Source of the DNA: Candidatus Poriferihabitaceae bacterium | Lineage (GTDB): Bacteria; Pseudomonadota; Gammaproteobacteria; Arenicellales; Poriferihabitantaceae | Reading direction: 5' to 3' | Assembly: GCA_965214055.1 (NCBI GenBank) | Contig: OZ243931.1 | Location: forward strand, 1,169,186 to 1,233,185 | Length of the DNA stretch: 64,000 nt | Shown here: positions 1 to 64,000 of the stretch, piece by piece | How the letters are laid out: each line of letters starts with the position of its first letter | Position numbering within the stretch: position 1 is the first letter of the stretch | Notes under the pieces: generated by a model | The model's database searches: none | Told to the model about the DNA's origin: nothing | The model's input: only the letters and a program-made list of their open reading frames with translations | Made by a program: the position numbers and the translations under genes

Positions 1-1
1 A

Positions 2-490
<489 letters not shown>

Positions 491-498
491 AATCCCCC

Positions 499-1218
499 TT
501 GCCCACCGCGATTCGACTCTCAAAACTGATGGCCGAACGAGGCCTGTGCTCCCGCCGGGAAGCCGACCGCTATATCGAAATGGGAGGAGTCAGGGTGGAT
601 GGGGCCGTTGTCTCCGTATTGGGGACCCGGGTCTTTCCGCACCAGGAAATTACCCTGAGCCCGGAAGTGACCCACCTCCAGGCCGCCTTGGCGACGGTGG
701 TGATCAACAAGCCACCCGGCTATGTGTCCGGCCTGCCGGAAAAAGGCTACCCGTCTGCGGTCATGCTGGTGAAAAGCGGCAACCGCCAGAACAGGCGCGA
801 GGCGGTGCCCTCCAGGGCGGGGCTCGCCCCGGCTGGTCGGCTGGATATCGATTCGACGGGGCTCATCGTCTTTACCCAGGATGGACGAATCGCCCGGCAA
901 CTGGTGGGTTCCGACCATCACATGGAGAAGGAATACCTGGTTCGATTTAACGGAAAAATCGGAAAAAACGCGCTGGACCTGCTTCGCCATGGTCTCAGCC
1001 TGGACCAAAGGGAATTGAAACCGGCGGATGTCGTGGTGCTGAAAGACAATCTGCTGCGCTTTGTCCTGACAGAAGGCCGCAAGCGGCAAATTCGCCGAAT
1101 GTGTCAACTCGTGGACCTGCAGGTCACCGGGTTGAAACGGATTCGTATCGGCAGGGTCCGGCTGGGAAATTTAAAACAGGGACAATGGCGCCTGCTCCGC
1201 CGGGACGAACGCTTTTGA
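499..1218 (+). CDS. RsuA/RluB/RluF-family rRNA pseudouridine synthase with N-terminal S4 domain
   Basis: The S4 motif IRLSKLMAERGLCSRREADRYI is followed by a PPGYVS...GRLDIDSTGLIVFTQDG catalytic Asp motif and KEY..V. The apparent start is TTG at 499. The stop overlaps the pyrD start (TGATG). Confidence 0.85.
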   Translation: MPTAIRLSKLMAERGLCSRREADRYIEMGGVRVDGAVVSVLGTRVFPHQEITLSPEVTHLQAALATVVINKPPGYVSGLPEKGYPSAVMLVKSGNRQNRREAVPSRAGLAPAGRLDIDSTGLIVFTQDGRIARQLVGSDHHMEKEYLVRFNGKIGKNALDLLRHGLSLDQRELKPADVVVLKDNLLRFVLTEGRKRQIRRMCQLVDLQVTGLKRIRIGRVRLGNLKQGQWRLLRRDERF

Positions 1219-2258
1219 TGTATTCCGCGCTCAGGCGCCTGTTGTTTCTCCTGGAAGCCGAACAAGGTCACGACCTGGTAATGGCGACACTGGCGCTGGC
1301 TTCCCGTTCAAAATCCATGTCCTCGCTTTGCGGTTTTCTCGGGGGAGGGAAACCGCCGTCCTGCCCGGTGGAAGTGATGGGCATCCCGTTCCCCAATCCG
1401 GTGGGCCTGGCCGCCGGCCTGGACAAGCACGCAAGGGCCGCCAACGCGCTGGGGGCCATGGGGTTTGGCTGGGTTGAACTGGGCACGGTCACCCCCCGGC
1501 CCCAGCCAGGCAATCCCCGGCCCAGGATGTTTCGAATCCCGGAGCATGAGGCCATTCTCAACCGCATGGGTTTCAACAGTGTTGGCCTGGAAATGTTTTT
1601 GAAACACTGCAAGGGAGCGGCCCCTCACCTGCTCAAGGGAATCAATATCGGCAAGAATGCAGCAACCCCCCTGTCCGGTGCGGTGGACGACTATCTCACC
1701 TGCCTGGAGGCGGTCTATCCGTACGCGGATTACATTGCCATCAACATTTCTTCTCCCAATACCCCGGGGCTGCGGGGACTGCACCAGGACGAGGCACTGA
1801 ACCAGCTGCTTTCCAGGCTGAACCACCGGCGCCGGGAACTTGCGGACTTCCATGGAACCCGTGTCCCTCTCGTCCTGAAGATTGCGCCGGATATCGGCAC
1901 TGGCGAAGTGGATGCCATCGCCAGCCTCCTGCGCCAGCACCAGATGGATGGAGTGGCCGCGACCAATACGACTGTTTCCAGAAACCAGGTCGAGTCGCAT
2001 TTTCTTTCCGGGGAACCCGGCGGACTGAGCGGACCACCGCTGCGCGAAAAATCAACCGCTGTGGTCGCCGCCCTGTACCGAAACCTGCAGGATGAAATAC
2101 CGATTATTGGAATCGGCGGGATTAACACTGCAGAGGATGCCATGGAAAAGTTCAGCGCCGGCGCAAAACTGGTTCAGCTGTATACCGGGTTTGTCTACCA
2201 CGGGCCCGGGTTGATCCGGGAAATCTGCCGGGAGCTGTCTTCCGGACAGAACCCCTGA
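1218..2258 (+). CDS. pyrD: dihydroorotate dehydrogenase (quinone), class 2
   Basis: MYSALRRLLF..., NPVGLAAGLDK, GFGWVELGTVTP, INISSPNTPGLR and IGIGGI are typical PyrD blocks. The start was trimmed from the ORF-track 1101 to the ATG at 1218, which overlaps the upstream stop. Confidence 0.93.
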   Translation: MYSALRRLLFLLEAEQGHDLVMATLALASRSKSMSSLCGFLGGGKPPSCPVEVMGIPFPNPVGLAAGLDKHARAANALGAMGFGWVELGTVTPRPQPGNPRPRMFRIPEHEAILNRMGFNSVGLEMFLKHCKGAAPHLLKGINIGKNAATPLSGAVDDYLTCLEAVYPYADYIAINISSPNTPGLRGLHQDEALNQLLSRLNHRRRELADFHGTRVPLVLKIAPDIGTGEVDAIASLLRQHQMDGVAATNTTVSRNQVESHFLSGEPGGLSGPPLREKSTAVVAALYRNLQDEIPIIGIGGINTAEDAMEKFSAGAKLVQLYTGFVYHGPGLIREICRELSSGQNP

Positions 2259-2375
2259 CTGGAGGGCTTTCGCACCTGCCCGGGGGATGAAACCAGAAAC
2301 AGCGGCCAAGTATCGTCCTGGCCCCGGGCCACGTGCTCCATGCGGTTGTGGAAATTCAGATGTGGGCCCTCTTTA

Positions 2376-3000
2376 CCCCTGAACACTTCACCGAGCAAAT
2401 CGAGTGGGATCCCTTGCCCCCAAAGGGTTGGGGCCGGATTCAGGGTGTACCGCTTATGGCAACATTGATGGTCCGTCCCCATGGACCGCGATTGCTGGTC
2501 ATCTCCCGGGAAATCGTCCGCAAGAACATCCCAACCGGCGCATAAATCTGGTATCTTTTTGCATCGGGCCGGGCAAACACGGTCCGGACGCAGTCAAAAT
2601 CGTGGATAACCGCGGGATCGAGAACCTGAAAATTGTGGGGTTGCCCGAATGAGCCAGCTTTCCAGGAGTGTTGTTGCATCCGCCCCTGAACACTTCACCG
2701 ATCAAATCGAGTGGGATCCCTTGCCCCCAAAGGGTTGGGGACGGATTCAGGGTGTACCGCTTATGGCAACATTGATGGTCCGCCCCCATGGACCGCGATT
2801 GCTGGTCATCTCCCGGGAAATCGTCCCGCAAGAACATCCCAACCGGCGCATAAATCTGGTATCTTTTTGCATCGGGCCGGGCAAACACGGTCCGGACGCA
2901 GTCAAAATCGTGGATAACCGCGGGATCGAGAACCTGAAAATTGTGGGGTTGCCCGAATGAGCCAGCTTTCCGGGAGTGTTGTTGCATCCGCCCCGAACAC
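2376..3000. repeat. tandem direct duplication, 2 copies of a 307/308-bp unit, bounded by the short direct repeat CCCC(T)GAACAC
   Basis: Hand alignment of 2376-2682 against 2683-2989 gives about 5 substitutions and 1 single-base indel. The motif gaacacttca is at 2381 and 2688, and gaacac recurs at 2995. The atgagccagctttcc motif is at 2649 and 2957. Confidence 0.9.
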
Positions 3001-3363
3001 ACCTCAGCTTGCGTCTCGAATCATGGTCTCCCCGGAGTTGATTGCACAATTATGCACACGCTGGTGCACCCGGGAAAGGGCTCTTTTTGGTTCGGTTCTT
3101 GCACAGCGGTTTGTACCAAAATCCGGTTTTGCAAGTCCTGAAGATCATCGGCGAAGCCGCTCCCGAATCCGCACGATACCAAAACAGCTCATCCGTGAAC
3201 CGGCACGCTGGATAATTCCCTGTCCCGGATTGCAGGCTGGCTAATGAAATTTGCCAATTGATGACCGACAACAGATAATCGGTGTCCAACCGACGTGGAA
3301 GTGTCTGAATCCCAGGCAGAAAATGCGGTTGTTGAACTCAACATGAAAATATGAGGAATGATT

Positions 3364-4716
3364 ATGAATCGTCCATTAAGTAACGCCGCACTGTTGCAGA
3401 AAGACCATCAGCATATGATTCATCCCCTGCACCATACCGCCGGCCATGCCGATGGCAGGGTCTGGACGAAAGGGGAAGGCTCGCATTTGTACGATGCGGA
3501 CGGAAACCGGTATATTGATGGCCTGTCCTGTTTATGGAATGTCAGTGCCGGTCACGGGCGCCAGGAACTGGCAGATGCTGCCCACCGGCAAATGACGGAG
3601 ATGGCGTTCTGTTCAAGCTATGCCGGCGGCTCAAATCGCCCTGCCATCGAACTGGCAGAACGTTTGTCCACGATTGCCTACCCGAAAATCAACAATTTTT
3701 ATTTCACTTCGGGAGGGGGAGAGTCCACGGACAGCAATATCAAGCTTGCGCGGTTTTACTGGAAAGCGAGAGGCAAACCGGAAAAGGTGAAGGTCATTGG
3801 CCGGGACTGGGGATATCACGGAGTCACCTTCGCCGCCATGTGCGCCACCGGCATCAAGGGATACTGGCCGATGTTTGAGCCGAGGATACCCGGGTTCAGC
3901 CATATTGCCGCACCGGACCCCTATCACTATCCCGTGCCGGAAGACGGGACGTCACAGGGCATCGCCGCGGCCAATGAACTGGAGAAGGAAATCCTGGCCC
4001 AGGGCCCGGAAACGGTCTCCATGTTTATCGCGGAACCGGTGCAGGGGGCCGGTGGCGTCATTGTTCCGCCGGACGACTATTTCGGACGAATTCGTGAAAT
4101 TTGCGATGAGTACGATGTCCTGCTGGTCTCTGACGAGGTGATCACCGGTTTTGGCCGCACCGGGAAGATGTTTGGGCTGGAGCACTACGGCATTGAACCC
4201 GACCTCATACAGTTTGCAAAATCAATCACTTCCGGCTCTGTCCCCCTGGGAGGCATTGGCATGAGCGATGAAATTGCAGAAACCGTGACCTCCAGCAAAA
4301 CACCCTGGATGCACGCCTATACCTACAGTGGCCACCCCACCACCTGTGCAGTGGCCCTGGCGACCCTGGACATCATCGAAAGGGAAGACCTCCCCGGGCA
4401 GGCCGCAACAAAAGGGGAAGCCATGCTGAAAAAGCTCCATGATGCACTGGATGACCATCCCCATGTTGGAAACGTCCGCGGAAAGGGAATGATGCACGGC
4501 ATCGAGATCGTCCGGGACAGGCAAACCAGAGAGGCCTTTGACGCCGACTTTGGCCTGGGCCCCAGGCTGACAAAAGCATTAATGGATCGAGGGCTGTACA
4601 CGAGAGTGCGAAGCGAAGTCATTTGCAGCGCACCGCCTCTCACTACGGATGAGTCCACGCTGGATGAGATGGTTGGCATCTATCGGGATGCCATTGTCGA
4701 GGTGGTTGGGAGGTAA
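3364..4716 (+). CDS. class III (omega-type) pyridoxal-phosphate aminotransferase
   Basis: YFTSGGGESTDSNIKLAR, DEVITGFGRTGKMFG and FAKSITSGSVPLGG (PLP-lysine region) are present. GAGGA at 3353-3357 favours the ATG at 3364 over 3358. Confidence 0.85.
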   Translation: MNRPLSNAALLQKDHQHMIHPLHHTAGHADGRVWTKGEGSHLYDADGNRYIDGLSCLWNVSAGHGRQELADAAHRQMTEMAFCSSYAGGSNRPAIELAERLSTIAYPKINNFYFTSGGGESTDSNIKLARFYWKARGKPEKVKVIGRDWGYHGVTFAAMCATGIKGYWPMFEPRIPGFSHIAAPDPYHYPVPEDGTSQGIAAANELEKEILAQGPETVSMFIAEPVQGAGGVIVPPDDYFGRIREICDEYDVLLVSDEVITGFGRTGKMFGLEHYGIEPDLIQFAKSITSGSVPLGGIGMSDEIAETVTSSKTPWMHAYTYSGHPTTCAVALATLDIIEREDLPGQAATKGEAMLKKLHDALDDHPHVGNVRGKGMMHGIEIVRDRQTREAFDADFGLGPRLTKALMDRGLYTRVRSEVICSAPPLTTDESTLDEMVGIYRDAIVEVVGR

Positions 4717-4724
4717 CCGGTCCG

Positions 4725-5078
4725 TCACATGGATGCGCCATCCCCGACGGCAACGGGTTCGAAATCCAACGGGTCGACCCCCTCGACACAGCCGATATTG
4801 AACCCGTATTCGTCGGGGTTGCTCCTTCTTTGGTGGTGGGTATATATCCCGCAGACCCTGCAGAAGTAGTGTTTGGCCACCTGCGTGTTCCACTGGTACA
4901 TGCCGAGGTTTTCCCTGCCCCGGGTCACGGTGATGGCCGATAACGGGGCAGAGCCCATGATCGCCCCCTTGCGTTTGCACAGGGAACAGTTACAGCGCCG
5001 GAGATCTTCCAGCCCCCCTGGCAGGTCAATGCTCAACTCCACTGCGCCACAATGGCAGGATGCTTTTGTGATACTCAT
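4725..5078 (-). CDS. GFA-family (glutathione-dependent formaldehyde-activating / CENP-V-like) zinc protein
   Basis: Cys-rich blocks SCHCGAV, CNCSLCKRKG and FCRVCG are characteristic of GFA. The start was trimmed to MSITKASCHCG at 5078, although the longer ORF to 5153 remains possible. Confidence 0.75.
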   Translation of the reverse strand: MSITKASCHCGAVELSIDLPGGLEDLRRCNCSLCKRKGAIMGSAPLSAITVTRGRENLGMYQWNTQVAKHYFCRVCGIYTHHQRRSNPDEYGFNIGCVEGVDPLDFEPVAVGDGASM

Positions 5079-5156
5079 TATCTGGTTCCGGTTGGTGTTG
5101 GATGAAAGGGAACTGCGGACAACCCCGGTTCTGACTGGCCGGGCTGCCGGCATGGT

Positions 5157-6332
5157 CTAAAAGAAGGCCTGCAATCCCGTCTGGGCCCGGCCCAGTATCA
5201 GGGCGTGTATGTCGTGGGTTCCTTCATAGGTGTTGACGGATTCCAGATTACACAGGTGCCGGATGACATGGTACTCATCGGACACGCCGTTCGCACCGTG
5301 GATATCCCGGGCATTTCTGACAATATCCAGCGCCTTGCCACAATTGTTGCGCTTGACCAGCGACACATTTTCCACGGGGCAGGTGTTCTGGTCCATCAAC
5401 CGCCCTACCCGCAGGCAGGCCTGGAGTCCCAACGTGATTTCGGTCTGCATGTCGACCAGTTTTTTCTGTATGAGCTGATTGTTCCCCAGGGGACGGCCAA
5501 ACTGTTCCCGCTCAAGGGAGTAGTTGCGCGCGGCGTGCCAGCAGAACTCCGCCGCCCCCAGGACCCCCCAGGCAATGCCATACCGGGCCTTGTTCAGGCA
5601 CCCGAAAGGACCTTTCAGGCCTTCCGCATGGGGTAGCAGGCCGCTGTCGGGAACAAAGACGTCTTTCATCACAATCTCCCCGGTGACCGATGCCCGAAGG
5701 CTCATTTTCCCCTCAATTTTCGGCGTGCTGAGTCCGTCCATGCCCCGTTCCAGGATAAAGCCCCGAATGACCCCCTCCAGCTTGGCCCAAACCACCGCAA
5801 TATCTGCAATCGGGGAATTCGTGATCCATGTTTTGCTGCCATTGAGCCGATACCCTCCTTTCTCCCGGCTGGCCCGGGTTTTCATTCCTCCGGGGTCGGA
5901 CCCATGGTCCGGTTCGGTCAGGCCGAAACAGCCAATGCGTTCGCCGGTTGCCAGCCCGGGCAAATATTTTTTCTTCTGCGCCTCACTTCCATAGGAAAAA
6001 ATCGGATGCATCACCAGGGAGGACTGCACGCTCATTGCCGAGCGATATCCACTGTCCACCCGTTCTGTCTCCCGGGCAATCAACCCATAACAGACATGGC
6101 TCAGGCCGGCCCCTCCATACTCTTCGGGGAGAGTGCTCCCAAGCATGCCAAGTTCGCCGAACTGTTTCATGATGTCCGGGTCGAACTGTTCCTTCCGGTT
6201 GGCCTCAACGATTCCCGGCATCAACCGCTCCTGGCAAAACTCCCGGACACTGTCCCGGACCATGCGCTCTTCTTCCAGCAATTGTGATTCAAGATCAAAA
6301 GGGTCCTGCCATTGAAATGGGTAAGTCACCAT
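5157..6332 (-). CDS. gcdH: glutaryl-CoA dehydrogenase (acyl-CoA dehydrogenase family)
   Basis: The N-terminus [46 protein letters not shown], and the C-terminal [14 protein letters not shown] pattern match GcdH-type ACADs. Confidence 0.85.
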
Positions 6333-6355
6333 CGTGTGCCTCCGAAGTGAGAACG

Positions 6356-7999
6356 TTATTTCCTGAAATTTCCGGAAAACGCGGCTTTGAGCAACAGCAG
6401 CAACCCCGCGGTCAGGGCCAGCCTGCCTGCCACCGGCATCGTCGTGATTTCTGCCGGGTCCGGGAGCAACAGGATTGAAATGCCCACCAGCCCCAGGCCC
6501 AGAACCGCGCCGATTGTGTTCCGGTGATTGGCCGCAACCTGGTGTTTCAGTTCCGTGATTTCGCGGTCACGGGTCTGTATGACCAGTTCGTCATTTTTCA
6601 GGCGATACATGAGCTGGTGCGTCAGGCCCGGAATTTCGGGTGCGAGGGTAAACAGGTTGGGAAGCTCCCTGCGAAAGGTCCGGATGGCCGCTTTCGGTCC
6701 AATCTGTTCGTTCATCCATTTTTCAAGAAAAGGTTTTGCGGTCTCCCACAGGTCCAGTTCGGGATAAAGCTGTCGACCCAGTCCTTCGATATTCAGGATT
6801 GTTTTCTGCAACAGTACCAACTGGGGCTGCACCGGCATCTGAAAACGGCGGGCGACACGAAAAAGGTCCACCAGAAAGACCCCGAACGATATTTCGGCAA
6901 TGGGCCGGGCGAAAATCGGTTCGCATACCGTGCGAATCGCCCCTTCGAAATCCTCGGCACTGGTGTCTGGGGGGACCCAGCCGGCACGGATATGCGCTTC
7001 GGCCACGCGATGATAGTCCCGATTGAAAAATGCCAGCAGGTTTTCCGCAAGATATCGCTTGTCAGCGGTGTTCAAGGTGCCCATGATTCCAAAATCCACC
7101 GCGCGATATTGTCCGGTTTCCGAGACAAAGATATTGCCCGGATGCATGTCGGCATGAAAGAACCCGTCACGAAAGGCTTGGGTAAAAAAGATTTCAACTC
7201 CGGCATGTGCCAGTTTTTTCATGTCGATTCCAGCGGCTTTGAGCGCATCAATGTCGCGGATCGGAATCCCGCGAATGCGCTCCATGACCAGCACACTGCG
7301 ACAGGTATGTTCCCAGTAGACCGTAGGAACGTAGACAAGGGGAGAGTTGCTGAAGTTGATCTTGAGCTGGCTGGCGTTTGCGCCTTCCCGCATCATGTCC
7401 AGCTCATCATGGATGGTCTTGTCGTAATTGGCAACGATCTCCCTGGGTTTGAATCGCCGGCCCTGGGACCAGTACCGATCTGCATAGCCCGCCAGGGCGT
7501 GCAACAGTTCCAGGTCGCGGTCAATCACCGGTTCAATGTCCGGCCGCAATACCTTTACGACGACCTCGCTGCCATCCTTCAGTTTGGCATAATGCACCTG
7601 GGCCACGGATGCCGATGCCGCGGACTCCCTTTCGAATTCATCAAAGTGTGCCTCAAGACCGTCGCCGTAGGCCTCTTCGATCATTTTCACCGCCCGGTCT
7701 CCAGAGACAGGAGGAACCTGGTCCTGAAGTTTTGTCAGGGCACTGGCGATATCCCCGGGCAACATGTCCGGCCGGGTGGACAATACCTGTCCAAACTTCA
7801 CGAATACCGGACCAAGTTCCTCCAACGCCATGCACAGGCGCTCGCCCCGCGGCCGGTCCCTGATTCGGCGCACCGGAATCAGTTTGAACAAAAACGCATA
7901 GGGTCGAAACAGGTGCAGCGCAGACACCAGCTCCTCCAGCCCATACCGGGTCAGTACCCGGGCAATACGAAGCAGATGAAACAGGTTTTTGATCCGCAT
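6356..7999 (-). CDS. ubiB: ubiquinone biosynthesis regulatory protein kinase UbiB (ABC1/ADCK family)
   Basis: [44 protein letters not shown] and [11 protein letters not shown] are present, along with C-terminal TM helices. The gene sits in a ubiE-ubiJ-ubiB operon context. Confidence 0.92.
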
Positions 8000-8026
8000 A
8001 TCGGATTCCGGGTGTGAGGAATAATG

Positions 8027-8638
8027 CTAGGTGTTTTCTTCGAGAGAGTGCCGGAACGTTGAAATTCGCTGTTCCAGGCGATCCACATCCGCGCGCAATT
8101 CGTTCACCGAATGCCGGAATCTCTCCGCCGCCAGGGGGGTGGCCAGCATCTCTTTTTCTTCCTGAAGATATTCCGCCGTATTCTGCCTGGAAAGATCAGC
8201 GGACTCACGGGCCCATCTTCCCATTTCCCGCACGAGATTGCCTGCCTTGCGGGCGGGGGTGTCTCCAAGGTACCGGGCAACCAGCTCTTCCCAGTCCAGG
8301 TCCATCCGCGACAGGATTTTCTGGAACCGCTGTCCCGTTTCAACATCTCCTTCCATGGTGATCTGGGTGTCCGTCACCACCGTGCTGTCCAGCCCCGACA
8401 CCCCCAGTCTTGCGAAAGACAGTGCCGAACCGCGCAAGGTCACATCGGCCTCTCCGTCACCGGACTGACTGATCTCCAGGCCCTGGGGCCCGGGGCACAG
8501 ATAGAGCGTCATGTCCGGAGCGCTGCACTGCAAACACAGCGTTTTTCCCTCCAATTCACCCAGTTTTTCTGCCGTCTCCGGGTCGAGACTGAGCACTGTT
8601 TTCAGGGTGCGGTTGAGAAAATCAAAGAACGCGTCCAT
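8027..8638 (-). CDS. ubiJ: ubiquinone biosynthesis accessory factor UbiJ (SCP2 lipid-binding domain)
   Basis: Its position between ubiE and ubiB, its size (203 aa) and an SCP2-like N-terminal half with a coiled C-terminus are typical of UbiJ/YigP. Confidence 0.72.
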   Translation of the reverse strand: MDAFFDFLNRTLKTVLSLDPETAEKLGELEGKTLCLQCSAPDMTLYLCPGPQGLEISQSGDGEADVTLRGSALSFARLGVSGLDSTVVTDTQITMEGDVETGQRFQKILSRMDLDWEELVARYLGDTPARKAGNLVREMGRWARESADLSRQNTAEYLQEEKEMLATPLAAERFRHSVNELRADVDRLEQRISTFRHSLEENT

Positions 8639-8656
8639 CTCCCGGCCCTGTCCAGG

Positions 8657-9433
8657 CTAGAACTTGTACCCGACATGCAGGGCGACAATGCCTGCACTCA
8701 GGTTGTGGTATCTCACTTCGTCGAACCCGGCATCCTGCATCATCGTGCGGAGGGTTTCCTGGTCCGGATGGTTTCGGATGGACTCCACCAGATACCGGTA
8801 ACTTTCCTCGTCGTCCGCCACCAGCCGACCAATCCGGGGAATCCCCTGGAAAGAATAACAGTCATAGGCCTTGCCCAGCATCGGCAGTACCGGCTTTGAG
8901 AATTCAAGGACCAGTCCCCTGCCCCCCGGTTTCAGGACACGACACATGGAGGCCAGCGCTTTTTCCTTGCGTGTCACATTTCGTAACCCGAAACCGATTG
9001 AAACGCAATCGAACCCGTTGTCATCAAATGGCAGATTTTCTGCATCGGCGAGGAGATATTCAATGTTGCCGGCGTACCCGGCATCCATCATTTTGGCCTT
9101 GCCCAGGGCGAGCATGTCCCCGTTGATGTCCGTCAGAACCACCCTGCCGGCCCGGCCAACGATCCCCGCGAAATGCCGGGACAGGTCCCCGCTGCCCGCC
9201 GCCACATCCAGCACCGAGTCTCCGCTGCGCAGGCCGGACTGGGATACCGCAAAACGCTTCCAGAGCCGATGCACTCCCCCTGACATCAGATCATTCATGA
9301 GATCGTACCGCAATGCCACCGAACTGAATACCTCGCCCACCAGTGCCGCCTTGTCGGCCTCCTCCACAACCCGGTTGCCGAAGTCTGTCCGGCTTGAACC
9401 TGGCTGGTTCGAATTGTTTCTGGGTTCCGTCAT
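8657..9433 (-). CDS. ubiE: demethylmenaquinone / ubiquinone C-methyltransferase UbiE
   Basis: [29 protein letters not shown] and GFGLRNVT are present. The start was trimmed to MTEPR (9433), 10 nt after the upstream DUF971 stop. Confidence 0.92.
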
Positions 9434-9443
9434 GATGCCTGGA

Positions 9444-9812
9444 TCATGCATCCAGTTTTCGGGGTTTTCCGGCTTCATTCAGGCGATTCAGATATCGCTG
9501 CCAGTTTTCATCCTGGGATTTGCCAAGCCTGTACAGCGTGTCCCAGGAAAAGATGCCGGTGTCGTGCCCATCATCAAACACCGGTTTGATCGCGTAGTTC
9601 CCCACCGGTTCGATATTATCGATGTTGACGTCTTCCTTGCCGACCTGTAACACGTCCTGGCCTGGACCATGTCCCTGCACTTCAGCCGAAGGGGAATGTA
9701 CCCGCAGGTACTCGCAACTCATTTCAAAGGTTTCATCCCCAAACGAAACCGTCAGCATCCGGGTACGGCGGTTCAGGTTGATTTCCGTAGGTGTGTGCTC
9801 GCTCATGAACAA
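9444..9812 (-). CDS. DUF971 (gamma-butyrobetaine hydroxylase-like N-terminal domain) protein
   Basis: [17 protein letters not shown]...[31 protein letters not shown] is the DUF971 pattern. The gene is directly upstream of ubiE. Confidence 0.8.
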
Positions 9813-10027
9813 ATCCGGTCGATGGTAAAGCGGCTATTGTACCTGAATGGAGCGAACCCGGTATGCGGTTGCTCCGCTGGCCATGGTGAACAACCGGTCC
9901 GTCCCTGCACCCGCCCGCAAAAAGATGCTCTTCCACGCTCCCGCTCCAGGGGCCTGAAATTCCGGGTCACCCGGAGAACCATTCCGTGGGAATCAGGGTA
10001 TTCGAGGGACCGACCCCGAGGGAACCA

Positions 10028-11056
<1,029 letters not shown>

Positions 11057-11087
11057 CTAGGGAGGTTTCATGGCCGCCGATTCCCTT

Positions 11088-12116
11088 TTACGGCTTTGCA
11101 GAAGGTTTGCCTGCGGCGTTCTTTTTCGTGGTTTTTTTGGCCGTTGTTTTCCTGCTTGCGATTTTTTTGCTTGCCCGGGCTTTTTTCGCAACGGGGGCGC
11201 GTTTTGATACCTTCCTGGCAGTGGTTTTCCGGGCAGTCGCTTTTTTGGCCGTTGTTTTTTTGGCGGTGGTTTTTTTCTTCTTTGTTCTCTTTTTGCGCCT
11301 GACCTTTCCGGCGACCTTCCCTGAAACGATGATCTTTTTCTTCCTCTTCGTTTTCTTTGACCGGGTTTCGGTGACGACCTTGTTGATCTGCCCCCCCGCG
11401 ATAATGGTCGATTCTTCCTCTTCATCGCTGTCCGGATCGATTTCCAGCGTCTTGATTTCCAGGGGCCGGATTTCCAGGTCGACCAGGTCCACGAGCTTCT
11501 GGTGAATCTCGTCCATGTCACCCATGCCGGACAGCGTCCGCAATTTGTGCTGGGCACGATAATAGGTGATCAGGGGGGCGGTTTCGTCATGGTAGACCTG
11601 GATACGGACTTTCACCGTCTCCTCCGTATCGTCCACTCTCGATACCAGCGCGCCGCCGCACCGATCACAGACATCGGGATCGCTGGGCGGAGAAAAATAA
11701 CGGTTGTAGATCTCGCCGCAATCTTCGCAAAGCAGCCGGCCAACAATGCGCTTGACCAGGGCACCATCGTCCACCTCGATATTGATGGCGATCTGCAGGG
11801 TTTTCCCAAGCATGCCCAGCAGGGTATCCAGCGCCTGGGCCTGTGGGATACTCCTTGGATAGCCATCCACAATAAACCCTCTTTTGGTATCCCGCATCCG
11901 CAATCTTTCTTCCAGAAGACCCAGCACCACCTCGTCGTCCACCAATCTCCCCCCGGCCATGGCCTGCCTCACTTTCTCGCCAAGGTCCTGATCGGTTTTT
12001 AACGCATCCCTCAGCAGGTCCCCCGTAGAGATTTGGGGCACCCGATAACGTTCGGCCAGCATTTTTGCCTGGGTGCCTTTACCTGACCCGGGTCCACCCA
12101 GTATCGCTACTCGCAT
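11088..12116 (-). CDS. adk: adenylate kinase fused to a ~130-aa acidic linker plus lysine-rich (histone H1-like) C-terminal tail
   Basis: The core spans residues 1-212, with the GGPGSGKGTQ P-loop, GFIVDGYPRS, and a CxxC...CxxC lid at C130/C133/C150/C153. Residues 213-342 read DLEIRPLEIKTLEIDPDSDEEEE followed by KKTKRKKK...KKTTAKKTTAKKATARKTTARK.... Confidence 0.9.
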   Translation of the reverse strand: MRVAILGGPGSGKGTQAKMLAERYRVPQISTGDLLRDALKTDQDLGEKVRQAMAGGRLVDDEVVLGLLEERLRMRDTKRGFIVDGYPRSIPQAQALDTLLGMLGKTLQIAINIEVDDGALVKRIVGRLLCEDCGEIYNRYFSPPSDPDVCDRCGGALVSRVDDTEETVKVRIQVYHDETAPLITYYRAQHKLRTLSGMGDMDEIHQKLVDLVDLEIRPLEIKTLEIDPDSDEEEESTIIAGGQINKVVTETRSKKTKRKKKIIVSGKVAGKVRRKKRTKKKKTTAKKTTAKKATARKTTARKVSKRAPVAKKARASKKIASRKTTAKKTTKKNAAGKPSAKP

Positions 12117-12236
12117 GATTGGTTTCTCAGATTTATGTGCGGGAAATCAGTAGGACAGACTACTCATTGTTGACACTCAGGTCAACCTCCATAATTCAAG
12201 CTTGGAAAGCTCGGGGTTCTGTGGAAAGCCGGCATA

Positions 12237-13052
12237 TCAGTGGTTTTGGGTCTTTGTTCCCAGAAACCGGGTCCAGTCCACGGTCGGATCTCCCCCTGCC
12301 AGAAACCAGGGGTTCAATATATTGTCCTTATTGTACACCAACGACTGGCCCTCAAGATCGGTCAGGGTGCCCCCCGCCACGTCCAGAACACAGTGCGCGG
12401 CCGCGGTATCCCATTCGGACGTGGCCCCCAGCCGCGGATAGATATCCGCTTTCCCCTCGGCCACCAGGCAGATTTTCAGGGAGCTCCCCATGCGGAGGAT
12501 GCGCGCCGTGCCATTTTCCTCTTCAAGGTTCTTCCGATACTCATTGACCTCAGGGCCCGGATGGGAACGGCTCACGACCATGATGGGGGGTCTGCCTGAA
12601 GACTTCCTGACCCGTATCTCCCGGGTGCCATCACTGCCATCGGTCACGAAAGCGCCGACACCCCGGGCGGCATAGTGGCTGGTGCCGGCCACGGGGGCAT
12701 GCACCACACCCAGTACGGGGGTCCCTTTTTCGATCAACGCAATATTCACCGTGAATTCACCGTTTCGCTTGACAAATTCCCGGGTACCATCCAGTGGATC
12801 CACCATCCAGAACGCATCCCAGTTTTTTCGTTCTTTGTAGTCTGTAACCTTGGATTCCTCGGAAATGACCGGCGCCGGCAAAGAAACCTTTTCGAGTTCT
12901 TTGCAGATCAGCCTGTGCGCCCGTTTGTCCGCCACTGTAAGCGGCGAACCATCGTCTTTATAATCGACGTCAAATTCGTTTTCATATACTTGGAGAATTT
13001 GCCCGCCGGCCTGGACAGCGATGTCGAGCACTTCTGCGAGAAGTTGTTCCAT
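12237..13052 (-). CDS. cysQ: 3'(2'),5'-bisphosphate nucleotidase (inositol monophosphatase family)
   Basis: DGSPLTVADKRAH, ISEES, WMVDPLDGTREF and EWDTAAAHCV are present. The size and pattern match CysQ. Confidence 0.85.
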   Translation of the reverse strand: MEQLLAEVLDIAVQAGGQILQVYENEFDVDYKDDGSPLTVADKRAHRLICKELEKVSLPAPVISEESKVTDYKERKNWDAFWMVDPLDGTREFVKRNGEFTVNIALIEKGTPVLGVVHAPVAGTSHYAARGVGAFVTDGSDGTREIRVRKSSGRPPIMVVSRSHPGPEVNEYRKNLEEENGTARILRMGSSLKICLVAEGKADIYPRLGATSEWDTAAAHCVLDVAGGTLTDLEGQSLVYNKDNILNPWFLAGGDPTVDWTRFLGTKTQNH

Positions 13053-13134
13053 TGAATAAAATAAGTGAATGTGTTGAGAGCCGCTACGCTATATTTTAAC
13101 CCCGTCAACTGCAAGAAACTTTTCAGCCATACCC

Positions 13135-14229
13135 ATGAATGATGCCGATTCTCCGCTGGGGATCTACCAGGCAGAAATCGCCCTGGGCACCCTGGTGCCG
13201 GACCGGGGACAATTCAGGGTCGTGCGTCGCCTTGATTCCCTGTACCGGCAACTGCGGTCGCCAACGGGGCGAGACCGATGGTATCACCGGTTTGTGAAGC
13301 GTGATAATCAGAACTGCAGGGGGTATTATCTCTGGGGTGGTGTTGGCACCGGAAAAACCATGATGATGGATCTCTTCTATCAGGCACTGCCCGACGGATC
13401 TGCAAAACGCATTCATTTCCATAAATTCATGCAGGGTGTTCTGGAACGCAAGAACGAAATCAAGGACCAGCAGGACCCATTGGCCGTCATCGTCAAAGAA
13501 TACGCATCGAATATTCAGGTACTGTGCCTGGACGAGTTTTCGGTAACGGATATTGCCGATGCCATGATCCTGTCCGGGCTGCTTCATCATCTGTTCAAGC
13601 GGAACATTGTGCTGGTCACCACCTCCAACACCCGGCCGGATGACCTGTACTGGGATGGGTTGCAACGGGCCCGTTTTTTACCGGCGATTGAACTGCTCAA
13701 AACACACACCCATGTATTGAATGTGGACGGCGGAAAGGATTACCGGATGGAATACCTGCAGGACCGCGCCATTTTTCATACGCCACTCGGAACCGAGGCA
13801 GATATCGCATTGCGGGACTGTTTCAATGGACTGGCGGGGAAAAACAGGGGTGGGACCCGAACGGTCACCATCACAGGCCGTGACATCGAAATTGTCGCCC
13901 TGGGCCCGGGGGTCATCTGGTTTGATTTTCACATTCTGTGCCAGACTCACCGCTCAAAACTGGACTACATCGAAATCGCAAAACAGTTCCATACGGTCCT
14001 GCTCTCCAACATCCCCTCCCTGGGCGATGATCAAAACGATGCCGCCCGGCGGTTTATCGAACTCATCGATGAGTTCTATGACCGCAACGTCAACCTGGTG
14101 GCCTCTTCAGCTCAACCCCCGGACCGGATTTACACCGGAAATCGGCTCGCCGGGCCATTCAAAAGAACCGCAAGCCGGTTGAATGAAATGAGTGCCCATG
14201 CGTACCTGTCCAAACCGCATCTGAGTTAA
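13135..14229 (+). CDS. zapE: cell-division AFG1-like ATPase ZapE
   Basis: YLWGGVGTGKTMMMDLFY (Walker A), LCLDEFSVTDIADAM (Walker B) and VTTSNTRPDDLY are present. Confidence 0.88.
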   Translation: MNDADSPLGIYQAEIALGTLVPDRGQFRVVRRLDSLYRQLRSPTGRDRWYHRFVKRDNQNCRGYYLWGGVGTGKTMMMDLFYQALPDGSAKRIHFHKFMQGVLERKNEIKDQQDPLAVIVKEYASNIQVLCLDEFSVTDIADAMILSGLLHHLFKRNIVLVTTSNTRPDDLYWDGLQRARFLPAIELLKTHTHVLNVDGGKDYRMEYLQDRAIFHTPLGTEADIALRDCFNGLAGKNRGGTRTVTITGRDIEIVALGPGVIWFDFHILCQTHRSKLDYIEIAKQFHTVLLSNIPSLGDDQNDAARRFIELIDEFYDRNVNLVASSAQPPDRIYTGNRLAGPFKRTASRLNEMSAHAYLSKPHLS

Positions 14230-14324
14230 TGCCCGTCCGAAAGGGGTAGCCGTGGGTCGGCAGCACTTCCCGCATCTGGGGAGTCGCGCATGACCCCATG
14301 ACATCTGGGTCATTTCAACCGCTT

Positions 14325-15410
14325 TTATTTGCAACGCGCTGGCTGTCCCGACAGACCCAGGGGATCATCCGGGTCAACGCCGTCCATAAACACTTTTCTC
14401 CGGTCCCGGTGCGCCGTCTGGTAGACCAGCCCGAGCCAGTTGTTGACAATGGCCTTGCCGGTATCGGACCACGTATTGTCGACCCGTTTTTCCAGCTCGG
14501 ATTCCGGAAAATCCTGCAACTGCACCGCTTTGTCCGGATGCCCCTGCAATCTCTTTTCGAACGTCTGGATGATTTCCCGGGCCTCATCGAAAAAATAATT
14601 TTCCGGGGTCGGCGGCAAATCTCTTGCCCCGCTCAAATAACGGGAGACTTCCCGTTTGTATTCTTTCAGCAGGCTGATTGCATCGTATTCGGGATGCCCC
14701 TGAAAAAAAACAAATCGCAACCCATCCGGGCTGACCGCCAGATGGAAATCAGACTGTTTGCTTTCTGCCAGGACGAGGAGGCCCGCTTCCCGGCACTGCA
14801 CCGCGTTCACTTCGTAAACATGGGAATGCGGCGCATCGAATCGTGTGTCGATATTGACCGTCAGCGGGTGGGGTTGCTGAGTCACCCGGTTCGAATAGAC
14901 CCCCCACCTCTTCCGGGGCAACGGGTATCGGTAAATTCCCCACAACTGCTGCACAATCGCGTGGGTCGCCAAACAGGAGCACATGACCGAGCACACATTG
15001 TCTTTGGCCCACTCCACGACTTCCACCAGGGGGTCCCAGAACGGTTCCTCGGTGATTTCGCTTTTGGCCGGGTTCGCACCGGACAATATCAGCGCATCCA
15101 GCCCCTGCTCCCGGAGTTCCTCAAAACTGCTGTAATACCGGTCGATATGCTCCCGGGTACTGGCACTGCGGGGGATTTGCGGAAAAGTGAACGGATGAAC
15201 ATGAAACTGGGCGATTCGATTGCAGGACCCCACCAGTCGCAAAAACTGCCTTTCTGTGGCCTGGACCGCTGCATCCGGCATCATGTTGAGCAGGCCGATA
15301 TGTAGCTCCCGGATATCCTGGTTTTGCGCGCGTTCGGGAGACAGGACTTCCTGTCCCTCCTTGCGCAGCCTTTCAAAGTTAGGCAGACCGGTATTGGCAA
15401 CCAGAGGCAT
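14325..15410 (-). CDS. metA: MetA-family homoserine O-acyltransferase (long form, 361 aa)
   Basis: IRELHIGLLNMMP, GLDALILSGANP, a Cys-containing VMCSCLATHA block and GHPEYD match the MetA/HTS catalytic framework. The protein has a C-terminal extension relative to the E. coli form. Confidence 0.8.
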   Translation of the reverse strand: MPLVANTGLPNFERLRKEGQEVLSPERAQNQDIRELHIGLLNMMPDAAVQATERQFLRLVGSCNRIAQFHVHPFTFPQIPRSASTREHIDRYYSSFEELREQGLDALILSGANPAKSEITEEPFWDPLVEVVEWAKDNVCSVMCSCLATHAIVQQLWGIYRYPLPRKRWGVYSNRVTQQPHPLTVNIDTRFDAPHSHVYEVNAVQCREAGLLVLAESKQSDFHLAVSPDGLRFVFFQGHPEYDAISLLKEYKREVSRYLSGARDLPPTPENYFFDEAREIIQTFEKRLQGHPDKAVQLQDFPESELEKRVDNTWSDTGKAIVNNWLGLVYQTAHRDRRKVFMDGVDPDDPLGLSGQPARCK

Positions 15411-15481
15411 GGTTCAACCGGGCTCCTGCCAGGAAAGAGCGATATGATAAAATGAATGGATCATCTGTTTTTCCTCCTCCC

Positions 15482-16318
15482 TCAACCCATGCTCTCGCAA
15501 ATCAGGTCGATAATATCTTTTTCGTCACGCATGTCAAAGATTCTGTCGGCTTCAATGACATACCCATATTTCTCCGCCAGCAATTCGTAATGGGGCTTGC
15601 GATACATGATCAATTTCGGAAATATCCACTGGGCGAACTCGTCCGGCACAATTTCATCGGTAGACCGCAGGGCATTTTCCTCAAGATAGGCTGAAAGCTG
15701 GCTGTCCAGGAATCGTTCCCCGTAAAACAACGGTTTCGGCTTGTGCCGGGCCCGTTGGATCAGGGTGTGTTCCATGTCGTCGCTGGCATGCAGATACAGT
15801 ACTATGGTTTTTCGGGACAATTCCGACCAGCATTCTTCGTCGGACAGGGTGCAGATGCTGCCCCCGGCATCGTTGACAAAGTGGGAATAGCCATAAATAT
15901 TCCTGGCTTTTTCCATGAACACCGGCACATCCGCCATTGCACGAACTTCTGCAGCCCGGAACAGTCCCTGGCGCCGCTTGAACTCCTCCACAGACAATCC
16001 ATCCAGCTCCGGGTTTCCAATCTTGCCGAGAAAACAGGCCAGGGGGTGCAAATGATCAATGGTGATATTGTTGCGAATATAGATGGAATCCGTTAGCAGC
16101 AACTGACGTAAATAGCGGTTTTCCATTGCCTTCTTCTTGACATCGTCCAGGATCGGTTCATCCAGATATTTGGTGCCGATGCGGTAATCCCCTGAAAAAT
16201 GAAACCAGGAACTGCGGGGTAGCTTAGCGGATATGGTCGTCTTGCCAACCCCCGACATTCCCAGCAGGGTAATCGCCTTGTTGGGACACTGTCTGAATTC
16301 TTTGGCCGTCTTCTTCAT
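15482..16318 (-). CDS. uncharacterised P-loop NTPase / kinase-like protein
   Basis: A Walker A motif (ITLLGMSGVGKTTIS) sits near the N-terminus of a 278-aa soluble protein. It lies immediately upstream of and co-directional with the metA-like gene. No further family was recognised. Confidence 0.6.
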   Translation of the reverse strand: MKKTAKEFRQCPNKAITLLGMSGVGKTTISAKLPRSSWFHFSGDYRIGTKYLDEPILDDVKKKAMENRYLRQLLLTDSIYIRNNITIDHLHPLACFLGKIGNPELDGLSVEEFKRRQGLFRAAEVRAMADVPVFMEKARNIYGYSHFVNDAGGSICTLSDEECWSELSRKTIVLYLHASDDMEHTLIQRARHKPKPLFYGERFLDSQLSAYLEENALRSTDEIVPDEFAQWIFPKLIMYRKPHYELLAEKYGYVIEADRIFDMRDEKDIIDLICESMG

Positions 16319-16352
16319 GCGAACCGATGGATTGATAACACGAGAGGGGATT

Positions 16353-17150
16353 CTACAGGAAGACCACCAGTAAAATCACACCAAGTGCCACCCGGTACAG
16401 GGCAAACGGGGCCAGGCCAAACTTTTCCAGGTAGCGCATGAAATAATGGATGCACACCAGGGCCACCAGGGCCGCGATACCGGTTGCGAATGCGAGGATT
16501 GGCCAGTTGACCGGGCCGGGCTCGGCCACCAGGCCCCGTGCCTGCCAAATACCGGCCATGGCGATCACCGGGATGGCCAGCAGAAAAGAAAACCGGGCCG
16601 ATGCCCGTCGGTCCAGGCCCATCATCAACCCGGCGGAAATCGTGACCCCGGAGCGGGAGGTCCCGGGAATCAGGGCCAGTATCTGTGCACCGCTGATAAA
16701 CAGCACATCCTTCCAGTTGATGGATTCGACCTGTCTTTTTTTCGTTCCGTACCGATCAGCCAGACCCAGCAAAATCCCGAAGAAGATGGTGGCAACCGCG
16801 ATGGATACCGGATTTCTCAACCTTGTCTCGACAAAGTCCTCCAACACAAACCCGGCCAGTCCAATCCACACCGAGGCAAAAACGATGCACCAGGCAAGAT
16901 GGCTGTATACGGTGGTTGGACCACCGGTCAGCGACCGGAACCAGTGGCTCAGAATCAAGCCGATATCCCTGCGAAAATAGACCACCGCCGCAACCAGAGT
17001 CCCCACATGAACGGCCACATCGAATGCCAGTCCCTGGTCCGTCCAGCCGAACAGGGACGGGGCCAGCGCAAGATGCCCGGAACTGGAAATCGGGAGAAAC
17101 TCCGTTACACCCTGGACCAAGGCAAGCCAGAAGGCATGTGACCACTCCAT
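16353..17150 (-). CDS. uppP: undecaprenyl-diphosphate phosphatase
   Basis: QGVTEFLPISSSGHL and PGTSRSGVTISAGL are the two BacA/UppP signature motifs. The protein is polytopic. Confidence 0.93.
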   Translation of the reverse strand: MEWSHAFWLALVQGVTEFLPISSSGHLALAPSLFGWTDQGLAFDVAVHVGTLVAAVVYFRRDIGLILSHWFRSLTGGPTTVYSHLAWCIVFASVWIGLAGFVLEDFVETRLRNPVSIAVATIFFGILLGLADRYGTKKRQVESINWKDVLFISGAQILALIPGTSRSGVTISAGLMMGLDRRASARFSFLLAIPVIAMAGIWQARGLVAEPGPVNWPILAFATGIAALVALVCIHYFMRYLEKFGLAPFALYRVALGVILLVVFL

Positions 17151-18322
17151 TACAACCGCCCTACCCGATTATGCATTGCAAATCCACGTAAACTCCGAGC
17201 ATGATTTTTACCAAAAGCAATCACTTTAAACAACTCGCCCATCTCGTGAGGCAGGGTAAGTTTCTTGATTTCCTGGGCAACTCTCAGCGTGTCCCGGGTT
17301 GGGTGGTGGTCATCCTGCAGGTCCTGCAGATCATCCAGCAGTCCCAGTAAAAGCAGGAAACTGCCTTGCGTCGTATAGCCGATGGTTTCCAGCCCGGCGC
17401 GTTGTCCGGCCTGCTGAATGGCCGTGAAATCGACATGCGCTGAAATATCCTGTATGCCGGGATAAAAAAAGGGGTCGGTGTGGGCCACGTGCCGGTAGTG
17501 GCACATCAGCGTGCCATCGCTTCGGTCCGGATGATAGTATTCGTGCCGGGGAAACCCATAGTCACACAATAGCACAACCCCGGAATTCAGCTTTTCTCCA
17601 ACGGTCCGAACCCAGGCTTCGGCGCAGTCTCCGATTTCACTCCGGTACCCCGCCGGCAAAGCATACCGGGACAATCGGTCTGCGTGGGGTGCCGTCAACC
17701 GGTTTTCGCTCACGGCCCACACAAGCCCGTTTTCGCCATGCATCACTCCGACTTCCCGGGGTTCCCCCTGAGTGTCCACCTCAAAACGGGTGACCGGCAT
17801 GGCATCCAGAAGTTCATTGGCAATGATCACGCCGCTCACACCGTCCCCGGGGAGGTCTGTTCGCCAGGAAACCCGGTCGGCACAGGTCAGGGTTCCCTTC
17901 TCAATCGTGCGTTGCTGCCTGGCCCTGAGGTCCGGGCTCGGTTCAATGATCCAGTATTCGTCAGGCAGCCCTCCGGCCGCTTCAGCCGCCTGAAGAAAAT
18001 CCCGGGAAAACTCCCCGGTCCCGGCACCATATTCCACAACAATCCGGTCATCGGCGGGTTTCATGGTCCGGAAGATTTCGCCGCATTGCCGGGCCATGCA
18101 CCGGGCAAAAAGCGGTCCCATCAGGGGGGCGGTAACGAAATCCCCTGCATTGCCGAATTTGACAGCCCCGGCACTGTAGTATCCCAGCCCGGGGGCATAG
18201 AGCGCCAGCTCCATATACCGATCAAAGCCCATCCAGTTTCCGTTGGCATGGATCTCGCTGGAGATGACGTCATGCAGCATTGATGAATGCCGGACCTGGT
18301 CTTTGCTGGGTTCATGGAACAT
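17150..18322 (-). CDS. MidA/NDUFAF7-like class I SAM-dependent methyltransferase (DUF185)
   Basis: FDRYMELALYAPGLGYYSAG, GDFVTAP, EYGAGTGEF and ANELLDAMP are present. The start is uncertain, with in-frame ATGs at 18322 and 18280. The ORF-track start at 18427 looks like an extension. Confidence 0.75.
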   Translation of the reverse strand: MFHEPSKDQVRHSSMLHDVISSEIHANGNWMGFDRYMELALYAPGLGYYSAGAVKFGNAGDFVTAPLMGPLFARCMARQCGEIFRTMKPADDRIVVEYGAGTGEFSRDFLQAAEAAGGLPDEYWIIEPSPDLRARQQRTIEKGTLTCADRVSWRTDLPGDGVSGVIIANELLDAMPVTRFEVDTQGEPREVGVMHGENGLVWAVSENRLTAPHADRLSRYALPAGYRSEIGDCAEAWVRTVGEKLNSGVVLLCDYGFPRHEYYHPDRSDGTLMCHYRHVAHTDPFFYPGIQDISAHVDFTAIQQAGQRAGLETIGYTTQGSFLLLLGLLDDLQDLQDDHHPTRDTLRVAQEIKKLTLPHEMGELFKVIAFGKNHARSLRGFAMHNRVGRL

Positions 18323-18474
18323 GGAATACCGACACCTTGAGCTCGGGGTTGGGCCATAGCGACCCTGTGGACTGGACCTGTGAACCTTACGGGATTCGTC
18401 CGGGTCAATCAATCCGCATTGCCGCAATCAAAACCTGACGGGGTATAATCCACGCCAAACCTCCTGCAAGGAAC

Positions 18475-19218
18475 ATGAAAAAACTGGAAGACAACGTCGC
18501 GTTAATCACCGGCGGATCCCGCCGGATCGGGGCCTGTACGGCAAGGTACCTGCATTCGAAGGGCATGCGAATCATCCTGCACTATCACCGCAGTTCCGTG
18601 GATGCGGAAAACCTGCAGACAGAACTGTGTGAAATTCGGCCCGACTCGGTGGTCTTGATACAGGGCGACCTGAAAAGGATCTCGGAAATGAAATACCTGG
18701 TCCGTGAATCCGTACACAAACTGGGAAGGCTGGATGCCCTGGTAAACAATGCATCCGCTTTTTACCCGACCCCCCTGGCCACCGCCACCGAAGACCAGTG
18801 GCAGGCGATCATGGAGACCAACCTGATGGCGCCTTATTTCATTTCCCAGGCCGCCGCCCCCTATCTGGCGAAAAACAAGGGGGTCATCATCCACATGACG
18901 GATATTTACGCCGGCCGCCCGCTGCCCGGCCATTCCATTTATGCCGCATCGAAAGCGGGACTGGTCTCCCTCACCAAGTCGCTGGCCCAGGAACTGGGTC
19001 CGGACATCCGGGTCAATGCCGTGGCCCCGGGTGCCATTCTCTGGCCGGAACATGCCACGGATGAAATTTCACAGCAACGAATGATTTCCAGGACCCCCCT
19101 GAAACGCGCGGGGGAGCCTGAGGACATCGCCAAAACCATCTATTTTCTCATTGCCGGTTCCCAGTATATCAGCGGCCAGGTCATCCGCGTCGACGGAGGA
19201 CGTACCACGATGCCCTGA
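18475..19218 (+). CDS. pteridine reductase-like short-chain dehydrogenase (FolM/PTR1 type)
   Basis: ALITGGSRRIG...ILHYHRS, NNAS and YAASKAG...L (SDR Tyr-Lys) are present, with the C-terminus GQVIRVDGG. Confidence 0.8.
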   Translation: MKKLEDNVALITGGSRRIGACTARYLHSKGMRIILHYHRSSVDAENLQTELCEIRPDSVVLIQGDLKRISEMKYLVRESVHKLGRLDALVNNASAFYPTPLATATEDQWQAIMETNLMAPYFISQAAAPYLAKNKGVIIHMTDIYAGRPLPGHSIYAASKAGLVSLTKSLAQELGPDIRVNAVAPGAILWPEHATDEISQQRMISRTPLKRAGEPEDIAKTIYFLIAGSQYISGQVIRVDGGRTTMP

Positions 19219-19476
19219 AGCATGTCCGATCACTGCCCCGGGAAACAAACCGGCGGTGCGCTTTTCCCTGGAAGGTCCTCTTTGAGCCTGGGCAGTTGTG
19301 CCGAAGTGCCCTCGAAACTGGTGTTCGTGAGATCATACAGACGCTTGAGCGCAACAGCTAAAGACCGCTTAACCCTGTGAATTACCAAATCACAAACACA
19401 TGCTGCACTATGCCGATTTTCAATTTCCCGACAGACAAGGTCAGGTAACAGGGTCATCCGTTCAGGAGACTGCTGC

Positions 19477-21099
19477 ATGAGCGATTTCATGTTAATGGAA
19501 CCCGCCAATCAAAGTCTGGCGGAACTGCTGGGTACCGGGGTCAAATATGTCGTGCCGCGTTTTCAGCGGGATTATTCCTGGGAGCAGGAACAATGGGAAG
19601 ACCTGTGGGCGGATATCCAGAATCTGGAGCGGGAAGGCTATCACTACATGGGGTATATCGTCCTGCAGAGAAAAAGCCAGCATGATTTTGAGGTGATTGA
19701 CGGACAGCAGCGTCTCGTTACCCTCTCTTTGCTGGTTCTGGCAGCAATGCGGCACATCGGGCAACTGGTTGATAAAGATGGAGAGGTAGAAAATAACCAG
19801 GAGCGTTTAAAAGAGATTGCCGGACGCTACATCGGCTCAAAAGATATTATTTCGCTGCGAGTCAGCAGCAGACTGACGCTGAACCGCAACAATGACCACC
19901 TCTACAAGGACATATGCTCCAATCTCCGTGTGCCCCAAAGCCGGGGGGGCATGGTAACCAACAGGCTCTTGGGCAGGGCATTCAGATTTTTTTGCAACAA
20001 GAAGACCGGGGCCTGCGGTGAGGACATTGCCGCGTTCATTACCCGGTTTTCATCCAGGCTGATTTTCACAAAAATCGTGGTGCAGGACAGTCTGAATGCC
20101 TACAAAGTATTCGAAACATTGAATGCCCGAGGGGTGCAGCTTTCCACCCCGGACCTGTTGAAAAACTACATTTTTTCAGTAGTCAGCCAGAATGACAATG
20201 TGCCCGATGAAACACTGGATGATCTTGATGAAACCTGGTCGATTATCCTGGGCCAATTGGGCGGAAACAACTTTACGGATTTTGTCCGCTATCACCATAA
20301 CTCCCACAGGGCGTTCTCAACCAAGAGAGAGCTGTTCAAATCGGTCAGGCAACTTTACACCCTGCCTGAACAGGCGCATGGCTATCTGCAGTCATTGCTG
20401 GATACTGCGCCTGTATACGCCTCCCTGTCTGAACCTTATGACGAATGGTGGCAACGGGATGACGGAAGGTGCCGGGATGCCGTACATTTTCTTGAAGGCC
20501 TGAAGCTGTTCAGGATACGCCAGCCTTATACCGTGCTGATGGCAGCATTCCAGCAGTTCCAGCCAGATGAGTTCATCAAGACTTTAAAATATATCTATAG
20601 CCTGTCTATCCGTTACAATGTGATTTGCGGCTATTCGGCAAATGAGCAGGAAAAGCGCTACAACAACATCGCCATGCGGATATCTTGTGGCAAATTCCAG
20701 CGTGCAAGTCATGTCAAGAATAGCCCTGACTATCAGGCTATCTATCCCGCAGATGAAACATTCAGAAATGCCTTTGAGTACTACAAAATGCCAAGTCGGC
20801 GCTCATCCAAAAAAATCCGGTTTTTACTGGCTGACATCGAAAGCCGTTCAGGCCAGCGTGTCAACTACCTGGACACGACACTTGAACATGTCTGCCCCTA
20901 CAATCCAGACCAGGACTGGCATCAGTATTTTGGGGAGGGAGCCAATGATATTGCAGACCGCCTGGGCAATATGGTGTTGCTGCAACAAGACGACCTTGGC
21001 CGCACAGATTTTGCTACAAAAAAGCCTGTTACCGTGACACTCCGTTCACTCTGGCTAAAAAGGTTGCCGGGTATGGAGACTGGGACTTGCCGACCCTGA
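19477..21099 (+). CDS. DUF262 (ParB-like NTPase) + DUF1524 (HNH-like) protein, GmrSD-type putative type IV restriction enzyme; the 3' end appears frameshifted
   Basis: The N-terminus has PRFQRDYSWEQEQWEDLW and IDGQQRLVTL (DGQQR motif). The C-terminus has LEHVCP...RLGNMVLL. After ~21030 the family-typical tail continues in another frame to a stop at 21155. Confidence 0.82.
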   Translation: MSDFMLMEPANQSLAELLGTGVKYVVPRFQRDYSWEQEQWEDLWADIQNLEREGYHYMGYIVLQRKSQHDFEVIDGQQRLVTLSLLVLAAMRHIGQLVDKDGEVENNQERLKEIAGRYIGSKDIISLRVSSRLTLNRNNDHLYKDICSNLRVPQSRGGMVTNRLLGRAFRFFCNKKTGACGEDIAAFITRFSSRLIFTKIVVQDSLNAYKVFETLNARGVQLSTPDLLKNYIFSVVSQNDNVPDETLDDLDETWSIILGQLGGNNFTDFVRYHHNSHRAFSTKRELFKSVRQLYTLPEQAHGYLQSLLDTAPVYASLSEPYDEWWQRDDGRCRDAVHFLEGLKLFRIRQPYTVLMAAFQQFQPDEFIKTLKYIYSLSIRYNVICGYSANEQEKRYNNIAMRISCGKFQRASHVKNSPDYQAIYPADETFRNAFEYYKMPSRRSSKKIRFLLADIESRSGQRVNYLDTTLEHVCPYNPDQDWHQYFGEGANDIADRLGNMVLLQQDDLGRTDFATKKPVTVTLRSLWLKRLPGMETGTCRP

Positions 21100-21278
21100 A
21101 CCGCCATCAATCCTGGCTTGCAGATCAGGCGGTGAGAGTCTGGCGTGTAGATTGACCCGCTTCGTTTAAATGATTTCCATGAATTTCACTCCTATGGAAC
21201 GAGAGACCACGGCGAATGGAACAGTGAAGACCCCGTGCTACGGCAGTGGCGGGTTGTGGAATTTTCCGAGACGAGCGA

Positions 21279-22334
21279 ATGAAGACTGACGTCGGAATCT
21301 GGAATATCGACCAGAAATGCCGGGCCGGACGCAAGCTTGATGTCGCCGACCGGCTTGAGACGGAAGAGATGCTGGAAGAGGTTCTGGTGAAGAATCCCGA
21401 CATGCTGATGCGCGGACTCACGCTGATTGGCAGACAGGTACCGATAGAGACCGGATACATCGACCTTCTTGGTATCGACGAGGACGGGCGACTGGTGGTC
21501 TTTGAACTAAAGCGCGAGAAGCTCAGGCGCGATGCCGTGGCACAGATACTGGATTACTGCACTTGGTTGGAGACCCTGGCGGATTCGCAAATCTCAGATC
21601 TTATCGCCGAGGAATCCGGCAAACATGGGACGACAAAGATTACAGACTTTGATGAATGGTATGCAAACCAGCCCGGAGACAGCATCAGGCCCATCAGGAT
21701 GGTGCTGGTCGGCTTGGGAATCGATGCCAGCGCCGACCGAATGGTTGAGTATCTGGCAGCACGGAACATCGACATCAGGCTCTTGACCTTCCACGGCTAT
21801 ACACTTGGCACTGGCTTGCTGTTGGCCAGGCAGGTACGGACCACAGCGGATGCCCGTCCGTCCACCGATGGTCGCCCAAGCGCCAGCACCTTGAATCGAA
21901 AAGCCACCGAGTTTGGCGTGGCCGATATCTGGCAGGACGCGCAAAAATCATTGGACTACGGAACCGGAAAGTACTATACACAGTCCGGCATTACCTTCCA
22001 GCAGCGAACGATCACACTCCCCGACAAGGTGCGTGCCCGCGGATCGCATTCCATATCAATCGACAGGCCGGAAATGGTTCGAATCACTTTCTATCCAGCG
22101 GCTGTAGACCTCGGTTGGAAACGCCTAAAAGAGTTGAAGAAGGTAATTCCGTTCAAAGAGGAGAAGCCGCCAAATGCACCCGCCACGCGTCGGGCCCCGA
22201 AGCAATGGTATTGCCACCTTGACGAGGATTCCTGGAACAGCGGAAAGGCCCATCTAGTCGAGTTCGTGGGGCACATAGACGACGCCTGGCGCGCCCGTGA
22301 ACACACTGTTTCCGAAGAAGCCGAGGAATCCTGA
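21279..22334 (+). CDS. NucS/DUF91-like PD-(D/E)xK nuclease-domain protein with unrecognised C-terminal half
   Basis: EEMLEEVLVKNPDMLMRGLTLIGRQVPIETGYIDLLGIDEDGRLVVFELKREK...AVAQILDY has the D...ExK core and surrounding pattern of NucS-type domains. Residues ~190-351 were not recognised. The start was trimmed to MKTDVGIW. Confidence 0.62.
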   Translation: MKTDVGIWNIDQKCRAGRKLDVADRLETEEMLEEVLVKNPDMLMRGLTLIGRQVPIETGYIDLLGIDEDGRLVVFELKREKLRRDAVAQILDYCTWLETLADSQISDLIAEESGKHGTTKITDFDEWYANQPGDSIRPIRMVLVGLGIDASADRMVEYLAARNIDIRLLTFHGYTLGTGLLLARQVRTTADARPSTDGRPSASTLNRKATEFGVADIWQDAQKSLDYGTGKYYTQSGITFQQRTITLPDKVRARGSHSISIDRPEMVRITFYPAAVDLGWKRLKELKKVIPFKEEKPPNAPATRRAPKQWYCHLDEDSWNSGKAHLVEFVGHIDDAWRAREHTVSEEAEES

Positions 22335-22563
22335 CGAAAGAAACACATACTCGGACCCATGGCAATACGAGACAGGTTCAGGGCCTGGTACGTGCTGTTC
22401 GGGAATGGCCCGGCTTCGCAGACAATCCTTGTTCGTGAATATTTCGAGCGGCACTGGGCGTGCTTCAAAGTGGAGGCGCAAAAAATAACCCCTTCACACA
22501 ACCATAACAACTATTCCGCCACGAGCTAATAATCTGTCTGGACCGGTTATTCCCCTTTGGTAT

Positions 22564-23538
22564 TCAGGGAATCAGAACCGTAGACCCCGTGGTCGCCCGT
22601 TCTTCCAGGTCGCGGTGAGCCTGCGCGGCTTCCGATAACGCGTACGTCTGGTTCACGGCCACCTTGACTGCCCCGCGGCCAACCGCCTCAAACAGGCGCC
22701 CGGCGCCCTCTTCCAGCAAATTGCGGGTGGCCGTGTGGCTTGCCAGCGTCGGCCGGGTGACATACAGCGACCCCTTGGGTGCCAGTATTGCCGGGCTGAA
22801 CGGCTCAACCGGTCCAGAAGCGTTACCGTACGTGGCCAGCACACCGAAGGGCCGAAGGGAATCCAGGGATGCCTCAAACGTGGCCTGGCCAACCGAGTCA
22901 TAGGAGACCGCCACTCCTTCTCCCCCGGTGAACTCCCGGACCCGTTCCGCGATGTTCTCTTCGCGGTAAAGGATAATATGTTCAGCCCCGTTGGCCTTGG
23001 CCAGTTCCGCCTTTTCCTGCGAACCCACACAACCAATGACCCGGGCGCCCAGATGCCGGGCCCACTGGCAAAGGATGAGCCCGACGCCTCCTGCCGCCGC
23101 CAGCACCAGAATCGTGTCGCCCGCTTTGACCGGGTACGTCCGAAACAGAAGATAATGCGCCGTCAGCCCCTTTAACATCATCCCGGCTGCCGTCCGGTCA
23201 TCAATGGCATCCGGCAGTTTCAGCAGTTTCTCCGCTGCGATTCGCCGCCTTTGCGCATAGGCGCCCGGCACCATGGCATACGCAACCCGATCGTTGACCT
23301 GCAGCCCTTCGACACCCTCACCAAGGGATTCAACAACGCCCACAGCTTCCATGCCCAGCACGGCGGGCAACCCGGCCACGGGATAAAGACCGGTACGCAT
23401 GTACACATCAATAAAATTCAGACCCACTGCAGACTGCCGGACCAATGCTTCTCCGGGTCCGGGGTCCCCCACCTCAATTTCATCCCAGCTCAATTGCTCT
23501 GGCTCCCCTGGTTGATGAATGCGTATGGCATGGGTCAT
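22564..23538 (-). CDS. qor: NADPH:quinone oxidoreductase (zeta-crystallin-type MDR)
   Basis: GLNFIDVYMRTGLYP and LAAAGGVGL (nucleotide-binding site) are present. It is 324 aa and lacks zinc-ligand Cys clusters. Confidence 0.87.
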   Translation of the reverse strand: MTHAIRIHQPGEPEQLSWDEIEVGDPGPGEALVRQSAVGLNFIDVYMRTGLYPVAGLPAVLGMEAVGVVESLGEGVEGLQVNDRVAYAMVPGAYAQRRRIAAEKLLKLPDAIDDRTAAGMMLKGLTAHYLLFRTYPVKAGDTILVLAAAGGVGLILCQWARHLGARVIGCVGSQEKAELAKANGAEHIILYREENIAERVREFTGGEGVAVSYDSVGQATFEASLDSLRPFGVLATYGNASGPVEPFSPAILAPKGSLYVTRPTLASHTATRNLLEEGAGRLFEAVGRGAVKVAVNQTYALSEAAQAHRDLEERATTGSTVLIP

Positions 23539-23845
23539 AAGTCAGCCCTCTGTATCAGGTTTGAATTTGAATTGAAATAACGGGAGCCCGCCTTGAATTG
23601 AAGCCCTTTTCCCTGGAGATCCACCCGGCTGGTTCCTGCCCGTCAAGTGTATGGCGTATCGGCCCGGTTGGCAACGCATCTCCCCCGGAAACCGGGGCCA
23701 CTTCCCAGCAGCTGGCTGCACCGGACCTCCACGGATTCCCGGCATACAGAATCGGATGTTGATCTGCTCAATAGTTCAAAGCATGGCTCCCTGCTCATGT
23801 AAAATCAGAAGATCACCCTGTTTATCGACAATCATTTTCCAGGCC

Positions 23846-24328
23846 ATGTCCAGTCGCATCATTTCCTTTGCCGGATTCATCACCTGCTTCGCGCTTATCG
23901 CCATTGCCCTGTACTTCCAGCATGTTGAAGGGCTCGACCCCTGCCCCCTGTGTATTTTCCAGCGAGTAGCTTTTATTGTCATGGGCCTTGTCTTTCTGGT
24001 TTGCTTTTTGCACAACCCCCGAAGGCTCGGACAACGCATCTATGGCCTGCTGGCAATCCTCAGCGGACTGTCTGGCGCCGCCATTGCGGGCCGGCATGTC
24101 TGGCTGCAAAACCTGCCCGAAGATCAGGTTCCGGAATGCGGACCCAGTCTCGAATTCATGCTGGATGTCTTTCCCCTGGTCCAGGTACTGGAAACCGTGC
24201 TGAAAGGTTCCGGAGAATGCGCTGAAATCTCCTGGACCCTATTGGCGATTTCCATGCCGGGATGGAGCCTGATCTGGCTGATCCTGCTCACATTGCTGTC
24301 CCTTCGACTGGTATTTCCCAGACCATAG
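23846..24328 (+). CDS. dsbB: disulfide bond formation protein B
   Basis: There are four TM segments. PCPLCIFQR (first Cys pair) and VPECG...GECAE (second periplasmic loop cysteines) are present. The start was trimmed to MSSRIISF. Confidence 0.85.
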   Translation: MSSRIISFAGFITCFALIAIALYFQHVEGLDPCPLCIFQRVAFIVMGLVFLVCFLHNPRRLGQRIYGLLAILSGLSGAAIAGRHVWLQNLPEDQVPECGPSLEFMLDVFPLVQVLETVLKGSGECAEISWTLLAISMPGWSLIWLILLTLLSLRLVFPRP

Positions 24329-24910
24329 ATGTCCCTTGCCACCCTGACCAGAGAGATCCGGCGGTGCCGGCTTTGTGAACCGGTGCTTCCAGAAGGCGCC
24401 AACCCGGTTTTTCGTGCCGCACCGGGTGCAAGAATCCTGGTGGCGGGCCAGGCTCCCGGGATTCGTGTCCACAACACCGGGATTCCGTTCAACGACCCCA
24501 GCGGTGACCGGTTGCGGCAGTGGATGAACGTCGACCGGGCCACCTTTTACGACCCCGGCAAAATCGCCATCATTCCCATGGGGTTCTGTTATCCGGGAAC
24601 GGGAAAGAGTGGCGACCTGCCCCCCCGACCGGAATGTGCCGACACCTGGCGGGCAAAACTGCTGGGCTTTCTTCCCGCAATCACGCTGACTCTTGCCATC
24701 GGCCAGTATGCCCATCGGTATCATCTTGGCCGCCAAAGAAAGAAAACCCTGACCGAAACCGTCAAATGCTGGCGAATCTATGGCAAAAACATGCTGCCGC
24801 TGCCTCATCCGAGCCCACGCAACAACATCTGGTTGAAAAAGAATCCGTGGTTCGAAGAAGAGGTCATCCCCGAGTTGCGGGACCGGGTGGCCGGGCTGCT
24901 GAACGACTAA
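24329..24910 (+). CDS. uracil-DNA glycosylase superfamily protein (family 4/5-like)
   Basis: CRLCE near the N-terminus, ILVAGQAPG, and a C-terminal LPHPSPRN motif fit the UDG superfamily architecture. The start codon directly follows the dsbB stop. Confidence 0.78.
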   Translation: MSLATLTREIRRCRLCEPVLPEGANPVFRAAPGARILVAGQAPGIRVHNTGIPFNDPSGDRLRQWMNVDRATFYDPGKIAIIPMGFCYPGTGKSGDLPPRPECADTWRAKLLGFLPAITLTLAIGQYAHRYHLGRQRKKTLTETVKCWRIYGKNMLPLPHPSPRNNIWLKKNPWFEEEVIPELRDRVAGLLND

Positions 24911-24948
24911 TCCGTCCCCCGCTTCTGCTATGAAACCATGCCGGTGCG

Positions 24949-26106
24949 TTACTGTGTCACGGCGGCATACCAGCAGGCAAAGTTGCCCACGCTGGGCTCC
25001 AAAGCCGAAAACCGTCCCTGGACAGCAAAGGGGGATTCCATACCCGCCTGCTGTTTTTCAAGCGCCGGAATGTCTTCATTGATGGCAATGTCAAATCGGG
25101 AGTAGTACGTCTCAGCCGTTGCCCGAAACGCTGGCAGCCGGGTCGTCTGTGATGGGAAACAGACCGTCTGGACCGCCCGGGTGCGGGTCGCTGTCAAGGG
25201 ATAGACATGATACATCCACAGGCAATCAGACCCGGCCGCGAACGTCATATTCGGGTAAACCCAGGTATAACGGGCTCCTCTTTTTTCCCGCTCCCCCAGG
25301 GACTTGATCCGGGGGAAGGAACAACCCTGGTTTTCTTCGAGGAGTGCGGGATTGGCGGTGGTTGGACCAAACTGGGTCGTGTATTCCCCCATCACGTCAT
25401 CCGCTGGGTCCGGTTCCGGGTAATAGTGGCTGATGGACTCCGGGTGAACGTAAGGGAGATGGTAGTACTCGTTGAATACCTCGAGAAACAGCTTCCAGTT
25501 ACAGTCCACATCCAGGACCCGCTGGCGTCCCGTGACCAGATCATCCGGCGACCAGGGCGCATGCATCTGCGGAAAATCCCCCAGCCACTCATCAAGGGGA
25601 CCCGGATTTTCCTCCAGGCTCAGGAATACGAAACCATCCTGTGTGACCACATGAAATTTTTTCAGCCCCATCCCCTTTTCAGAAAACCCCGGTGCATTCT
25701 CCATTCTGGACGCGGACACAAGTCGCCCTGAATAATCATAGCTCCAGCCATGAAATGGGCACACCATGGCCCGGCAGTTGCCTTTTCCGCTCATGATCTG
25801 ACTGGACCGGTGCAGGCAGGAATTCGACATGGCCTGCAATGCGCCGTGTTCGTCCATGATCACCACGATGGCGATGTTTCCGAGGTGGATCGTTTCGTAA
25901 TCCCCCGGCCTCTTCCACTGGTCGCGACGACCGATGCCCAGCCAGCCATGCCTGAACACACGCTCCATTTCATGCCTGAACCAGCCCTCCTCGTGATAGC
26001 AGGGCGGCGGCAGGCTGCTGGAGGAGGCAATGGGATGTTTCACCCTCTCCAATGCTTGTTTTATCCGATCTGCAGACATGGCCAATTCAGGATTATACGG
26101 TTTCAT
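24949..26106 (-). CDS. Rieske [2Fe-2S] aromatic-ring-hydroxylating-type oxygenase, alpha subunit
   Basis: The Rieske motif CLHRSS...x17...CPFHGWSY is present, together with the mononuclear-iron motif NEYYHLPYVH. Confidence 0.88.
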   Translation of the reverse strand: MKPYNPELAMSADRIKQALERVKHPIASSSSLPPPCYHEEGWFRHEMERVFRHGWLGIGRRDQWKRPGDYETIHLGNIAIVVIMDEHGALQAMSNSCLHRSSQIMSGKGNCRAMVCPFHGWSYDYSGRLVSASRMENAPGFSEKGMGLKKFHVVTQDGFVFLSLEENPGPLDEWLGDFPQMHAPWSPDDLVTGRQRVLDVDCNWKLFLEVFNEYYHLPYVHPESISHYYPEPDPADDVMGEYTTQFGPTTANPALLEENQGCSFPRIKSLGEREKRGARYTWVYPNMTFAAGSDCLWMYHVYPLTATRTRAVQTVCFPSQTTRLPAFRATAETYYSRFDIAINEDIPALEKQQAGMESPFAVQGRFSALEPSVGNFACWYAAVTQ

Positions 26107-26237
26107 TCACACCAATTGTTGCCGTCCCTATTGTAGGGGCATTGTTGTCTTGAGGTGAAGCCATTGAGGACAGGCCGCTGAATTCTGCCTCCCCGAACCC
26201 CGTGCCGGAAAAATCACGGGCATTCGGCCTGCACCCC

Positions 26238-27950
26238 TCAACCCCCGGGCAGCAGCGAATACAGATAGAACAACAACAGGGTGATGCCCAGAAAACCCAT
26301 GGCAATCATCACCGTCTCCCGTGCAGACCAGGGCATGAGCAAATGATAGGAATACCGTCGTGCCATGGGTGTGAACACATCGGCCAGCCCCGTCACGGCA
26401 TGATAAAACCTCTTTCTGACCCGCTGTGCGCTCCGATAACAGACCCCGTACACGGCGGGACACACTTTCCGATACAGCCACTCGCTGTCGAGGTTGGTGG
26501 ACCGGAGTTCCGGAGGATAGATCCCTGACAACTGCAGCCAGACAAATGCCAGTGCGGAAAAAAACAGGAGCTGGAGCTGCTCTGTCACATGGGGAAGGTC
26601 AAACGGCAGGTAATCCACGGCAAAGGGCAGGTGACTGTACAGGAGCCACGGATAGCAACCAATATAGATACACAGTGCAGCGGCCAGGAACATGGCCACC
26701 AGCATGTGGGTGGGTGCCTCGTCCGGTCGTTTCCCGGAATCGTGGGCAAAAAACGCAAAGTACGGTATTTTGATTCCTGCGTGATGGAACACCCCGGCCG
26801 AGGCAAACAGCATGGCAAACCATAGGATTTCATGGTGCTCGATCAGCAGGGCCGCCATGACCATGGACTTGCTCACGAAACCACTGAAAAGGGGGAATGC
26901 GGAGATCGATGCGGCGCCGACAATGCAAAGCCCCGTGGTTTTCGGCATTGTCCTGGCCAACCCCCCCAGTTCTGACCCCCGCATCTCGCCGGTACGAAAC
27001 AGTACCGCACCCATGCTCATCATCAACAGGCCCTTGAACAGGACATCATTGAAGGCATGGGCCACGGCACCGTTGATGGCCAGTTCCGTGCCAATGCCAA
27101 TGCCACACACCATGAAACCGATCTGGTTGATCATGCTGTACCCCAGCACCCTTCGCAGGTCGTTTTCGATCACCGCGTAAAAAATCGGGAAGCAGGCCAT
27201 GATGACCCCGATATAAATCAGCAGGTCCAGGCCGGGAAAGGTGCGGGCCAATACGTAGATGGCCACTTTGGTGGTGAATGCACTCAGAAAGACCGTGCCG
27301 CTGGGGGTTGCTTCGGGATAGGCATCGGTCAGCCAGTTGTGCAGCATCGGGAACGCCGCCTTGATTCCAACGGCCAGAAGCAACAGCTTGGCTCCCGGGT
27401 GAGAGATGTCCACGGGGCCCACCGCAATCTGGCCGGAATGATTCAGCATGATCAGTGCGCCACTCAACAACAGCACCCCTGAGAGGACCTGAATAACCAG
27501 ATACCGGATGGCCGCCTGGACCGCACGGGGGGTCCCCCGGGCGGTGATGAAAAAAACCGAGGACAGTGCCAGACATTCCCAGAACACGAACAGCGTGAGC
27601 AAATCCCCGGCGAAGACCACGCCCAGGGCGCTTCCGGGATACAGCAGGGCAGCGGCCTGCTGGGGCCGGTCCTGCACATGCCAGGCAAAAATCGTCGCCA
27701 GGATGGCCGCAAGGTGAAACAGCACACCAAAAATAAAACTCAGACGATCGCTGACAAATGGCACCAGCTGAAGCCCCACCCACTCAATGGTCCATTGCAG
27801 GGACGGGTCCATTGTCAACAGGTTCGCCAGCCCGATCACGGGGACGGCCAGCAACACCCCGTTTCGCCATCGCAGCGGCACGATCATTGCGATGACCGCC
27901 CCGACAAAGAAAATCAGAAACGGGGCATTAATCATAATAATCCTCATCAC
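26238..27950 (-). CDS. MrpD/NuoN-family proton-conducting antiporter-like subunit (third paralogue, 570 aa with C-terminal extension)
   Basis: The polytopic protein has FVFWECLALSS, YPEATPSGTVFLSA and AHAFNDVLFKGLLMM blocks typical of the PF00361 family. The start could be 27935 (MINAPF). Confidence 0.85.
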   Translation of the reverse strand: MMRIIMINAPFLIFFVGAVIAMIVPLRWRNGVLLAVPVIGLANLLTMDPSLQWTIEWVGLQLVPFVSDRLSFIFGVLFHLAAILATIFAWHVQDRPQQAAALLYPGSALGVVFAGDLLTLFVFWECLALSSVFFITARGTPRAVQAAIRYLVIQVLSGVLLLSGALIMLNHSGQIAVGPVDISHPGAKLLLLAVGIKAAFPMLHNWLTDAYPEATPSGTVFLSAFTTKVAIYVLARTFPGLDLLIYIGVIMACFPIFYAVIENDLRRVLGYSMINQIGFMVCGIGIGTELAINGAVAHAFNDVLFKGLLMMSMGAVLFRTGEMRGSELGGLARTMPKTTGLCIVGAASISAFPLFSGFVSKSMVMAALLIEHHEILWFAMLFASAGVFHHAGIKIPYFAFFAHDSGKRPDEAPTHMLVAMFLAAALCIYIGCYPWLLYSHLPFAVDYLPFDLPHVTEQLQLLFFSALAFVWLQLSGIYPPELRSTNLDSEWLYRKVCPAVYGVCYRSAQRVRKRFYHAVTGLADVFTPMARRYSYHLLMPWSARETVMIAMGFLGITLLLFYLYSLLPGG

Positions 27951-28188
27951 GCATCACGATGCGCCGCATCCAGGTTGCCACCACCACCAGCACGACACAG
28001 GCAATGAAACCATACCAGCTGAAGAAACCAAAAAATGCCCACCAGTGCTCGGCGTGCTCGGGGTGCTTTGGGACAAGAAGGTCGAGCAACGTCACCAGGG
28101 CACAGAGTGCAAAAAACACCTGGAGTCCACGGCGCAACCGGGGAGAAAGGGACCTGAATTTTTCAATGGGACTTGTATACATAATCAA
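27928..28188 (-). CDS. small 2-TM membrane protein of unknown function within the Mrp-like cluster
   Basis: The 86-aa ORF has two hydrophobic helices (VFFALCALVTLLDLLV and FFGFFSWYGFIACVVLVVVATW). Its stop overlaps the start of the downstream MrpD-like gene. Confidence 0.55.
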   Translation of the reverse strand: MIMYTSPIEKFRSLSPRLRRGLQVFFALCALVTLLDLLVPKHPEHAEHWWAFFGFFSWYGFIACVVLVVVATWMRRIVMRDEDYYD

Positions 28189-28365
28189 GCCGTATATTCT
28201 GTTGACGGATCATTGAGGTTGCCAACGCAATCGCCTCTGTCCCGCCCAACCGCCTGAGCCCCCAAGGCTGCCTCTCGGTTATAAGTGAGTGGAATTTGAA
28301 TAGAATTGCACATCAGATGACAAGAAAGTGAAATTGCCTGGTAAAGTATATAATTCCCTTTTCAG

Positions 28366-29805
28366 TCATGTCTTGATCTCTGTTGCCAGAGCGACCAGAT
28401 CGCTGGCGAAAAAGAACAGCAACACGCTGATGGCGGCGGTGATAACCAGCGCCGCAATCATGGATGCCCGGTTTTCCAGAAAACCACTGTCCGCATCCCC
28501 AGGCAGGAAAAATGCCCGGAACGGGATGGCGGCGAGATAGTACAGGTTCAGCAGCGAACTCACCATCAACACCACCAGCAATCCCACCTGTCCCCGTTCC
28601 AGCGTTCCCATGGCCAGGTACCATTTGCTCCAAAGACCCCCCGTCGGTGGCAATCCGCAAATGGACAACGACGCCACCAGAAATGCCCCGAACGTCCATG
28701 GCATCGCCCGGCCCAGGCCATTCATTTCAGAAACATATTTTTTGTTCGCAAAAACCATGATGGCCCCCGCACAGAAAAACAGGGTGATCTTGCCGAAGGC
28801 ATGCATGGTGATGTGTATGCTGCTGCCCACCATGGCCACCTGGTTCGCCAGCAGAGCCCCAAGAACGATATACGAGAGCTGGCTGACTGTGGAATAAGCC
28901 AGCCTGGCCTTGATATCATCCTGCTTCATGGCAATGGCGGATGCCAGCAGGATGGTAACCGCGGGAATCCACAGGATGAAATCATGCCGCAGCACGGATT
29001 CCAGGCTGTCAAAGCCAAAGGTGTACACGCTGATCTTCAGGATGGAAAACACCCCGGCCTTTACCACGGCCACGGCATGGAGCAGGGCGCTCACCGGGGC
29101 CGGGGCAACCATGGCATTGGGCAGCCAGCGGTGAAAGGGCATGACCGCCGCCTTGCCAATTCCGAATACAAACAGGAGCAGGAGTGCCGTGGTTGCCACC
29201 GGGCCCAGTGAACCGAGCACCCCGCCTGGCCTGAAAGACAGGGTGTCGCCGAAATTTCCCACAACGACCACCCCAAGCAGGAACATCAACACCGAAGTGG
29301 TGAGCAGCACCCCCAAATAGACCCGGCCCGCCGAGACGGCAGCGGGGGTACGGCTATGCGTTACCAGGGGCCAGGTGGAAAACGTCAGGATTTCATAAAA
29401 CAGGAACAGGGTGAACAGGTTTTCAGCGAACGCCACCCCCATCGCACTGCCCACAGCAATGCAGAACAGGGCATGAAACCGGGTCCGGTGTTCATCCCTG
29501 CACGCGTCCATGTACCCAATGGCATACACCGAAGTAATGGGCCACAGCACCCCGGCAGTCAGGGCGAAAATCAACCCCAGGGGCTCGACATGAAAGGCAA
29601 TCCGCAGACCCGGCAGGGTTTCCAGCAGGACCTGGGCTTCGGCATGGCTTCCCCGGTCAAGGGCAATGCAGATCAACACCGCCAGGTTGGCACAGCCGGT
29701 GGCGATCAGCGAAAAATTTCGCAACCGCCATGCCCGGCCGCCGGCAGCAACCACCAGTATGGCGCCAAGAAACGGAATGAAAACGGCGACGGCGGGGGGG
29801 ATCAT
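28366..29805 (-). CDS. MrpD/NuoN-family antiporter-like subunit (second paralogue)
   Basis: FLFYEILTFSTW, WLPNAMVAPAPVSALLHA and HITMHAFGKITLFF are present. The start was trimmed to MIPPAVAVF at 29805, giving an ATGA overlap with the upstream gene. Confidence 0.86.
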   Translation of the reverse strand: MIPPAVAVFIPFLGAILVVAAGGRAWRLRNFSLIATGCANLAVLICIALDRGSHAEAQVLLETLPGLRIAFHVEPLGLIFALTAGVLWPITSVYAIGYMDACRDEHRTRFHALFCIAVGSAMGVAFAENLFTLFLFYEILTFSTWPLVTHSRTPAAVSAGRVYLGVLLTTSVLMFLLGVVVVGNFGDTLSFRPGGVLGSLGPVATTALLLLFVFGIGKAAVMPFHRWLPNAMVAPAPVSALLHAVAVVKAGVFSILKISVYTFGFDSLESVLRHDFILWIPAVTILLASAIAMKQDDIKARLAYSTVSQLSYIVLGALLANQVAMVGSSIHITMHAFGKITLFFCAGAIMVFANKKYVSEMNGLGRAMPWTFGAFLVASLSICGLPPTGGLWSKWYLAMGTLERGQVGLLVVLMVSSLLNLYYLAAIPFRAFFLPGDADSGFLENRASMIAALVITAAISVLLFFFASDLVALATEIKT

Positions 29806-31310
29806 GGCCAGCCTCCCGGATTCAACAGGCCCAGCGCCGCGGACGACGCAAGTTCCGTAATCAGGGAGGCATTCAGCCCAAACCAGAGCGCCAACCCGGT
29901 CAGGATGCCCAGCGGCAGCCATTCCACCCAGTGGAGCGACGCCGCGGGGGTCTGCGGTTTCAGGATGGCGGGTTTTGCCCACATGATTTCGACGATTCTC
30001 CAGACATAGGCGGCACTGGCCAGGGACCCGGCGAGTATGGGGATGGCCAGCCACCACCAGCCCTTGTCAACCGCAGCGGTAACGAGCACCCATTTGCTGA
30101 CAAAACCCACCGTGCCTGGCAGGCCAATGAGACTGAGTCCACCGAAAAGCATGATATAGCTGGCAAACCGGTGCTGATGTGCCATGCTGCCGAGGTGCTT
30201 GATCCGTGCCGTCCCGGTCCGGGCAATGATAATCCCCACCGCCATGAAAATCGCCGTCTTGACAATGGCATGGTTAAACAGGTGGAGCAGGGCCGCCTCG
30301 ACCCCCAGCCGGGTCCCCAGACCGATTCCCATGACGATATACGAAACCTGGGCCACACTGGACCAGGCAAACATTCTTTTCAGATTGGACTCCCGCAAGG
30401 CAATGAGCGGCACCACCAGCAACCCGAAAATCGCAACGATAATCAAGACCGTGTCCAACGGCATTTCGATCAGGCCGAAATCCGCACCAAACAGGTCATG
30501 CAAAAACCGGATCATCACGTACAGGCCAACTTTCGTGGCCGTTCCCGACAACAGCACAGTCACGGAATTGGGAGCAAAGCTATAGGCATTCGGAAGCCAG
30601 TCGTGGAGGGGAAACAACGCACACTTCACCCCGACGCCGATAATGAAAAAAGCCAGAGCCAGGACAATCGTCCGGTCCGAACCCCTTTCCGCAATGATCC
30701 GGGACAGGTCTGAAATATTCAGTGTCCCGGTTTGCATGTAGAGCAATCCGATGGACAACAGTATGAAGGTGGCCCCCACGGCTCCTGCCACCAGGTACCG
30801 GAATGCGGACAACAAGGCGAGGGGGTTCCGGCCACAACTGATGAGTGTATAGGTGGCCAGGGAACTGATTTCCAGAAACACGAAAACGTTGAACGCATCG
30901 TTGGTGACCACCATGCCATTGAGACCGGCGATGCACAACAACCAGGAAGTATAGAATGCCGGCCTGGCGGCGGCCCCCAGATTGTCGTCCTTCCTGCCCA
31001 GGCAAAATATCGATGCCAGCATATGGACCAGGTTAATCGTAAACAGGACAAAAACGGTCAGCATGTCGACCCGGTATTCGATTCCCCAGGGGGCGGCCCA
31101 CCCCCCCAGATCATAGATGATGACTGGCTGCTGCTGCACCAGCCCTGCCAGTCCCAGGGTCATCGCCAGCATGGTCCCAGCGGTCAGCACCATGATCCCC
31201 CGGGCCAGCCTCCGACTGCCCAGGATTACGCAAAACGGGGCGACAAGAAGCGGGACAACAACCTGCAGGACGGGCAGGTGGTTCTCCAGCAGGGGGATAA
31301 ATGAATCCAT
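29802..31310 (-). CDS. MrpD/NuoN-family antiporter-like subunit (first paralogue)
   Basis: FVFLEISSLATY, WLPNAYSFAPNSVTVLLSG and HLFNHAIVKTAIFM are present. The start overlaps the mrpC stop (TGATG). Confidence 0.86.
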   Translation of the reverse strand: MDSFIPLLENHLPVLQVVVPLLVAPFCVILGSRRLARGIMVLTAGTMLAMTLGLAGLVQQQPVIIYDLGGWAAPWGIEYRVDMLTVFVLFTINLVHMLASIFCLGRKDDNLGAAARPAFYTSWLLCIAGLNGMVVTNDAFNVFVFLEISSLATYTLISCGRNPLALLSAFRYLVAGAVGATFILLSIGLLYMQTGTLNISDLSRIIAERGSDRTIVLALAFFIIGVGVKCALFPLHDWLPNAYSFAPNSVTVLLSGTATKVGLYVMIRFLHDLFGADFGLIEMPLDTVLIIVAIFGLLVVPLIALRESNLKRMFAWSSVAQVSYIVMGIGLGTRLGVEAALLHLFNHAIVKTAIFMAVGIIIARTGTARIKHLGSMAHQHRFASYIMLFGGLSLIGLPGTVGFVSKWVLVTAAVDKGWWWLAIPILAGSLASAAYVWRIVEIMWAKPAILKPQTPAASLHWVEWLPLGILTGLALWFGLNASLITELASSAALGLLNPGGWP

Positions 31311-31678
31311 CAGGGGACGATCTCCGGCTCTACTTCCGGTTTGTCATCGATTTCATCTTCGTCAATCGTGCCATATGCGTGGCGTATCCTCGTGATCAGG
31401 GCAAGCCCCACCGCTGTGGTGGCCACGCCGACCACGATTGCGGTGAGAATCAGGACATGGGGCACGGGGTTGCTGTAAACGGATACCGCCGCATCCAGGA
31501 TCGGGGCACTGCCGCCTGATTTCTTGCCCATGGAGATAAAGACCAGGAACACGGCAGACTGAAAAATTCCCAGACCCACCAGTTTCTTCACCAGATTGCG
31601 GCTGTCAAGGACAATGATCAGCCCGCATACCAGCAGTATCAGCGCGACCCAGTAATTCAATAGCCCGGGGAAACTCAT
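31310..31678 (-). CDS. mrpC: Mrp antiporter subunit C (NuoK-like)
   Basis: The protein is 122 aa with three TM helices, including GLGIFQSAVFLVFISMG and VPHVLILTAIVVGVATTAVGLAL. There is an ATGA overlap with the upstream mrpB-like gene. Confidence 0.85.
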   Translation of the reverse strand: MSFPGLLNYWVALILLVCGLIIVLDSRNLVKKLVGLGIFQSAVFLVFISMGKKSGGSAPILDAAVSVYSNPVPHVLILTAIVVGVATTAVGLALITRIRHAYGTIDEDEIDDKPEVEPEIVP

Positions 31679-32658
31679 TCTTCCCCCTGTTTGAAACAAT
31701 AATAGAGGGACACCATGGTGCATGAAACCGTCAAGCCGACGCCCAGCTCAATGAGGATGATCCCCAGGTGCTGTCCTGCGGTCCGGGTGTCCCCGAGGAC
31801 CGAATAGTCCAGAAAATTGGCTCCCAGAAACAACCCTGCAACACCAACAAATCCATACAGCAGCACCCCCAGTGCCATCCCCAGGATGACCCACCTGTCT
31901 GAAAGGATTCGTTTCAGCCTCGTCGCGGTGGAAAGCAAGCCATAGGTAATCAACCCGGCCCCCAAAATGACCCCCGCCTGGAAGCCGCCCCCGGGACCGT
32001 AGTCCCCGTGGAACTGTACGTACAGGCCAAACAGGACCACCAGGGGGATCATTCGAAGCAGAACGGTTTTCAACACCGGGTTCGCCATCAGTTCCGGCCC
32101 GGCCCGGCCCTGGGCCCCGGGTGTTTCGGGCGCCTCCCTGTCTTTCGAGCGCAACAGCAAAACCGCCATTCCTGCGGTAAAGATGACCACGACTTCGCCG
32201 AGGGTGTCATACCCCCGATAGCTGGCCAACACCGAAGTGACCACATTGGGGATTCCGATTTCTTCCATGGATTGTCCCAGAAACCGGAGGGCAAGATGCT
32301 GGTGCGCCGGCGCCATGGGGTCCCCGTACATCGGCATGTCCAGCGTGCCGGCCAGCAACAGCACGCCCACCCCCACACCGAGCAGTATGGCCCGGGAAGA
32401 CGGCCATGAAACCACCACCCGGGGTTCATCCTCGGGACGGATCACGGCAAAAAACAATATGGAGGAAATCCCTGCGCCCACCGCCGCTTCCGTAAACGCA
32501 ACGTCCACGGCATCGAGGATGACAAACAGGGTGCAAATGGTAATGCTGTAAATTCCGGACAGAAGAACCAGTGACACCGGGCTTTGAATGTAGACAATGA
32601 CCAGGGTGACCGTCAGCAACAGACAAAGCAGCCCCACATCCGCGACAAGATTGATCAT
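31675..32658 (-). CDS. mrpB: Mrp subunit B fused to an MrpA C-terminal-like (DUF4040) domain
   Basis: The N-terminal part has LDAVDVAFTEAAVGAGISS (DUF4040-like). The C-terminal part has FHGDYGPGGGFQAGVILG (MnhB signature). Confidence 0.8.
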   Translation of the reverse strand: MINLVADVGLLCLLLTVTLVIVYIQSPVSLVLLSGIYSITICTLFVILDAVDVAFTEAAVGAGISSILFFAVIRPEDEPRVVVSWPSSRAILLGVGVGVLLLAGTLDMPMYGDPMAPAHQHLALRFLGQSMEEIGIPNVVTSVLASYRGYDTLGEVVVIFTAGMAVLLLRSKDREAPETPGAQGRAGPELMANPVLKTVLLRMIPLVVLFGLYVQFHGDYGPGGGFQAGVILGAGLITYGLLSTATRLKRILSDRWVILGMALGVLLYGFVGVAGLFLGANFLDYSVLGDTRTAGQHLGIILIELGVGLTVSCTMVSLYYCFKQGEE

Positions 32659-32978
32659 CTCGTGATATCCGTGGAACCGCCGCCGCCGGATTGGTCCCGG
32701 TCCATTCCAGGTCGCAATGCGGCTTTGGCCAGTGCATGGGTGGTCATCGGTGACAGAAAGAATATCAGCACACCAATCAGTGCAACCTTAAAGGCAACCA
32801 CAACCGATCCGGACAGCACCAGCATGCCGAGCAACATCAGCCCGGCCCCCAGGGTGTCAACAATGCTGGCACTGTGCAGCCGGCAGAAAAAATCCGGGAA
32901 CCGAAGCAGGCCGACCCCCCCTACCAGCACCGTCAGGACGCCCAGAAGAAGCAATATGCCGCCGAAAATGTCAATCAT
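32655..32978 (-). CDS. mrpG: Mrp antiporter subunit G
   Basis: GGVGLLRFPDFFCRLHSASIVDTLG is the MnhG/PhaG signature. The protein is 107 aa. Confidence 0.85.
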   Translation of the reverse strand: MIDIFGGILLLLGVLTVLVGGVGLLRFPDFFCRLHSASIVDTLGAGLMLLGMLVLSGSVVVAFKVALIGVLIFFLSPMTTHALAKAALRPGMDRDQSGGGGSTDITR

Positions 32979-33249
32979 TGGCGGACACCGTGTTTCGGTT
33001 CAGGTAATTGACCAGGGCCAGGGAGGTGACATAGTTCACCAGTGCATACAGCAGCGCGATGTCAATATATTCGGGGTGTCCCGTGGCAAACAGGTAAACC
33101 GAAATGAAAAGAATGCTCTTGGAAGTGAATGTATTGGCGGCCAGCATGCGGTCAAACCATGTCGGACCGATGCCGGCACGCCATAGCGAGAGCAGCCCTG
33201 CAATCAACAGCAACACCAGCACAATGAGATAGAGGGCTTCCATCATCAT
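32971..33249 (-). CDS. mrpF: Mrp antiporter subunit F
   Basis: The 92-aa, 3-TM protein has WRAGIGPTWFDRMLA and DIALLYALVNYV, typical of MnhF. The call also rests on its position between the E and G subunits. Confidence 0.8.
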   Translation of the reverse strand: MMMEALYLIVLVLLLIAGLLSLWRAGIGPTWFDRMLAANTFTSKSILFISVYLFATGHPEYIDIALLYALVNYVTSLALVNYLNRNTVSAND

Positions 33250-33734
33250 TCCGGCTGGTCCGATGCCCCGGGGTTTAAATGCAGCACTTTCCCGCGCATC
33301 TTGTTGTCCGCCAGCCCCTGCCGGGAACTTTCAAGCAGGGCGTGAACCTGGATTTCATTCTCGCCGACATCCGTACTCACGGTCCCCGGGGTGAGGGTGA
33401 TGGAATTCGCATAAATCACACGGCCGATTTCATCCAGGGACCCCGTCTTTACCTTGAAGAATTGCGGTGAAATTTTTCCCGGGGAAATCACGGCACCGAT
33501 CACCTGCACATTCGATTTGAATATCTGCACCAGCAGCCAACCCAGGTAATTCAGCTGCCTGATGGGGTGGAACCTGATTTCCGGATGGGATGAATCCATG
33601 GAAATCCTGTGGTATATCCAGCAACAGGCCAGGCAGGACGCCAGGCCAAGAGAAAGCAGCAGACCGGTATAGTACCCGGACAGCAGACACCAGATTCCCG
33701 CGAGAACGATGAGCAGAATGGATGGACGACGCAT
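33246..33734 (-). CDS. mrpE: Mrp antiporter subunit E
   Basis: The protein is 162 aa with two N-terminal TM helices, followed by ANSITLTPGTVS, characteristic of MnhE. It is the first gene of the cluster. Confidence 0.8.
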   Translation of the reverse strand: MRRPSILLIVLAGIWCLLSGYYTGLLLSLGLASCLACCWIYHRISMDSSHPEIRFHPIRQLNYLGWLLVQIFKSNVQVIGAVISPGKISPQFFKVKTGSLDEIGRVIYANSITLTPGTVSTDVGENEIQVHALLESSRQGLADNKMRGKVLHLNPGASDQPE

Positions 33735-33922
33735 CAGCCGTTTACGCCCGGGATTTGCCGGTCTGGTCCACCTTGCATTTCCTCAACAAATCCCCGTCCC
33801 GCCCAGGGGTTCCGGATCACCACGGCAACCCCTGTCATGACCCACGGCGGGTCCGCAGCCTTGCCGCCCTCGATATAGGTCTCCTCCACATACCGCACCA
33901 TTTTTCGGATGTGAAGCGTCAT
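33734..33922 (-). pseudogene. truncated N-terminal relic (~50 conserved aa) of an 'amino acid synthesis' family (AA_synth/DUF1185-like) gene
   Basis: MTLHIRKMVRYVEETYIEGGKAADPPWVMTGVAVVIRNPWAGRGFVEE follows the family N-terminal pattern (IRK...E...E.G...P...A.VIRNP.AGR..ED). Similarity is then lost and a stop occurs at the mrpE start. Full-length members are ~190 aa. Confidence 0.55.
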
Positions 33923-34081
33923 GCCCTGCAGACCCGGAAACCCGGACCCCTGCCCCAGGCCGACGACTGGCCCGGAGCTCGACCAAACAGAAAACACCTT
34001 GATTCAACCTGTACCATTTTCCTGTCTATTAGGGCGTTATGGTAGTGTGCCTGACTCAACAGCCCGGTACATCAAAAGCCT

Positions 34082-34678
34082 TTACATATCCATCCATGTT
34101 GTGGCGACAAAAACGATAAATCCAATATATACCGTTGCGGTGAGAATTATAACAATTCTCAGCCGTGTTGTTTTTACCCGTTTGGTTCCGTTTCCTTTTC
34201 CCCTCCAGAGAAAAACAGCGCCAAAAAGGAAGCTCGTCATTTCCACGAAAACGACGATGTTGCCGTAGTGCCCAGGGTCCCAGTAGGAAACCGGGCTGCG
34301 GAACCGGAACTCTGAAAACGGAAAAAAATGCCGGTGACCATCATCATGGTGAACCGGAAAATCCAGCAGACAATGAATCATCATGCTGGCAAACAGCAGG
34401 GCCCAGGCCCTGTGCTGTTTATACCAGGCAACGGCCAGGGCGATACCCAGCAGCGGCAGTGAATTCGTGGTATCAAACAGGTTTTGCCAGAATGGCCGGT
34501 AATAATGATCCTGCCAAATCACCTGCTCCGGGATCCCCAGCAATTTTTCGTAGGCGTAAAACAGAATCATGAACAGATCCGGCAACACCGCCCCCGCTGC
34601 GATGGCCAGGGCAAACTTCGCGGCATTCTCCCGGCCAAGCAGGACCAGGCTGTAAATCACGTGGGCGGGGGTATTCAT
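34082..34678 (-). CDS. polytopic membrane protein, possibly DUF457/YdjM-type metal-dependent hydrolase
   Basis: The protein is 198 aa with about 5 hydrophobic segments and His-rich motifs (HCLLDFPVHHDDGHRHF). The family assignment is tentative. Confidence 0.45.
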   Translation of the reverse strand: MNTPAHVIYSLVLLGRENAAKFALAIAAGAVLPDLFMILFYAYEKLLGIPEQVIWQDHYYRPFWQNLFDTTNSLPLLGIALAVAWYKQHRAWALLFASMMIHCLLDFPVHHDDGHRHFFPFSEFRFRSPVSYWDPGHYGNIVVFVEMTSFLFGAVFLWRGKGNGTKRVKTTRLRIVIILTATVYIGFIVFVATTWMDM

Positions 34679-34815
34679 GTCAATGGTTTGTGCCGGCTTC
34701 TCATGTTGCGGTTTAAAGTGATACCCGTTGCCCCGGTAGTGGATTAAAATAGGTCACCGCAACACATAGTGAACCGTTGTTCCTTCCAGATTGCCATTGA
34801 CCCGGAAACTTATCC

Positions 34816-35838
34816 ATGACTGATCCCGTAATTGATTTGAGAAGCGATACTGTAACCCAACCCTGTGCAGGCATGAAACGCGCCATGCTGGACGCTGTCC
34901 TGGGGGACGATGTATACGGGGAAGACCCCACCGTCACCGCTCTTCAGAAACACCTTGCAGGGTTAACCGGGCATGAAGCGGCCCTGTACTTTCCTTCGGG
35001 GACCCAAAGCAACCTGGTTGCCCTGCTCAGTCATTGCCAGCGCGGCGATGAGTATATTGTTGCCCAGAATGCGCACACCTACCGATACGAAGGCGGTGGC
35101 GCAGCCGTGCTGGGGGGCATTCAGCCCCAGCCTCTGGAACGGCAGCCCGATGGCATTCTCGATCTGGCACAGGTTGAACAGGCCATCAAGACCGAAGACA
35201 TCCATTTCGCCAGGACACGACTCCTGGCACTTGAAAACACCACTACCGAAGGACGGGTGATCCCCACGGCCTACATCCAGGAAGCCCGGGACCTTTGCAA
35301 GACACATCATCTGGGCCTTCATCTCGATGGCGCCAGGGTCTTCAATGCGGCGGTACAGCTTGGCGTGGAGGTTTCCGAGATCACCCACCTGTTTGATTCC
35401 GTTTCCGTTTGCCTTTCCAAGGGGCTGGGCGCCCCGGTGGGATCGGTGTTATGCGGATCAACGGATTTCATCCGGCGGGCCCTGCATTGGCGAAAAACCG
35501 TTGGCGGCGGTATGCGACAGTCCGGAATGCTTGCCGCTGCGGGGCTATTCGCCCTTGAAAACAATGTTGGCCGCCTGCAGGAAGATCATGATCTGGCCCG
35601 CTGTTTGTGGGAAAAGCTTAAGCGGTTTCAGGACATTCATTTTATCCATGGAAGTGCCCATACCAACATCCTGTTCCTTGAACTCTACAGCGGCCAAAAT
35701 GAAGGGTTTCTGGAATTCGGCCGGGACAACAATGTTTTGTTTGGTGGTCGCAGCCCCATGCGTATGGTGACCCACAAGGACCTCTGCAGGGAGGATATCG
35801 AAATGGCCGTAGATCGGCTTTCCGGGTTTTTTCGTTAA
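34816..35838 (+). CDS. ltaE: low-specificity L-threonine aldolase
   Basis: IDLRSDTVTQP, LGDDVYGEDPT, FPSGTQSN and CLSKGLGAPVGS (PLP Lys) are present. Confidence 0.88.
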   Translation: MTDPVIDLRSDTVTQPCAGMKRAMLDAVLGDDVYGEDPTVTALQKHLAGLTGHEAALYFPSGTQSNLVALLSHCQRGDEYIVAQNAHTYRYEGGGAAVLGGIQPQPLERQPDGILDLAQVEQAIKTEDIHFARTRLLALENTTTEGRVIPTAYIQEARDLCKTHHLGLHLDGARVFNAAVQLGVEVSEITHLFDSVSVCLSKGLGAPVGSVLCGSTDFIRRALHWRKTVGGGMRQSGMLAAAGLFALENNVGRLQEDHDLARCLWEKLKRFQDIHFIHGSAHTNILFLELYSGQNEGFLEFGRDNNVLFGGRSPMRMVTHKDLCREDIEMAVDRLSGFFR

Positions 35839-36875
35839 GACCCCGACCCCGGCGGAATGCCGGAAGCGTGGTGGGAGCTCCAGGCCGCAGAAGGCAAGAT
35901 TCTCCCCGTCAATATCCCCTGGCTGTTCATGATTTCCGGCTGGAAATACCGGCTCAAGCCCTGATAGGTGGAATCGTCCAGCACCCCCATTCGTTTCAGC
36001 AGTGCCCCCAGAGCCACCTCGCTTCCCCGGGATGCCCCATCATCGATCTTGAGTGCAAATCCCAGTCCCTGCCCTGGAACGATCCCCGTATAAACCGCTT
36101 CGGCACCGGTTTTAACAATGATTTTTCCTGAAGTTGCCACCAGGACTGCCGTATCGCATCGGTCCGTGCCCGCGATCATCCCGGGGTGGGAAACAATGGC
36201 CTGGATTATTTTCAACATGGCCTGCCCCCTTCTGCCCCCCACCCTGCCCGGCCTGGCAAACAATGCACACCCATGTGCCAGCCGTTCCATGGGCATGCAA
36301 AGGGCAGGCAACCCGCAGCCGTCCCGTTCCCACCCCAGCCCCCGGACATCCGTCTCCACCAATTCGGACAGGGTGTTCATCCAGGCAATCTGGGTGGGAT
36401 GGTCATAGTCGCTGTAGCCCCGGGTGCCGGCCTGGATATATTTTGAAAGCGTAAGCATGCCCGCATGTTTTCCCGAGCAGTTGTGGTGCACCCGGGTCGG
36501 GCCGGATTGACTGGAAATCATCCGGGATTTTGCCGGATCAAACATGGGGAACGCCGGCCCGTTTTCGAGATCACTGGCTGACAGGCCCAACCGGACCAGC
36601 CATTTTTCCACCCCGGACGCGTGCCTGTCCTCACCATTGTGAGACGCACAGGCCAGCGTGATCTCTTCGTCGGTCAACCCGTATTTCCCCGCCGCGCCCG
36701 ACTCGATCAGGGGGATGGCCTGAAACAGCTTCAGGGCGGACCGGGGATACAGGTTTCGTTCGATATTGCCAATTGAAAATACCGTTTCCCCGGTGTCCCT
36801 GACCACGATGGCACTGCCGCGGTGGCAGGACTCCACCTCATTCCCGCGATAAACCTCAACCAGGACCGGGTTCAT
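35835..36875 (-). CDS. asparaginase II family (PF06089-like) protein
   Basis: MNPVLVEVYRGNEVESCHRGSAIVV, RSALKLFQA, ASHNGE and HNCSGKHAGML are present. The start was trimmed from 37181, whose extension overlaps the proS start region, to 36875. Confidence 0.8.
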   Translation of the reverse strand: MNPVLVEVYRGNEVESCHRGSAIVVRDTGETVFSIGNIERNLYPRSALKLFQAIPLIESGAAGKYGLTDEEITLACASHNGEDRHASGVEKWLVRLGLSASDLENGPAFPMFDPAKSRMISSQSGPTRVHHNCSGKHAGMLTLSKYIQAGTRGYSDYDHPTQIAWMNTLSELVETDVRGLGWERDGCGLPALCMPMERLAHGCALFARPGRVGGRRGQAMLKIIQAIVSHPGMIAGTDRCDTAVLVATSGKIIVKTGAEAVYTGIVPGQGLGFALKIDDGASRGSEVALGALLKRMGVLDDSTYQGLSRYFQPEIMNSQGILTGRILPSAAWSSHHASGIPPGSGS

Positions 36876-37104
36876 GTACGGCCCTTCGCCCAATGATTTC
36901 TTTGACTGGTGGTTCCACAACGCAATTTCTCCCCCGGGACAGTACCCACAACATGTCAGCACCATGGCCGACTGTACAATCTTTATAGCACATGTCAAAA
37001 CAGGGAGGCGGCGCAAAATCGGCCGCGGCAATGATTGCATCCACATGCAATAAACCGTATAACGTAACGTCCCGTTTACGATCACACTGCCGACCCCCGA
37101 GAAC

Positions 37105-38835
37105 ATGCGCACCTCACAATTGCTGCTGGCCACCCTGAAAGAGAACCCCGCCGATGCCGAAGTCATTTCCCATCGGCTCATGCTGCGGGCGGGACTGATC
37201 CGCCAGGTGGCCGCCGGAATCTATAACTGGCTGCCCATGGGCATGCGCGTCCTGAACAAGGTAAAGAATATCGTGCGGGAGGAAATGGACCGTTCCGGGG
37301 CCCAGGAAGTGCTGTTGCCGGGTGTCCAGCCAGCGGAGCTGTGGCAGGAATCGGGTCGGTGGGAAGCGTACGGCCTGGAACTTTTACGGCTGAAGGACCG
37401 GCACAAGCGGGATTTCTGCCTCGGCCCGACCCACGAAGAAGTCATTACCCAGGTCGTGAACAATGAAATACGCAGCTATCGGCAACTGCCACAAAACTTC
37501 TACCAGATACAAACGAAATTCCGGGATGAAATACGACCACGTTTCGGGGTGATGCGTGGCCGTGAATTTATTATGAAGGACGCGTATTCCTTTCATGTGG
37601 ACCGGGCATCTTTGCAGGAAACCTACGATGTGATGTATCAGACTTATTGCACCATCTTTGACCGACTGGGCCTGAAATATCGCGCCGTGGCGGCAGACTC
37701 CGGCAGCATCGGTGGGGATACTTCCCACGAATTTCATGTGCTTGCGGATTCAGGGGAAGATGCGATTGCGTTTTCCAGTGGCAGCGACTACGCCGCCAAC
37801 ATTGACCTTGCTGAAGCGGTTTCCCCGGCCCGCAAGCGCACGGCCCCCAACCAGAAAATGGAACTGGTCGACACCCCCAACACCAAGACCATTGCCGCGC
37901 TGACGGAAAAATTCGGTTTGTCCATCGAAAAAACCATCAAGACACTGGTGGTAAAAGCCTCTGAGCCCTGTGAACAACCCGTCATCGCCCTGCTGGTCCG
38001 GGGGGACCACCAACTCAATCCGCTTAAAGCAGGAAGACTGCCAATGGTCGCTTCACCGCTTCGCATGGCAGAAGAAAAGGAGATTCGGGCCGCCATTGGT
38101 GCGGGACCCGGCTCACTCGGACCGGTCAATCTGCCGATTCCGTTTATTGTGGACAGAGCAGTGGCGGAAATGTCGGATTTCAGTGCCGGGGCCAACATTG
38201 AGGACAAACACTACTTCGGCATTAACTGGGACCGGGATGTCCCGTTGGAAAACATCGCGGACCTGCGAAACATCACGCAAGGCGACCCCAGCCCGGACGG
38301 TGCAGGCACAATCCGCATTGCCCGGGGGGTGGAAGTGGGCCACATCTTCCAACTTGGCAAAAAGTACAGCGAAGCCATGCATGCCACGGTGCTGGACGAA
38401 GGCGGCCGGGCCGTCCACATGGAAATGGGATGCTATGGCATTGGGGTGACCCGTGTGGTGGCGGCGGCCATCGAACAAAACCATGATGACCGGGGCATTC
38501 TCTGGCCCGCCTCCATATCACCGTTTGACATCGCCCTGGTCCCCATTGGCCTGGGCAAATCCGCGGCGGTGAAGGAAAAAACCATGGAAGTCTATGACCA
38601 GCTGCAACGATGTGGATATGAAGTGCTGCTGGATGACCGCAACGAACGTCCAGGCGTGATGTTTGCCGACATGGAGCTCATCGGCATTCCCCACCGCCTG
38701 GCCATCGGGGACCGTGGCCTTGGGAAGGGCCTGGTCGAATACCATCACCGCCCCACCGGCAAAAACGAAGAAATCCCGCTCCATTCCCTCATTGATACGC
38801 TCTGTCAGCGTTTAGGCAGCACCAGATCCGGATAG
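37105..38835 (+). CDS. proS: proline--tRNA ligase (bacterial type with INS editing domain)
   Basis: [51 protein letters not shown], the class II motifs and GCYGIGVTR are present. Confidence 0.96.
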
Positions 38836-38914
38836 CCCCCGCAGGGTTGCTTTGGGTGCACGGGGCAGGTGGACGATGGATTGTCACCGCCATGCCGTGC
38901 CGGATGTCAGGGCA

Positions 38915-39259
38915 TTACGTCACCCTGGATCCATTGGACACTTTTTGGTCGGGTGCGAGCAGGACCACACCTTCAGGGGTTGCGACACCCAGCACCAGAA
39001 CTTCCGATTTAACCCCTGCGACCCGCAACGGCGGCAAACTGGTGACGGCCAGGACCTGCCTGCCAACCAGGGTATCCGTGTCATAAAAGTCCGTGACCTG
39101 GGCCGAGGTCATCCGCGTTCCCAGACTTTCACCAAAATCAATTTCCATCACATACGCCGGCTTTCGTGCCTTGTCATGCTCCCGGACGGACAATACGGTC
39201 CCTGCGTGAATTTCCACTTTCAGGAAATCGTTGAATTCTTTACTATTGCGCACGGCCAT
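38915..39259 (-). CDS. csaA: CsaA-type tRNA-binding domain protein
   Basis: FLKVEIHAGTV...KARKPAYVMEIDFG...VVLLAPD has the pattern of the CsaA/YgjH OB-fold. The protein is 114 aa. Confidence 0.83.
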   Translation of the reverse strand: MAVRNSKEFNDFLKVEIHAGTVLSVREHDKARKPAYVMEIDFGESLGTRMTSAQVTDFYDTDTLVGRQVLAVTSLPPLRVAGVKSEVLVLGVATPEGVVLLAPDQKVSNGSRVT

Positions 39260-39342
39260 TGCTCACGACAAAATACCCACAGCTCCTGGCTGTTTCAGAA
39301 ATCCCGGATTCTTGCAATTGTACCATTCCTACAGGACCTCCC

Positions 39343-39957
39343 ATGATTATCAATCTTGAAGAGCTTTCCACCCCCCAGGTGTACTTCACCATGACCCAGA
39401 CCATATTGCCGCGCCCCATCGCCTGGATATTGAGTGAAAACAGGGCCGGGGATTATAACCTGGCCCCTTTTTCATATTTCAACGCCGTTTCCAGCGACCC
39501 GCCGCTGGTGATGATCTCCATTGGCCTGCAGGACGATGGCACGAAAAAGGACACGCTGGCCAATGTGATGGATCGTCCGGAGTTCGTCGTGCACATCGCC
39601 AGCTGCGAGCATTTGCCTGACCTGAATCTTTCGTCGGCTACCCTGCCCCCCGGCGAATCGGAAGTCACCCGGGGCAACCTGAAGACCGAAGCTTTCCCGG
39701 GCTGTCGCCTGCCAAGACTCAAGGCGGCAAAGATTGCATTGATGTGTACGGTACACACTGTCCAGAAAATCGGCAACAATCATCAAACCCTGTTATTTGG
39801 CAAAATCCGGAATATATATGTCCAGGACGGGTGCGCGGAGGTGAATGCAAAAGGACGCCTCGAAATACTGCCCGATAAAGTCCGGCCGCTGTCACGGCTG
39901 GGAGCAAACCAGTACTCCACATTCGGTGAAGTGCTGTTTGCCAAACGGCCGGCGTGA
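39343..39957 (+). CDS. flavin reductase family protein (FMN-binding split barrel)
   Basis: LPRPIAWILSENRAGDYNLAPFSYFNAVSSDPPLVMISIG is the typical flavin_reduct N-terminal block. The start was trimmed to MIINLEEL. Confidence 0.8.
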   Translation: MIINLEELSTPQVYFTMTQTILPRPIAWILSENRAGDYNLAPFSYFNAVSSDPPLVMISIGLQDDGTKKDTLANVMDRPEFVVHIASCEHLPDLNLSSATLPPGESEVTRGNLKTEAFPGCRLPRLKAAKIALMCTVHTVQKIGNNHQTLLFGKIRNIYVQDGCAEVNAKGRLEILPDKVRPLSRLGANQYSTFGEVLFAKRPA

Positions 39958-39984
39958 CCACCGGTTGCGGCATCAGGCAGACCG

Positions 39985-41136
39985 GTGACCCTCTCCATGA
40001 CCAACCGGTGGGAAACCGTGACCATCCCTGAAATCATGCAGGCCGTTCTTCTCACCGGGCATGGCGGTCTTGAGAAACTGGTTGTCGTCGACGACCACCC
40101 GGTACCGGTTCCAGCTTCCACAGAAGTACTCATCGAGGTCGCGGCCTGCGGCATGAACAATACGGATGTCTGGGTGCGTCAGGGGGCATACGGCACCGAC
40201 ACCGACCCCGGTGCAACGGCCAGCTGGCGTCGGGGTCATGCGTCCACGCTGGAGTTTCCCCGGGTCCAGGGCACCGATACCGTCGGACGCATTGCCGCGG
40301 TGGGAACCGGGGTGGACCCCCGGCGCATCGGGGAGCGGGTTCTCGTCGATTTCTCGATCTACAATACGGAAACAGACAGCCTGACGGACATTGATTACTT
40401 CGGACACGGACGGGATGGCGGATATGCCGAATATGTCACCGTCCCCGCTGAGAATGCCTGTCCCATTCAATCAAGGATGACGGACGCGGAACTGGCAACC
40501 TTCTGCTGCGCCTACATGACCGCTGAACAGATGCTCGTCCGTGCCCGGGTTGCCGAGGGTGAACGGGTTCTCGTAACCGGCGCATCAGGGGGAGTGGGGT
40601 CTGCCCTGGTGCAGCTTTCCAGGGCCCGGGGCGCCCGCCCCATTGCGGTGACATCGCAACCGAAGGTGGACGCGGTCTCAACACTCGACCCGGAAGCGAT
40701 CGTCGTCCGGGACGGTGGGAACCTGTTTGATGCCGTCCGGTCCGCGGTTGGCAACCGGCCCATTGATGTCGTGCTGGACGTCGTCGCAGGCCCCCTGTTC
40801 CGGGACATCATCAATCTCCTCAGGGCCGGGGGGCGCTATGCCACCAGCGGCGCCATGGCGGGACCCAATGTCCGGCTGGATTTGAGGACGGTATATCTGA
40901 AGCACCTCGAGATGCATGGTTCATCGCAGGGTACGCGGGCCGACTTCCGGAAACTCGTCGACTTGATCGAGACCGGCAGACTGCGGCCCTTGCTCGCGGA
41001 TACCTACCCGCTCTCGCGGTTCCACGAAGCCCAGGAAATCTTCATGCGAAAGGCACACTTCGGCAACCTCGTCATGCAGCCGGATGCGAAATGGCCGGCC
41101 ACGGCACACCCGGAAGGCCGAAAGACCGGTGATTGA
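39985..41136 (+). CDS. medium-chain (zinc-type/quinone oxidoreductase-like) alcohol dehydrogenase family protein
   Basis: MQAVLLTGHGG..., CGMNNTDVW, GRDGGYAEYV and VTGASGGVGSALVQL (Rossmann) are present. The start is either 39985 or 40036. Confidence 0.8.
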   Translation: MTLSMTNRWETVTIPEIMQAVLLTGHGGLEKLVVVDDHPVPVPASTEVLIEVAACGMNNTDVWVRQGAYGTDTDPGATASWRRGHASTLEFPRVQGTDTVGRIAAVGTGVDPRRIGERVLVDFSIYNTETDSLTDIDYFGHGRDGGYAEYVTVPAENACPIQSRMTDAELATFCCAYMTAEQMLVRARVAEGERVLVTGASGGVGSALVQLSRARGARPIAVTSQPKVDAVSTLDPEAIVVRDGGNLFDAVRSAVGNRPIDVVLDVVAGPLFRDIINLLRAGGRYATSGAMAGPNVRLDLRTVYLKHLEMHGSSQGTRADFRKLVDLIETGRLRPLLADTYPLSRFHEAQEIFMRKAHFGNLVMQPDAKWPATAHPEGRKTGD

Positions 41137-41210
41137 TGTCTCCCCGGTGCGGACGCCCGGTCAAAATTGGCATTTGGGAGACAACCGCATAAAACCCGGC
41201 GCCTGCTCCC

Positions 41211-41861
41211 TCATTTTCGGGTTTTCAGATGGGACCGAATCTCCTGTAACATGTTTTCGGGATGATAGTAGTCAATGCGTACCGGCGTAATCCGGTTGTT
41301 TGCCGCGAACACCATGCCGGGGAACCCCTGGATTCCGATTTTTCGGGACAGGCTGATCTCCCCAAGGAGGATATCCCTGGTTTTTTCCGAAACCAGTGCT
41401 GCCAGAAACCGGTCGACGTCCAGACCAAGGGAGTCGGCCAGTTTCGCCAGGGTGGCCTGGTCTGACGGGTTTTTCGCCTGCAGGTAGTACGCCTGCTGGA
41501 TCGCGTAGGTCATCCCTTCATCATGCCCGGCACCCTGTTCCCTGGCGGCAATGACGCCCCGGCATGCGGGATAGGTGGACCGCCTTGGAATGCATCGGGT
41601 CCAGAAATCATAATTGAATTCCGTTCCGGGAATATGCTCCTCGATTTTCTCCCAGGTGCTTTTCAGGTATCCGCACATTTCCCCGGACATGGGCACCTCC
41701 GAGTCCGGAGCCAGCCCCCCCAATAGCCGGACCATCGTTACCGTATCCGGCAAACCGGTCATCAGCACCTGCAATGCAGGCCGGAACCCCCAGCACCAGC
41801 TGCACATGGGGTCATGTACATAGATCAGGGTCGGGGGGTTGTTAAACAAGTCGTTTTTCAT
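41211..41861 (-). CDS. DsbA-family thioredoxin-fold protein (COG3531-like)
   Basis: YVHDPMCSWCWGFRP (CxxC in a thioredoxin fold) is present, together with LGLDVDRF. The start was trimmed to MKNDLF. Confidence 0.78.
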   Translation of the reverse strand: MKNDLFNNPPTLIYVHDPMCSWCWGFRPALQVLMTGLPDTVTMVRLLGGLAPDSEVPMSGEMCGYLKSTWEKIEEHIPGTEFNYDFWTRCIPRRSTYPACRGVIAAREQGAGHDEGMTYAIQQAYYLQAKNPSDQATLAKLADSLGLDVDRFLAALVSEKTRDILLGEISLSRKIGIQGFPGMVFAANNRITPVRIDYYHPENMLQEIRSHLKTRK

Positions 41862-41890
41862 GGCCAGTCTGTGGCCGATGCCCTGCCGCC

Positions 41891-42652
41891 TCATCGCCCG
41901 CCCGCACACTCCAGGAACGCCCCCGTACAGTAAGAAGCCTCCTCCGACAGCAGCCACACGATGGCCTCGGCCACCTCTTCCGCCCTGCCCGGCCGTTTCA
42001 ACGGAACATGCTGTTGAAGACGTTCAGCGCGTCCCGGTTCTCCACCCCGGGAATGTATTTCGGTTTCAATCAGACCGGGGCGAACCGCATTGACCCGAAT
42101 ACCTTCCGCGGCCACTTCCCGGGCCAGGCCAATGGTCATGGTATCAATGGCGCCCTTTGAAGCCGCATAATCAATATACTCATGCGCCGACCCCAGCCTG
42201 GAAGCCGCTGAAGACACATTGACAATGACCCCTCCATGGCCACCGTGTTGACTGGACATTCTCTTCACCGCTTCCCGGGCACACAGGAAACTGCCCCGCA
42301 CATTGGTGGCAAAAACCCGGTCCAGCCGGCCCCCATCCATGGACTCCAGTTTCATTTGGGCCTCCAGTATCCCTGCATTGTTGACCAGACCATCCAATCG
42401 ACCAAATTCCGAATCCACGATATTGAAAAGATTGATCACGGAATCCTCATCGGAAATGTCGGCCTGGGCGCAAAAGGCAACTCCGCCATGTTGCCGGATC
42501 GTTTCGGTTACCCGGGTTGCGGAGAACTCATCTTTGAGGTAATTGACGACCACTCGCCATCCCTGGCTTCCGGCCAAAACCGCCGTAGCGGCGCCAATCC
42601 CCCTTCCCGCCCCGGTAATCAGCAAAACCCTGTCCGACTCAGATGAATTCAT
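41891..42652 (-). CDS. SDR-family oxidoreductase
   Basis: LITGAGRGIGAATA, NNAG and YAASKGAIDT are present, with a C-terminal sequence TGAFLECAGG. The start was trimmed to MNSSESD. Confidence 0.85.
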   Translation of the reverse strand: MNSSESDRVLLITGAGRGIGAATAVLAGSQGWRVVVNYLKDEFSATRVTETIRQHGGVAFCAQADISDEDSVINLFNIVDSEFGRLDGLVNNAGILEAQMKLESMDGGRLDRVFATNVRGSFLCAREAVKRMSSQHGGHGGVIVNVSSAASRLGSAHEYIDYAASKGAIDTMTIGLAREVAAEGIRVNAVRPGLIETEIHSRGGEPGRAERLQQHVPLKRPGRAEEVAEAIVWLLSEEASYCTGAFLECAGGR

Positions 42653-42892
42653 GCCCGGCTGTCCTGGTCCGCGCTTGTCCGTGGTCCGGCAAAACAATGC
42701 ATGGGGGCTTGTGGTGTTTCGATGGTTTTCGTTCTCAAAGGCGTCCCGCGGGTTTCCCCGCCGTACGATCTCCTCCAATGTACCATAACCGGTTCAGGAC
42801 TGGGGGAAGACGAACCCTTCCCGGGTCCCCCGGGCCGGTGGTCGGTCACCATGCCTCCCGGAAAGACCCTGGAGGAGGCTGGGCCGCTATCT

Positions 42893-43495
42893 TCAATCCG
42901 GTTTTTTTCCAAGAAAAAAACTGATGCCTGGTTTGGTATTGCAAAAGGACTCTGGCCGGTCCCAGTCCGAAGCAATCATTTCGAAGTCCGAAAATCGCTC
43001 ATTGAGTTCCCCGGGTTCCACCACATACGCAGGATTAAATCCTGGATTGATGGACAGGAATTGCCGGTTGAATGTCTTATAAAAGAGTATCCCACCGGGT
43101 TTTAACCAGGTCCTTATCGGATCAAACAAGGCCCGTTCCAGGTAACGCACTACGCAGACCAGGTCAAAGGTGTTTGGAGGAAAGGGGGACCGGGTAAGGT
43201 CACATAACAGCGGGTACACCGGCAATCCCCGTTCCCGGGCCACCGGGAGACATTGAACCAGGCCTGACAGGGCAAAGTCACAGGCCACGACATCATATCC
43301 CATGGCCGCCAGGTGCAGGGCATTTTCCCCTTTCCCACAGGCAAGGTCCACCGCCAGCCCGCGTTTTGGCAACAGGGGTTCATGGGCCACCAGTTCGGGT
43401 TCACCCTGAACCCGGACGCCCCGGTTTTGGCGGGCAGTGTTTTGGTATTTGTGATTCCAGCGCTCAACGTCCGGATTGGGCTGGAGGAACCGCAT
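42893..43495 (-). CDS. class I SAM-dependent methyltransferase
   Basis: AVDLACGKGENALHLAAMGYDVVACD (motif I / post-I) and LKPGGILF are present. The start was trimmed to MRFLQPN, 5 nt downstream of the moeA stop. Confidence 0.75.
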   Translation of the reverse strand: MRFLQPNPDVERWNHKYQNTARQNRGVRVQGEPELVAHEPLLPKRGLAVDLACGKGENALHLAAMGYDVVACDFALSGLVQCLPVARERGLPVYPLLCDLTRSPFPPNTFDLVCVVRYLERALFDPIRTWLKPGGILFYKTFNRQFLSINPGFNPAYVVEPGELNERFSDFEMIASDWDRPESFCNTKPGISFFLGKKPD

Positions 43496-43500
43496 CCCGG

Positions 43501-44751
43501 TCACGATATAAATGGCTGCACCTCGACCCACTCCCCGGCGCTGACACCTGCCGAGTCGTCCGGCAGGACAATGAAACAGTTTGCCCGGCTCATGGAACTC
43601 AGGATCCCCGACCCCTGCTCCCCGGAAGAACGCACCACGGTTTCGCCCTTTTCATTCAGGAACATGACTCCCCGCTGGTACTCCATTCTCCCCGGCCGTT
43701 TTTTCAGGGCGGTCAGGGTGCGCATTTTCAGCACCGTTGGCACGTCAAATCTTTCTCCTGACAACTGCTTGATCGCTGGTTTCAGAAAAACCTGGAAGGT
43801 CACCATTACCGAAACCGGATTGCCGGGCAACCCAAAAAACAGGCTTTTTTCAAGCCTGCCGAACGACAGCGGCCGACCCGGCTTGACCGCTACTTTCCAG
43901 AAGCTCACCGTGCCGAGCCGGGTCAGAATTTCCTTGATGTAGTCCGCATCCCCCACCGAGGCCCCCGCGGTGGTAATCACGAGGTCTGCCTGACCCGCAG
44001 CCGACTGAATGGCCGCGGCAATGGCCGCCCGGTCGTCCCGGACAATCCCCAGGTCCGCTTGTTCCACACCCAGGCTACGCAGCATTGCGTACAGGGTATA
44101 GCGATTTGAATCATACACTTCACCCAGGGCCAGCGGCGTACCCACCGAGCGCAGTTCATCGCCGTTTGAAAAAAAGGCAATACGCGGCTTTCTGTAAACC
44201 TCGATTTCCGGACGCCCCATGGACGCCAGTAGCCCAAGATGGGAGGCTCCAAGACGGGTGCCGACTGGAATCACCACATCCCCCGCCTTGATATCTTCCC
44301 CCGCGTACCGCACGTTCGAGGCCTTTTGCTCTCCAGCTCGAATCGTAATCGTGTTCCCCGCCCGGTCCACTCGTTCCTGCATCACGACACTATCGGTCCC
44401 CGGGGGCATCACCGCACCGGTCATGATGCGAACGCACTGGCCGCTTTTTACCCTGCCGTGGAATGCGGACCCGGCGAACGATTCCCCGATCACCCTGAAC
44501 ACCGCGGTGCCATGGTCCGGAAGCTCCTCACCCCATACCGCGTACCCGTCCATCGCCGAGTTCGTATGATTCGGCACATCCGAGGGGCTCACCACCTCCT
44601 GTGCGGTAACCCGCCCCAGCGCGGAATGCAATCCCAGGGTTTCGGTATCCGCCACCGAGACCACGGTCTCCCTGATATGAGCCATGGCCTGACTTACCGT
44701 GATGGATGCGGGGTCGAAATCGCAGGATATCTGTTCAGGCTCTGGTTTCAT
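43501..44751 (-). CDS. moeA: molybdopterin molybdenumtransferase
   Basis: NSAMDGYAV, RIMTGAVMP, DSNRY, ITTAGASVGDADY, GLPGNPVS and LPDDS...GEWVEV are present. Confidence 0.93.
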   Translation of the reverse strand: MKPEPEQISCDFDPASITVSQAMAHIRETVVSVADTETLGLHSALGRVTAQEVVSPSDVPNHTNSAMDGYAVWGEELPDHGTAVFRVIGESFAGSAFHGRVKSGQCVRIMTGAVMPPGTDSVVMQERVDRAGNTITIRAGEQKASNVRYAGEDIKAGDVVIPVGTRLGASHLGLLASMGRPEIEVYRKPRIAFFSNGDELRSVGTPLALGEVYDSNRYTLYAMLRSLGVEQADLGIVRDDRAAIAAAIQSAAGQADLVITTAGASVGDADYIKEILTRLGTVSFWKVAVKPGRPLSFGRLEKSLFFGLPGNPVSVMVTFQVFLKPAIKQLSGERFDVPTVLKMRTLTALKKRPGRMEYQRGVMFLNEKGETVVRSSGEQGSGILSSMSRANCFIVLPDDSAGVSAGEWVEVQPFIS

Positions 44752-44769
44752 GCTGGACCCCGCACCCTT

Positions 44770-45264
44770 TCAGTTCGCTGATTCACGGTTCCAGGTTCCG
44801 GAACGGCCACCGGACTTGTGAACCAGTCGAATCCCTTCCATTTGCATGCTGCGGTCCACCGCTTTACACATATCATAGATGGTCAGCAACGTCACCAGCA
44901 CCGCGGTTAATGCCTCCATTTCCACCCCGGTGCGCTCGGTGGTCTGGGTCGCCGCGATACACACCACGCTGGAATGCTCCGGGTCCAGTTCGAGGTCAAT
45001 ATGGATCTTTGTCAGCATCAACGAATGACAAAGAGGAATCAGTTCAGAGGTTTTCTTTGCAGCCATGATCCCTGCCGTCCTGGCAATTCCCAGCACATCC
45101 CCCTTTTTATGTCCCCCGCTGCTGAGCATTGCCAGCGTTTCAGCAGCCATTTCAATCCGGCCTTCGGCAACGGCCTTGCGGCCCGTGACTTCTTTGTTTC
45201 CGACATCGACCATGCGGACTTCTCCCCGGTCGTTAAAATGTGTTAAACCTCGCTTGCTAGACAT
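44770..45264 (-). CDS. moaC: cyclic pyranopterin monophosphate synthase
   Basis: [54 protein letters not shown] and IYDMCKA are present. The start was trimmed to MSSKRGL. Confidence 0.93.
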
Positions 45265-45500
45265 ACCGTCGCTTCCACTGTGCTGGACCATACGTGATAT
45301 TGTAGTGTGGGCGGCGGGGCATTGAAACCACATTGATTCATCCTGTCGGTGAATAGGGCCGCCATTTCGGGCCCACAGCCCGGCGGGTGCGCAATCCGGG
45401 CATTTTCCGATCTGGCAGGATCTTTCTTCACTTTTTCCCCGGACCCATTTGCCAGCACCCGGGGGTTCCTGCAAATATATTCCCGTAGGCGTACAATTCC

Positions 45501-46808
45501 TTGCAAATGAACCATCCATACCAACCCCTCGCCGAGCGACTCCGGCCCACCACCCTGGACGAGGTGGCCGGCCAGCGACATATCCTCGGAAAACAGAAGC
45601 CGCTTTATACCGCCATTGACTGCGGGCAGATTCATTCCATGGTTTTCTGGGGCCCCCCCGGCACGGGAAAAACCACCCTGGCCAAGCTTCTTGCGGAGTA
45701 TTGCGATGCGGCCTTTATTGCACTGTCCGCCGTACTGTCCGGGGTGAAGGATATTCGCCAGGCCGTGGAAACAGCAAAGATTCGACAGGCTGCCAATCAG
45801 GGCAAAACCGTTTTATTCGTGGACGAAGTTCATCGTTTTAACAAAGCGCAACAAGACGCTTTTCTCCCCCATATCGAAGATGGCACGGTCATTTTTGTGG
45901 GGGCAACCACGGAGAACCCTTCCTTTGAATTGAACAATGCACTGTTATCGCGCCTGAGGGTGTATGTATTGCAACCCCTGTCCAGTAACGACATTGCAGG
46001 CCTGATTCACCGGGCCTTGAAGGATGCCACCAACGGGCTGGGAAAATTGAACCTTGAAATGCCGGCGGATGGGGTTGAACTGCTTGCCCGGGTAGCAGAT
46101 GGCGATGCAAGGCGGGCGCTCACTTTTCTGGAAATCGCGGCAGACCTTGCCCAGGAGGGTCGAATCACCCGGGAACTGATCAGTGAGGTGGTTGCCGGTG
46201 GCCTGGGACGGAGATTTGACAAAGGCGGCGATACTTTCTACGATCAGATTTCCGCATTGCACAAATCGGTTCGCGGCTCGGACCCGGATGCCGCTTTATA
46301 CTGGTTTTGCCGGATGGTGGATGGGGGTTGTGACCCGATTTACATCGCTCGACGTGTGGTGCGGATGGCTTCCGAGGATATTGGCAATGCCGACCCCCGT
46401 GCCCTGCGGATCTCCCTGGATGCCTGGGAGGTACAACAGCGTCTCGGCAGCCCTGAAGGTGAACTGGCGATCGCCCAGGCCATTGTATATCTGAGCATTG
46501 CAGCAAAAAGCAATGCGATTTATACGGCATTTAACCAGGCCATGACCACGGCTAGGCAATCCGGCTCCCTGGATGTCCCGTTGCACCTGAAAAATGCCCC
46601 CACCCGGTTGATGAAAGAACTCAACCATGGAAAGGAATATCGTTATGCACACGATGAAGCCGGGGCCTACGCAGCCGGAGAGAATTATTTTCCTGGCGAA
46701 CTCGGCAACCCGTCATTTTATCATCCCGCAGACCGGGGCCTGGAAATAAAAATCCGGGAAAAACTGGCGAAACTGCGGCGATTGGACGAGCAGAAAAACA
46801 ACCGCTGA
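45501..46808 (+). CDS. rarA: replication-associated recombination protein A (AAA+ MgsA/RarA)
   Basis: [44 protein letters not shown] and [22 protein letters not shown] are present. Confidence 0.93.
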
Positions 46809-46971
46809 AGTGAAAAATAATCGATGTATTTCAATCATTTAAAACTCTTCCGAAAACCGACGTGCCCCCCCGGGGCCTTCAGGAGAAATGCCGGACCCCA
46901 TGGTGATGACAATCCACGAGGGAAATTCTATTGTCCACTGCCCCCCCTATCCCCGATTTCAGGAAAGCCCT

Positions 46972-47754
46972 ATGGCCATTGAACAGCACATCGCTCCCCT
47001 GTTCCGACTGAACGGAAAAGTTGCCCTGGTTACCGGTGCCAGCAAGGGTATCGGTGAAGCCATGGCCCGGGGACTTGCGGAGTTTGGCGCCAAGGTCGTC
47101 CTGAGCAGCCGTAAACAGCATGCGGTGGATGAAGTCGCTGGTCGATTCAATGCCGAAGGACTGGAATCCATCGGCATTGCCGCGAACATGGGCAATCCGG
47201 ATGAAATATCGGCGCTGCTGGACCAGACTGTCGACGCCTATGGCGGCGTGGACATTCTGGTTAACAATGCGGCGGCCAACCCGGTCTTTGGGCCGATACA
47301 GGATACTGACGAAGGGGCCTACAACAAAATCATGGACGTCAATCTCAAGGGACCCTTTGAATTGTCCAAAAAAACGTATCCGATCCTTAAACAGCGCGGT
47401 GGGGGCTCCATCATCAATATCGGTTCCATCGGGGGACTGACACCGGAACCGGGCATCGGCGTCTACAGCATGAGCAAGGCGGCCATAATCAGCATGACCA
47501 GGGCCATGGCCCAGGACTGGGGTCCGGACAATATCCGCGTAAATGTGATTTGTCCCGGCCTGATAAAGACGAAATTCAGCGAGGCCCTGTGGAACGATGA
47601 CAGGATACTCAACCGATTTATGGAGAAAATCCCCCTCAAGACCATCGGGGACCCGAAAGACATTGCGGGATTGGCCGTTTATCTGGCTTCGGATGCCTCT
47701 TCGTACTGCACCGGGGGCGTTTACCTGGCCGATGGAGGATACACGTCGGTATAA
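46972..47754 (+). CDS. SDR-family oxidoreductase
   Basis: ALVTGASKGIGEAMA, NNAA, YSMSKAAI and TGGVYLADGG are present. The start was trimmed to MAIEQHI. Confidence 0.85.
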   Translation: MAIEQHIAPLFRLNGKVALVTGASKGIGEAMARGLAEFGAKVVLSSRKQHAVDEVAGRFNAEGLESIGIAANMGNPDEISALLDQTVDAYGGVDILVNNAAANPVFGPIQDTDEGAYNKIMDVNLKGPFELSKKTYPILKQRGGGSIINIGSIGGLTPEPGIGVYSMSKAAIISMTRAMAQDWGPDNIRVNVICPGLIKTKFSEALWNDDRILNRFMEKIPLKTIGDPKDIAGLAVYLASDASSYCTGGVYLADGGYTSV

Positions 47755-47789
47755 TTGAACCACCGATACCTGTACTGGCGACCAAACCA

Positions 47790-49406
47790 ATGAAAATTCT
47801 GATTAGTGACAAACTTGATGATGCCGCACTCGACCTGCTGAATAACCGTGGATTCCACCTTGACCTGCAAATCAAGGTGGACAGGGAGACCCTTGCCAAA
47901 GCATCCCAACATGCGGATGGGTGGATCATCCGCAGCGGGACGACCATCACGGGAAAAATGCTTGAAAACGCGAAGGCATTGAAGGTAATCGGCCGCGCCG
48001 GGGTCGGTATTGACAATATTGATGTGAACAGTGCGACACGCCGCGGCATCGCGGTCATCAATACACCAACCGCCAATACCATGGCCGCGGTGGAACACAG
48101 CATGGCCCTGCTGCTGTCCCTCGCCCGCCATATCCCGGCTGCCCACCAGTCTCTGGTCATTGATGGGAACTGGGAACGGGCAAGGTTCACCGGGGTTGAA
48201 CTCTACGGAAAAACCATCGGCGTACTGGGTCTGGGCAAAATTGGCAGCCGGGTGGCTATGCGGTGCACGGCAATGGAAATGACCGTGCTTGGATACGACC
48301 CCTTTCTCTCAGTTGAACAGGCGAAGTCCATGAATGTTGAACTGATCAGTGACCTGGATGGGTTGCTGGAGCAATGTGATTTCCTTTCGCTCCATTTGCC
48401 CAGCACCGTGGACACCAAAAAGCTGCTCAATACAGAACGCCTGGGCCGTTGCAAACCCGGTGTCCGGATCATCAACTGTGCCCGGGGCAACCTGGTGGAT
48501 GAAAATGCCCTTGCCCAGGCCCTCAAGGACGGTCATGTCGCAGGCGCTGCCCTGGATGTTTTCGACAATGAACCGCCGACGGATTCGCCGTTGCTGAGCG
48601 CGCCCAATCTTGTGGCCACCCCTCATTTGGGGGCAAGCACCGTGGAAAGCCAGCTGAATGTGGGCTTGCAGATTGCCGAACGGGTGGCCGATGCCCTGCA
48701 GACCGGGGCATTTCGGGAAGCCGTCAATATACCGGTGAAAGACTGGCGTACCTTTGGCCGCATCAAACCAACGCTCAATCTTGTGGAACGGCTTGGCTGT
48801 CTCGCCCAACAGTATACCCAGGGCGGCATATCCGATGTGCAGGTCGAATACTGCGGAGATGAATACGATGAAATACCCGCCATAAACAACACCTTGCTCA
48901 AAGGGATGCTGCAGCCTGCGATCAGCATGTCGGTCAATGCCGTCAACGCACCGGTTCTCGCCCAGGAGCGGGGGATTTCATTGTCCTGCACCGAAAGCGG
49001 AAGACCCGGCAACTATCGATCACTGGTGAAACTGCAAACACGGGGGGGGGGCCAAACACACACTTTTTCCGGAACCACGTTTGCGGATGACGTCCCCAGG
49101 CTGGTGGAAATCGAAGGCTTTCAGGTTGATTTGTTTCTGGTTGGCGTGCTGCTGGTCTTTTCCACTCTCGACCTCCCCGGTGTAATGGGTTCCGTGGGTT
49201 CGATTCTTGGCAGACATGACATCAACGTCGAACACTTCAGTGTGGGTCGGCAGCAACCCAGGGGGTCGTCATTGGGTTTGGTTGCCGTGGATGAAGCACT
49301 CAGCGACGAAATCATCCTGCTGATTGCCGATTTGCCAAATATCCAGTGGGTCAGGCAAATTATATTGGACGAGACACGGCTTTTTGAAAAGGCCACCGGA
49401 GCTTGA
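47790..49406 (+). CDS. serA: D-3-phosphoglycerate dehydrogenase (long form with ASB/ACT domains)
   Basis: MKILISDKL, GRAGVGIDNID, GVLGLGKIGS, NCARG and TPHLGAST are present. The C-terminal part looks like a regulatory ACT domain. Confidence 0.92.
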   Translation: MKILISDKLDDAALDLLNNRGFHLDLQIKVDRETLAKASQHADGWIIRSGTTITGKMLENAKALKVIGRAGVGIDNIDVNSATRRGIAVINTPTANTMAAVEHSMALLLSLARHIPAAHQSLVIDGNWERARFTGVELYGKTIGVLGLGKIGSRVAMRCTAMEMTVLGYDPFLSVEQAKSMNVELISDLDGLLEQCDFLSLHLPSTVDTKKLLNTERLGRCKPGVRIINCARGNLVDENALAQALKDGHVAGAALDVFDNEPPTDSPLLSAPNLVATPHLGASTVESQLNVGLQIAERVADALQTGAFREAVNIPVKDWRTFGRIKPTLNLVERLGCLAQQYTQGGISDVQVEYCGDEYDEIPAINNTLLKGMLQPAISMSVNAVNAPVLAQERGISLSCTESGRPGNYRSLVKLQTRGGGQTHTFSGTTFADDVPRLVEIEGFQVDLFLVGVLLVFSTLDLPGVMGSVGSILGRHDINVEHFSVGRQQPRGSSLGLVAVDEALSDEIILLIADLPNIQWVRQIILDETRLFEKATGA

Positions 49407-49459
49407 TCTGCGTTCTCCCGGTCCCTGACGCACTATTGCTGTGGGGTTCCCCGGTCCGG

Positions 49460-50362
49460 CTAATACTTGGGATTTTGGCGCACCACAACGGGCTGGTCCA
49501 GGGACCGGGCAACGATGATTCCGCTTGCCACGATCAATCCGATACCGAGCCAGGAAACCCAGTACGGCAGGGTTCCGAAAAAAAGATAGCCGATCAGTAT
49601 GGCCGCAACAATCTCCAGGTATGTGAAGGGGGCAATCGCCGAGGCTTCCGCCCTGGAAAAACCATATGCCAGACAGACCTGGGTAACCGTCCCGGTGAGG
49701 GCCACCAGGCACAGCAGCCAGAACTGCCGAGTGTCTACGGGTCCCCAATAATATGGCAGGACCAAGGACAGGGAAACCGCAGCGAAAAACGACCCCCACA
49801 ATGCAGTTACCAATGGATGTGAAACCGCCCCCAGTTTCCGGTTTATCGCCATTTGTATGCTGATGATGACGGCACACAAAAATACAAAATAGGTTCCGGT
49901 ATTGACGGTATCGAATCCCGGGCGCATCACCAGCAATACTCCGGCGAACCCTCCAAACAACCCGACCCAGCCACTCCCGCGGACCTGTTCGCCCAAAAAC
50001 AATACCGCAAGGACGGTCAGTAAAAACGGGTAGGCATACAAGATGGCAATGGCATCGGAAAACTCAATGGTGCGCACACCCATGACAAAACAAACCGTTG
50101 CCCCGGACATGGTCAGCCCCCTGACAATCTGCATCCCCGGGCGTGCGGGTCTCAGCGCTGCGGGGCGCAACACCAGTGCCGCGATGGGCCACAGGAAAAG
50201 AAAGGAAAACATGAATCGGAACCAGGCAACCTGGTAGACATCCAGGTCCTCGGACAACAGCTTCATCAGTGCGCCACTCAAGGATGCGGCGCACAACCCC
50301 ACCACCACCAGGGCAATGCCAAGACGGGTATCCATGGGATTCCGGTTGTTCCGCGGGTTCAT
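49460..50362 (-). CDS. DMT-superfamily (EamA-type) transporter
   Basis: The protein has ten predicted hydrophobic segments in a two-fold EamA-like arrangement. It is 300 aa. Confidence 0.82.
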   Translation of the reverse strand: MNPRNNRNPMDTRLGIALVVVGLCAASLSGALMKLLSEDLDVYQVAWFRFMFSFLFLWPIAALVLRPAALRPARPGMQIVRGLTMSGATVCFVMGVRTIEFSDAIAILYAYPFLLTVLAVLFLGEQVRGSGWVGLFGGFAGVLLVMRPGFDTVNTGTYFVFLCAVIISIQMAINRKLGAVSHPLVTALWGSFFAAVSLSLVLPYYWGPVDTRQFWLLCLVALTGTVTQVCLAYGFSRAEASAIAPFTYLEIVAAILIGYLFFGTLPYWVSWLGIGLIVASGIIVARSLDQPVVVRQNPKY

Positions 50363-50615
50363 GGTCCGGTACAGGTTCGAGCAAAGCCATCCATCCTGTC
50401 ACATCTTTCCTGTCAATGTGTTGACGCGTGTTTTCCCCTGGATGCCAGCCCTGGTGTCCGACCCGGACAGTCAGGCAACCCCCCAACCCACCGTTTCCCC
50501 CGGGTTTGAATATTCCCTTCCTGGTCCGGGATGCCCAGGGTCCACGCTGCACAGCGAGTCACCGGTCCGCACCATTTGAGTTTCTTTTTTTGTCGGCCCT
50601 TTATTGCCGAACCGG

Positions 50616-53135
<2,520 letters not shown>

Positions 53136-53289
53136 TTATCCTTATTAATCAAATGTTTATGGTTTACCGGATTTTCAGAGAAATTCAGGCGGGGCCCCTT
53201 TGCAGCAGGGAATTCCGGCAAACAGCCGCCTGGTTTTTTGCTGGCCGTTTCTGGATTCCCGGCCACCGGGTTCCGGTGTTCTTCGTCAT

Positions 53290-53305
53290 TGTTTCACGTG
53301 AAACA
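53290..53305. promoter_or_regulatory. parS: parS (ParB/Spo0J-binding centromere-like site), perfect 16-bp palindrome TGTTTCACGTGAAACA
   Basis: The site is an exact match to the canonical parS consensus tGTTnCACGTGAAACa. It lies in the origin-proximal dnaN-gyrB spacer. Confidence 0.85.
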
Positions 53306-53401
53306 GTGGGGGATTCTATATTTGGCCTGCCAGACAAAAAGATCACGGGCCGGTTTGTTGATCACTACACCGAGTACAATTCGAGACATGGAGTACCGGG
53401 C

Positions 53402-53900
53402 ATCCGCTATCGTCTTTATCCCAAGACAAAATAAAAGGCCGACATGCTGCATCAGTGCCTGGGGGCCACCCGTTTTGTGTGGAACCATTTCCTTGCCCGG
53501 AACAGGCAAAGAATGAAAGCTCACCGCAACAATGAGTCATTGCCCCGCCCGAAGGGTTCGTTTTTCTCATTGGGAAAAAGTCGGTCCAGTCAAGACGAAA
53601 AACCGGGTGGCTGCAGAAACTCCCCTGTGCGCCGATTCGATATACCCTGAAATACCGTTCGGATGCCAGGAAGCAGTCTTTCGAGTCGGGAAAGGGGTTT
53701 CCGAGGCAACTGGCTTCACACCGAATCGAGAAAGATTGCGGATCAATCCCCGTAAGCGATGGCAATCCCGGATACACCATAGCACCCGTCACGGGGCGGG
53801 ACTCTGGACTTTCGGTCCATTTGATTCCTCGGAAACAAGGGGCAGGGCAATCCGGCAATTTTCCAGCCGACATGCCATGGGGAATTGCGGGAGGTTTCCG
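53402..53900 (+). pseudogene. tnpB: decayed 5' fragment of an IS200/IS605-family tnpB (OrfB) gene
   Basis: IRYRLYPKTK-TAA(stop)-KADMLHQCLGATRFVWNHFLARN matches the TnpB N-terminal signature (YRxRLYPt.eQ...lG.aRFVYNhfL). The match continues after frameshifts as WLQKLP...GKGFPR and ...AIRQFSSRHAMGNCGRF. The RuvC-half and 3' end are absent. Confidence 0.75.
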
Positions 53901-53945
53901 GTCCGCGGACCAGCGGGCCGAACACAGGGGGTGGGTTGTGCAGAT

Positions 53946-53961
53946 TGTTTCACGTGAAACA
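53946..53961. promoter_or_regulatory. parS: parS site, perfect TGTTTCACGTGAAACA (palindrome extends to 22 bp GATTGTTTCACGTGAAACAATC)
   Basis: This is the second exact parS consensus match, 656 bp from the first. Confidence 0.85.
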
Positions 53962-54118
53962 ATCGCATGTTGTGGACCCCTTCGTACTGCCCCGGCGCTC
54001 TGCCCGGCGCGGGACCGGCAATCCGGGTCAGGAACCTGCCATTTCAAGCAAACCGGACAACCACCTGTCCCGGCGTCCCGTCTGCGGTCTTCCCTGGCCC
54101 GGGGTTTTCCGTTGCCTG

Positions 54119-55222
54119 CTACATTCTCATGGGCATCACCAGCCACACGGAATGTTTGTCTCCGGGTTCCCGGAGTACGCAAATTCCATTGTTTCCCTGA
54201 AAATGCATTTCAATTTCGTCTGTTTTCATTGCCTTGGCGGCTTCAACCAGGTAATTGAGATTATACCCCATTGTAAGCGGTTCTCCGGAATACTGCAGTT
54301 CCAGTTCTTCCAACGCTTCTTCATTGTCGGGATTGGTGGAGGTAATTCGCATTACGCCGGGTTCCAGCGCAACTTTCGCTCCCTTGAACTGGTCCACCGT
54401 CAATACAGCGATCCGGTTCAGGGTTCCAATCAATTTCTGCCGATCCAGAACAACCGATTCCTGGATATCCGTTTCCACCACTTCCTTGAATTTCGGAAAA
54501 TTCCCGTCGATTAATTTGGTGATAAGCATGGTTTTCCCCTTGCTCACCTTGAGGTGATTCTTGTTCATCTCCAGCGTCAATTCCTGGTCTTCGTCCACAT
54601 CCAGAAACCGGTTTATTTCCGTAATGCCTTTTCTCGGTATAATCAGTTTCCGGTGGTCTGCGGAATCCAGACTGGTCCCCACATCTGTCTGGGCAAGACG
54701 GTGTCCATCCGTCGCAATGGCACGCAGCGTATTGTCATTCAATTCGAACAACAACCCATTCAGGTAGTACCGGACATCCTGGACAGCCATGGCAAAAGCG
54801 GTTTTTTCCAGAATGGTTTTAAGTGATATCTGCTTGATTTTAAACCTTTCTTCCCAATTGTGAGCCTCAATCCTTGGAAAATCATCGGCTTCCAGTGTCC
54901 GCAGTGTATAGCGGCTTCTGCCCGATGTGACGGTCAGGTTCAAATTATCACGTACTATGGAGATAACGGCATGTTCAGGTAACATACGCACAATATCAAG
55001 GATTATACGGGCTGATACGGTAATTGCGGAATCTTCCCCTTCAACCTGGTCTATGGTTACGGAAATCTCGACTTCAAGGTCAGTTCCCACCAGAGTCAAC
55101 TGGTTGTCCACCAGACTCACATGCAGATTGGACAGGATAGGAAGGGTCTGTTTCTTCTCGACAACGTTTGTTACCAGATTCAGCGCTGGAAGAAATTTTG
55201 ATCTCTCTATAGTTATATTCAT
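54119..55222 (-). CDS. dnaN: DNA polymerase III beta sliding clamp
   Basis: MNITIERSKFLPALNLVTNVVEKKQTLPILSNL and RLIDGNFP-type blocks are present, with a ...MPMRM C-terminus. The start was trimmed to MNITIER. Confidence 0.96.
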   Translation of the reverse strand: MNITIERSKFLPALNLVTNVVEKKQTLPILSNLHVSLVDNQLTLVGTDLEVEISVTIDQVEGEDSAITVSARIILDIVRMLPEHAVISIVRDNLNLTVTSGRSRYTLRTLEADDFPRIEAHNWEERFKIKQISLKTILEKTAFAMAVQDVRYYLNGLLFELNDNTLRAIATDGHRLAQTDVGTSLDSADHRKLIIPRKGITEINRFLDVDEDQELTLEMNKNHLKVSKGKTMLITKLIDGNFPKFKEVVETDIQESVVLDRQKLIGTLNRIAVLTVDQFKGAKVALEPGVMRITSTNPDNEEALEELELQYSGEPLTMGYNLNYLVEAAKAMKTDEIEMHFQGNNGICVLREPGDKHSVWLVMPMRM

Positions 55223-55318
55223 GTCATATATCTTAAGAATAGTTATAGTTAAGCACTGTGGGTTTGTGGGGAACTTCAATATAACGCATTTTTTCAATTA
55301 CTTAAAACCGGAACGTCT

Positions 55319-55417
55319 TGTGGACAACCCCTAGTATAAGGATTGTAAAACGAAATAACATCTTGTGGGAAACTCTTTTCCACCGGTCTGTCCACAACCA
55401 TTGCCAACTTATACACA
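55319..55417. promoter_or_regulatory. cluster of DnaA-box-like 9-mers in the dnaA-dnaN spacer (candidate oriC element or dnaN regulatory region)
   Basis: TGTGGACAA is at 55319-55327 (1 mismatch to TGTGGATAA). TGTGGGAAA is at 55364-55372. TTTTCCACC is at 55376-55384. CTGTCCACA is at 55388-55396. TTATACACA is at 55409-55417 (1 mismatch to TTATCCACA). An AT-rich stretch lies at 55223-55310. Confidence 0.5.
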
Positions 55418-55520
55418 GGCAATCAACAGGGTCCGGGGACAACAATCGCAACGGTATGGCACAGCCTTCCAGGGGGGAAGGCACACAAACGATCGTCAAA
55501 AGGCACGCGCCGGAAGGGAA

Positions 55521-56864
55521 CTAAACGCTGAACAACCTTTTCAGGTTCTTGTAATCTTCCTGGATTTTCAAATCCGTTTTTCTGAGATCGGCAATCTTTC
55601 TGCAGGCATGCAACACCGTGGTATGGTCTCTGCCACCGAACCGGTCTCCGATCTGGGGCAGGCTCAGATTGGTGTGTTCCTTGGCAAAGGCCATGGCCAG
55701 CTGCCTGGGCCGGGCAATTTTACGGGCCCGGTTCTTTGAAAGGATATCCGCAACGCGGATTTGGAAATATTCCGCGACAGTCTGCTGTATGTTCTCAATG
55801 CTGATCCGGCTTTCACGGTAAAGCAGGATATCCCGGAGAGCCTCCCTGGCCAGATTGACATCGATGTCCCGGTCGGAAAATCGGGCGATGGCGAGAATCT
55901 GATGAAGAGCGCCCTCAAGGTCCCGGACATTGGAATGTACCGTATTGGCTACGAAGAAAGCCACGTCATTGGGGAGGTCAATGTCGTGCTTCAAGGCTTT
56001 CTTTTTCAGGATCGCGACCCGGGTTTCCAGCTCGGGAGGGTCGATGCTGACCGTTAACCCGGAACCAAACCGGGAAGTCAACCGTTCTCCCACATTGTCG
56101 ATGGCCTTGGGGATGCGGTCACTGGTAATAACAATCTGACGCTGACCCTCAAGCAGGGTATTGAAAGTGTGAAAAAACTCCTCTTGGGACTGGGTTTTCT
56201 TGGCAAAAAACTGGATATCATCAATAAGCAGGGCGTCCAGTGAACGATAGTACCGCTTGAACTCGTTCATGGTATTGTTTCTCAGGGCCTTGACCATGTC
56301 GTTGACAAACAGTTCCGAATGGATATAGATCACTTTCGCTGTGGGATTGGATTTTAGGATCTGGTTTCCGGTTGCCTGCATCAAATGGGTCTTTCCCAGA
56401 CCCACCCCACCGTAAATAAACAGGGGGTTGAAAGCCATCCCCGGACTTTGGCTGACCTGGATTGCCGCAGCCCGGGCGAGCTGATTGGACTTGCCTTCCA
56501 CATGGGTGTCAAACACATACTCCGCATTCAGGCTGCCACCCGTATATGGAGCGGGGGTCTCAAAGCGCCCTTTTGCCAGGTCCCGGCCGGGGCCATCATT
56601 GATATCGGGTTTTTCCAGGCCATGACTGCCGACTTCAACCTGAACCTGCTTGATGCCGTGGTCCATTCCGATGATGGTTTTTTCAATCTGGGTATAGAGA
56701 TTATCCTTTATGTAATTGAGCACATACCGGTTGGGCGCCAGCAATTTCAGGGTATCTCCCGAGGACAGGGCATGCAGTGGACGGATCCATGCGTTGATAT
56801 CATCCGCTGACAATTCATCCCCCAGTTTATGGAGACAGCTGTCCCAGTGTTGAGTTTTGCTCAA
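55521..56864 (-). CDS. dnaA: chromosomal replication initiator protein DnaA
   Basis: WDSCLHKLGDELSADDINAWIRPL, NPLFIYGGVGLGKTHL, LLIDDIQF and the C-terminal HTH (RDHTTVLHA) are present. Only a TTG at 56864 can supply the conserved N-terminus. Confidence 0.97.
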   Translation of the reverse strand: MSKTQHWDSCLHKLGDELSADDINAWIRPLHALSSGDTLKLLAPNRYVLNYIKDNLYTQIEKTIIGMDHGIKQVQVEVGSHGLEKPDINDGPGRDLAKGRFETPAPYTGGSLNAEYVFDTHVEGKSNQLARAAAIQVSQSPGMAFNPLFIYGGVGLGKTHLMQATGNQILKSNPTAKVIYIHSELFVNDMVKALRNNTMNEFKRYYRSLDALLIDDIQFFAKKTQSQEEFFHTFNTLLEGQRQIVITSDRIPKAIDNVGERLTSRFGSGLTVSIDPPELETRVAILKKKALKHDIDLPNDVAFFVANTVHSNVRDLEGALHQILAIARFSDRDIDVNLAREALRDILLYRESRISIENIQQTVAEYFQIRVADILSKNRARKIARPRQLAMAFAKEHTNLSLPQIGDRFGGRDHTTVLHACRKIADLRKTDLKIQEDYKNLKRLFSV

Positions 56865-57236
56865 AGTTTAACCACTATCGGTGAAAGTTCTACATGGTTG
56901 TCCCCGGAACACAGACGATTACCCGGCAACAAGTTATGACAGAGTCGCAAGCTATTGATGTATAAAGAAAAACTACCGGAATCTTTAAATCAATACTTTT
57001 CGACTTCCGATTTGATATAGTCCTAGTCTAATCTGAAAGACGTAAATTTTCCACTTTGTGCTGAAAATTTTTCCATCAAAAACGGGTTGTTTCACATCCA
57101 TGGGATTTGTTGACTTTGAGATTCGCAACAATCGAATTGACATAATTCCATGTCTCGATAAGGGCTTGTTGCACGAATTATAAGTGAGATGTAAGCATAA
57201 AGTCATAACTCAACGAATTGTTAAAAGGTACCATCT

Positions 57237-59747
57237 ATGAAATCAGAGACAAAAGTGGTTGTAATCGGTGGCGGAGTAGTCGGCGTCAGCACGCTTTACC
57301 ATCTCGCCCGCAAGGGCTGGAAGGACTCGGTCCTGTTGGAACGAAAGGAACTGACATCCGGTTCAACCTGGCATGCGGCAGGCCTGCTGCCACTTTTTAA
57401 CATGAGCTACTCCGTAGGCAAGCTGCACCAGTATTCGGTGAGGTTCTACCAGGAACTGGAAGAGGAAACCGGGCTGTCCGTAGGGTTCCAGCAGGTAAGC
57501 AACATCCGGCTGGCCTGTACACAGGACAGAATGGATGAATATCGATATTATGCGGGAGTCGGTAAAACGGTGGGGGTAAAAATACGGTTTTTAACCCCCG
57601 AGCAGGTCAAGGAAGCCTGGCCGATGTGTAATATTGAAGGCCTGGTGGGGGCCATTCAGCATCCGGAAGACGGGTACATACAGCCCAATGACTTGACCAC
57701 CGCACTGGCAAAGGGAGCGAGGAACCATGGGGCGGAGATTTATCGGCATACCTGCGCCACCGGCATCCTGAAACAGGGAGAAGGCTGGCTGGTACAAACG
57801 AATCAAGGCGATATCCGCTGTGAACACGTGGTTTCCTGTACCGGCAATTTTGCCCGTAAAACCGGTGAAATGGTGGGCCTTGACATCCCGGTCATTCCGG
57901 TGCAACACCAGTATATCGTCACCGAGGCCCATCCCGACATTCTTGCCCGAAAAGAGAAGGGACTACCGGAGCAGGGCGTGTTGCGGGAATCGGATGCCGG
58001 GTATTATCTCCGGGAAGAAGCCGGGGGGTTGCTGCTCGGGCCCTACGAGGCCGGGGCACCGTGCTGTTATGTGGATGGCCCGTCCGAAGATTGTGAGAAC
58101 GAATTGTTTCAGGAAGATCTGGACAGGCTGGAGCCCCATATCGAAGCCTGTATCAACCGCGTCCCCGCCTTTGGGGAAAGCGGAGTAAAACAGGTTTATA
58201 ACGGGGCGATTGCGTATACCCCGGATGGCAATCCCATTGTGGGCCCGGCCCCGGGATTGAAGAACTTCTGGTTGAATGAAGGGCACAGTTTTGGCATCAC
58301 TGCCGCGGGGGGGGCCGGGTGGCAGCTTGCGGAATGGATGGTGGATGGTGAGCCGACGGTGGATATGATGGGGGTCGACCCGCGACGATTCGGTCCGTAT
58401 GCATCCCGGGGCTATCTGAAGGAAAAAAACGAGGAAGCGTATCGAAACGTTTTTACCAACCATTTCCCGGATGAGGAAAGAGCCACGGCAACCCCGCTTA
58501 AAACTGCTCCCTGCTATGACCGGATGAAAGCCCTGGGGGCCGTGTTTGGGCATATCTATGGCTGGGAACGGCCCAATTGGTTTGTCCCGAAAGAGTATGA
58601 ATTGCCCAAAGCGGAAATAGGCAGTGGCGATGTGCTCCTGGGCCACAATCATTCGCCGCCACTGGAGGATGGGCGCATCGTGGAAAAATACTCTTTCCGG
58701 CGGTCCAACTATTTCCCGTTTGTCGGCCAGGAGTGCAGGCATGTGCAGGAGAAAGTGGGCCTTCTGGACATGTCCGCTTTCTCGAAATTCATAGTGAGCG
58801 GCCCAGGCGCAGGGGCCTGGCTTGAATCCCTGGTGTGCAATCGCATTCCCAAGGGCGTGGGTCGGATTGGGCTGTGTCACATGTTGACCCTGCGGGGAGG
58901 CGTGCGCTCTGAATTCACGATATTCAAAACCGGACAAAACCAGTATTACCTGGTTTCCGCCGGAGCGATGGAACGCCACGACTGGGATTATCTGATCAAA
59001 AACCGGCCCCGGGACGGAACGGTTGATGTGCAAAAAGTCACCACGCAGTGGGGGGTGCTGGTGCTGGCGGGACCCAAGTCCCGGGCGGTGCTGCAAAAAA
59101 TCACGGACACGGACCTGTCGGACGAGAAGTTCAAATGGCTGACGGGGAAACCCATCAACGTGAATGCGGCCAACGCCTGGGCGTTGAGAGTGAATTATGT
59201 CGGTGAACTCGGGTACGAGTTGCATCACCCCATTGAAATGCAGAACTATATTTTTGATGCGGTCATGGAGGCGGGAGAAGAATTCGGGATTCGGCCGTTT
59301 GGTATCCGTGCCATGGACAGCCTGAGGCTGGAAAAATCATACCGGCTGATTCCCAGGGAAATGTCCATCGAGTACAGCGCATACGAATCCGGGCTGGACC
59401 GGTTTATCCGCCTGGACAAGGAAGAAGACTTTATTGGGAAGCAGGCCTTGATCGATTGGCGGAGTCAGGGATTTGAAAACGCGTTCGTTACCCTGGAGGT
59501 CCATGACGTGGTGGATGCCGATGCGCGGGGGTCCGAAGCCATCTACAGGGATGGAAAACTGGTTGGCAGGGCGACCTCCGGGGGCTATGGGTTCCGGGTG
59601 GAAAAGTCCCTGGCCCTGGGCCTGGTCTCCCCGGAATGGGCTGGAGTGGGGACCGGACTCCAGATCGAGATTCTGGGCCGGCTGTACGATGCCACGGTTA
59701 TTGCAGAATCGCCCTACGACCCGCAGAACAAGGTGCTTCGGTCGTAG
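57237..59747 (+). CDS. FAD-dependent oxidoreductase fused to a GcvT-like aminomethyltransferase domain (dimethylglycine/sarcosine dehydrogenase family)
   Basis: The N-terminus is VVVIGGGVVGVSTLYHLA (DAO domain). The C-terminal half has LLDMSAFSKF, YVGELGYELH and the folate-binding GcvT pattern. The protein is 836 aa. Confidence 0.88.
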   Translation: MKSETKVVVIGGGVVGVSTLYHLARKGWKDSVLLERKELTSGSTWHAAGLLPLFNMSYSVGKLHQYSVRFYQELEEETGLSVGFQQVSNIRLACTQDRMDEYRYYAGVGKTVGVKIRFLTPEQVKEAWPMCNIEGLVGAIQHPEDGYIQPNDLTTALAKGARNHGAEIYRHTCATGILKQGEGWLVQTNQGDIRCEHVVSCTGNFARKTGEMVGLDIPVIPVQHQYIVTEAHPDILARKEKGLPEQGVLRESDAGYYLREEAGGLLLGPYEAGAPCCYVDGPSEDCENELFQEDLDRLEPHIEACINRVPAFGESGVKQVYNGAIAYTPDGNPIVGPAPGLKNFWLNEGHSFGITAAGGAGWQLAEWMVDGEPTVDMMGVDPRRFGPYASRGYLKEKNEEAYRNVFTNHFPDEERATATPLKTAPCYDRMKALGAVFGHIYGWERPNWFVPKEYELPKAEIGSGDVLLGHNHSPPLEDGRIVEKYSFRRSNYFPFVGQECRHVQEKVGLLDMSAFSKFIVSGPGAGAWLESLVCNRIPKGVGRIGLCHMLTLRGGVRSEFTIFKTGQNQYYLVSAGAMERHDWDYLIKNRPRDGTVDVQKVTTQWGVLVLAGPKSRAVLQKITDTDLSDEKFKWLTGKPINVNAANAWALRVNYVGELGYELHHPIEMQNYIFDAVMEAGEEFGIRPFGIRAMDSLRLEKSYRLIPREMSIEYSAYESGLDRFIRLDKEEDFIGKQALIDWRSQGFENAFVTLEVHDVVDADARGSEAIYRDGKLVGRATSGGYGFRVEKSLALGLVSPEWAGVGTGLQIEILGRLYDATVIAESPYDPQNKVLRS

Positions 59748-59821
59748 AATATCCGCAAAAAGGCTGGCCGCCGGCGTTAACCGCAGTGGTGGGGTGACAG
59801 AAGGACCGAAGTAGAAACCGT

Positions 59822-61009
59822 CTACGGTCCCGGTCGGGTGGAGCCGGATTCCCGAATCGTCTCCCGGATGATCCCCCCGGCTTTTTTGATTTGTTCGTCG
59901 GTGATTACCAATGGCGGCAGCAACCGGATTACCGTGGGGCCGGCCGGAAGCACCAGGACCCTTTTTGCGACCAGGGCTTCAATGACCGGTTTGGCTTTTG
60001 ATTTGAGCTCAATCCCGATCATGAGGCCCATCTGGCGGATTTCCCGGATGGGGGCCGGCAGGGGCCGCTGCGCCAGGATATCCCGGAAAAGCTGACCCTT
60101 TCTTCTGGATTCCCCTGCCAGGTCGTGGGTTTCAATATACTGAATGGTTGCCAGCGCCGCGGCACAGGCCAGCGGATTTCCGCCAAAGGTTGAACCGTGT
60201 TTCCCCGCTGCAGGGCCGATGTGGTCCGCACACAGGACCGCGCCCATGGGAACCCCGCCCGCAATCGCTTTGGCCAGGGTCATCATATCCGGAGAAACCC
60301 CGGCATGCTCGCACGCGAACATTTTCCCGGTTCGGGCAAATCCGGTCTGGACTTCATCAATGATCAGCAATATACCGTGGTCCCTGCAAAACCGGCGGAC
60401 CTGTTTGAGATAAGGAATTTCAGCAGGGCGTACGCCGCCTTCACCCTGTACGATTTCCAGCACCACCGCAGCGGTATCCCGGTCCGCGGCCTCCTCGATT
60501 TTCTTCAGGTTGTTAAAGGGAACGAATCGATGTCCCGGGACCAGGGGTTCAAATTCATCCCGCAACCGGAAGGTGGCGCTCAGTGCCCCCAGTGTCCGGC
60601 CATGGAATCCGCGCATGGCGCTGACAAAACCGTGTTTTCCGGTGGTGAGACGTGCAAACTTCAAAGCGGCTTCCATGGCTTCGGTTCCGGAGTTGCATAG
60701 AAATACGCGGTTCAGGCCCCGGGGCGAGAGGGAAACCAGCTTTGCCATCAACTGCCCGCGAATGTCGTTGTAAAAGATTCCCGGACAGGTAATGAGTTTT
60801 TCGGACTGCAGGGCGATGGCCTCGGCGACCGCCTGGTTTCCATGCCCGACACTGGCCACGCCGACGCCGGCGGCACAATCGATGTATTCATGGCCGGAGG
60901 TATCCCAGAGCAAGGCGCCCCGCCCCGCTGCAATGGATACATTTCGCTTCGGGTAGACCTCAAACCCGAACCGGTCTTCCAGCCTGGAGTGGTCAGCAGG
61001 CGAAGTCAT
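59822..61009 (-). CDS. ArgD/LysJ-type class III aminotransferase (acetylornithine / [LysW]-aminoadipate-semialdehyde aminotransferase family)
   Basis: [41 protein letters not shown] and [13 protein letters not shown] are present. The start was trimmed to MTSPADH, giving an ATGA overlap with the upstream kinase gene. Confidence 0.88.
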
Positions 61010-61797
61010 TCGACCTGTGTCCCCCCGCCTGCGAGCCCGGTGCTGACCGGGTTCTTGATTCGGCCATCGCAAATGATCACGCGCCGGACACCGTTTTGCA
61101 CGAGCTTGTTCAGGGCATGTATTTTTCTTTTTATCCTCCCCGTCGCATTGTGTTCCATCCGGGCGAGGTCCGGACCGCTCAGACTGGGAATCAGGGAATC
61201 CGGATCGTTGATGTCTGCCAGCAGGCCCTTCGCCTCGATCAGCTGGATAACGGTCTCAGCATTCAGGGCTTTTTGAAGTTCACAAACAATGTCGTCATTC
61301 TCGGAATTAATGGCAAAGCCATTTTCGTCACAGATGGGAATGGTGATTACGGGGGTGTATCCCCGGGAAATCAGCAGGTCCAGAAGATCGGTGTTGATGG
61401 ACCGCGGTTTTCCCGAAAAATCCCGCTTCAACATTTTTTTGCCGTTTTCCATCACCCGGATTCCCCGATTGCGCCGGCCCTGCACAAGACGTCCATCCAG
61501 GCCCGTAAGCCCCACGGCACTGATGTTGTGAAGGAGGCAAAGTTCCACCAGGCGCTTGTTTCGCAACCCACTGTAGGCCATTAAAATCGCATCCACGGCA
61601 TTTTTGTCAGAAAAAACACTGCTGTACCCGGAAACAGAAGTAATGACTTCCTTGGTAAAACCCATTTTCGAGGCGACCTGGTCACGCAATGCATTGGCAC
61701 CATGGACGATCACAAAGGTTTCTTCCCGTTGAGCCAGGTCCCGGACAATCTCCTCGAGGCGGATACCTGCTCCCCCACCAATTTTTACGATGACCAT
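61006..61797 (-). CDS. ArgB/LysZ-type amino acid kinase ([LysW]-aminoadipate / acetylglutamate kinase family)
   Basis: MVIVKIGGGAG, VIVHGAN, GLRNKRLVELC, GLTGLDGRL and a C-terminal sequence GRIKNPV...GGGTQV closely follow the short LysZ-type architecture (263 aa). Confidence 0.85.
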   Translation of the reverse strand: MVIVKIGGGAGIRLEEIVRDLAQREETFVIVHGANALRDQVASKMGFTKEVITSVSGYSSVFSDKNAVDAILMAYSGLRNKRLVELCLLHNISAVGLTGLDGRLVQGRRNRGIRVMENGKKMLKRDFSGKPRSINTDLLDLLISRGYTPVITIPICDENGFAINSENDDIVCELQKALNAETVIQLIEAKGLLADINDPDSLIPSLSGPDLARMEHNATGRIKRKIHALNKLVQNGVRRVIICDGRIKNPVSTGLAGGGTQVE

Positions 61798-61804
61798 TGG
61801 AAAC

Positions 61805-62452
61805 CTACTTCAGGTCGAAAACACCAATTTTGCGGTTGGCCACCGGCTGCCAGCGGCCATCGGATACGGGGTAAGGCTGTGAACAGATGATCCGGGTATT
61901 CCCGGACCTCGACGCATGAAGCTGAAAGTAATCCGGGTCTTCATTGAAGTGGCAGCAGTAATGAACCTGTTCCCTGTTTGCGAGAATAAAATTGAGGGCC
62001 CGGATGTGGCGCGTCCGTTTGCGGATCACCGCCACACTTTTGGTGATGGCCTCAGCGCGATTACCCCGGTCAAACCGTTTCAGGGTATTGAATACCTTTT
62101 CTGCACCAATGCGGCCCTCCGCCTTGATCCGGACACCGCGCAATTCACCGTTAAACAGAAAAACCGCCTCCCCGTCATAAAAGGGCATATTGTTTTCCAC
62201 GGCGATGCCTTCATTTTTGAAAGCACTGCGGGCATGGGCCATAAACAGCCGGCTCGGCGGAAAGGTTCTGCGGTCCTCCCAAATGGGCTGGATGTTGTGG
62301 TGGAGCCGCCACTGGTCGTTGTCATCAAGCCATGCACATCCCCATCCATGTCCCTGGTATTCCCGGCTGTTTTTTGAGAGCGCCTTGAAGTGGTCGAGAT
62401 GGGGCAGTGGATTGATTCCATCCGGGTTTTCAACCAAAAGAAGTCGGCACAT
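61805..62452 (-). CDS. class II (Ntn, N-terminal Cys) glutamine amidotransferase-like protein, YafJ/EgtC-like
   Basis: The protein starts MCRLLL (Cys2 nucleophile). GHGWGCAW, AHARSAFKNEGIAVENNMPF and FLFNGEL follow the GATase class II pattern. It is 215 aa with no synthase domain attached. Confidence 0.78.
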   Translation of the reverse strand: MCRLLLVENPDGINPLPHLDHFKALSKNSREYQGHGWGCAWLDDNDQWRLHHNIQPIWEDRRTFPPSRLFMAHARSAFKNEGIAVENNMPFYDGEAVFLFNGELRGVRIKAEGRIGAEKVFNTLKRFDRGNRAEAITKSVAVIRKRTRHIRALNFILANREQVHYCCHFNEDPDYFQLHASRSGNTRIICSQPYPVSDGRWQPVANRKIGVFDLK

Positions 62453-62470
62453 GGGGTTCGTATGAAGGCG

Positions 62471-63532
62471 TCAGATCGGGTGTAACCCAGGGAATCCCAA
62501 AGCCGTGTTTTCCTCAAAACCGTGCATGATGTTAAATGCCTGGACAGCCTGCCCCGACGCACCCTTCATTAAATTGTCGATTGCACTGATGACCACCAGA
62601 CGATCATGATGCGGGTCGATTTCAAAGCCGATGTCGCAGTAATTGGTGCCGCTGAGCAGCTTGGGTTCAGGATACCGGAACAGGCCGGTTTTTTCCTTGA
62701 CAATCCGGACAAAGGGTTCCATGGAGTACTCATCCCGATAGATTTTCCAGACATCCTTTTCGGTGAGGGGCTGGTTGAGAAAAACATGACAGGTTGCCAG
62801 AATTCCGCGTACCATCTCAATCGAGGTCGCCGAAAACAGAATTTTGGAATCCTTGCCGAGTTCCTGAAGCATTTCGGCGACATGGCGGTGCCCGGTGGGC
62901 TTGTAGGACCGCACCGCCCCGCTTCGTTCAGGGTGATGGCTGGCATCCGAGGCGCTGTTGCCGCCTTCGCTCGATCCGGCCTTGACTTCAATGACGGACT
63001 GGTCGGCCAGGCCGCGCTTGAAAATGGGTCCCAGGGCAAGCAGGGTTGCCGTGGCATTGCACCCTGCGCCGGTGACGTACTGTGCGTGGCGGATTGCGGA
63101 CCGGTTGATTTCGGGAATCCCGTAAACGAATTCCTTCAAAACCGCTGGCTGGAGGTGGGGGTGGCCGTACCATTTTTCATAGGCTTCGGCATCATTCAGC
63201 CGGAAATCGGCGCTCAGGTCGATGATTCGGGGGGCGAGGGTTTTGAAATAATCGAACCGCTTCATGGCCTGCCCATGTGGAAGGCTGAGGAACAGGACAT
63301 CACACTCACACAGGTCTGAAACCCGGCAAAACCGCAGGGAGGTCACTTTGCGCAGGTTTGGGTGGACCCGACCCACAAGCTTGCCGGAAAACCGTTCCGA
63401 GGTCACCTGGTGGATGTCGACATGGGGGTGGTCCAGGAGGAGGCGGATGAGCTCTCCTCCACCGTACCCGCTGCCGCCGACGATTGACACACGAAGCTTT
63501 CGGGGGGGTGCCGACCCCGGCGAGTGCTTCAC
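62471..63532 (-). CDS. ArgC/LysY-type N-acyl-gamma-glutamyl/aminoadipyl-phosphate reductase
   Basis: VSIVGGSGYGGGELIRLLLDHP and GAGCNATATLLAL (active-site Cys) are present, with a C-terminal sequence DNLMKGASGQAVQ. A GTG start at 63532 is preceded by GGGGG, and an alternative GTG lies at 63550. Confidence 0.87.
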   Translation of the reverse strand: MKHSPGSAPPRKLRVSIVGGSGYGGGELIRLLLDHPHVDIHQVTSERFSGKLVGRVHPNLRKVTSLRFCRVSDLCECDVLFLSLPHGQAMKRFDYFKTLAPRIIDLSADFRLNDAEAYEKWYGHPHLQPAVLKEFVYGIPEINRSAIRHAQYVTGAGCNATATLLALGPIFKRGLADQSVIEVKAGSSEGGNSASDASHHPERSGAVRSYKPTGHRHVAEMLQELGKDSKILFSATSIEMVRGILATCHVFLNQPLTEKDVWKIYRDEYSMEPFVRIVKEKTGLFRYPEPKLLSGTNYCDIGFEIDPHHDRLVVISAIDNLMKGASGQAVQAFNIMHGFEENTALGFPGLHPI

Positions 63533-63542
63533 CCCCGGCAGA

Positions 63543-64000
63543 CTAGTCACGGGTGGCCCGGGAGAGGATGTAATCCACCACCCTGCCGGGGATGTTGACC
63601 CCGGTCGTGTCAATACTGTTTCTGAATTCCATGGTGTAGTTGACCTCGTTCACCAACAGGCCGTCTCCGGATTCGAACAAATCCACCGCCAGCAGTCCGC
63701 CGCCAACGGCCCGGGCGGCTTTGGCACAGATCTCAGCGAGGTCATGGTCCACCGGACAGTTCGTTGCGGTGGCCCCTCGCGCGGTATTGGTAATCCAGTG
63801 GTCAGAACGCCGGTAAATGGCGGCAATGCACTGGTCATCCACCACGAATGCACGGATATCGCGGCCTTTTTTGGCGATGTACTTTTGTATAAAAAATATG
63901 GAATGGTGATAGCTGCCGAGAACCGTCTTGTGCTCAAGAATGGTTTCCGCGGCGTCCCGGTCATTGATTTTTGACAACAGCCGGCCCCAGGATCCCACCG
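63543..64000 (-). CDS. RimK/LysX-type ATP-grasp ligase, C-terminal part (5' end lies right of the window)
   Basis: [47 protein letters not shown]...[29 protein letters not shown] is the LysX/RimK pattern. The frame is open to the window edge. Confidence 0.85.

Follow-up and report, generated by a model that had tools for sequence, protein, structure and literature searches.

Two nuclease genes, one GmrSD-like (gene 1) and one NucS-like (gene 2), lie side by side between a folM-like gene and a quinone oxidoreductase gene (qor) in an Arenicellales-like gammaproteobacterial lineage. Do they form one two-gene defence system, or are they separate cassettes that share a slot? We analysed this islet in a stretch of 64,000 nucleotides (the window) together with related genomes. 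The reading that we prefer, with a probability of about 75%, is that the folM-like/qor interval is a strain-variable defence hotspot of independent single-gene nuclease cassettes. The islet represents a defence hotspot of the ordinary kind rather than a new two-gene system, and its two nucleases, unrelated to each other, are of probable anti-phage type.

The two nuclease genes and the frameshift in gene 1

The folM-like gene (+) and qor (-) are a convergent pair bracketing the islet (Table 1), and the folM-like protein is 97% identical in amino acids to that of genome L001 and 90% to that of L002. An earlier note, made from the letters of this DNA, described two co-directional plus-strand genes flanked by about 230-260 bp of non-coding DNA; this layout was confirmed, with flanks measured at 258 bp on the left (19219-19476) and 229 bp on the right (22335-22563). 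No known RNA family was found in 18900-22900, and promoter and terminator consensus scans gave nothing exceeding shuffled expectation. Two small ORFs, one of 56 aa in the right flank (22359-22529) and an antisense one of 92 aa (19230-19508), have no family support and were treated as non-genes.

Table 1. Features of the folM-like/qor interval (positions in the window)
Feature	Position	Strand	Evidence
Left anchor: SDR / pteridine-reductase-like (folM-like) housekeeping gene, 247 aa	18475..19218	+	Pfam adh_short_C2 9.7e-50
135-bp spacer; L103 has a 2-kb Mrr_cat restriction-endonuclease cassette at the same position	19235..19369	.	window/L103 alignment
Gene 1 5' region moving with the gene; RBS-like CAGGAGAC 7 nt before ATG	19370..19476	+	conservation in relatives
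Gene 1 as it reads: 540-aa truncated GmrSD-like (HEC-06 family) DUF262+DUF1524 nuclease	19477..21099	+	Pfam, PADLOC
Gene 1 full span, frameshift repaired, 559 aa	19477..21155	+	-1 frame, HEC-06 HMM
A6 run then G (zero-frame heptamer A AAA AAG), 1-nt deletion site	21018..21024	+	comparison with relatives
Exchangeable module C: gene 2 plus 59 nt upstream, minus last 22 nt	21220..22312	+	alignment break to L001/L102
Gene 2: 351-aa NucS-domain PD-(D/E)xK nuclease with family-specific C-terminal domain (PDC-S11-like)	21279..22334	+	Pfam, PDB, PADLOC
Right flank, 251 bp, in all islet-bearing relatives, absent from the empty-site genome	22313..22563	.	alignments
Right anchor: quinone oxidoreductase-like Zn-ADH (qor)	22564..23538	-	Pfam ADH_zinc_N + ADH_N

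Gene 1 encodes a GmrSD-like nuclease with DUF262 and DUF1524, and it belongs to the HEC-06 family. Both domains named in the earlier note were matched, GmrSD_N (PF03235) at E 1.8e-35 over aa 16-233 and GmrSD_C (PF07510) at E 1.6e-7, and the motifs were located at aa 29 (FQRDYSW), 75-79 (DGQQR), 470 (EHVCP) and 497 (GNMVLL). In the ORF as it reads, the GmrSD_C match covers profile positions 2-88 of 138 because of a frameshift, and the repaired ORF regains the remainder of the region. The PADLOC model of HEC-06 (PDLC04154) matches the ORF as read over profile positions 1-526 of 569 (E 2.7e-188) and the repaired ORF over positions 1-567 of 569 (E 2.7e-202). The second-best PADLOC model is 'Orf5'. 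Homologues of gene 1 are 557-565 aa long, and an identical 540-aa product is in the public record (P0121).

The A-run at 21018-21023 is A6 in the window and A7 in L001, L102 and L103, and L104 has no run. By the shift of frame the last 43 residues are lost and the 540-aa product ends in 24 aberrant residues, while the -1 frame runs on as ...KKACYRDTPFTLAKKVAGYGDWDLPTLNRHQSWLADQAVRVWRVD, followed by a stop codon. An intact HEC-06 ORF of about 559 aa is therefore not present in gene 1 as sequenced, which may be an assembly error. The 1-nt deletion in the A7 run would mean that gene 1 is inactivated, weakly expressed or mis-assembled, and, without an intact gene 1, half of the islet or more may lack a function. 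This frameshift had escaped the earlier note.

We give nearly even odds to the alternative that there is no real lesion, the frameshift being either a long-read homopolymer miscall or a site of -1 ribosomal slippage on A AAA AAG; this estimate concerns the intactness of gene 1 alone and stands outside the total of the other explanations. A miscall would fit a 1-nt length change in an A7 run, and the contig names of the relatives appear typical of long-read metagenome assemblies, but this is the sole window-specific homopolymer indel against three relatives (39, 22 and 13 runs of at least 6 nt compared) and the sole coding indel across about 20 kb aligned. A -1 shift on the heptamer would yield exactly the conserved C-terminus of gene 1; however, since the A-run is missing from L104, nothing indicates that frameshifting is programmed. 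Changes on the lineage of the window copy (16 non-synonymous to 6 synonymous, against 28 to 29 for L103) suggest relaxed constraint, as would follow a genuine lesion, but the difference is not significant and the dN/dS analysis does not decide the matter. The frameshift is also a caution: broken or mis-assembled genes can enter automated counts of defence systems in long-read MAGs.

For gene 2, alignment of homologues places the true start at ATG 21279, not at GTG 21246. NucS_C (PF01939) was matched at E 1.6e-12, and D62, E76 and K78 as well as Q89 and Y93 are invariant in 30 homologues, which bears out the NucS-like PD-(D/E)xK core seen in the earlier note. Among the NucS/EndoMS structures in PDB, 2vld was matched by sequence (2.1e-9), and 5gke and 2vld by fold (Foldseek, both at 1.7e-6; AlphaFold pLDDT 81). 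The dN/dS of gene 2 against L103 is 0.17.

Slot contents in related genomes and origin of the islet

Four states of the slot were found, namely empty, GmrSD with a 581-bp cassette, GmrSD with NucS-like, and Mrr with GmrSD and NucS-like, indicating a modular defence hotspot in which an empty site (L002) and alternative contents (L001, L102, L103) occur at the same position. In L002, whose flanking genes are about 85% identical, qor lies directly next to the folM-like gene, the arrangement that the earlier note had proposed to look for, and the two are separated by a 449-bp spacer unrelated to the islet. The alignment of the window to L002 ends exactly at the folM-like stop codon and resumes exactly at the qor stop codon. 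No similarity was detected between this spacer and the window flanks (word size 7), so the empty site does not allow the insertion borders to be placed exactly.

In L001 and L102, the GmrSD gene is followed by an unrelated 581-bp segment in place of gene 2. The final 22 nt of gene 2 are still there in L001, which places the swap junction within the gene. The small ORFs of this replacement cassette have no Pfam, NCBIfam or PADLOC match and are left unnamed for that reason; by eye they resemble a toxin-antitoxin remnant. The slot of L103 holds Mrr_cat, GmrSD and NucS_C: positions 17000-19234 and 19370-24796 of the window align to it, its extra segment (L103 2904-4898) encodes a 345-aa Mrr_cat protein, and its module C is about 93% identical to that of the window at the nucleotide level. 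The right flank (22313-22563) is 93-96% identical to L001, L102 and L103, does not align to L002, and has no match in Pfam, NCBIfam or Rfam.

The computed GC and k-mer profile upholds the lower-GC islet of the earlier note for gene 1 and not for gene 2. The GC content of gene 1 is 50.1% against a window background of 56.1% (z -2.4, 4th percentile), with a tetranucleotide distance of z +4.4. Gene 2 is at 55.8% (z -0.1) with a moderate tetranucleotide deviation (z +2.8), and because its GC is normal, its foreign origin has to be read from cassette behaviour and k-mers. The line of 45 G+C per 60 nt formerly taken from qor for contrast overstates the difference because qor is itself unusually GC-rich (61.7%, 99th percentile).

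Gene 1 has relatives at other sites (L104, L105, L106 and L107). For example, the copy in L104 is 82.6% identical in nucleotides including its own 5' region, which is also conserved in L001 and L103, and lies beside unrelated genes; gene 1 proteins of 74-78% identity are likewise found in unrelated contexts. Both genes match PADLOC defence models. Together with the empty slot of L002, the varying cassette mixes and the atypical composition of gene 1, this supports the earlier proposal of a horizontally acquired mini defence island. The cassettes at this slot would be gained, lost and swapped by recombination, which is the mode of acquisition that we infer. The integrase, direct repeats and tRNA target of an integrative mobile element or classical genomic island are absent: no repeat pair, direct or inverted, brackets the islet, there is no tRNA gene in the window, and no integrase ORF lies in 19219-22563. 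Plasmid collections gave 10 distant matches to the N-terminal domain and nothing more, and phage collections gave no matches.

An islet ancestral to the lineage and deleted in L002, that is, old resident DNA not acquired horizontally, is unlikely. Gene 1 does occupy the same slot in four related genomes, the GC of gene 2 is host-like, and integrase, att-like repeats and tRNA gene are lacking; moreover, with one empty-site genome only, the direction of change cannot be set, and the empty slot of L002 could have arisen by deletion and not be ancestral. Ancestral DNA would, however, hardly be expected to include a gene 6 points lower in GC and a strong tetranucleotide outlier, with its cassette and 5' region standing beside unrelated genes in L104 and similar proteins in other unrelated contexts, nor would genomes with flanks 93-96% identical be expected to differ in what the slot contains.

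Pairing of the two nucleases and the family of gene 2

The earlier note considered that the two nucleases may act together and suggested the co-occurrence of their families as a check; such joint action was not supported. None of the 84 loci (72 distinct) holding gene-2 homologues matches the HEC-06 HMM. In a census of 101 immediate-neighbour ORFs from 72 distinct gene-2 loci, GmrSD is absent from the 25 families listed, each found in at most 4 of the 101 ORFs. Conversely, no NucS_C neighbour was found in the gene-1 homologue contexts outside this locus (0 of 4; L104-L107), and gene 1 is kept in L001 and L102, which have lost gene 2. The pair recurs only in L103, a close relative, at the same locus and with about 93% nucleotide identity, which reflects shared ancestry and is not independent evidence. 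A two-gene GmrSD and NucS-like system adjacent across unrelated genomes was thus not found.

These counts bear directly on the possibility of one cooperating system co-transcribed from the gene 1 promoter, in which, for example, the GmrSD protein senses or cuts modified DNA and the NucS-like enzyme processes the products. The absence of co-occurrence has already largely refuted it, and we regard it as very improbable. The genes are co-directional, the gap before the ATG of gene 2 measuring 179 bp if counted from the gene 1 stop as read and 123 bp if counted from the repaired one, and no plus-strand terminator-like site was found in the whole scanned region, the gap between the genes included, so gene 2 may still be co-transcribed with gene 1. 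Besides the same pair in L103, GmrSD-type sequences occur near two gene-2 homologues: a DUF1524 (GmrSD_C) protein lies directly upstream of the one in L020, and a GmrSD_N fragment is found 3.5 kb from the one in L018. On the other side, HEC-06 protects as a single gene (bioRxiv 10.1101/2024.01.29.577857). The best reading is that each gene is an independent cassette.

As independent cassettes, the two enzymes would work separately on substrates that are so far presumed for both. In cassette B (gene 1), the DUF262 domain (ParB-like NTPase, DGQQR) may drive or license the C-terminal nuclease, a putative DUF1524 His-Me-finger (EHVCP...N), which would cut phage DNA, probably modified, by analogy with GmrSD and BrxU. 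Gene 2 (cassette C) would be a stand-alone nuclease, with a catalytic NucS-type PD-(D/E)xK domain (D62, E76, K78) joined to a C-terminal domain whose most likely role is to determine target recognition or gating.

Gene 2 has 830 homologues (full-length protein, E <= 0.001) of about 351 aa, starting with MKTD. The C-terminal domain (aa ~200-346; about 150 aa; 93 cluster representatives) occurs solely in proteins that share this architecture and are about 350 aa long, and has no solved structural relative. The best PADLOC match is PDC-S11 (E 6.7e-39) over profile positions 1-188 of 358, without PADLOC's own coverage thresholds. Around the homologues, restriction-modification, Abi, NERD, HNH, DRT, SAVED and transposase genes are abundant. 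NERD and HNH_2 are the commonest Pfam families in the census, in which restriction-modification, Abi and transposase are also listed, and there is no recurrent partner. From the above, gene 2 probably has an anti-phage role. A more specific and tentative reading, to which we give somewhat less than even odds, is that it represents an uncharacterised single-gene anti-phage nuclease family with the C-terminal domain as a new sensor or gate for foreign DNA. Still less likely than this is that the heptamer A AAA AAG lets the frameshifted GmrSD gene yield both a truncated and a full-length protein. It is the widespread gene-2 family, conserved at full length, that is worth an experiment, rather than the pairing.

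That gene 2 is a housekeeping NucS/EndoMS mismatch-repair endonuclease and not a defence gene is hardly credible, for although some sources label its homologues 'endonuclease NucS' and the nuclease domain matches NucS/EndoMS structures, model positions 128-203 alone of the NCBIfam NucS equivalog models align (60.1 bits against a cut-off of 216 for NF003270, and 29.8 against 252 for NF002876), the protein has no NucS N-terminal domain but a different C-terminal domain of 150 aa, the gene is missing from the close relatives L001, L102 and L002, and elsewhere its homologues sit amid restriction-modification, Abi and transposase genes.

At this locus, a small and clear-cut case of a defence hotspot lying between two convergent housekeeping genes, close relatives within an uncultured marine lineage exchange nuclease cassettes of one gene each.

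Comparison with known systems

Gene 2 has a weak fold resemblance to the nuclease of Shedu SduA (8ps5), which is not significant (E 0.12). With NucS/EndoMS (2vld, 5gke) it shares the PD-(D/E)xK domain and the conserved D...ExK...Q...Y residues; it differs in lacking the NucS N-terminal domain, in falling far below the NCBIfam cut-offs, in its unrelated C-terminal domain, and in being accessory, not core. PDC-S11, a 'guilt-by-embedding' phage-defence candidate of PADLOC, is similar in being a single gene of similar length in defence-rich neighbourhoods, but the N-terminal half of the profile alone aligns and the C-terminal domain of gene 2 is subfamily-specific.

Gene 1 resembles the type IV (modification-dependent) enzymes GmrSD, BrxU and SspE, a class marked by NTP-dependent cleavage of modified DNA (for example with glucosyl-hmC), in GmrSD_N plus GmrSD_C (the latter matched in part), the NTPase-like DGQQR and the His-Me-finger motif, but it is distant from them, the PADLOC models of SspE and mREase_IV giving 1e-16 to 1e-11 against 1e-188 for HEC-06. 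HEC-06 (Hma-embedded candidate 06) is a GmrSD-like single-gene anti-phage system (Payne et al., bioRxiv 10.1101/2024.01.29.577857), which is reported to be 23.7% identical to BrxU over a coverage of 11% and to lack the RLFDS motif, and in which mutations of Q79/R80 (DGQQR) and E471/H472 (EHICP) abolished defence (bioRxiv 10.1101/2024.01.29.577857). Unlike HEC-06, gene 1 is not embedded in Hma, BREX or type I restriction-modification and stands alone between housekeeping genes, and this copy is frameshifted, with the loss of the last 43 residues of the DUF1524 region. Repaired, it matches HEC-06 over the full length with the same order of DUF262, linker and DUF1524 in about 559 aa, and DGQQR and EH(V/I)CP lie at almost the same positions, the essential residues having counterparts in Q78/R79 and E470/H471 of an almost colinear alignment.

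Variable contents of the slot between the SDR gene and qor

The interval 19219-22563 forms a small defence hotspot, in which each nuclease cassette consists of one gene and is independent of the others. In the window, it contains two plus-strand ORFs bounded by convergent housekeeping genes: gene 1, a GmrSD-like (DUF262+DUF1524) nuclease gene, and gene 2, a NucS-domain PD-(D/E)xK nuclease gene. The non-coding stretches described in an earlier note measure 258 bp and 229 bp. Among public genomes, an Arenicellales (Gammaproteobacteria) MAG comes nearest in the flanks, with 97% amino acid identity in the SDR gene and 94-96% nucleotide identity to the window across about 20 kb.

Features of the slot, its surroundings and the corresponding slot in related genomes
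Feature	Location	Strand	Remarks
SDR/pteridine-reductase-like housekeeping gene	18475-19218	+	left neighbour
Gene 1 as read, 540 aa	19477-21099	+	Pfam GmrSD_N E 1.8e-35, GmrSD_C E 1.6e-7
Gene 2, 351 aa	starts ATG 21279	+	MKTD start in 30/30 aligned homologues
56-aa ORF (MAIRDRFRAWYVLFGNG...)	22359-22529	+	inside 251-bp right flank common to all islet-bearing genomes
Zn-dependent quinone-oxidoreductase-like gene (qor)	22564-23538	-	right neighbour
gyrB	50616-53081	-	
dnaN	54119-55297	-	
dnaA	55521-56864	-	
Mrr_cat restriction-endonuclease-like gene, 345 aa	L103 3017-4054	-	left part of slot
581-bp replacement segment	L001 12794-13374; L102 6745-7325		overlapping small ORFs, 107 aa + 86 aa

Comparison of the slot with five related loci revealed four states, that of the window included. 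In L002 (about 85% nucleotide identity in the flanks), the SDR gene adjoins qor across a 449-bp spacer unrelated to the islet. In L001 and L102, gene 1 is intact, and the sequence after it, in place of window 21220-22312, is an unrelated segment of 581 bp. The window has gene 1 and gene 2, and in L103 an extra 2-kb Mrr_cat endonuclease cassette replaces window 19235-19369 and is followed by gene 1 and then by gene 2 (the latter at about 93% nucleotide identity), which gives three nuclease cassettes in series. The Mrr_cat gene matches PADLOC models weakly (PDC-S02, 1.4e-8; nuclease end of ZorD, 6.6e-6). The earlier suggestion of a mini defence island is thus supported, with one relative empty and the others holding different contents.

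The final 22 nt of gene 2 are still found in L001, and therefore gene 2 was probably the earlier occupant there and was swapped out later. The ORFs of the 581-bp segment match nothing in Pfam, NCBIfam or PADLOC; one of them ends with ...IDFLITWNFRHIAN..., which by eye is like the C-terminus of a PIN-type toxin, and the segment may be what is left of a toxin-antitoxin pair. The islet has no integrase and no repeats that bracket it, and the window contains no tRNA gene. Homologous recombination via the conserved flanks would be the likely route of cassette exchange.

Gene 1 also occurs outside this slot. Together with about 100-140 bp of upstream sequence, it is found at 82.6% nucleotide identity in L104, next to a different nuclease gene, and L105 and L106 encode proteins 74-78% identical in unrelated contexts.

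Mobile elements were observed near the slot in two relatives. In L001, the Arenicellales MAG, a 1.3-kb insertion (15810-17115; ORF 15887-17086) encoding a TnpB / IS605 OrfB protein with a Cas12f1-like TNB domain lies in the 3' end of a UDG-family gene, at the equivalent of window 24747-24841; this gene is intact in the window (24329-24910). In L103, a DDE_Tnp_1 transposase is located just past the same gene.

The 56-aa ORF in the conserved right flank has no family match and is probably not a gene. It is also open in L001, where about 8 of 56 residues differ by eye.

The islet had been described as lower in GC, which holds for gene 1 (50.1%; background 56.1%, z -2.4) but not for gene 2 (55.8%; z -0.1). 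In tetranucleotide composition, gene 1 is an outlier (z +4.4), at a distance reached by 0.7% of background windows, and gene 2 a moderate one (z +2.8). The qor gene, at 61.7% GC, is at the 99th percentile. GC falls below that of gene 1 only at 54-57.5 kb (45-50% GC), where dnaA, dnaN and the probable replication origin lie. Since the minimum of cumulative GC skew (about 54-55.5 kb, just before dnaA) falls in the dnaA-dnaN-gyrB region, the window probably includes the origin of chromosome replication, at a distance of about 35 kb from the islet.

Co-occurrence of the two nuclease genes

None of the 84 loci with gene-2 homologues (72 distinct) contains a match to the HMM of the HEC-06 family, to which gene 1 belongs, and gene 1 lacks a NucS_C neighbour in all four contexts known from outside the slot (L104-L107). 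Elsewhere, the pair was found only in L103, a close relative, at the same locus. In a census of the 101 ORFs directly flanking gene-2 homologues, no recurrent partner was detected: the 25 families listed, each of which accounts for at most 4 of 101 ORFs, include no GmrSD family (NERD 4, HNH_2 3, further NucS_C paralogues 3). Also among these neighbours are genes for restriction-modification (type I, IIG and ISP), Abi, DRT, SAVED and transposases. Individual contexts are in line with the census, except that in L020 a DUF1524-only protein lies upstream. The pairing of gene 1 and gene 2 is not a system; of the two options in the earlier note, joint action fails on co-occurrence, the criterion set in that note itself, and independence of the two nucleases stands.

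Tandem pairs of NucS-like paralogues were observed in some metagenomic loci (L035 7878-9992, L036 2372-4657, L045 7848-9506).

A candidate NucS-domain family with an orphan C-terminal domain

Gene 2 is a member of a candidate NucS-domain family related to PADLOC PDC-S11. Of the whole islet, only this family, whose C-terminal domain is an orphan, could bring something new. The start conserved in all aligned homologues places the beginning of the gene at the ATG, not at GTG 21246. Residues about 29-185 form a NucS-type PD-(D/E)xK domain (Pfam NucS_C, 1.6e-12), similar in sequence to P. abyssi NucS (2vld, 2e-9) and EndoMS (5gke, 1e-7); using Foldseek, the AlphaFold model (mean pLDDT 81) matches both structures at 1.7e-6. 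D62, E76, K78, Q89 and Y93 are invariant among the 30 aligned homologues, and dN/dS against L103 is 0.17, indicating purifying selection. Gene 2 is not an orthologue of NucS: it reaches 60 bits where the cut-off is 216, and it lacks the N-terminal domain of NucS.

Residues about 200-346 form a second, confidently modelled domain (pLDDT about 85-95), for which no relative was found in Pfam, NCBIfam or PDB. When all 1.84 billion representatives were scanned, it was detected in 93 proteins. The full-length matches are about 345-390 aa long, save one of 461 aa, and the domain is always at the C-terminal end (positions about 200-355; in the protein of 461 aa, 308-444), so that it is restricted to one architecture. 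Distant gene-2 relatives and the PDC-S11 profiles match only the N-terminal half, which suggests that in such proteins the nuclease is constant and the C-terminal module varies. PDC-S11 is itself a "guilt-by-embedding" candidate, and the likeness of gene 2 to it is limited to that N-terminal half.

Gene 1, its frameshift and the HEC-06 family

Gene 1 adds a new member to the validated HEC-06 GmrSD-like family, one that is frameshifted in the window. As read, it matches the PADLOC HEC-06 model at E 2.7e-188, while the SspE and generic type IV models reach only 1e-16 to 1e-11. Of the 569 positions of the HEC-06 profile, the match covers those up to 526, and GmrSD_C breaks off after 88 of its 138. 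The product has the same truncated length of 540 aa in the public record (P0121). With one A added back, the repaired gene 1 (559 aa) covers positions 1-567 of 569 (E 2.7e-202), and its length fits all 119 other homologues listed (553-586 aa). In the window, the -1 frame runs on with ...KKACYRDTPFTLAKKVAGYGDWDLPTLNRHQSWLADQAVRVWRVD* to 21155. The site is an A6 run (21018-21023), which is A7 in three relatives; a fourth (L104) has no run.

The odds that the frameshift is a genuine lesion, and not one miscalled base in an A7 run, are near even. A miscall of this kind is entirely plausible. However, the A6 run is the sole window-specific homopolymer indel against the three relatives (runs of >=6 nt compared: 39, 22 and 13) and the only coding indel across about 20 kb aligned. 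Lineage-specific changes in gene 1 (16 non-synonymous and 6 synonymous in the window, 28 and 29 in L103; difference not significant) give a hint of relaxed constraint on the window copy. Most of the window-specific amino acid changes (11 of 16) fall at aa 125-189, the linker between DUF262 and DUF1524, and this cluster may mark a short tract of recombination or a part of the protein that is hypervariable. A AAA AAG in the zero frame is the classical -1 slippery heptamer known from dnaX and IS elements, and a -1 slip there would yield the exact conserved C-terminus; programmed frameshifting is nevertheless without any pointer because L104 lacks the A run.

Two more 1-nt homopolymer differences, both apparently non-coding, separate the window from L001, at 9919 (A5 vs A6) and 24916 (C5 vs C6); L102 equals the window in length at 24916, so that difference is specific to L001.

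HEC-06, a GmrSD-like protein, shielded E. coli against phages as a single gene, and protection was gone after mutation of Q79/R80 (DGQQR) or E471/H472 (EHICP) (bioRxiv 10.1101/2024.01.29.577857). The gene 1 protein likewise has DGQQR at 75-79 and EHVCP at 470-474. In L107 (Methylotuvimicrobium sp. KM2, CP150634.1, 1-11686), a HEC-06 homologue 62% identical to gene 1 has on one side a 1648-aa Eco57I-like methylase protein together with a 440-aa unknown, and on the other a 2121-aa DEAD/Helicase_C/MZB protein. Such embedding in a large defence system is the setting in which HEC-06 was originally described.

Follow-up and report, generated by a model that had tools for sequence, protein, structure and literature searches.

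A LysW-type lysine operon with an embedded class II amidotransferase-fold protein, a probable carrier amidohydrolase

Analysis of the nucleotide sequence at the end of the window (the whole 64-kb stretch of DNA studied here) indicated that positions 59822-64000 contain five open reading frames, all on the minus strand, coding for a partial LysX, LysY, an Ntn protein, LysZ and LysJ (Table 1). The lysX/lysY, lysY/Ntn and Ntn/lysZ junctions are spacers of 10, 18 and 7 nt, respectively, while lysZ and lysJ share a 4-nt ATGA overlap in which the lysJ ATG overlaps the lysZ stop. Start-codon analysis placed the start of lysY at a GTG at 63532, 10 nt after the lysX stop, giving a protein of 353 aa that contains GAGCNATA. 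The ORF coordinates and the start-codon analysis thus confirmed the co-directional genes, the spacers and the overlap described in an earlier reading made from the sequence alone, and the gammaproteobacterial origin guessed there agrees with the approximately 93% DNA identity of the window to Arenicellales MAG contigs.

Table 1. Features of the Ntn-type lys operon in the window
Gene	Product	Position	Strand	Remarks
lysJ	class-III aminotransferase for LysW-bound semialdehyde	59822..61009	minus	395 aa, ATG at 61009; PF00202
lysZ	[LysW]-aminoadipate kinase	61006..61797	minus	263 aa; PF00696
Ntn protein gene	class II glutamine-amidotransferase-fold protein, putative Cys2 amidohydrolase	61805..62452	minus	215 aa, MCRLL...AHARSA...NNMPF
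lysY	LysW-aminoadipyl-phosphate reductase (ArgC/LysY family)	62471..63532	minus	PF01118, PF22698
lysX	ATP-grasp LysW-aminoadipate ligase	63543..64000	minus	C-terminal 151 codons, the rest cut by the window edge

Comparison with family models showed that LysY scored 389.4 against TIGR01850 (cut-off 233.6), LysJ scored 416.7 against the argD-family model TIGR00707 (cut-off 410) and 415.6 against LysJ_Th_th, and LysZ scored 247.6 against the [LysW]-aminoadipate kinase equivalog NF010659 (cut-off 223). The partial LysX reached 209 bits against TIGR02144 (LysX_arch), and its full-length orthologue in the same-genus genome L001 scored 330 against the LysX equivalog cut-off of 275.6. Since full-length LysX and LysZ both pass equivalog cut-offs, they are not ordinary RimK and ArgB proteins, in agreement with the sequence-only reading. 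That reading had also proposed to look for a LysW-like gene upstream of lysX, and such a gene, coding for a 54-aa protein with the CxxC...CxxC pattern and an acidic EEDWG[E/Q] tail, was found directly upstream of lysX in four same-genus genomes (L001-L003 and L006), its product passing TIGR01206 (65.2, cut-off 53.2). The lysW of the source genome is expected about 0.4 kb past the window edge and, because it lies outside the window, its predicted Gln terminus is taken from relatives of 86-93% DNA identity.

LysX carries the specificity motif F-I-T-NS, which is the motif of LysX enzymes of the AAA type (PMC12998189), and its best match in the PDB is the Thermus LysX. A homocitrate synthase gene was located in or beside 13 Ntn-type operons; the complete AAA pathway is linked in L067 and L078, linked genes include homoaconitase and homoisocitrate dehydrogenase, and in L209 lysS follows the Ntn gene. 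The LysX motif together with the linked homocitrate synthase and lysS genes point to lysine, made via alpha-aminoadipate, as the operon product. It counts against this assignment that Gram-negative bacteria, with their need of meso-DAP for the cell wall, would have to run the AAA route to lysine as well.

The gene order lysW-X-Y-Ntn-Z-J was found in at least 574 species genomes from several phyla and, since it recurs in this way, the arrangement is not due to chance. Gene neighbourhoods were surveyed in 80 species-representative genomes retrieved by similarity to Ntn only, which belong to Gammaproteobacteria, Gemmatimonadota, Acidobacteriota, Desulfobacterota, KSB1, Calditrichota and DPANN archaea. 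This survey, which had been proposed with the sequence-only reading, revealed Ntn embedded in LysW-pathway clusters across phyla: among evaluable loci, lysY lay directly upstream of Ntn in 68 of 71, lysX and lysW were upstream in 61 and 60 of 64, respectively, and lysZ with lysJ lay downstream in 64 of 74. The LysW/AAA operon context is kept by homologues of 24-35% identity, and the divergent loci L097, L128, L209 and L210 include operons in which Ntn follows lysJ, the slot that an M20 gene takes up in L206 and L207, which are canonical operons; the linkage holds at 24-98% identity and in two operon positions. This Ntn variant of the LysW operon occurs in hundreds of species, both bacteria and archaea, and has apparently not been described before. 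The usual place of Ntn, in 68 of 71 evaluable species genomes, is between lysY and lysZ and not at the operon end, which counts against a role in product release.

The Ntn protein had no Pfam match at 1e-3, and its sole match in a curated library was to EgtC of the ergothioneine pathway (PDB 4ZFJ, 4ZFK, 4ZFL), below threshold at 42 bits (cut-off 218.65). An AF2 model of the protein (pLDDT 90) also had EgtC as its best structural match (TM 0.80), ahead of the true amidotransferases PurF and GlmS, and hhalign aligned the two with 94% probability at approximately 20% identity. Both are stand-alone class II amidotransferase folds, of about 220 aa in EgtC, with an N-terminal Cys, although their genomic contexts differ. 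The YafJ-type proteins 3MDN and 1TE5, uncharacterised and with no reported LysW context, are likewise stand-alone proteins of this fold with an N-terminal Cys. By sequence, 3MDN is the closest PDB entry (E 2e-7), while the structural match to the YafJ-type proteins is much weaker than that to EgtC (TM 0.61-0.67). Alignment of the Ntn homologues revealed that Cys2, R75, N101-G102 and a GRIGAEK motif are invariant, R75 being at the position of the Arg for the substrate alpha-carboxylate and N101-G102 at that of the oxyanion hole. Cys2, whose loss would have spoken against the hypothesis of the sequence-only reading, is kept in all full-length homologues aligned; the distant homologue L211 has Ser2 and FDG where the others have Cys2 and FNG. 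The Asp133 region of EgtC is remodelled in Ntn to GRIGAEK, and loss of the Asp that anchors a free alpha-amino group would be in keeping with a Glu in peptide linkage, as judged by helix-register reasoning in a region of ambiguous alignment. EgtC is a stand-alone Cys1 Ntn hydrolase that takes off a gamma-glutamyl group (PMC9103826).

The absence of a LysK-like gene from the operon, noted in the sequence-only reading, extended to all the DNA searched: two LysK probes and an HMM detected no LysK/M20 gene in the 64-kb window or within about 10 kb of each of 135 Ntn-type operons (1.75 Mb). Used against one another, the LysK probes give hits at E 1e-77 across phyla. Two of the three canonical operons sampled carry an M20 gene, among them L206 and L207, which are without Ntn and have it at their end; L208 has lysW-X-Y-Z with neither lysJ nor lysK nearby.

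LysW is loaded at the gamma-carboxyl of its terminal Glu, and the E54A mutation results in auxotrophy (PMC10433800). Of 63 Ntn-type operons, 29 encode a LysW that ends in Gln and 34 one that ends in Glu, and Gln was found in none of 91 Thermus-type (canonical) carriers (Fisher p = 1e-13). In a metagenome scan, all 15 evaluable loci with a Gln-terminated LysW carried Ntn. The unbiased sample requires a minimum of four switches between Glu and Gln at the terminus, and an enlarged sample a minimum of nine. This dimorphism was a clue not visible to the author of the sequence-only reading.

We consider it likely that the substrates of Ntn are gamma-glutamyl amides at the C-terminus of LysW, and that their cleavage both releases lysine, in place of LysK, and deamidates LysW-Gln. 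LysX would ligate aminoadipate to the last residue of LysW, at its gamma-carboxylate, and the carrier-bound intermediate would be phosphorylated by LysZ, reduced by LysY and transaminated by LysJ. Ntn, and not the M20 metallopeptidase LysK, would then hydrolyse the gamma-glutamyl amide that tethers lysine to the carrier. Once Met1 has been removed, the N-terminal Cys, now free, may attack the gamma-carbonyl of the terminal residue and expel the leaving group, lysine from a loaded carrier or ammonia from a newly made Gln-terminated one, and hydrolysis of the thioester would regenerate LysW-Glu. By the same chemistry, carriers encoded as ...EDWGQ would become ligation-competent ...EDWGE. A Gln-terminated LysW is in effect a capped attachment site, which Ntn would have to uncap in about half of the species; since Ntn would deamidate LysW-Gln, the two residues could interchange freely only where Ntn is present. 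A release enzyme had already been suggested in the sequence-only reading, and the comparative data, including the Gln/Glu dimorphism, strongly favour that suggestion, the substrate and both activities being predicted from them.

Another reading, which we regard as unlikely, is that Ntn only services the carrier, deamidating LysW-Gln or editing mis-loaded or dead-end conjugates such as LysW-gamma-Glu, while an unlinked LysK, ArgE or DapE releases lysine. The Gln-terminus data directly require a deamidase only, and the M20 search covered the operon flanks and the window. In Thermus, lysJ and lysK lie outside the main cluster and L208 lacks both nearby, so that an unlinked M20 enzyme could still release lysine. 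However, the 34 operons encoding LysW-Glu need no such maturation and yet keep the Ntn catalytic residues intact, divergent operons place Ntn in the post-lysJ slot of the M20 gene, and the M20-free flanks stand against an M20 gene in two of the three canonical operons sampled. Moreover, if an enzyme can cleave the LysW-Gln gamma-amide, it has the chemistry needed for the N-substituted amide as well, as EgtC and Dop show.

The sequence-only reading had also offered amidation of a carrier-bound intermediate to a non-proteinogenic amino acid, with Ntn as a true glutamine amidotransferase subunit passing ammonia from free glutamine to a partner. The fold with its Cys1, Arg and Asn-Gly, and the name 'class II glutamine amidotransferase' borne by homologues in some databases, agree with this, but it is made very improbable by a stand-alone glutaminase-type domain of 215 aa, neither fused to nor conservedly adjoined by a synthase domain, in an operon that otherwise holds exactly the five canonical LysW-pathway genes. 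The linked homocitrate synthase, homoaconitase, homoisocitrate dehydrogenase and lysS genes indicate plain lysine, the closest structural relative is a hydrolase, and the LysW dimorphism would be left unaccounted for. We find it highly doubtful, too, that Ntn is a transamidase which makes the LysW gamma-glutamyl thioester out of LysW-Gln or a loaded carrier and transfers it to the alpha-amine of aminoadipate, for ATP-free loading or exchange of product and substrate. Amines can in principle resolve Ntn thioester intermediates and the Gln terminus would gain a use, but that terminus could serve only once per carrier molecule, essentially every operon retains the ATP-dependent loader LysX, which scores above its equivalog cut-off, and no precedent was found within the EgtC-like group. 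That Ntn is a conserved passenger of unrelated function is scarcely credible given its linkage across phyla and its co-variation with the chemistry of the carrier terminus, even though its function is deduced indirectly and some operons do contain unrelated insertions, for example L005 with a toxin-antitoxin pair and L207 with hisS.

The Ntn-type operon resembles the Thermus thermophilus AAA pathway (LysW, LysX, LysZ, LysY, LysJ, LysK) in its Zn-ribbon LysW with an acidic EDWG-x tail, in the four enzymes and the LysX motif, and in the homocitrate synthase, homoaconitase and HICDH genes linked to some operons; it differs in the embedded Cys-Ntn amidohydrolase without a linked M20 LysK and in the attachment residue, for which about half of the operons encode Gln. 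EgtC hydrolyses a gamma-glutamyl amide to release an amine, as proposed for Ntn, with the gamma-glutamyl donor being a free compound in EgtC and a protein C-terminal residue in the proposed Ntn reaction. The Pup/PafA/Dop system of Actinobacteria offers an analogy, not a homology, to LysW and Ntn: the Pup terminus is likewise encoded as Gln or Glu by lineage, and Dop alone deamidates Pup-Gln and cleaves the Pup gamma-glutamyl isopeptide (PMC8599861). Dop, unlike Ntn, has a glutamine-synthetase fold and is homologous to its own ligase, and Pup is a degradation tag whereas LysW carries a biosynthetic intermediate. Most hosts of Ntn-type operons are mesophilic bacteria of marine, sponge-associated or soil origin, in contrast to the thermophiles and archaea of the Thermus-type pathway.

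The five-gene minus-strand operon and the spacers described in the sequence-only reading were confirmed by ORF analysis and by curated family models; the genes are closely packed over 59822-64000, with junctions of 10, 18 and 7 nt and a single ATGA overlap. The gene of interest encodes a class II amidotransferase-fold protein, here called Ntn. The model matched by lysY is common to ArgC and LysY, and the window LysJ did not attain the threshold of the LysJ-specific models (415 vs 700). The DNA of the window is ~93% identical to MAG contigs of Arenicellales (Gammaproteobacteria).

Features of the window and of related loci, with positions in the respective sequence
Feature	Sequence	Positions	Strand	Remarks
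lysJ	window	59822-61009	minus	TIGR00707 416.7 vs cut-off 410; LysJ_Th_th 415.6
lysZ	window	61006-61797	minus	NF010659 [LysW]-aminoadipate kinase 247.6 vs cut-off 223
Ntn ORF	window	61805-62452	minus	215 aa, N-terminus MCRLL; between lysY and lysZ
lysY	window	62471-63532	minus	TIGR01850 389 vs cut-off 233.6; motif GAGCNATA present
lysX	window	63543-64000	minus	C-terminal 151 codons; TIGR02144 209 bits on partial sequence
DAO+GCV_T gene	window	57237-59747		836 aa, dimethylglycine/sarcosine dehydrogenase-like
gyrB, dnaN, dnaA	window	50616-56864		mark the chromosomal replication origin nearby
Mrp-type Na+/H+ antiporter operon	window	26238-34000		multi-subunit (D/A-like, MnhB/MbhD/MbhE)
Rieske oxygenase	window	24949-26106		GbcA-like
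NucS-C-domain protein	window	21246-22334		adjoins GmrSD-type gene
GmrSD-type gene	window	19477-21099		type IV restriction; PF03235 + PF07510
Adenylate kinase ORF	window	11088-12116		342 aa; Adk models cover residues 1-212 only
HepT/MNT nucleotidyltransferase pair	L005 / L030	11253-11874		Poriferihabitaceae; toxin-antitoxin pair between Ntn and lysZ
Second LysW-like gene	L206 (Marinithermus)	9696-10001		101 aa, just upstream of lysW
Tandem LysX paralogues	L207	10331-12036		two copies, possibly LysX + ArgX
Distant Ntn homologue	L211	2004-2702		24% identity; between homocitrate synthase and lysS-like gene

Loci L001-L003, whose Ntn is 98% identical to that of the window, gave the full layout PEPCK(minus)-lysW-lysX-lysY-Ntn-lysZ-lysJ-DMGDH-like(minus)-dnaA. 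The main prediction of the sequence-only reading, a LysW-like ORF upstream of lysX, was borne out in these same-genus loci and in L006, where lysW lies directly upstream of lysX, a position outside the window itself. This LysW has 54 aa, two CxxC pairs and an acidic tail, and the prediction holds because it passes TIGR01206 (65.2 vs cut-off 53.2; PF21344 also matches) and because the full-length LysX orthologue passes TIGR02144 (330.1 vs cut-off 275.6). PEPCK was rejected as a component of the system, since it is conserved divergently upstream of lysW only in a gammaproteobacterial subgroup (16 loci) and is therefore regarded as synteny.

The lysine operon adjoins the replication origin, the DAO+GCV_T gene lying between its lysJ end and the dnaA side. 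Together with the Rieske oxygenase further along the window, this gene hints at glycine-betaine catabolism.

An exact-sequence look-up of the window Ntn returned no record, and the 98%-identical homologue P0001 was used instead. Homologues formed about 3,100 clusters at 90% identity and, at 50% identity, 121 clusters with E<=1e-30; when one genome per GTDB species was scanned, at least 574 genomes contained a relative. Neighbourhoods were scored by tblastn in the best 80 of these, the loci being picked by Ntn similarity alone; crude greedy ORF calling had given spurious antisense clusters in high-GC loci. The hosts among these 80 include Arenicellales, Poriferihabitaceae, SUP05 Thioglobus, Acidiferrobacteraceae, Ectothiorhodospiraceae, Gemmatimonadota, Vicinamibacteria, Desulfobacterota, KSB1, Calditrichaceae and Woesearchaeota-type archaea. 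Ntn is directly preceded by lysY in 68 of 71 evaluable loci, with lysX (61/64) and lysW (60/64) also upstream, and is followed by lysZ and lysJ in 64/74. Most of the 10 loci that lack lysZ and lysJ on the downstream side belong to one split-operon clade, and 8 of the 10 group together in the NJ tree. Divergent Ntn members of 24-35% identity kept the same genomic context, in the orders lysW-X-Y-(HCS)-Z-J-Ntn (L097, L128; HCS, homocitrate synthase), lysW-X-Y-Z-J-Ntn-lysS (L209, L210) and HCS-Ntn (L211). Beyond the five LysW-pathway genes, most loci shared no further conserved family, either in the neighbour clustering, whose clusters were read by eye, or in the tblastn survey.

In the split arrangement (L032-L035, L039, L040, L043, L047, L064) lysW-X-Y-Ntn is intact, with no lysZ or lysJ in the first 3 kb downstream; L047 has both genes about 9 kb away. 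The hosts are sponge-associated-looking Gammaproteobacteria with genomes of 4-6 Mb, which group together where the NJ tree includes them. The Poriferihabitaceae operon of L005 / L030, interrupted by the HepT/MNT pair, also carries a PIN/MazE pair upstream of lysW.

In the canonical pathway lysine is released from LysW by the M20 metallopeptidase LysK. The control operons L206 (Marinithermus; HCS-HACN-lysW-X-Y-Z-J-(188 aa)-M20) and L207 (Gemmatimonadota; lysW-X-X-Y-hisS-Z-J-M20) are without Ntn and have an M20 peptidase at the operon end. When their LysK sequences were used as probes, neither tblastn (E<=1e-3) nor an HMM search (E<=1) gave a LysK/M20 match in the 1.75 Mb made up of the window and 135 Ntn-type loci; as a positive control, each probe detects the other, from a different phylum, at E 1e-77. 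The absence of a LysK-like gene noted for the operon thus extends to all of these loci. Outside the operon, annotation of the window gave housekeeping genes only and no M20 peptidase. Two other candidates for a general release enzyme were rejected on their recurrence: a PF01425 amidase after lysJ (L005) is found in only 5 loci, and a PF06684 AA_synth protein (L004) in only 2.

The source databases name Ntn members 'hypothetical protein' or 'glutamine amidotransferase'; neither NCBIfam nor Pfam has a model for the family, and the window protein gave no Pfam match at 1e-3. The AF2 model (pLDDT 90, pTM 0.89) has the four-layer alpha-beta-beta-alpha Ntn fold, and Foldseek placed EgtC first (TM 0.80, about 20% identity), with 1TE5, 3MDN, PurF and GlmS weaker, in agreement with the fold and the EgtC likeness proposed earlier. 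EgtC, a stand-alone Ntn hydrolase with Cys1 as its N-terminal residue, strips an intermediate of the ergothioneine pathway of its gamma-glutamyl group (PMC9103826). An EgtC orthologue was nevertheless rejected, as the EgtC equivalog TIGR03442 gave 42.1 bits (cut-off 218.65) and the context is lysWXYZJ instead of egtABDE; a two-domain glutamine-dependent amidotransferase was rejected because Ntn is a single 215-aa domain with no fused synthase and, in the survey of its neighbours, no synthase partner conserved across most loci.

Alignment A1 of the Ntn family revealed invariant Cys2, R75, N101-G102 and a GRIGAEK motif. Conservation of Cys2, on which the release hypothesis depends, was found in all full-length A1 members, and MC2R is likewise present in the divergent subtypes L097, L128 and L209. 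R75 and N101-G102 align with AAVRSAT and SHNG of EgtC (hhalign, 94% probability). In GlmS, R73 is the arginine for the substrate alpha-carboxylate and N98-G99 the oxyanion hole; the Asp binding the free alpha-amino group of glutamine or of the gamma-glutamyl group is D123 in GlmS and D133 in EgtC. No conserved Asp occurs in this region of the Ntn family: the EgtC Asp falls in an insertion (hhalign, low confidence), and its equivalent by helix register is the invariant N-cap G116, in a part where the alignment is ambiguous. Since hhalign gave no significant match between the family and the glutaminase domain of GlmS, the D123 equivalence is drawn from EgtC and the helix register only. A Gly at the Asp position would fit a gamma-glutamyl donor with a peptide-bonded alpha-amine, which is suggestive only.

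The distant homologue in L211 has Ser2 in place of Cys2, HVRT in place of HARS and FDG in place of FNG, and could be either a variant with a Ser nucleophile or a copy that has lost its activity.

In canonical LysW, AAA (alpha-aminoadipate) or Glu is joined to the gamma-carboxyl of the C-terminal Glu, EDWGE is conserved, and the E54A mutant is auxotrophic (PMC10433800). In the Ntn-type operons 29 of 63 complete carriers end in EDWGQ and 34 in EDWGE, and the nearest relatives of the window encode ...EEDWGQ, so that a Glu form would have to arise after translation. Homologues of Thermus LysW end in Glu in 87/91 cases and in Gln in 0/91, the other 4 looking like error variants; the association of the Gln terminus with Ntn-type vs canonical operons gave a Fisher p = 1e-13, phylogeny not being corrected for. 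Metagenomes were scanned for DNA that encodes EEDWGQ-stop, a search that enriches Gln by design; it returned 50 real Gln-terminated carriers, 18 of them with at least 2.7 kb downstream, and Ntn was present in 15/18. The remaining 3 are uninformative: one lysW is detached from the operon, like that of the archaeal L078, and two belong to the subtype with Ntn after lysJ, past the contig end. Parsimony on NJ trees of LysX+LysY+Ntn, built from tblastn-derived segments, required at least 4 Glu-Gln switches in the unbiased set of 57 operons; with the Gln-targeted loci added, the 72 operons needed at least 9.

Many homologues of Thermus LysW (P0178-P0210; some source-named Trueperaceae) are without all four zinc-ribbon Cys and keep the EDWGE tail.

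An ATP-grasp ligase cannot activate a gamma-carboxamide, and Gln-terminated carriers therefore need a deamidase. Glutamine deamidation is the defining reaction of the fold of Ntn, which is the sole amidohydrolase of the operon. Ntn probably has two roles, releasing lysine in place of LysK and maturing LysW-Gln. After removal of Met1, the free N-terminal Cys would attack the gamma-carbonyl of the terminal LysW residue and expel the leaving group, which is lysine when the carrier is loaded and ammonia when it is newly made and Gln-terminated; hydrolysis of the thioester would then give LysW-Glu, and one enzyme would serve for both product release and carrier maturation. If Ntn performs both tasks, Gln and Glu become nearly neutral alternatives, hence their repeated interchange. 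The main rival, in which Ntn does no more than mature or edit the carrier and an unlinked M20 enzyme releases lysine, is improbable in our view; the need for a deamidase is shared by this explanation, and the fact that the 34 Glu-type operons still keep Ntn speaks against maturation being its only task. Dop, which deamidates Pup-Gln and also cuts the gamma-glutamyl isopeptide of Pup (PMC8599861), provides a precedent for the dual role proposed for Ntn, with both activities in one enzyme. The chances seem to us about even that many mesophilic bacteria and some DPANN archaea share a convergent 'Dop-like' LysW logic, often with a Gln-capped pro-form, in which a single Cys-Ntn amidohydrolase both activates the carrier (Gln to Glu) and releases the product as a non-homologous replacement of LysK.

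The product of the operon is most likely L-lysine made via AAA. Five residues of LysX distinguish AAA-specific (F-I-T-NS), ArgX (I-Y-V-GF) and bifunctional (Y-I-T-NA) enzymes (Table 1 of PMC12998189), and LysX here carries F185-I195-T206-N261-S262, the AAA type. Its best PDB match is Thermus LysX (293 bits), followed by Thermococcus LysX/ArgX (228) and Sulfurisphaera ArgX (163). None of homocitrate synthase, homoaconitase and homoisocitrate dehydrogenase (HICDH) is found in the 64-kb window; 13 Ntn-type operons have HCS inside or alongside them, the order in L067 and L078 is lysW-HCS-homoaconitase L/S-HICDH-lysX-lysY-Ntn-lysZ-lysJ, and the gene after Ntn in L209 encodes a lysine-tRNA ligase (TIGR00499, 524 vs 428). 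Ornithine or arginine as the product was rejected on the LysX motif and the better match to Thermus LysX than to ArgX (293 vs 163 bits), and is also disfavoured by the linked HCS, homoaconitase, HICDH and lysS.

In the literature searched, with most subscription journals outside the search, neither a protein of the Ntn or class II amidotransferase fold encoded within LysW operons nor a Gln-terminated LysW has been described; the single paper naming both LysW and glutaminase deals with an unrelated matter. If the dual role is correct, Ntn would add a sixth enzyme family, unrecognised until now, to carrier-protein amino-acid biosynthesis, and a metallopeptidase would have been displaced by a non-homologous Cys-Ntn hydrolase in a textbook example of pathway evolution. 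The AAA route would be a real lysine pathway in marine Gammaproteobacteria (Arenicellales, SUP05, sponge symbionts), Gemmatimonadota and Acidobacteriota, and with Ntn as the release enzyme the LysW lysine pathway would be complete in hundreds of uncultured lineages, DPANN archaea included. Annotation tools demanding LysK would presumably call it incomplete, which would affect auxotrophy and symbiosis inferences from metagenomes. With Gln-terminated LysW there would be a second known system, after Pup/Dop, where a protein that is conjugated via its C-terminal Glu gamma-carboxylate has an amidated pro-form as its encoded state; maturation of LysW-Gln by Ntn is predicted to shift the mass of LysW by +0.98 Da.

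Elsewhere in the window, the GmrSD-type and NucS-C genes lie in the local lowest-GC stretch (0.52 vs about 0.57), and 19477-22334 is possibly a small acquired defence islet. The remaining ~130 aa of the adenylate kinase ORF are either a C-terminal extension or a gene-boundary artefact. The Mrp-type antiporter operon falls in a stretch, 26-34 kb, where the AT skew is strongly positive at about +0.2.
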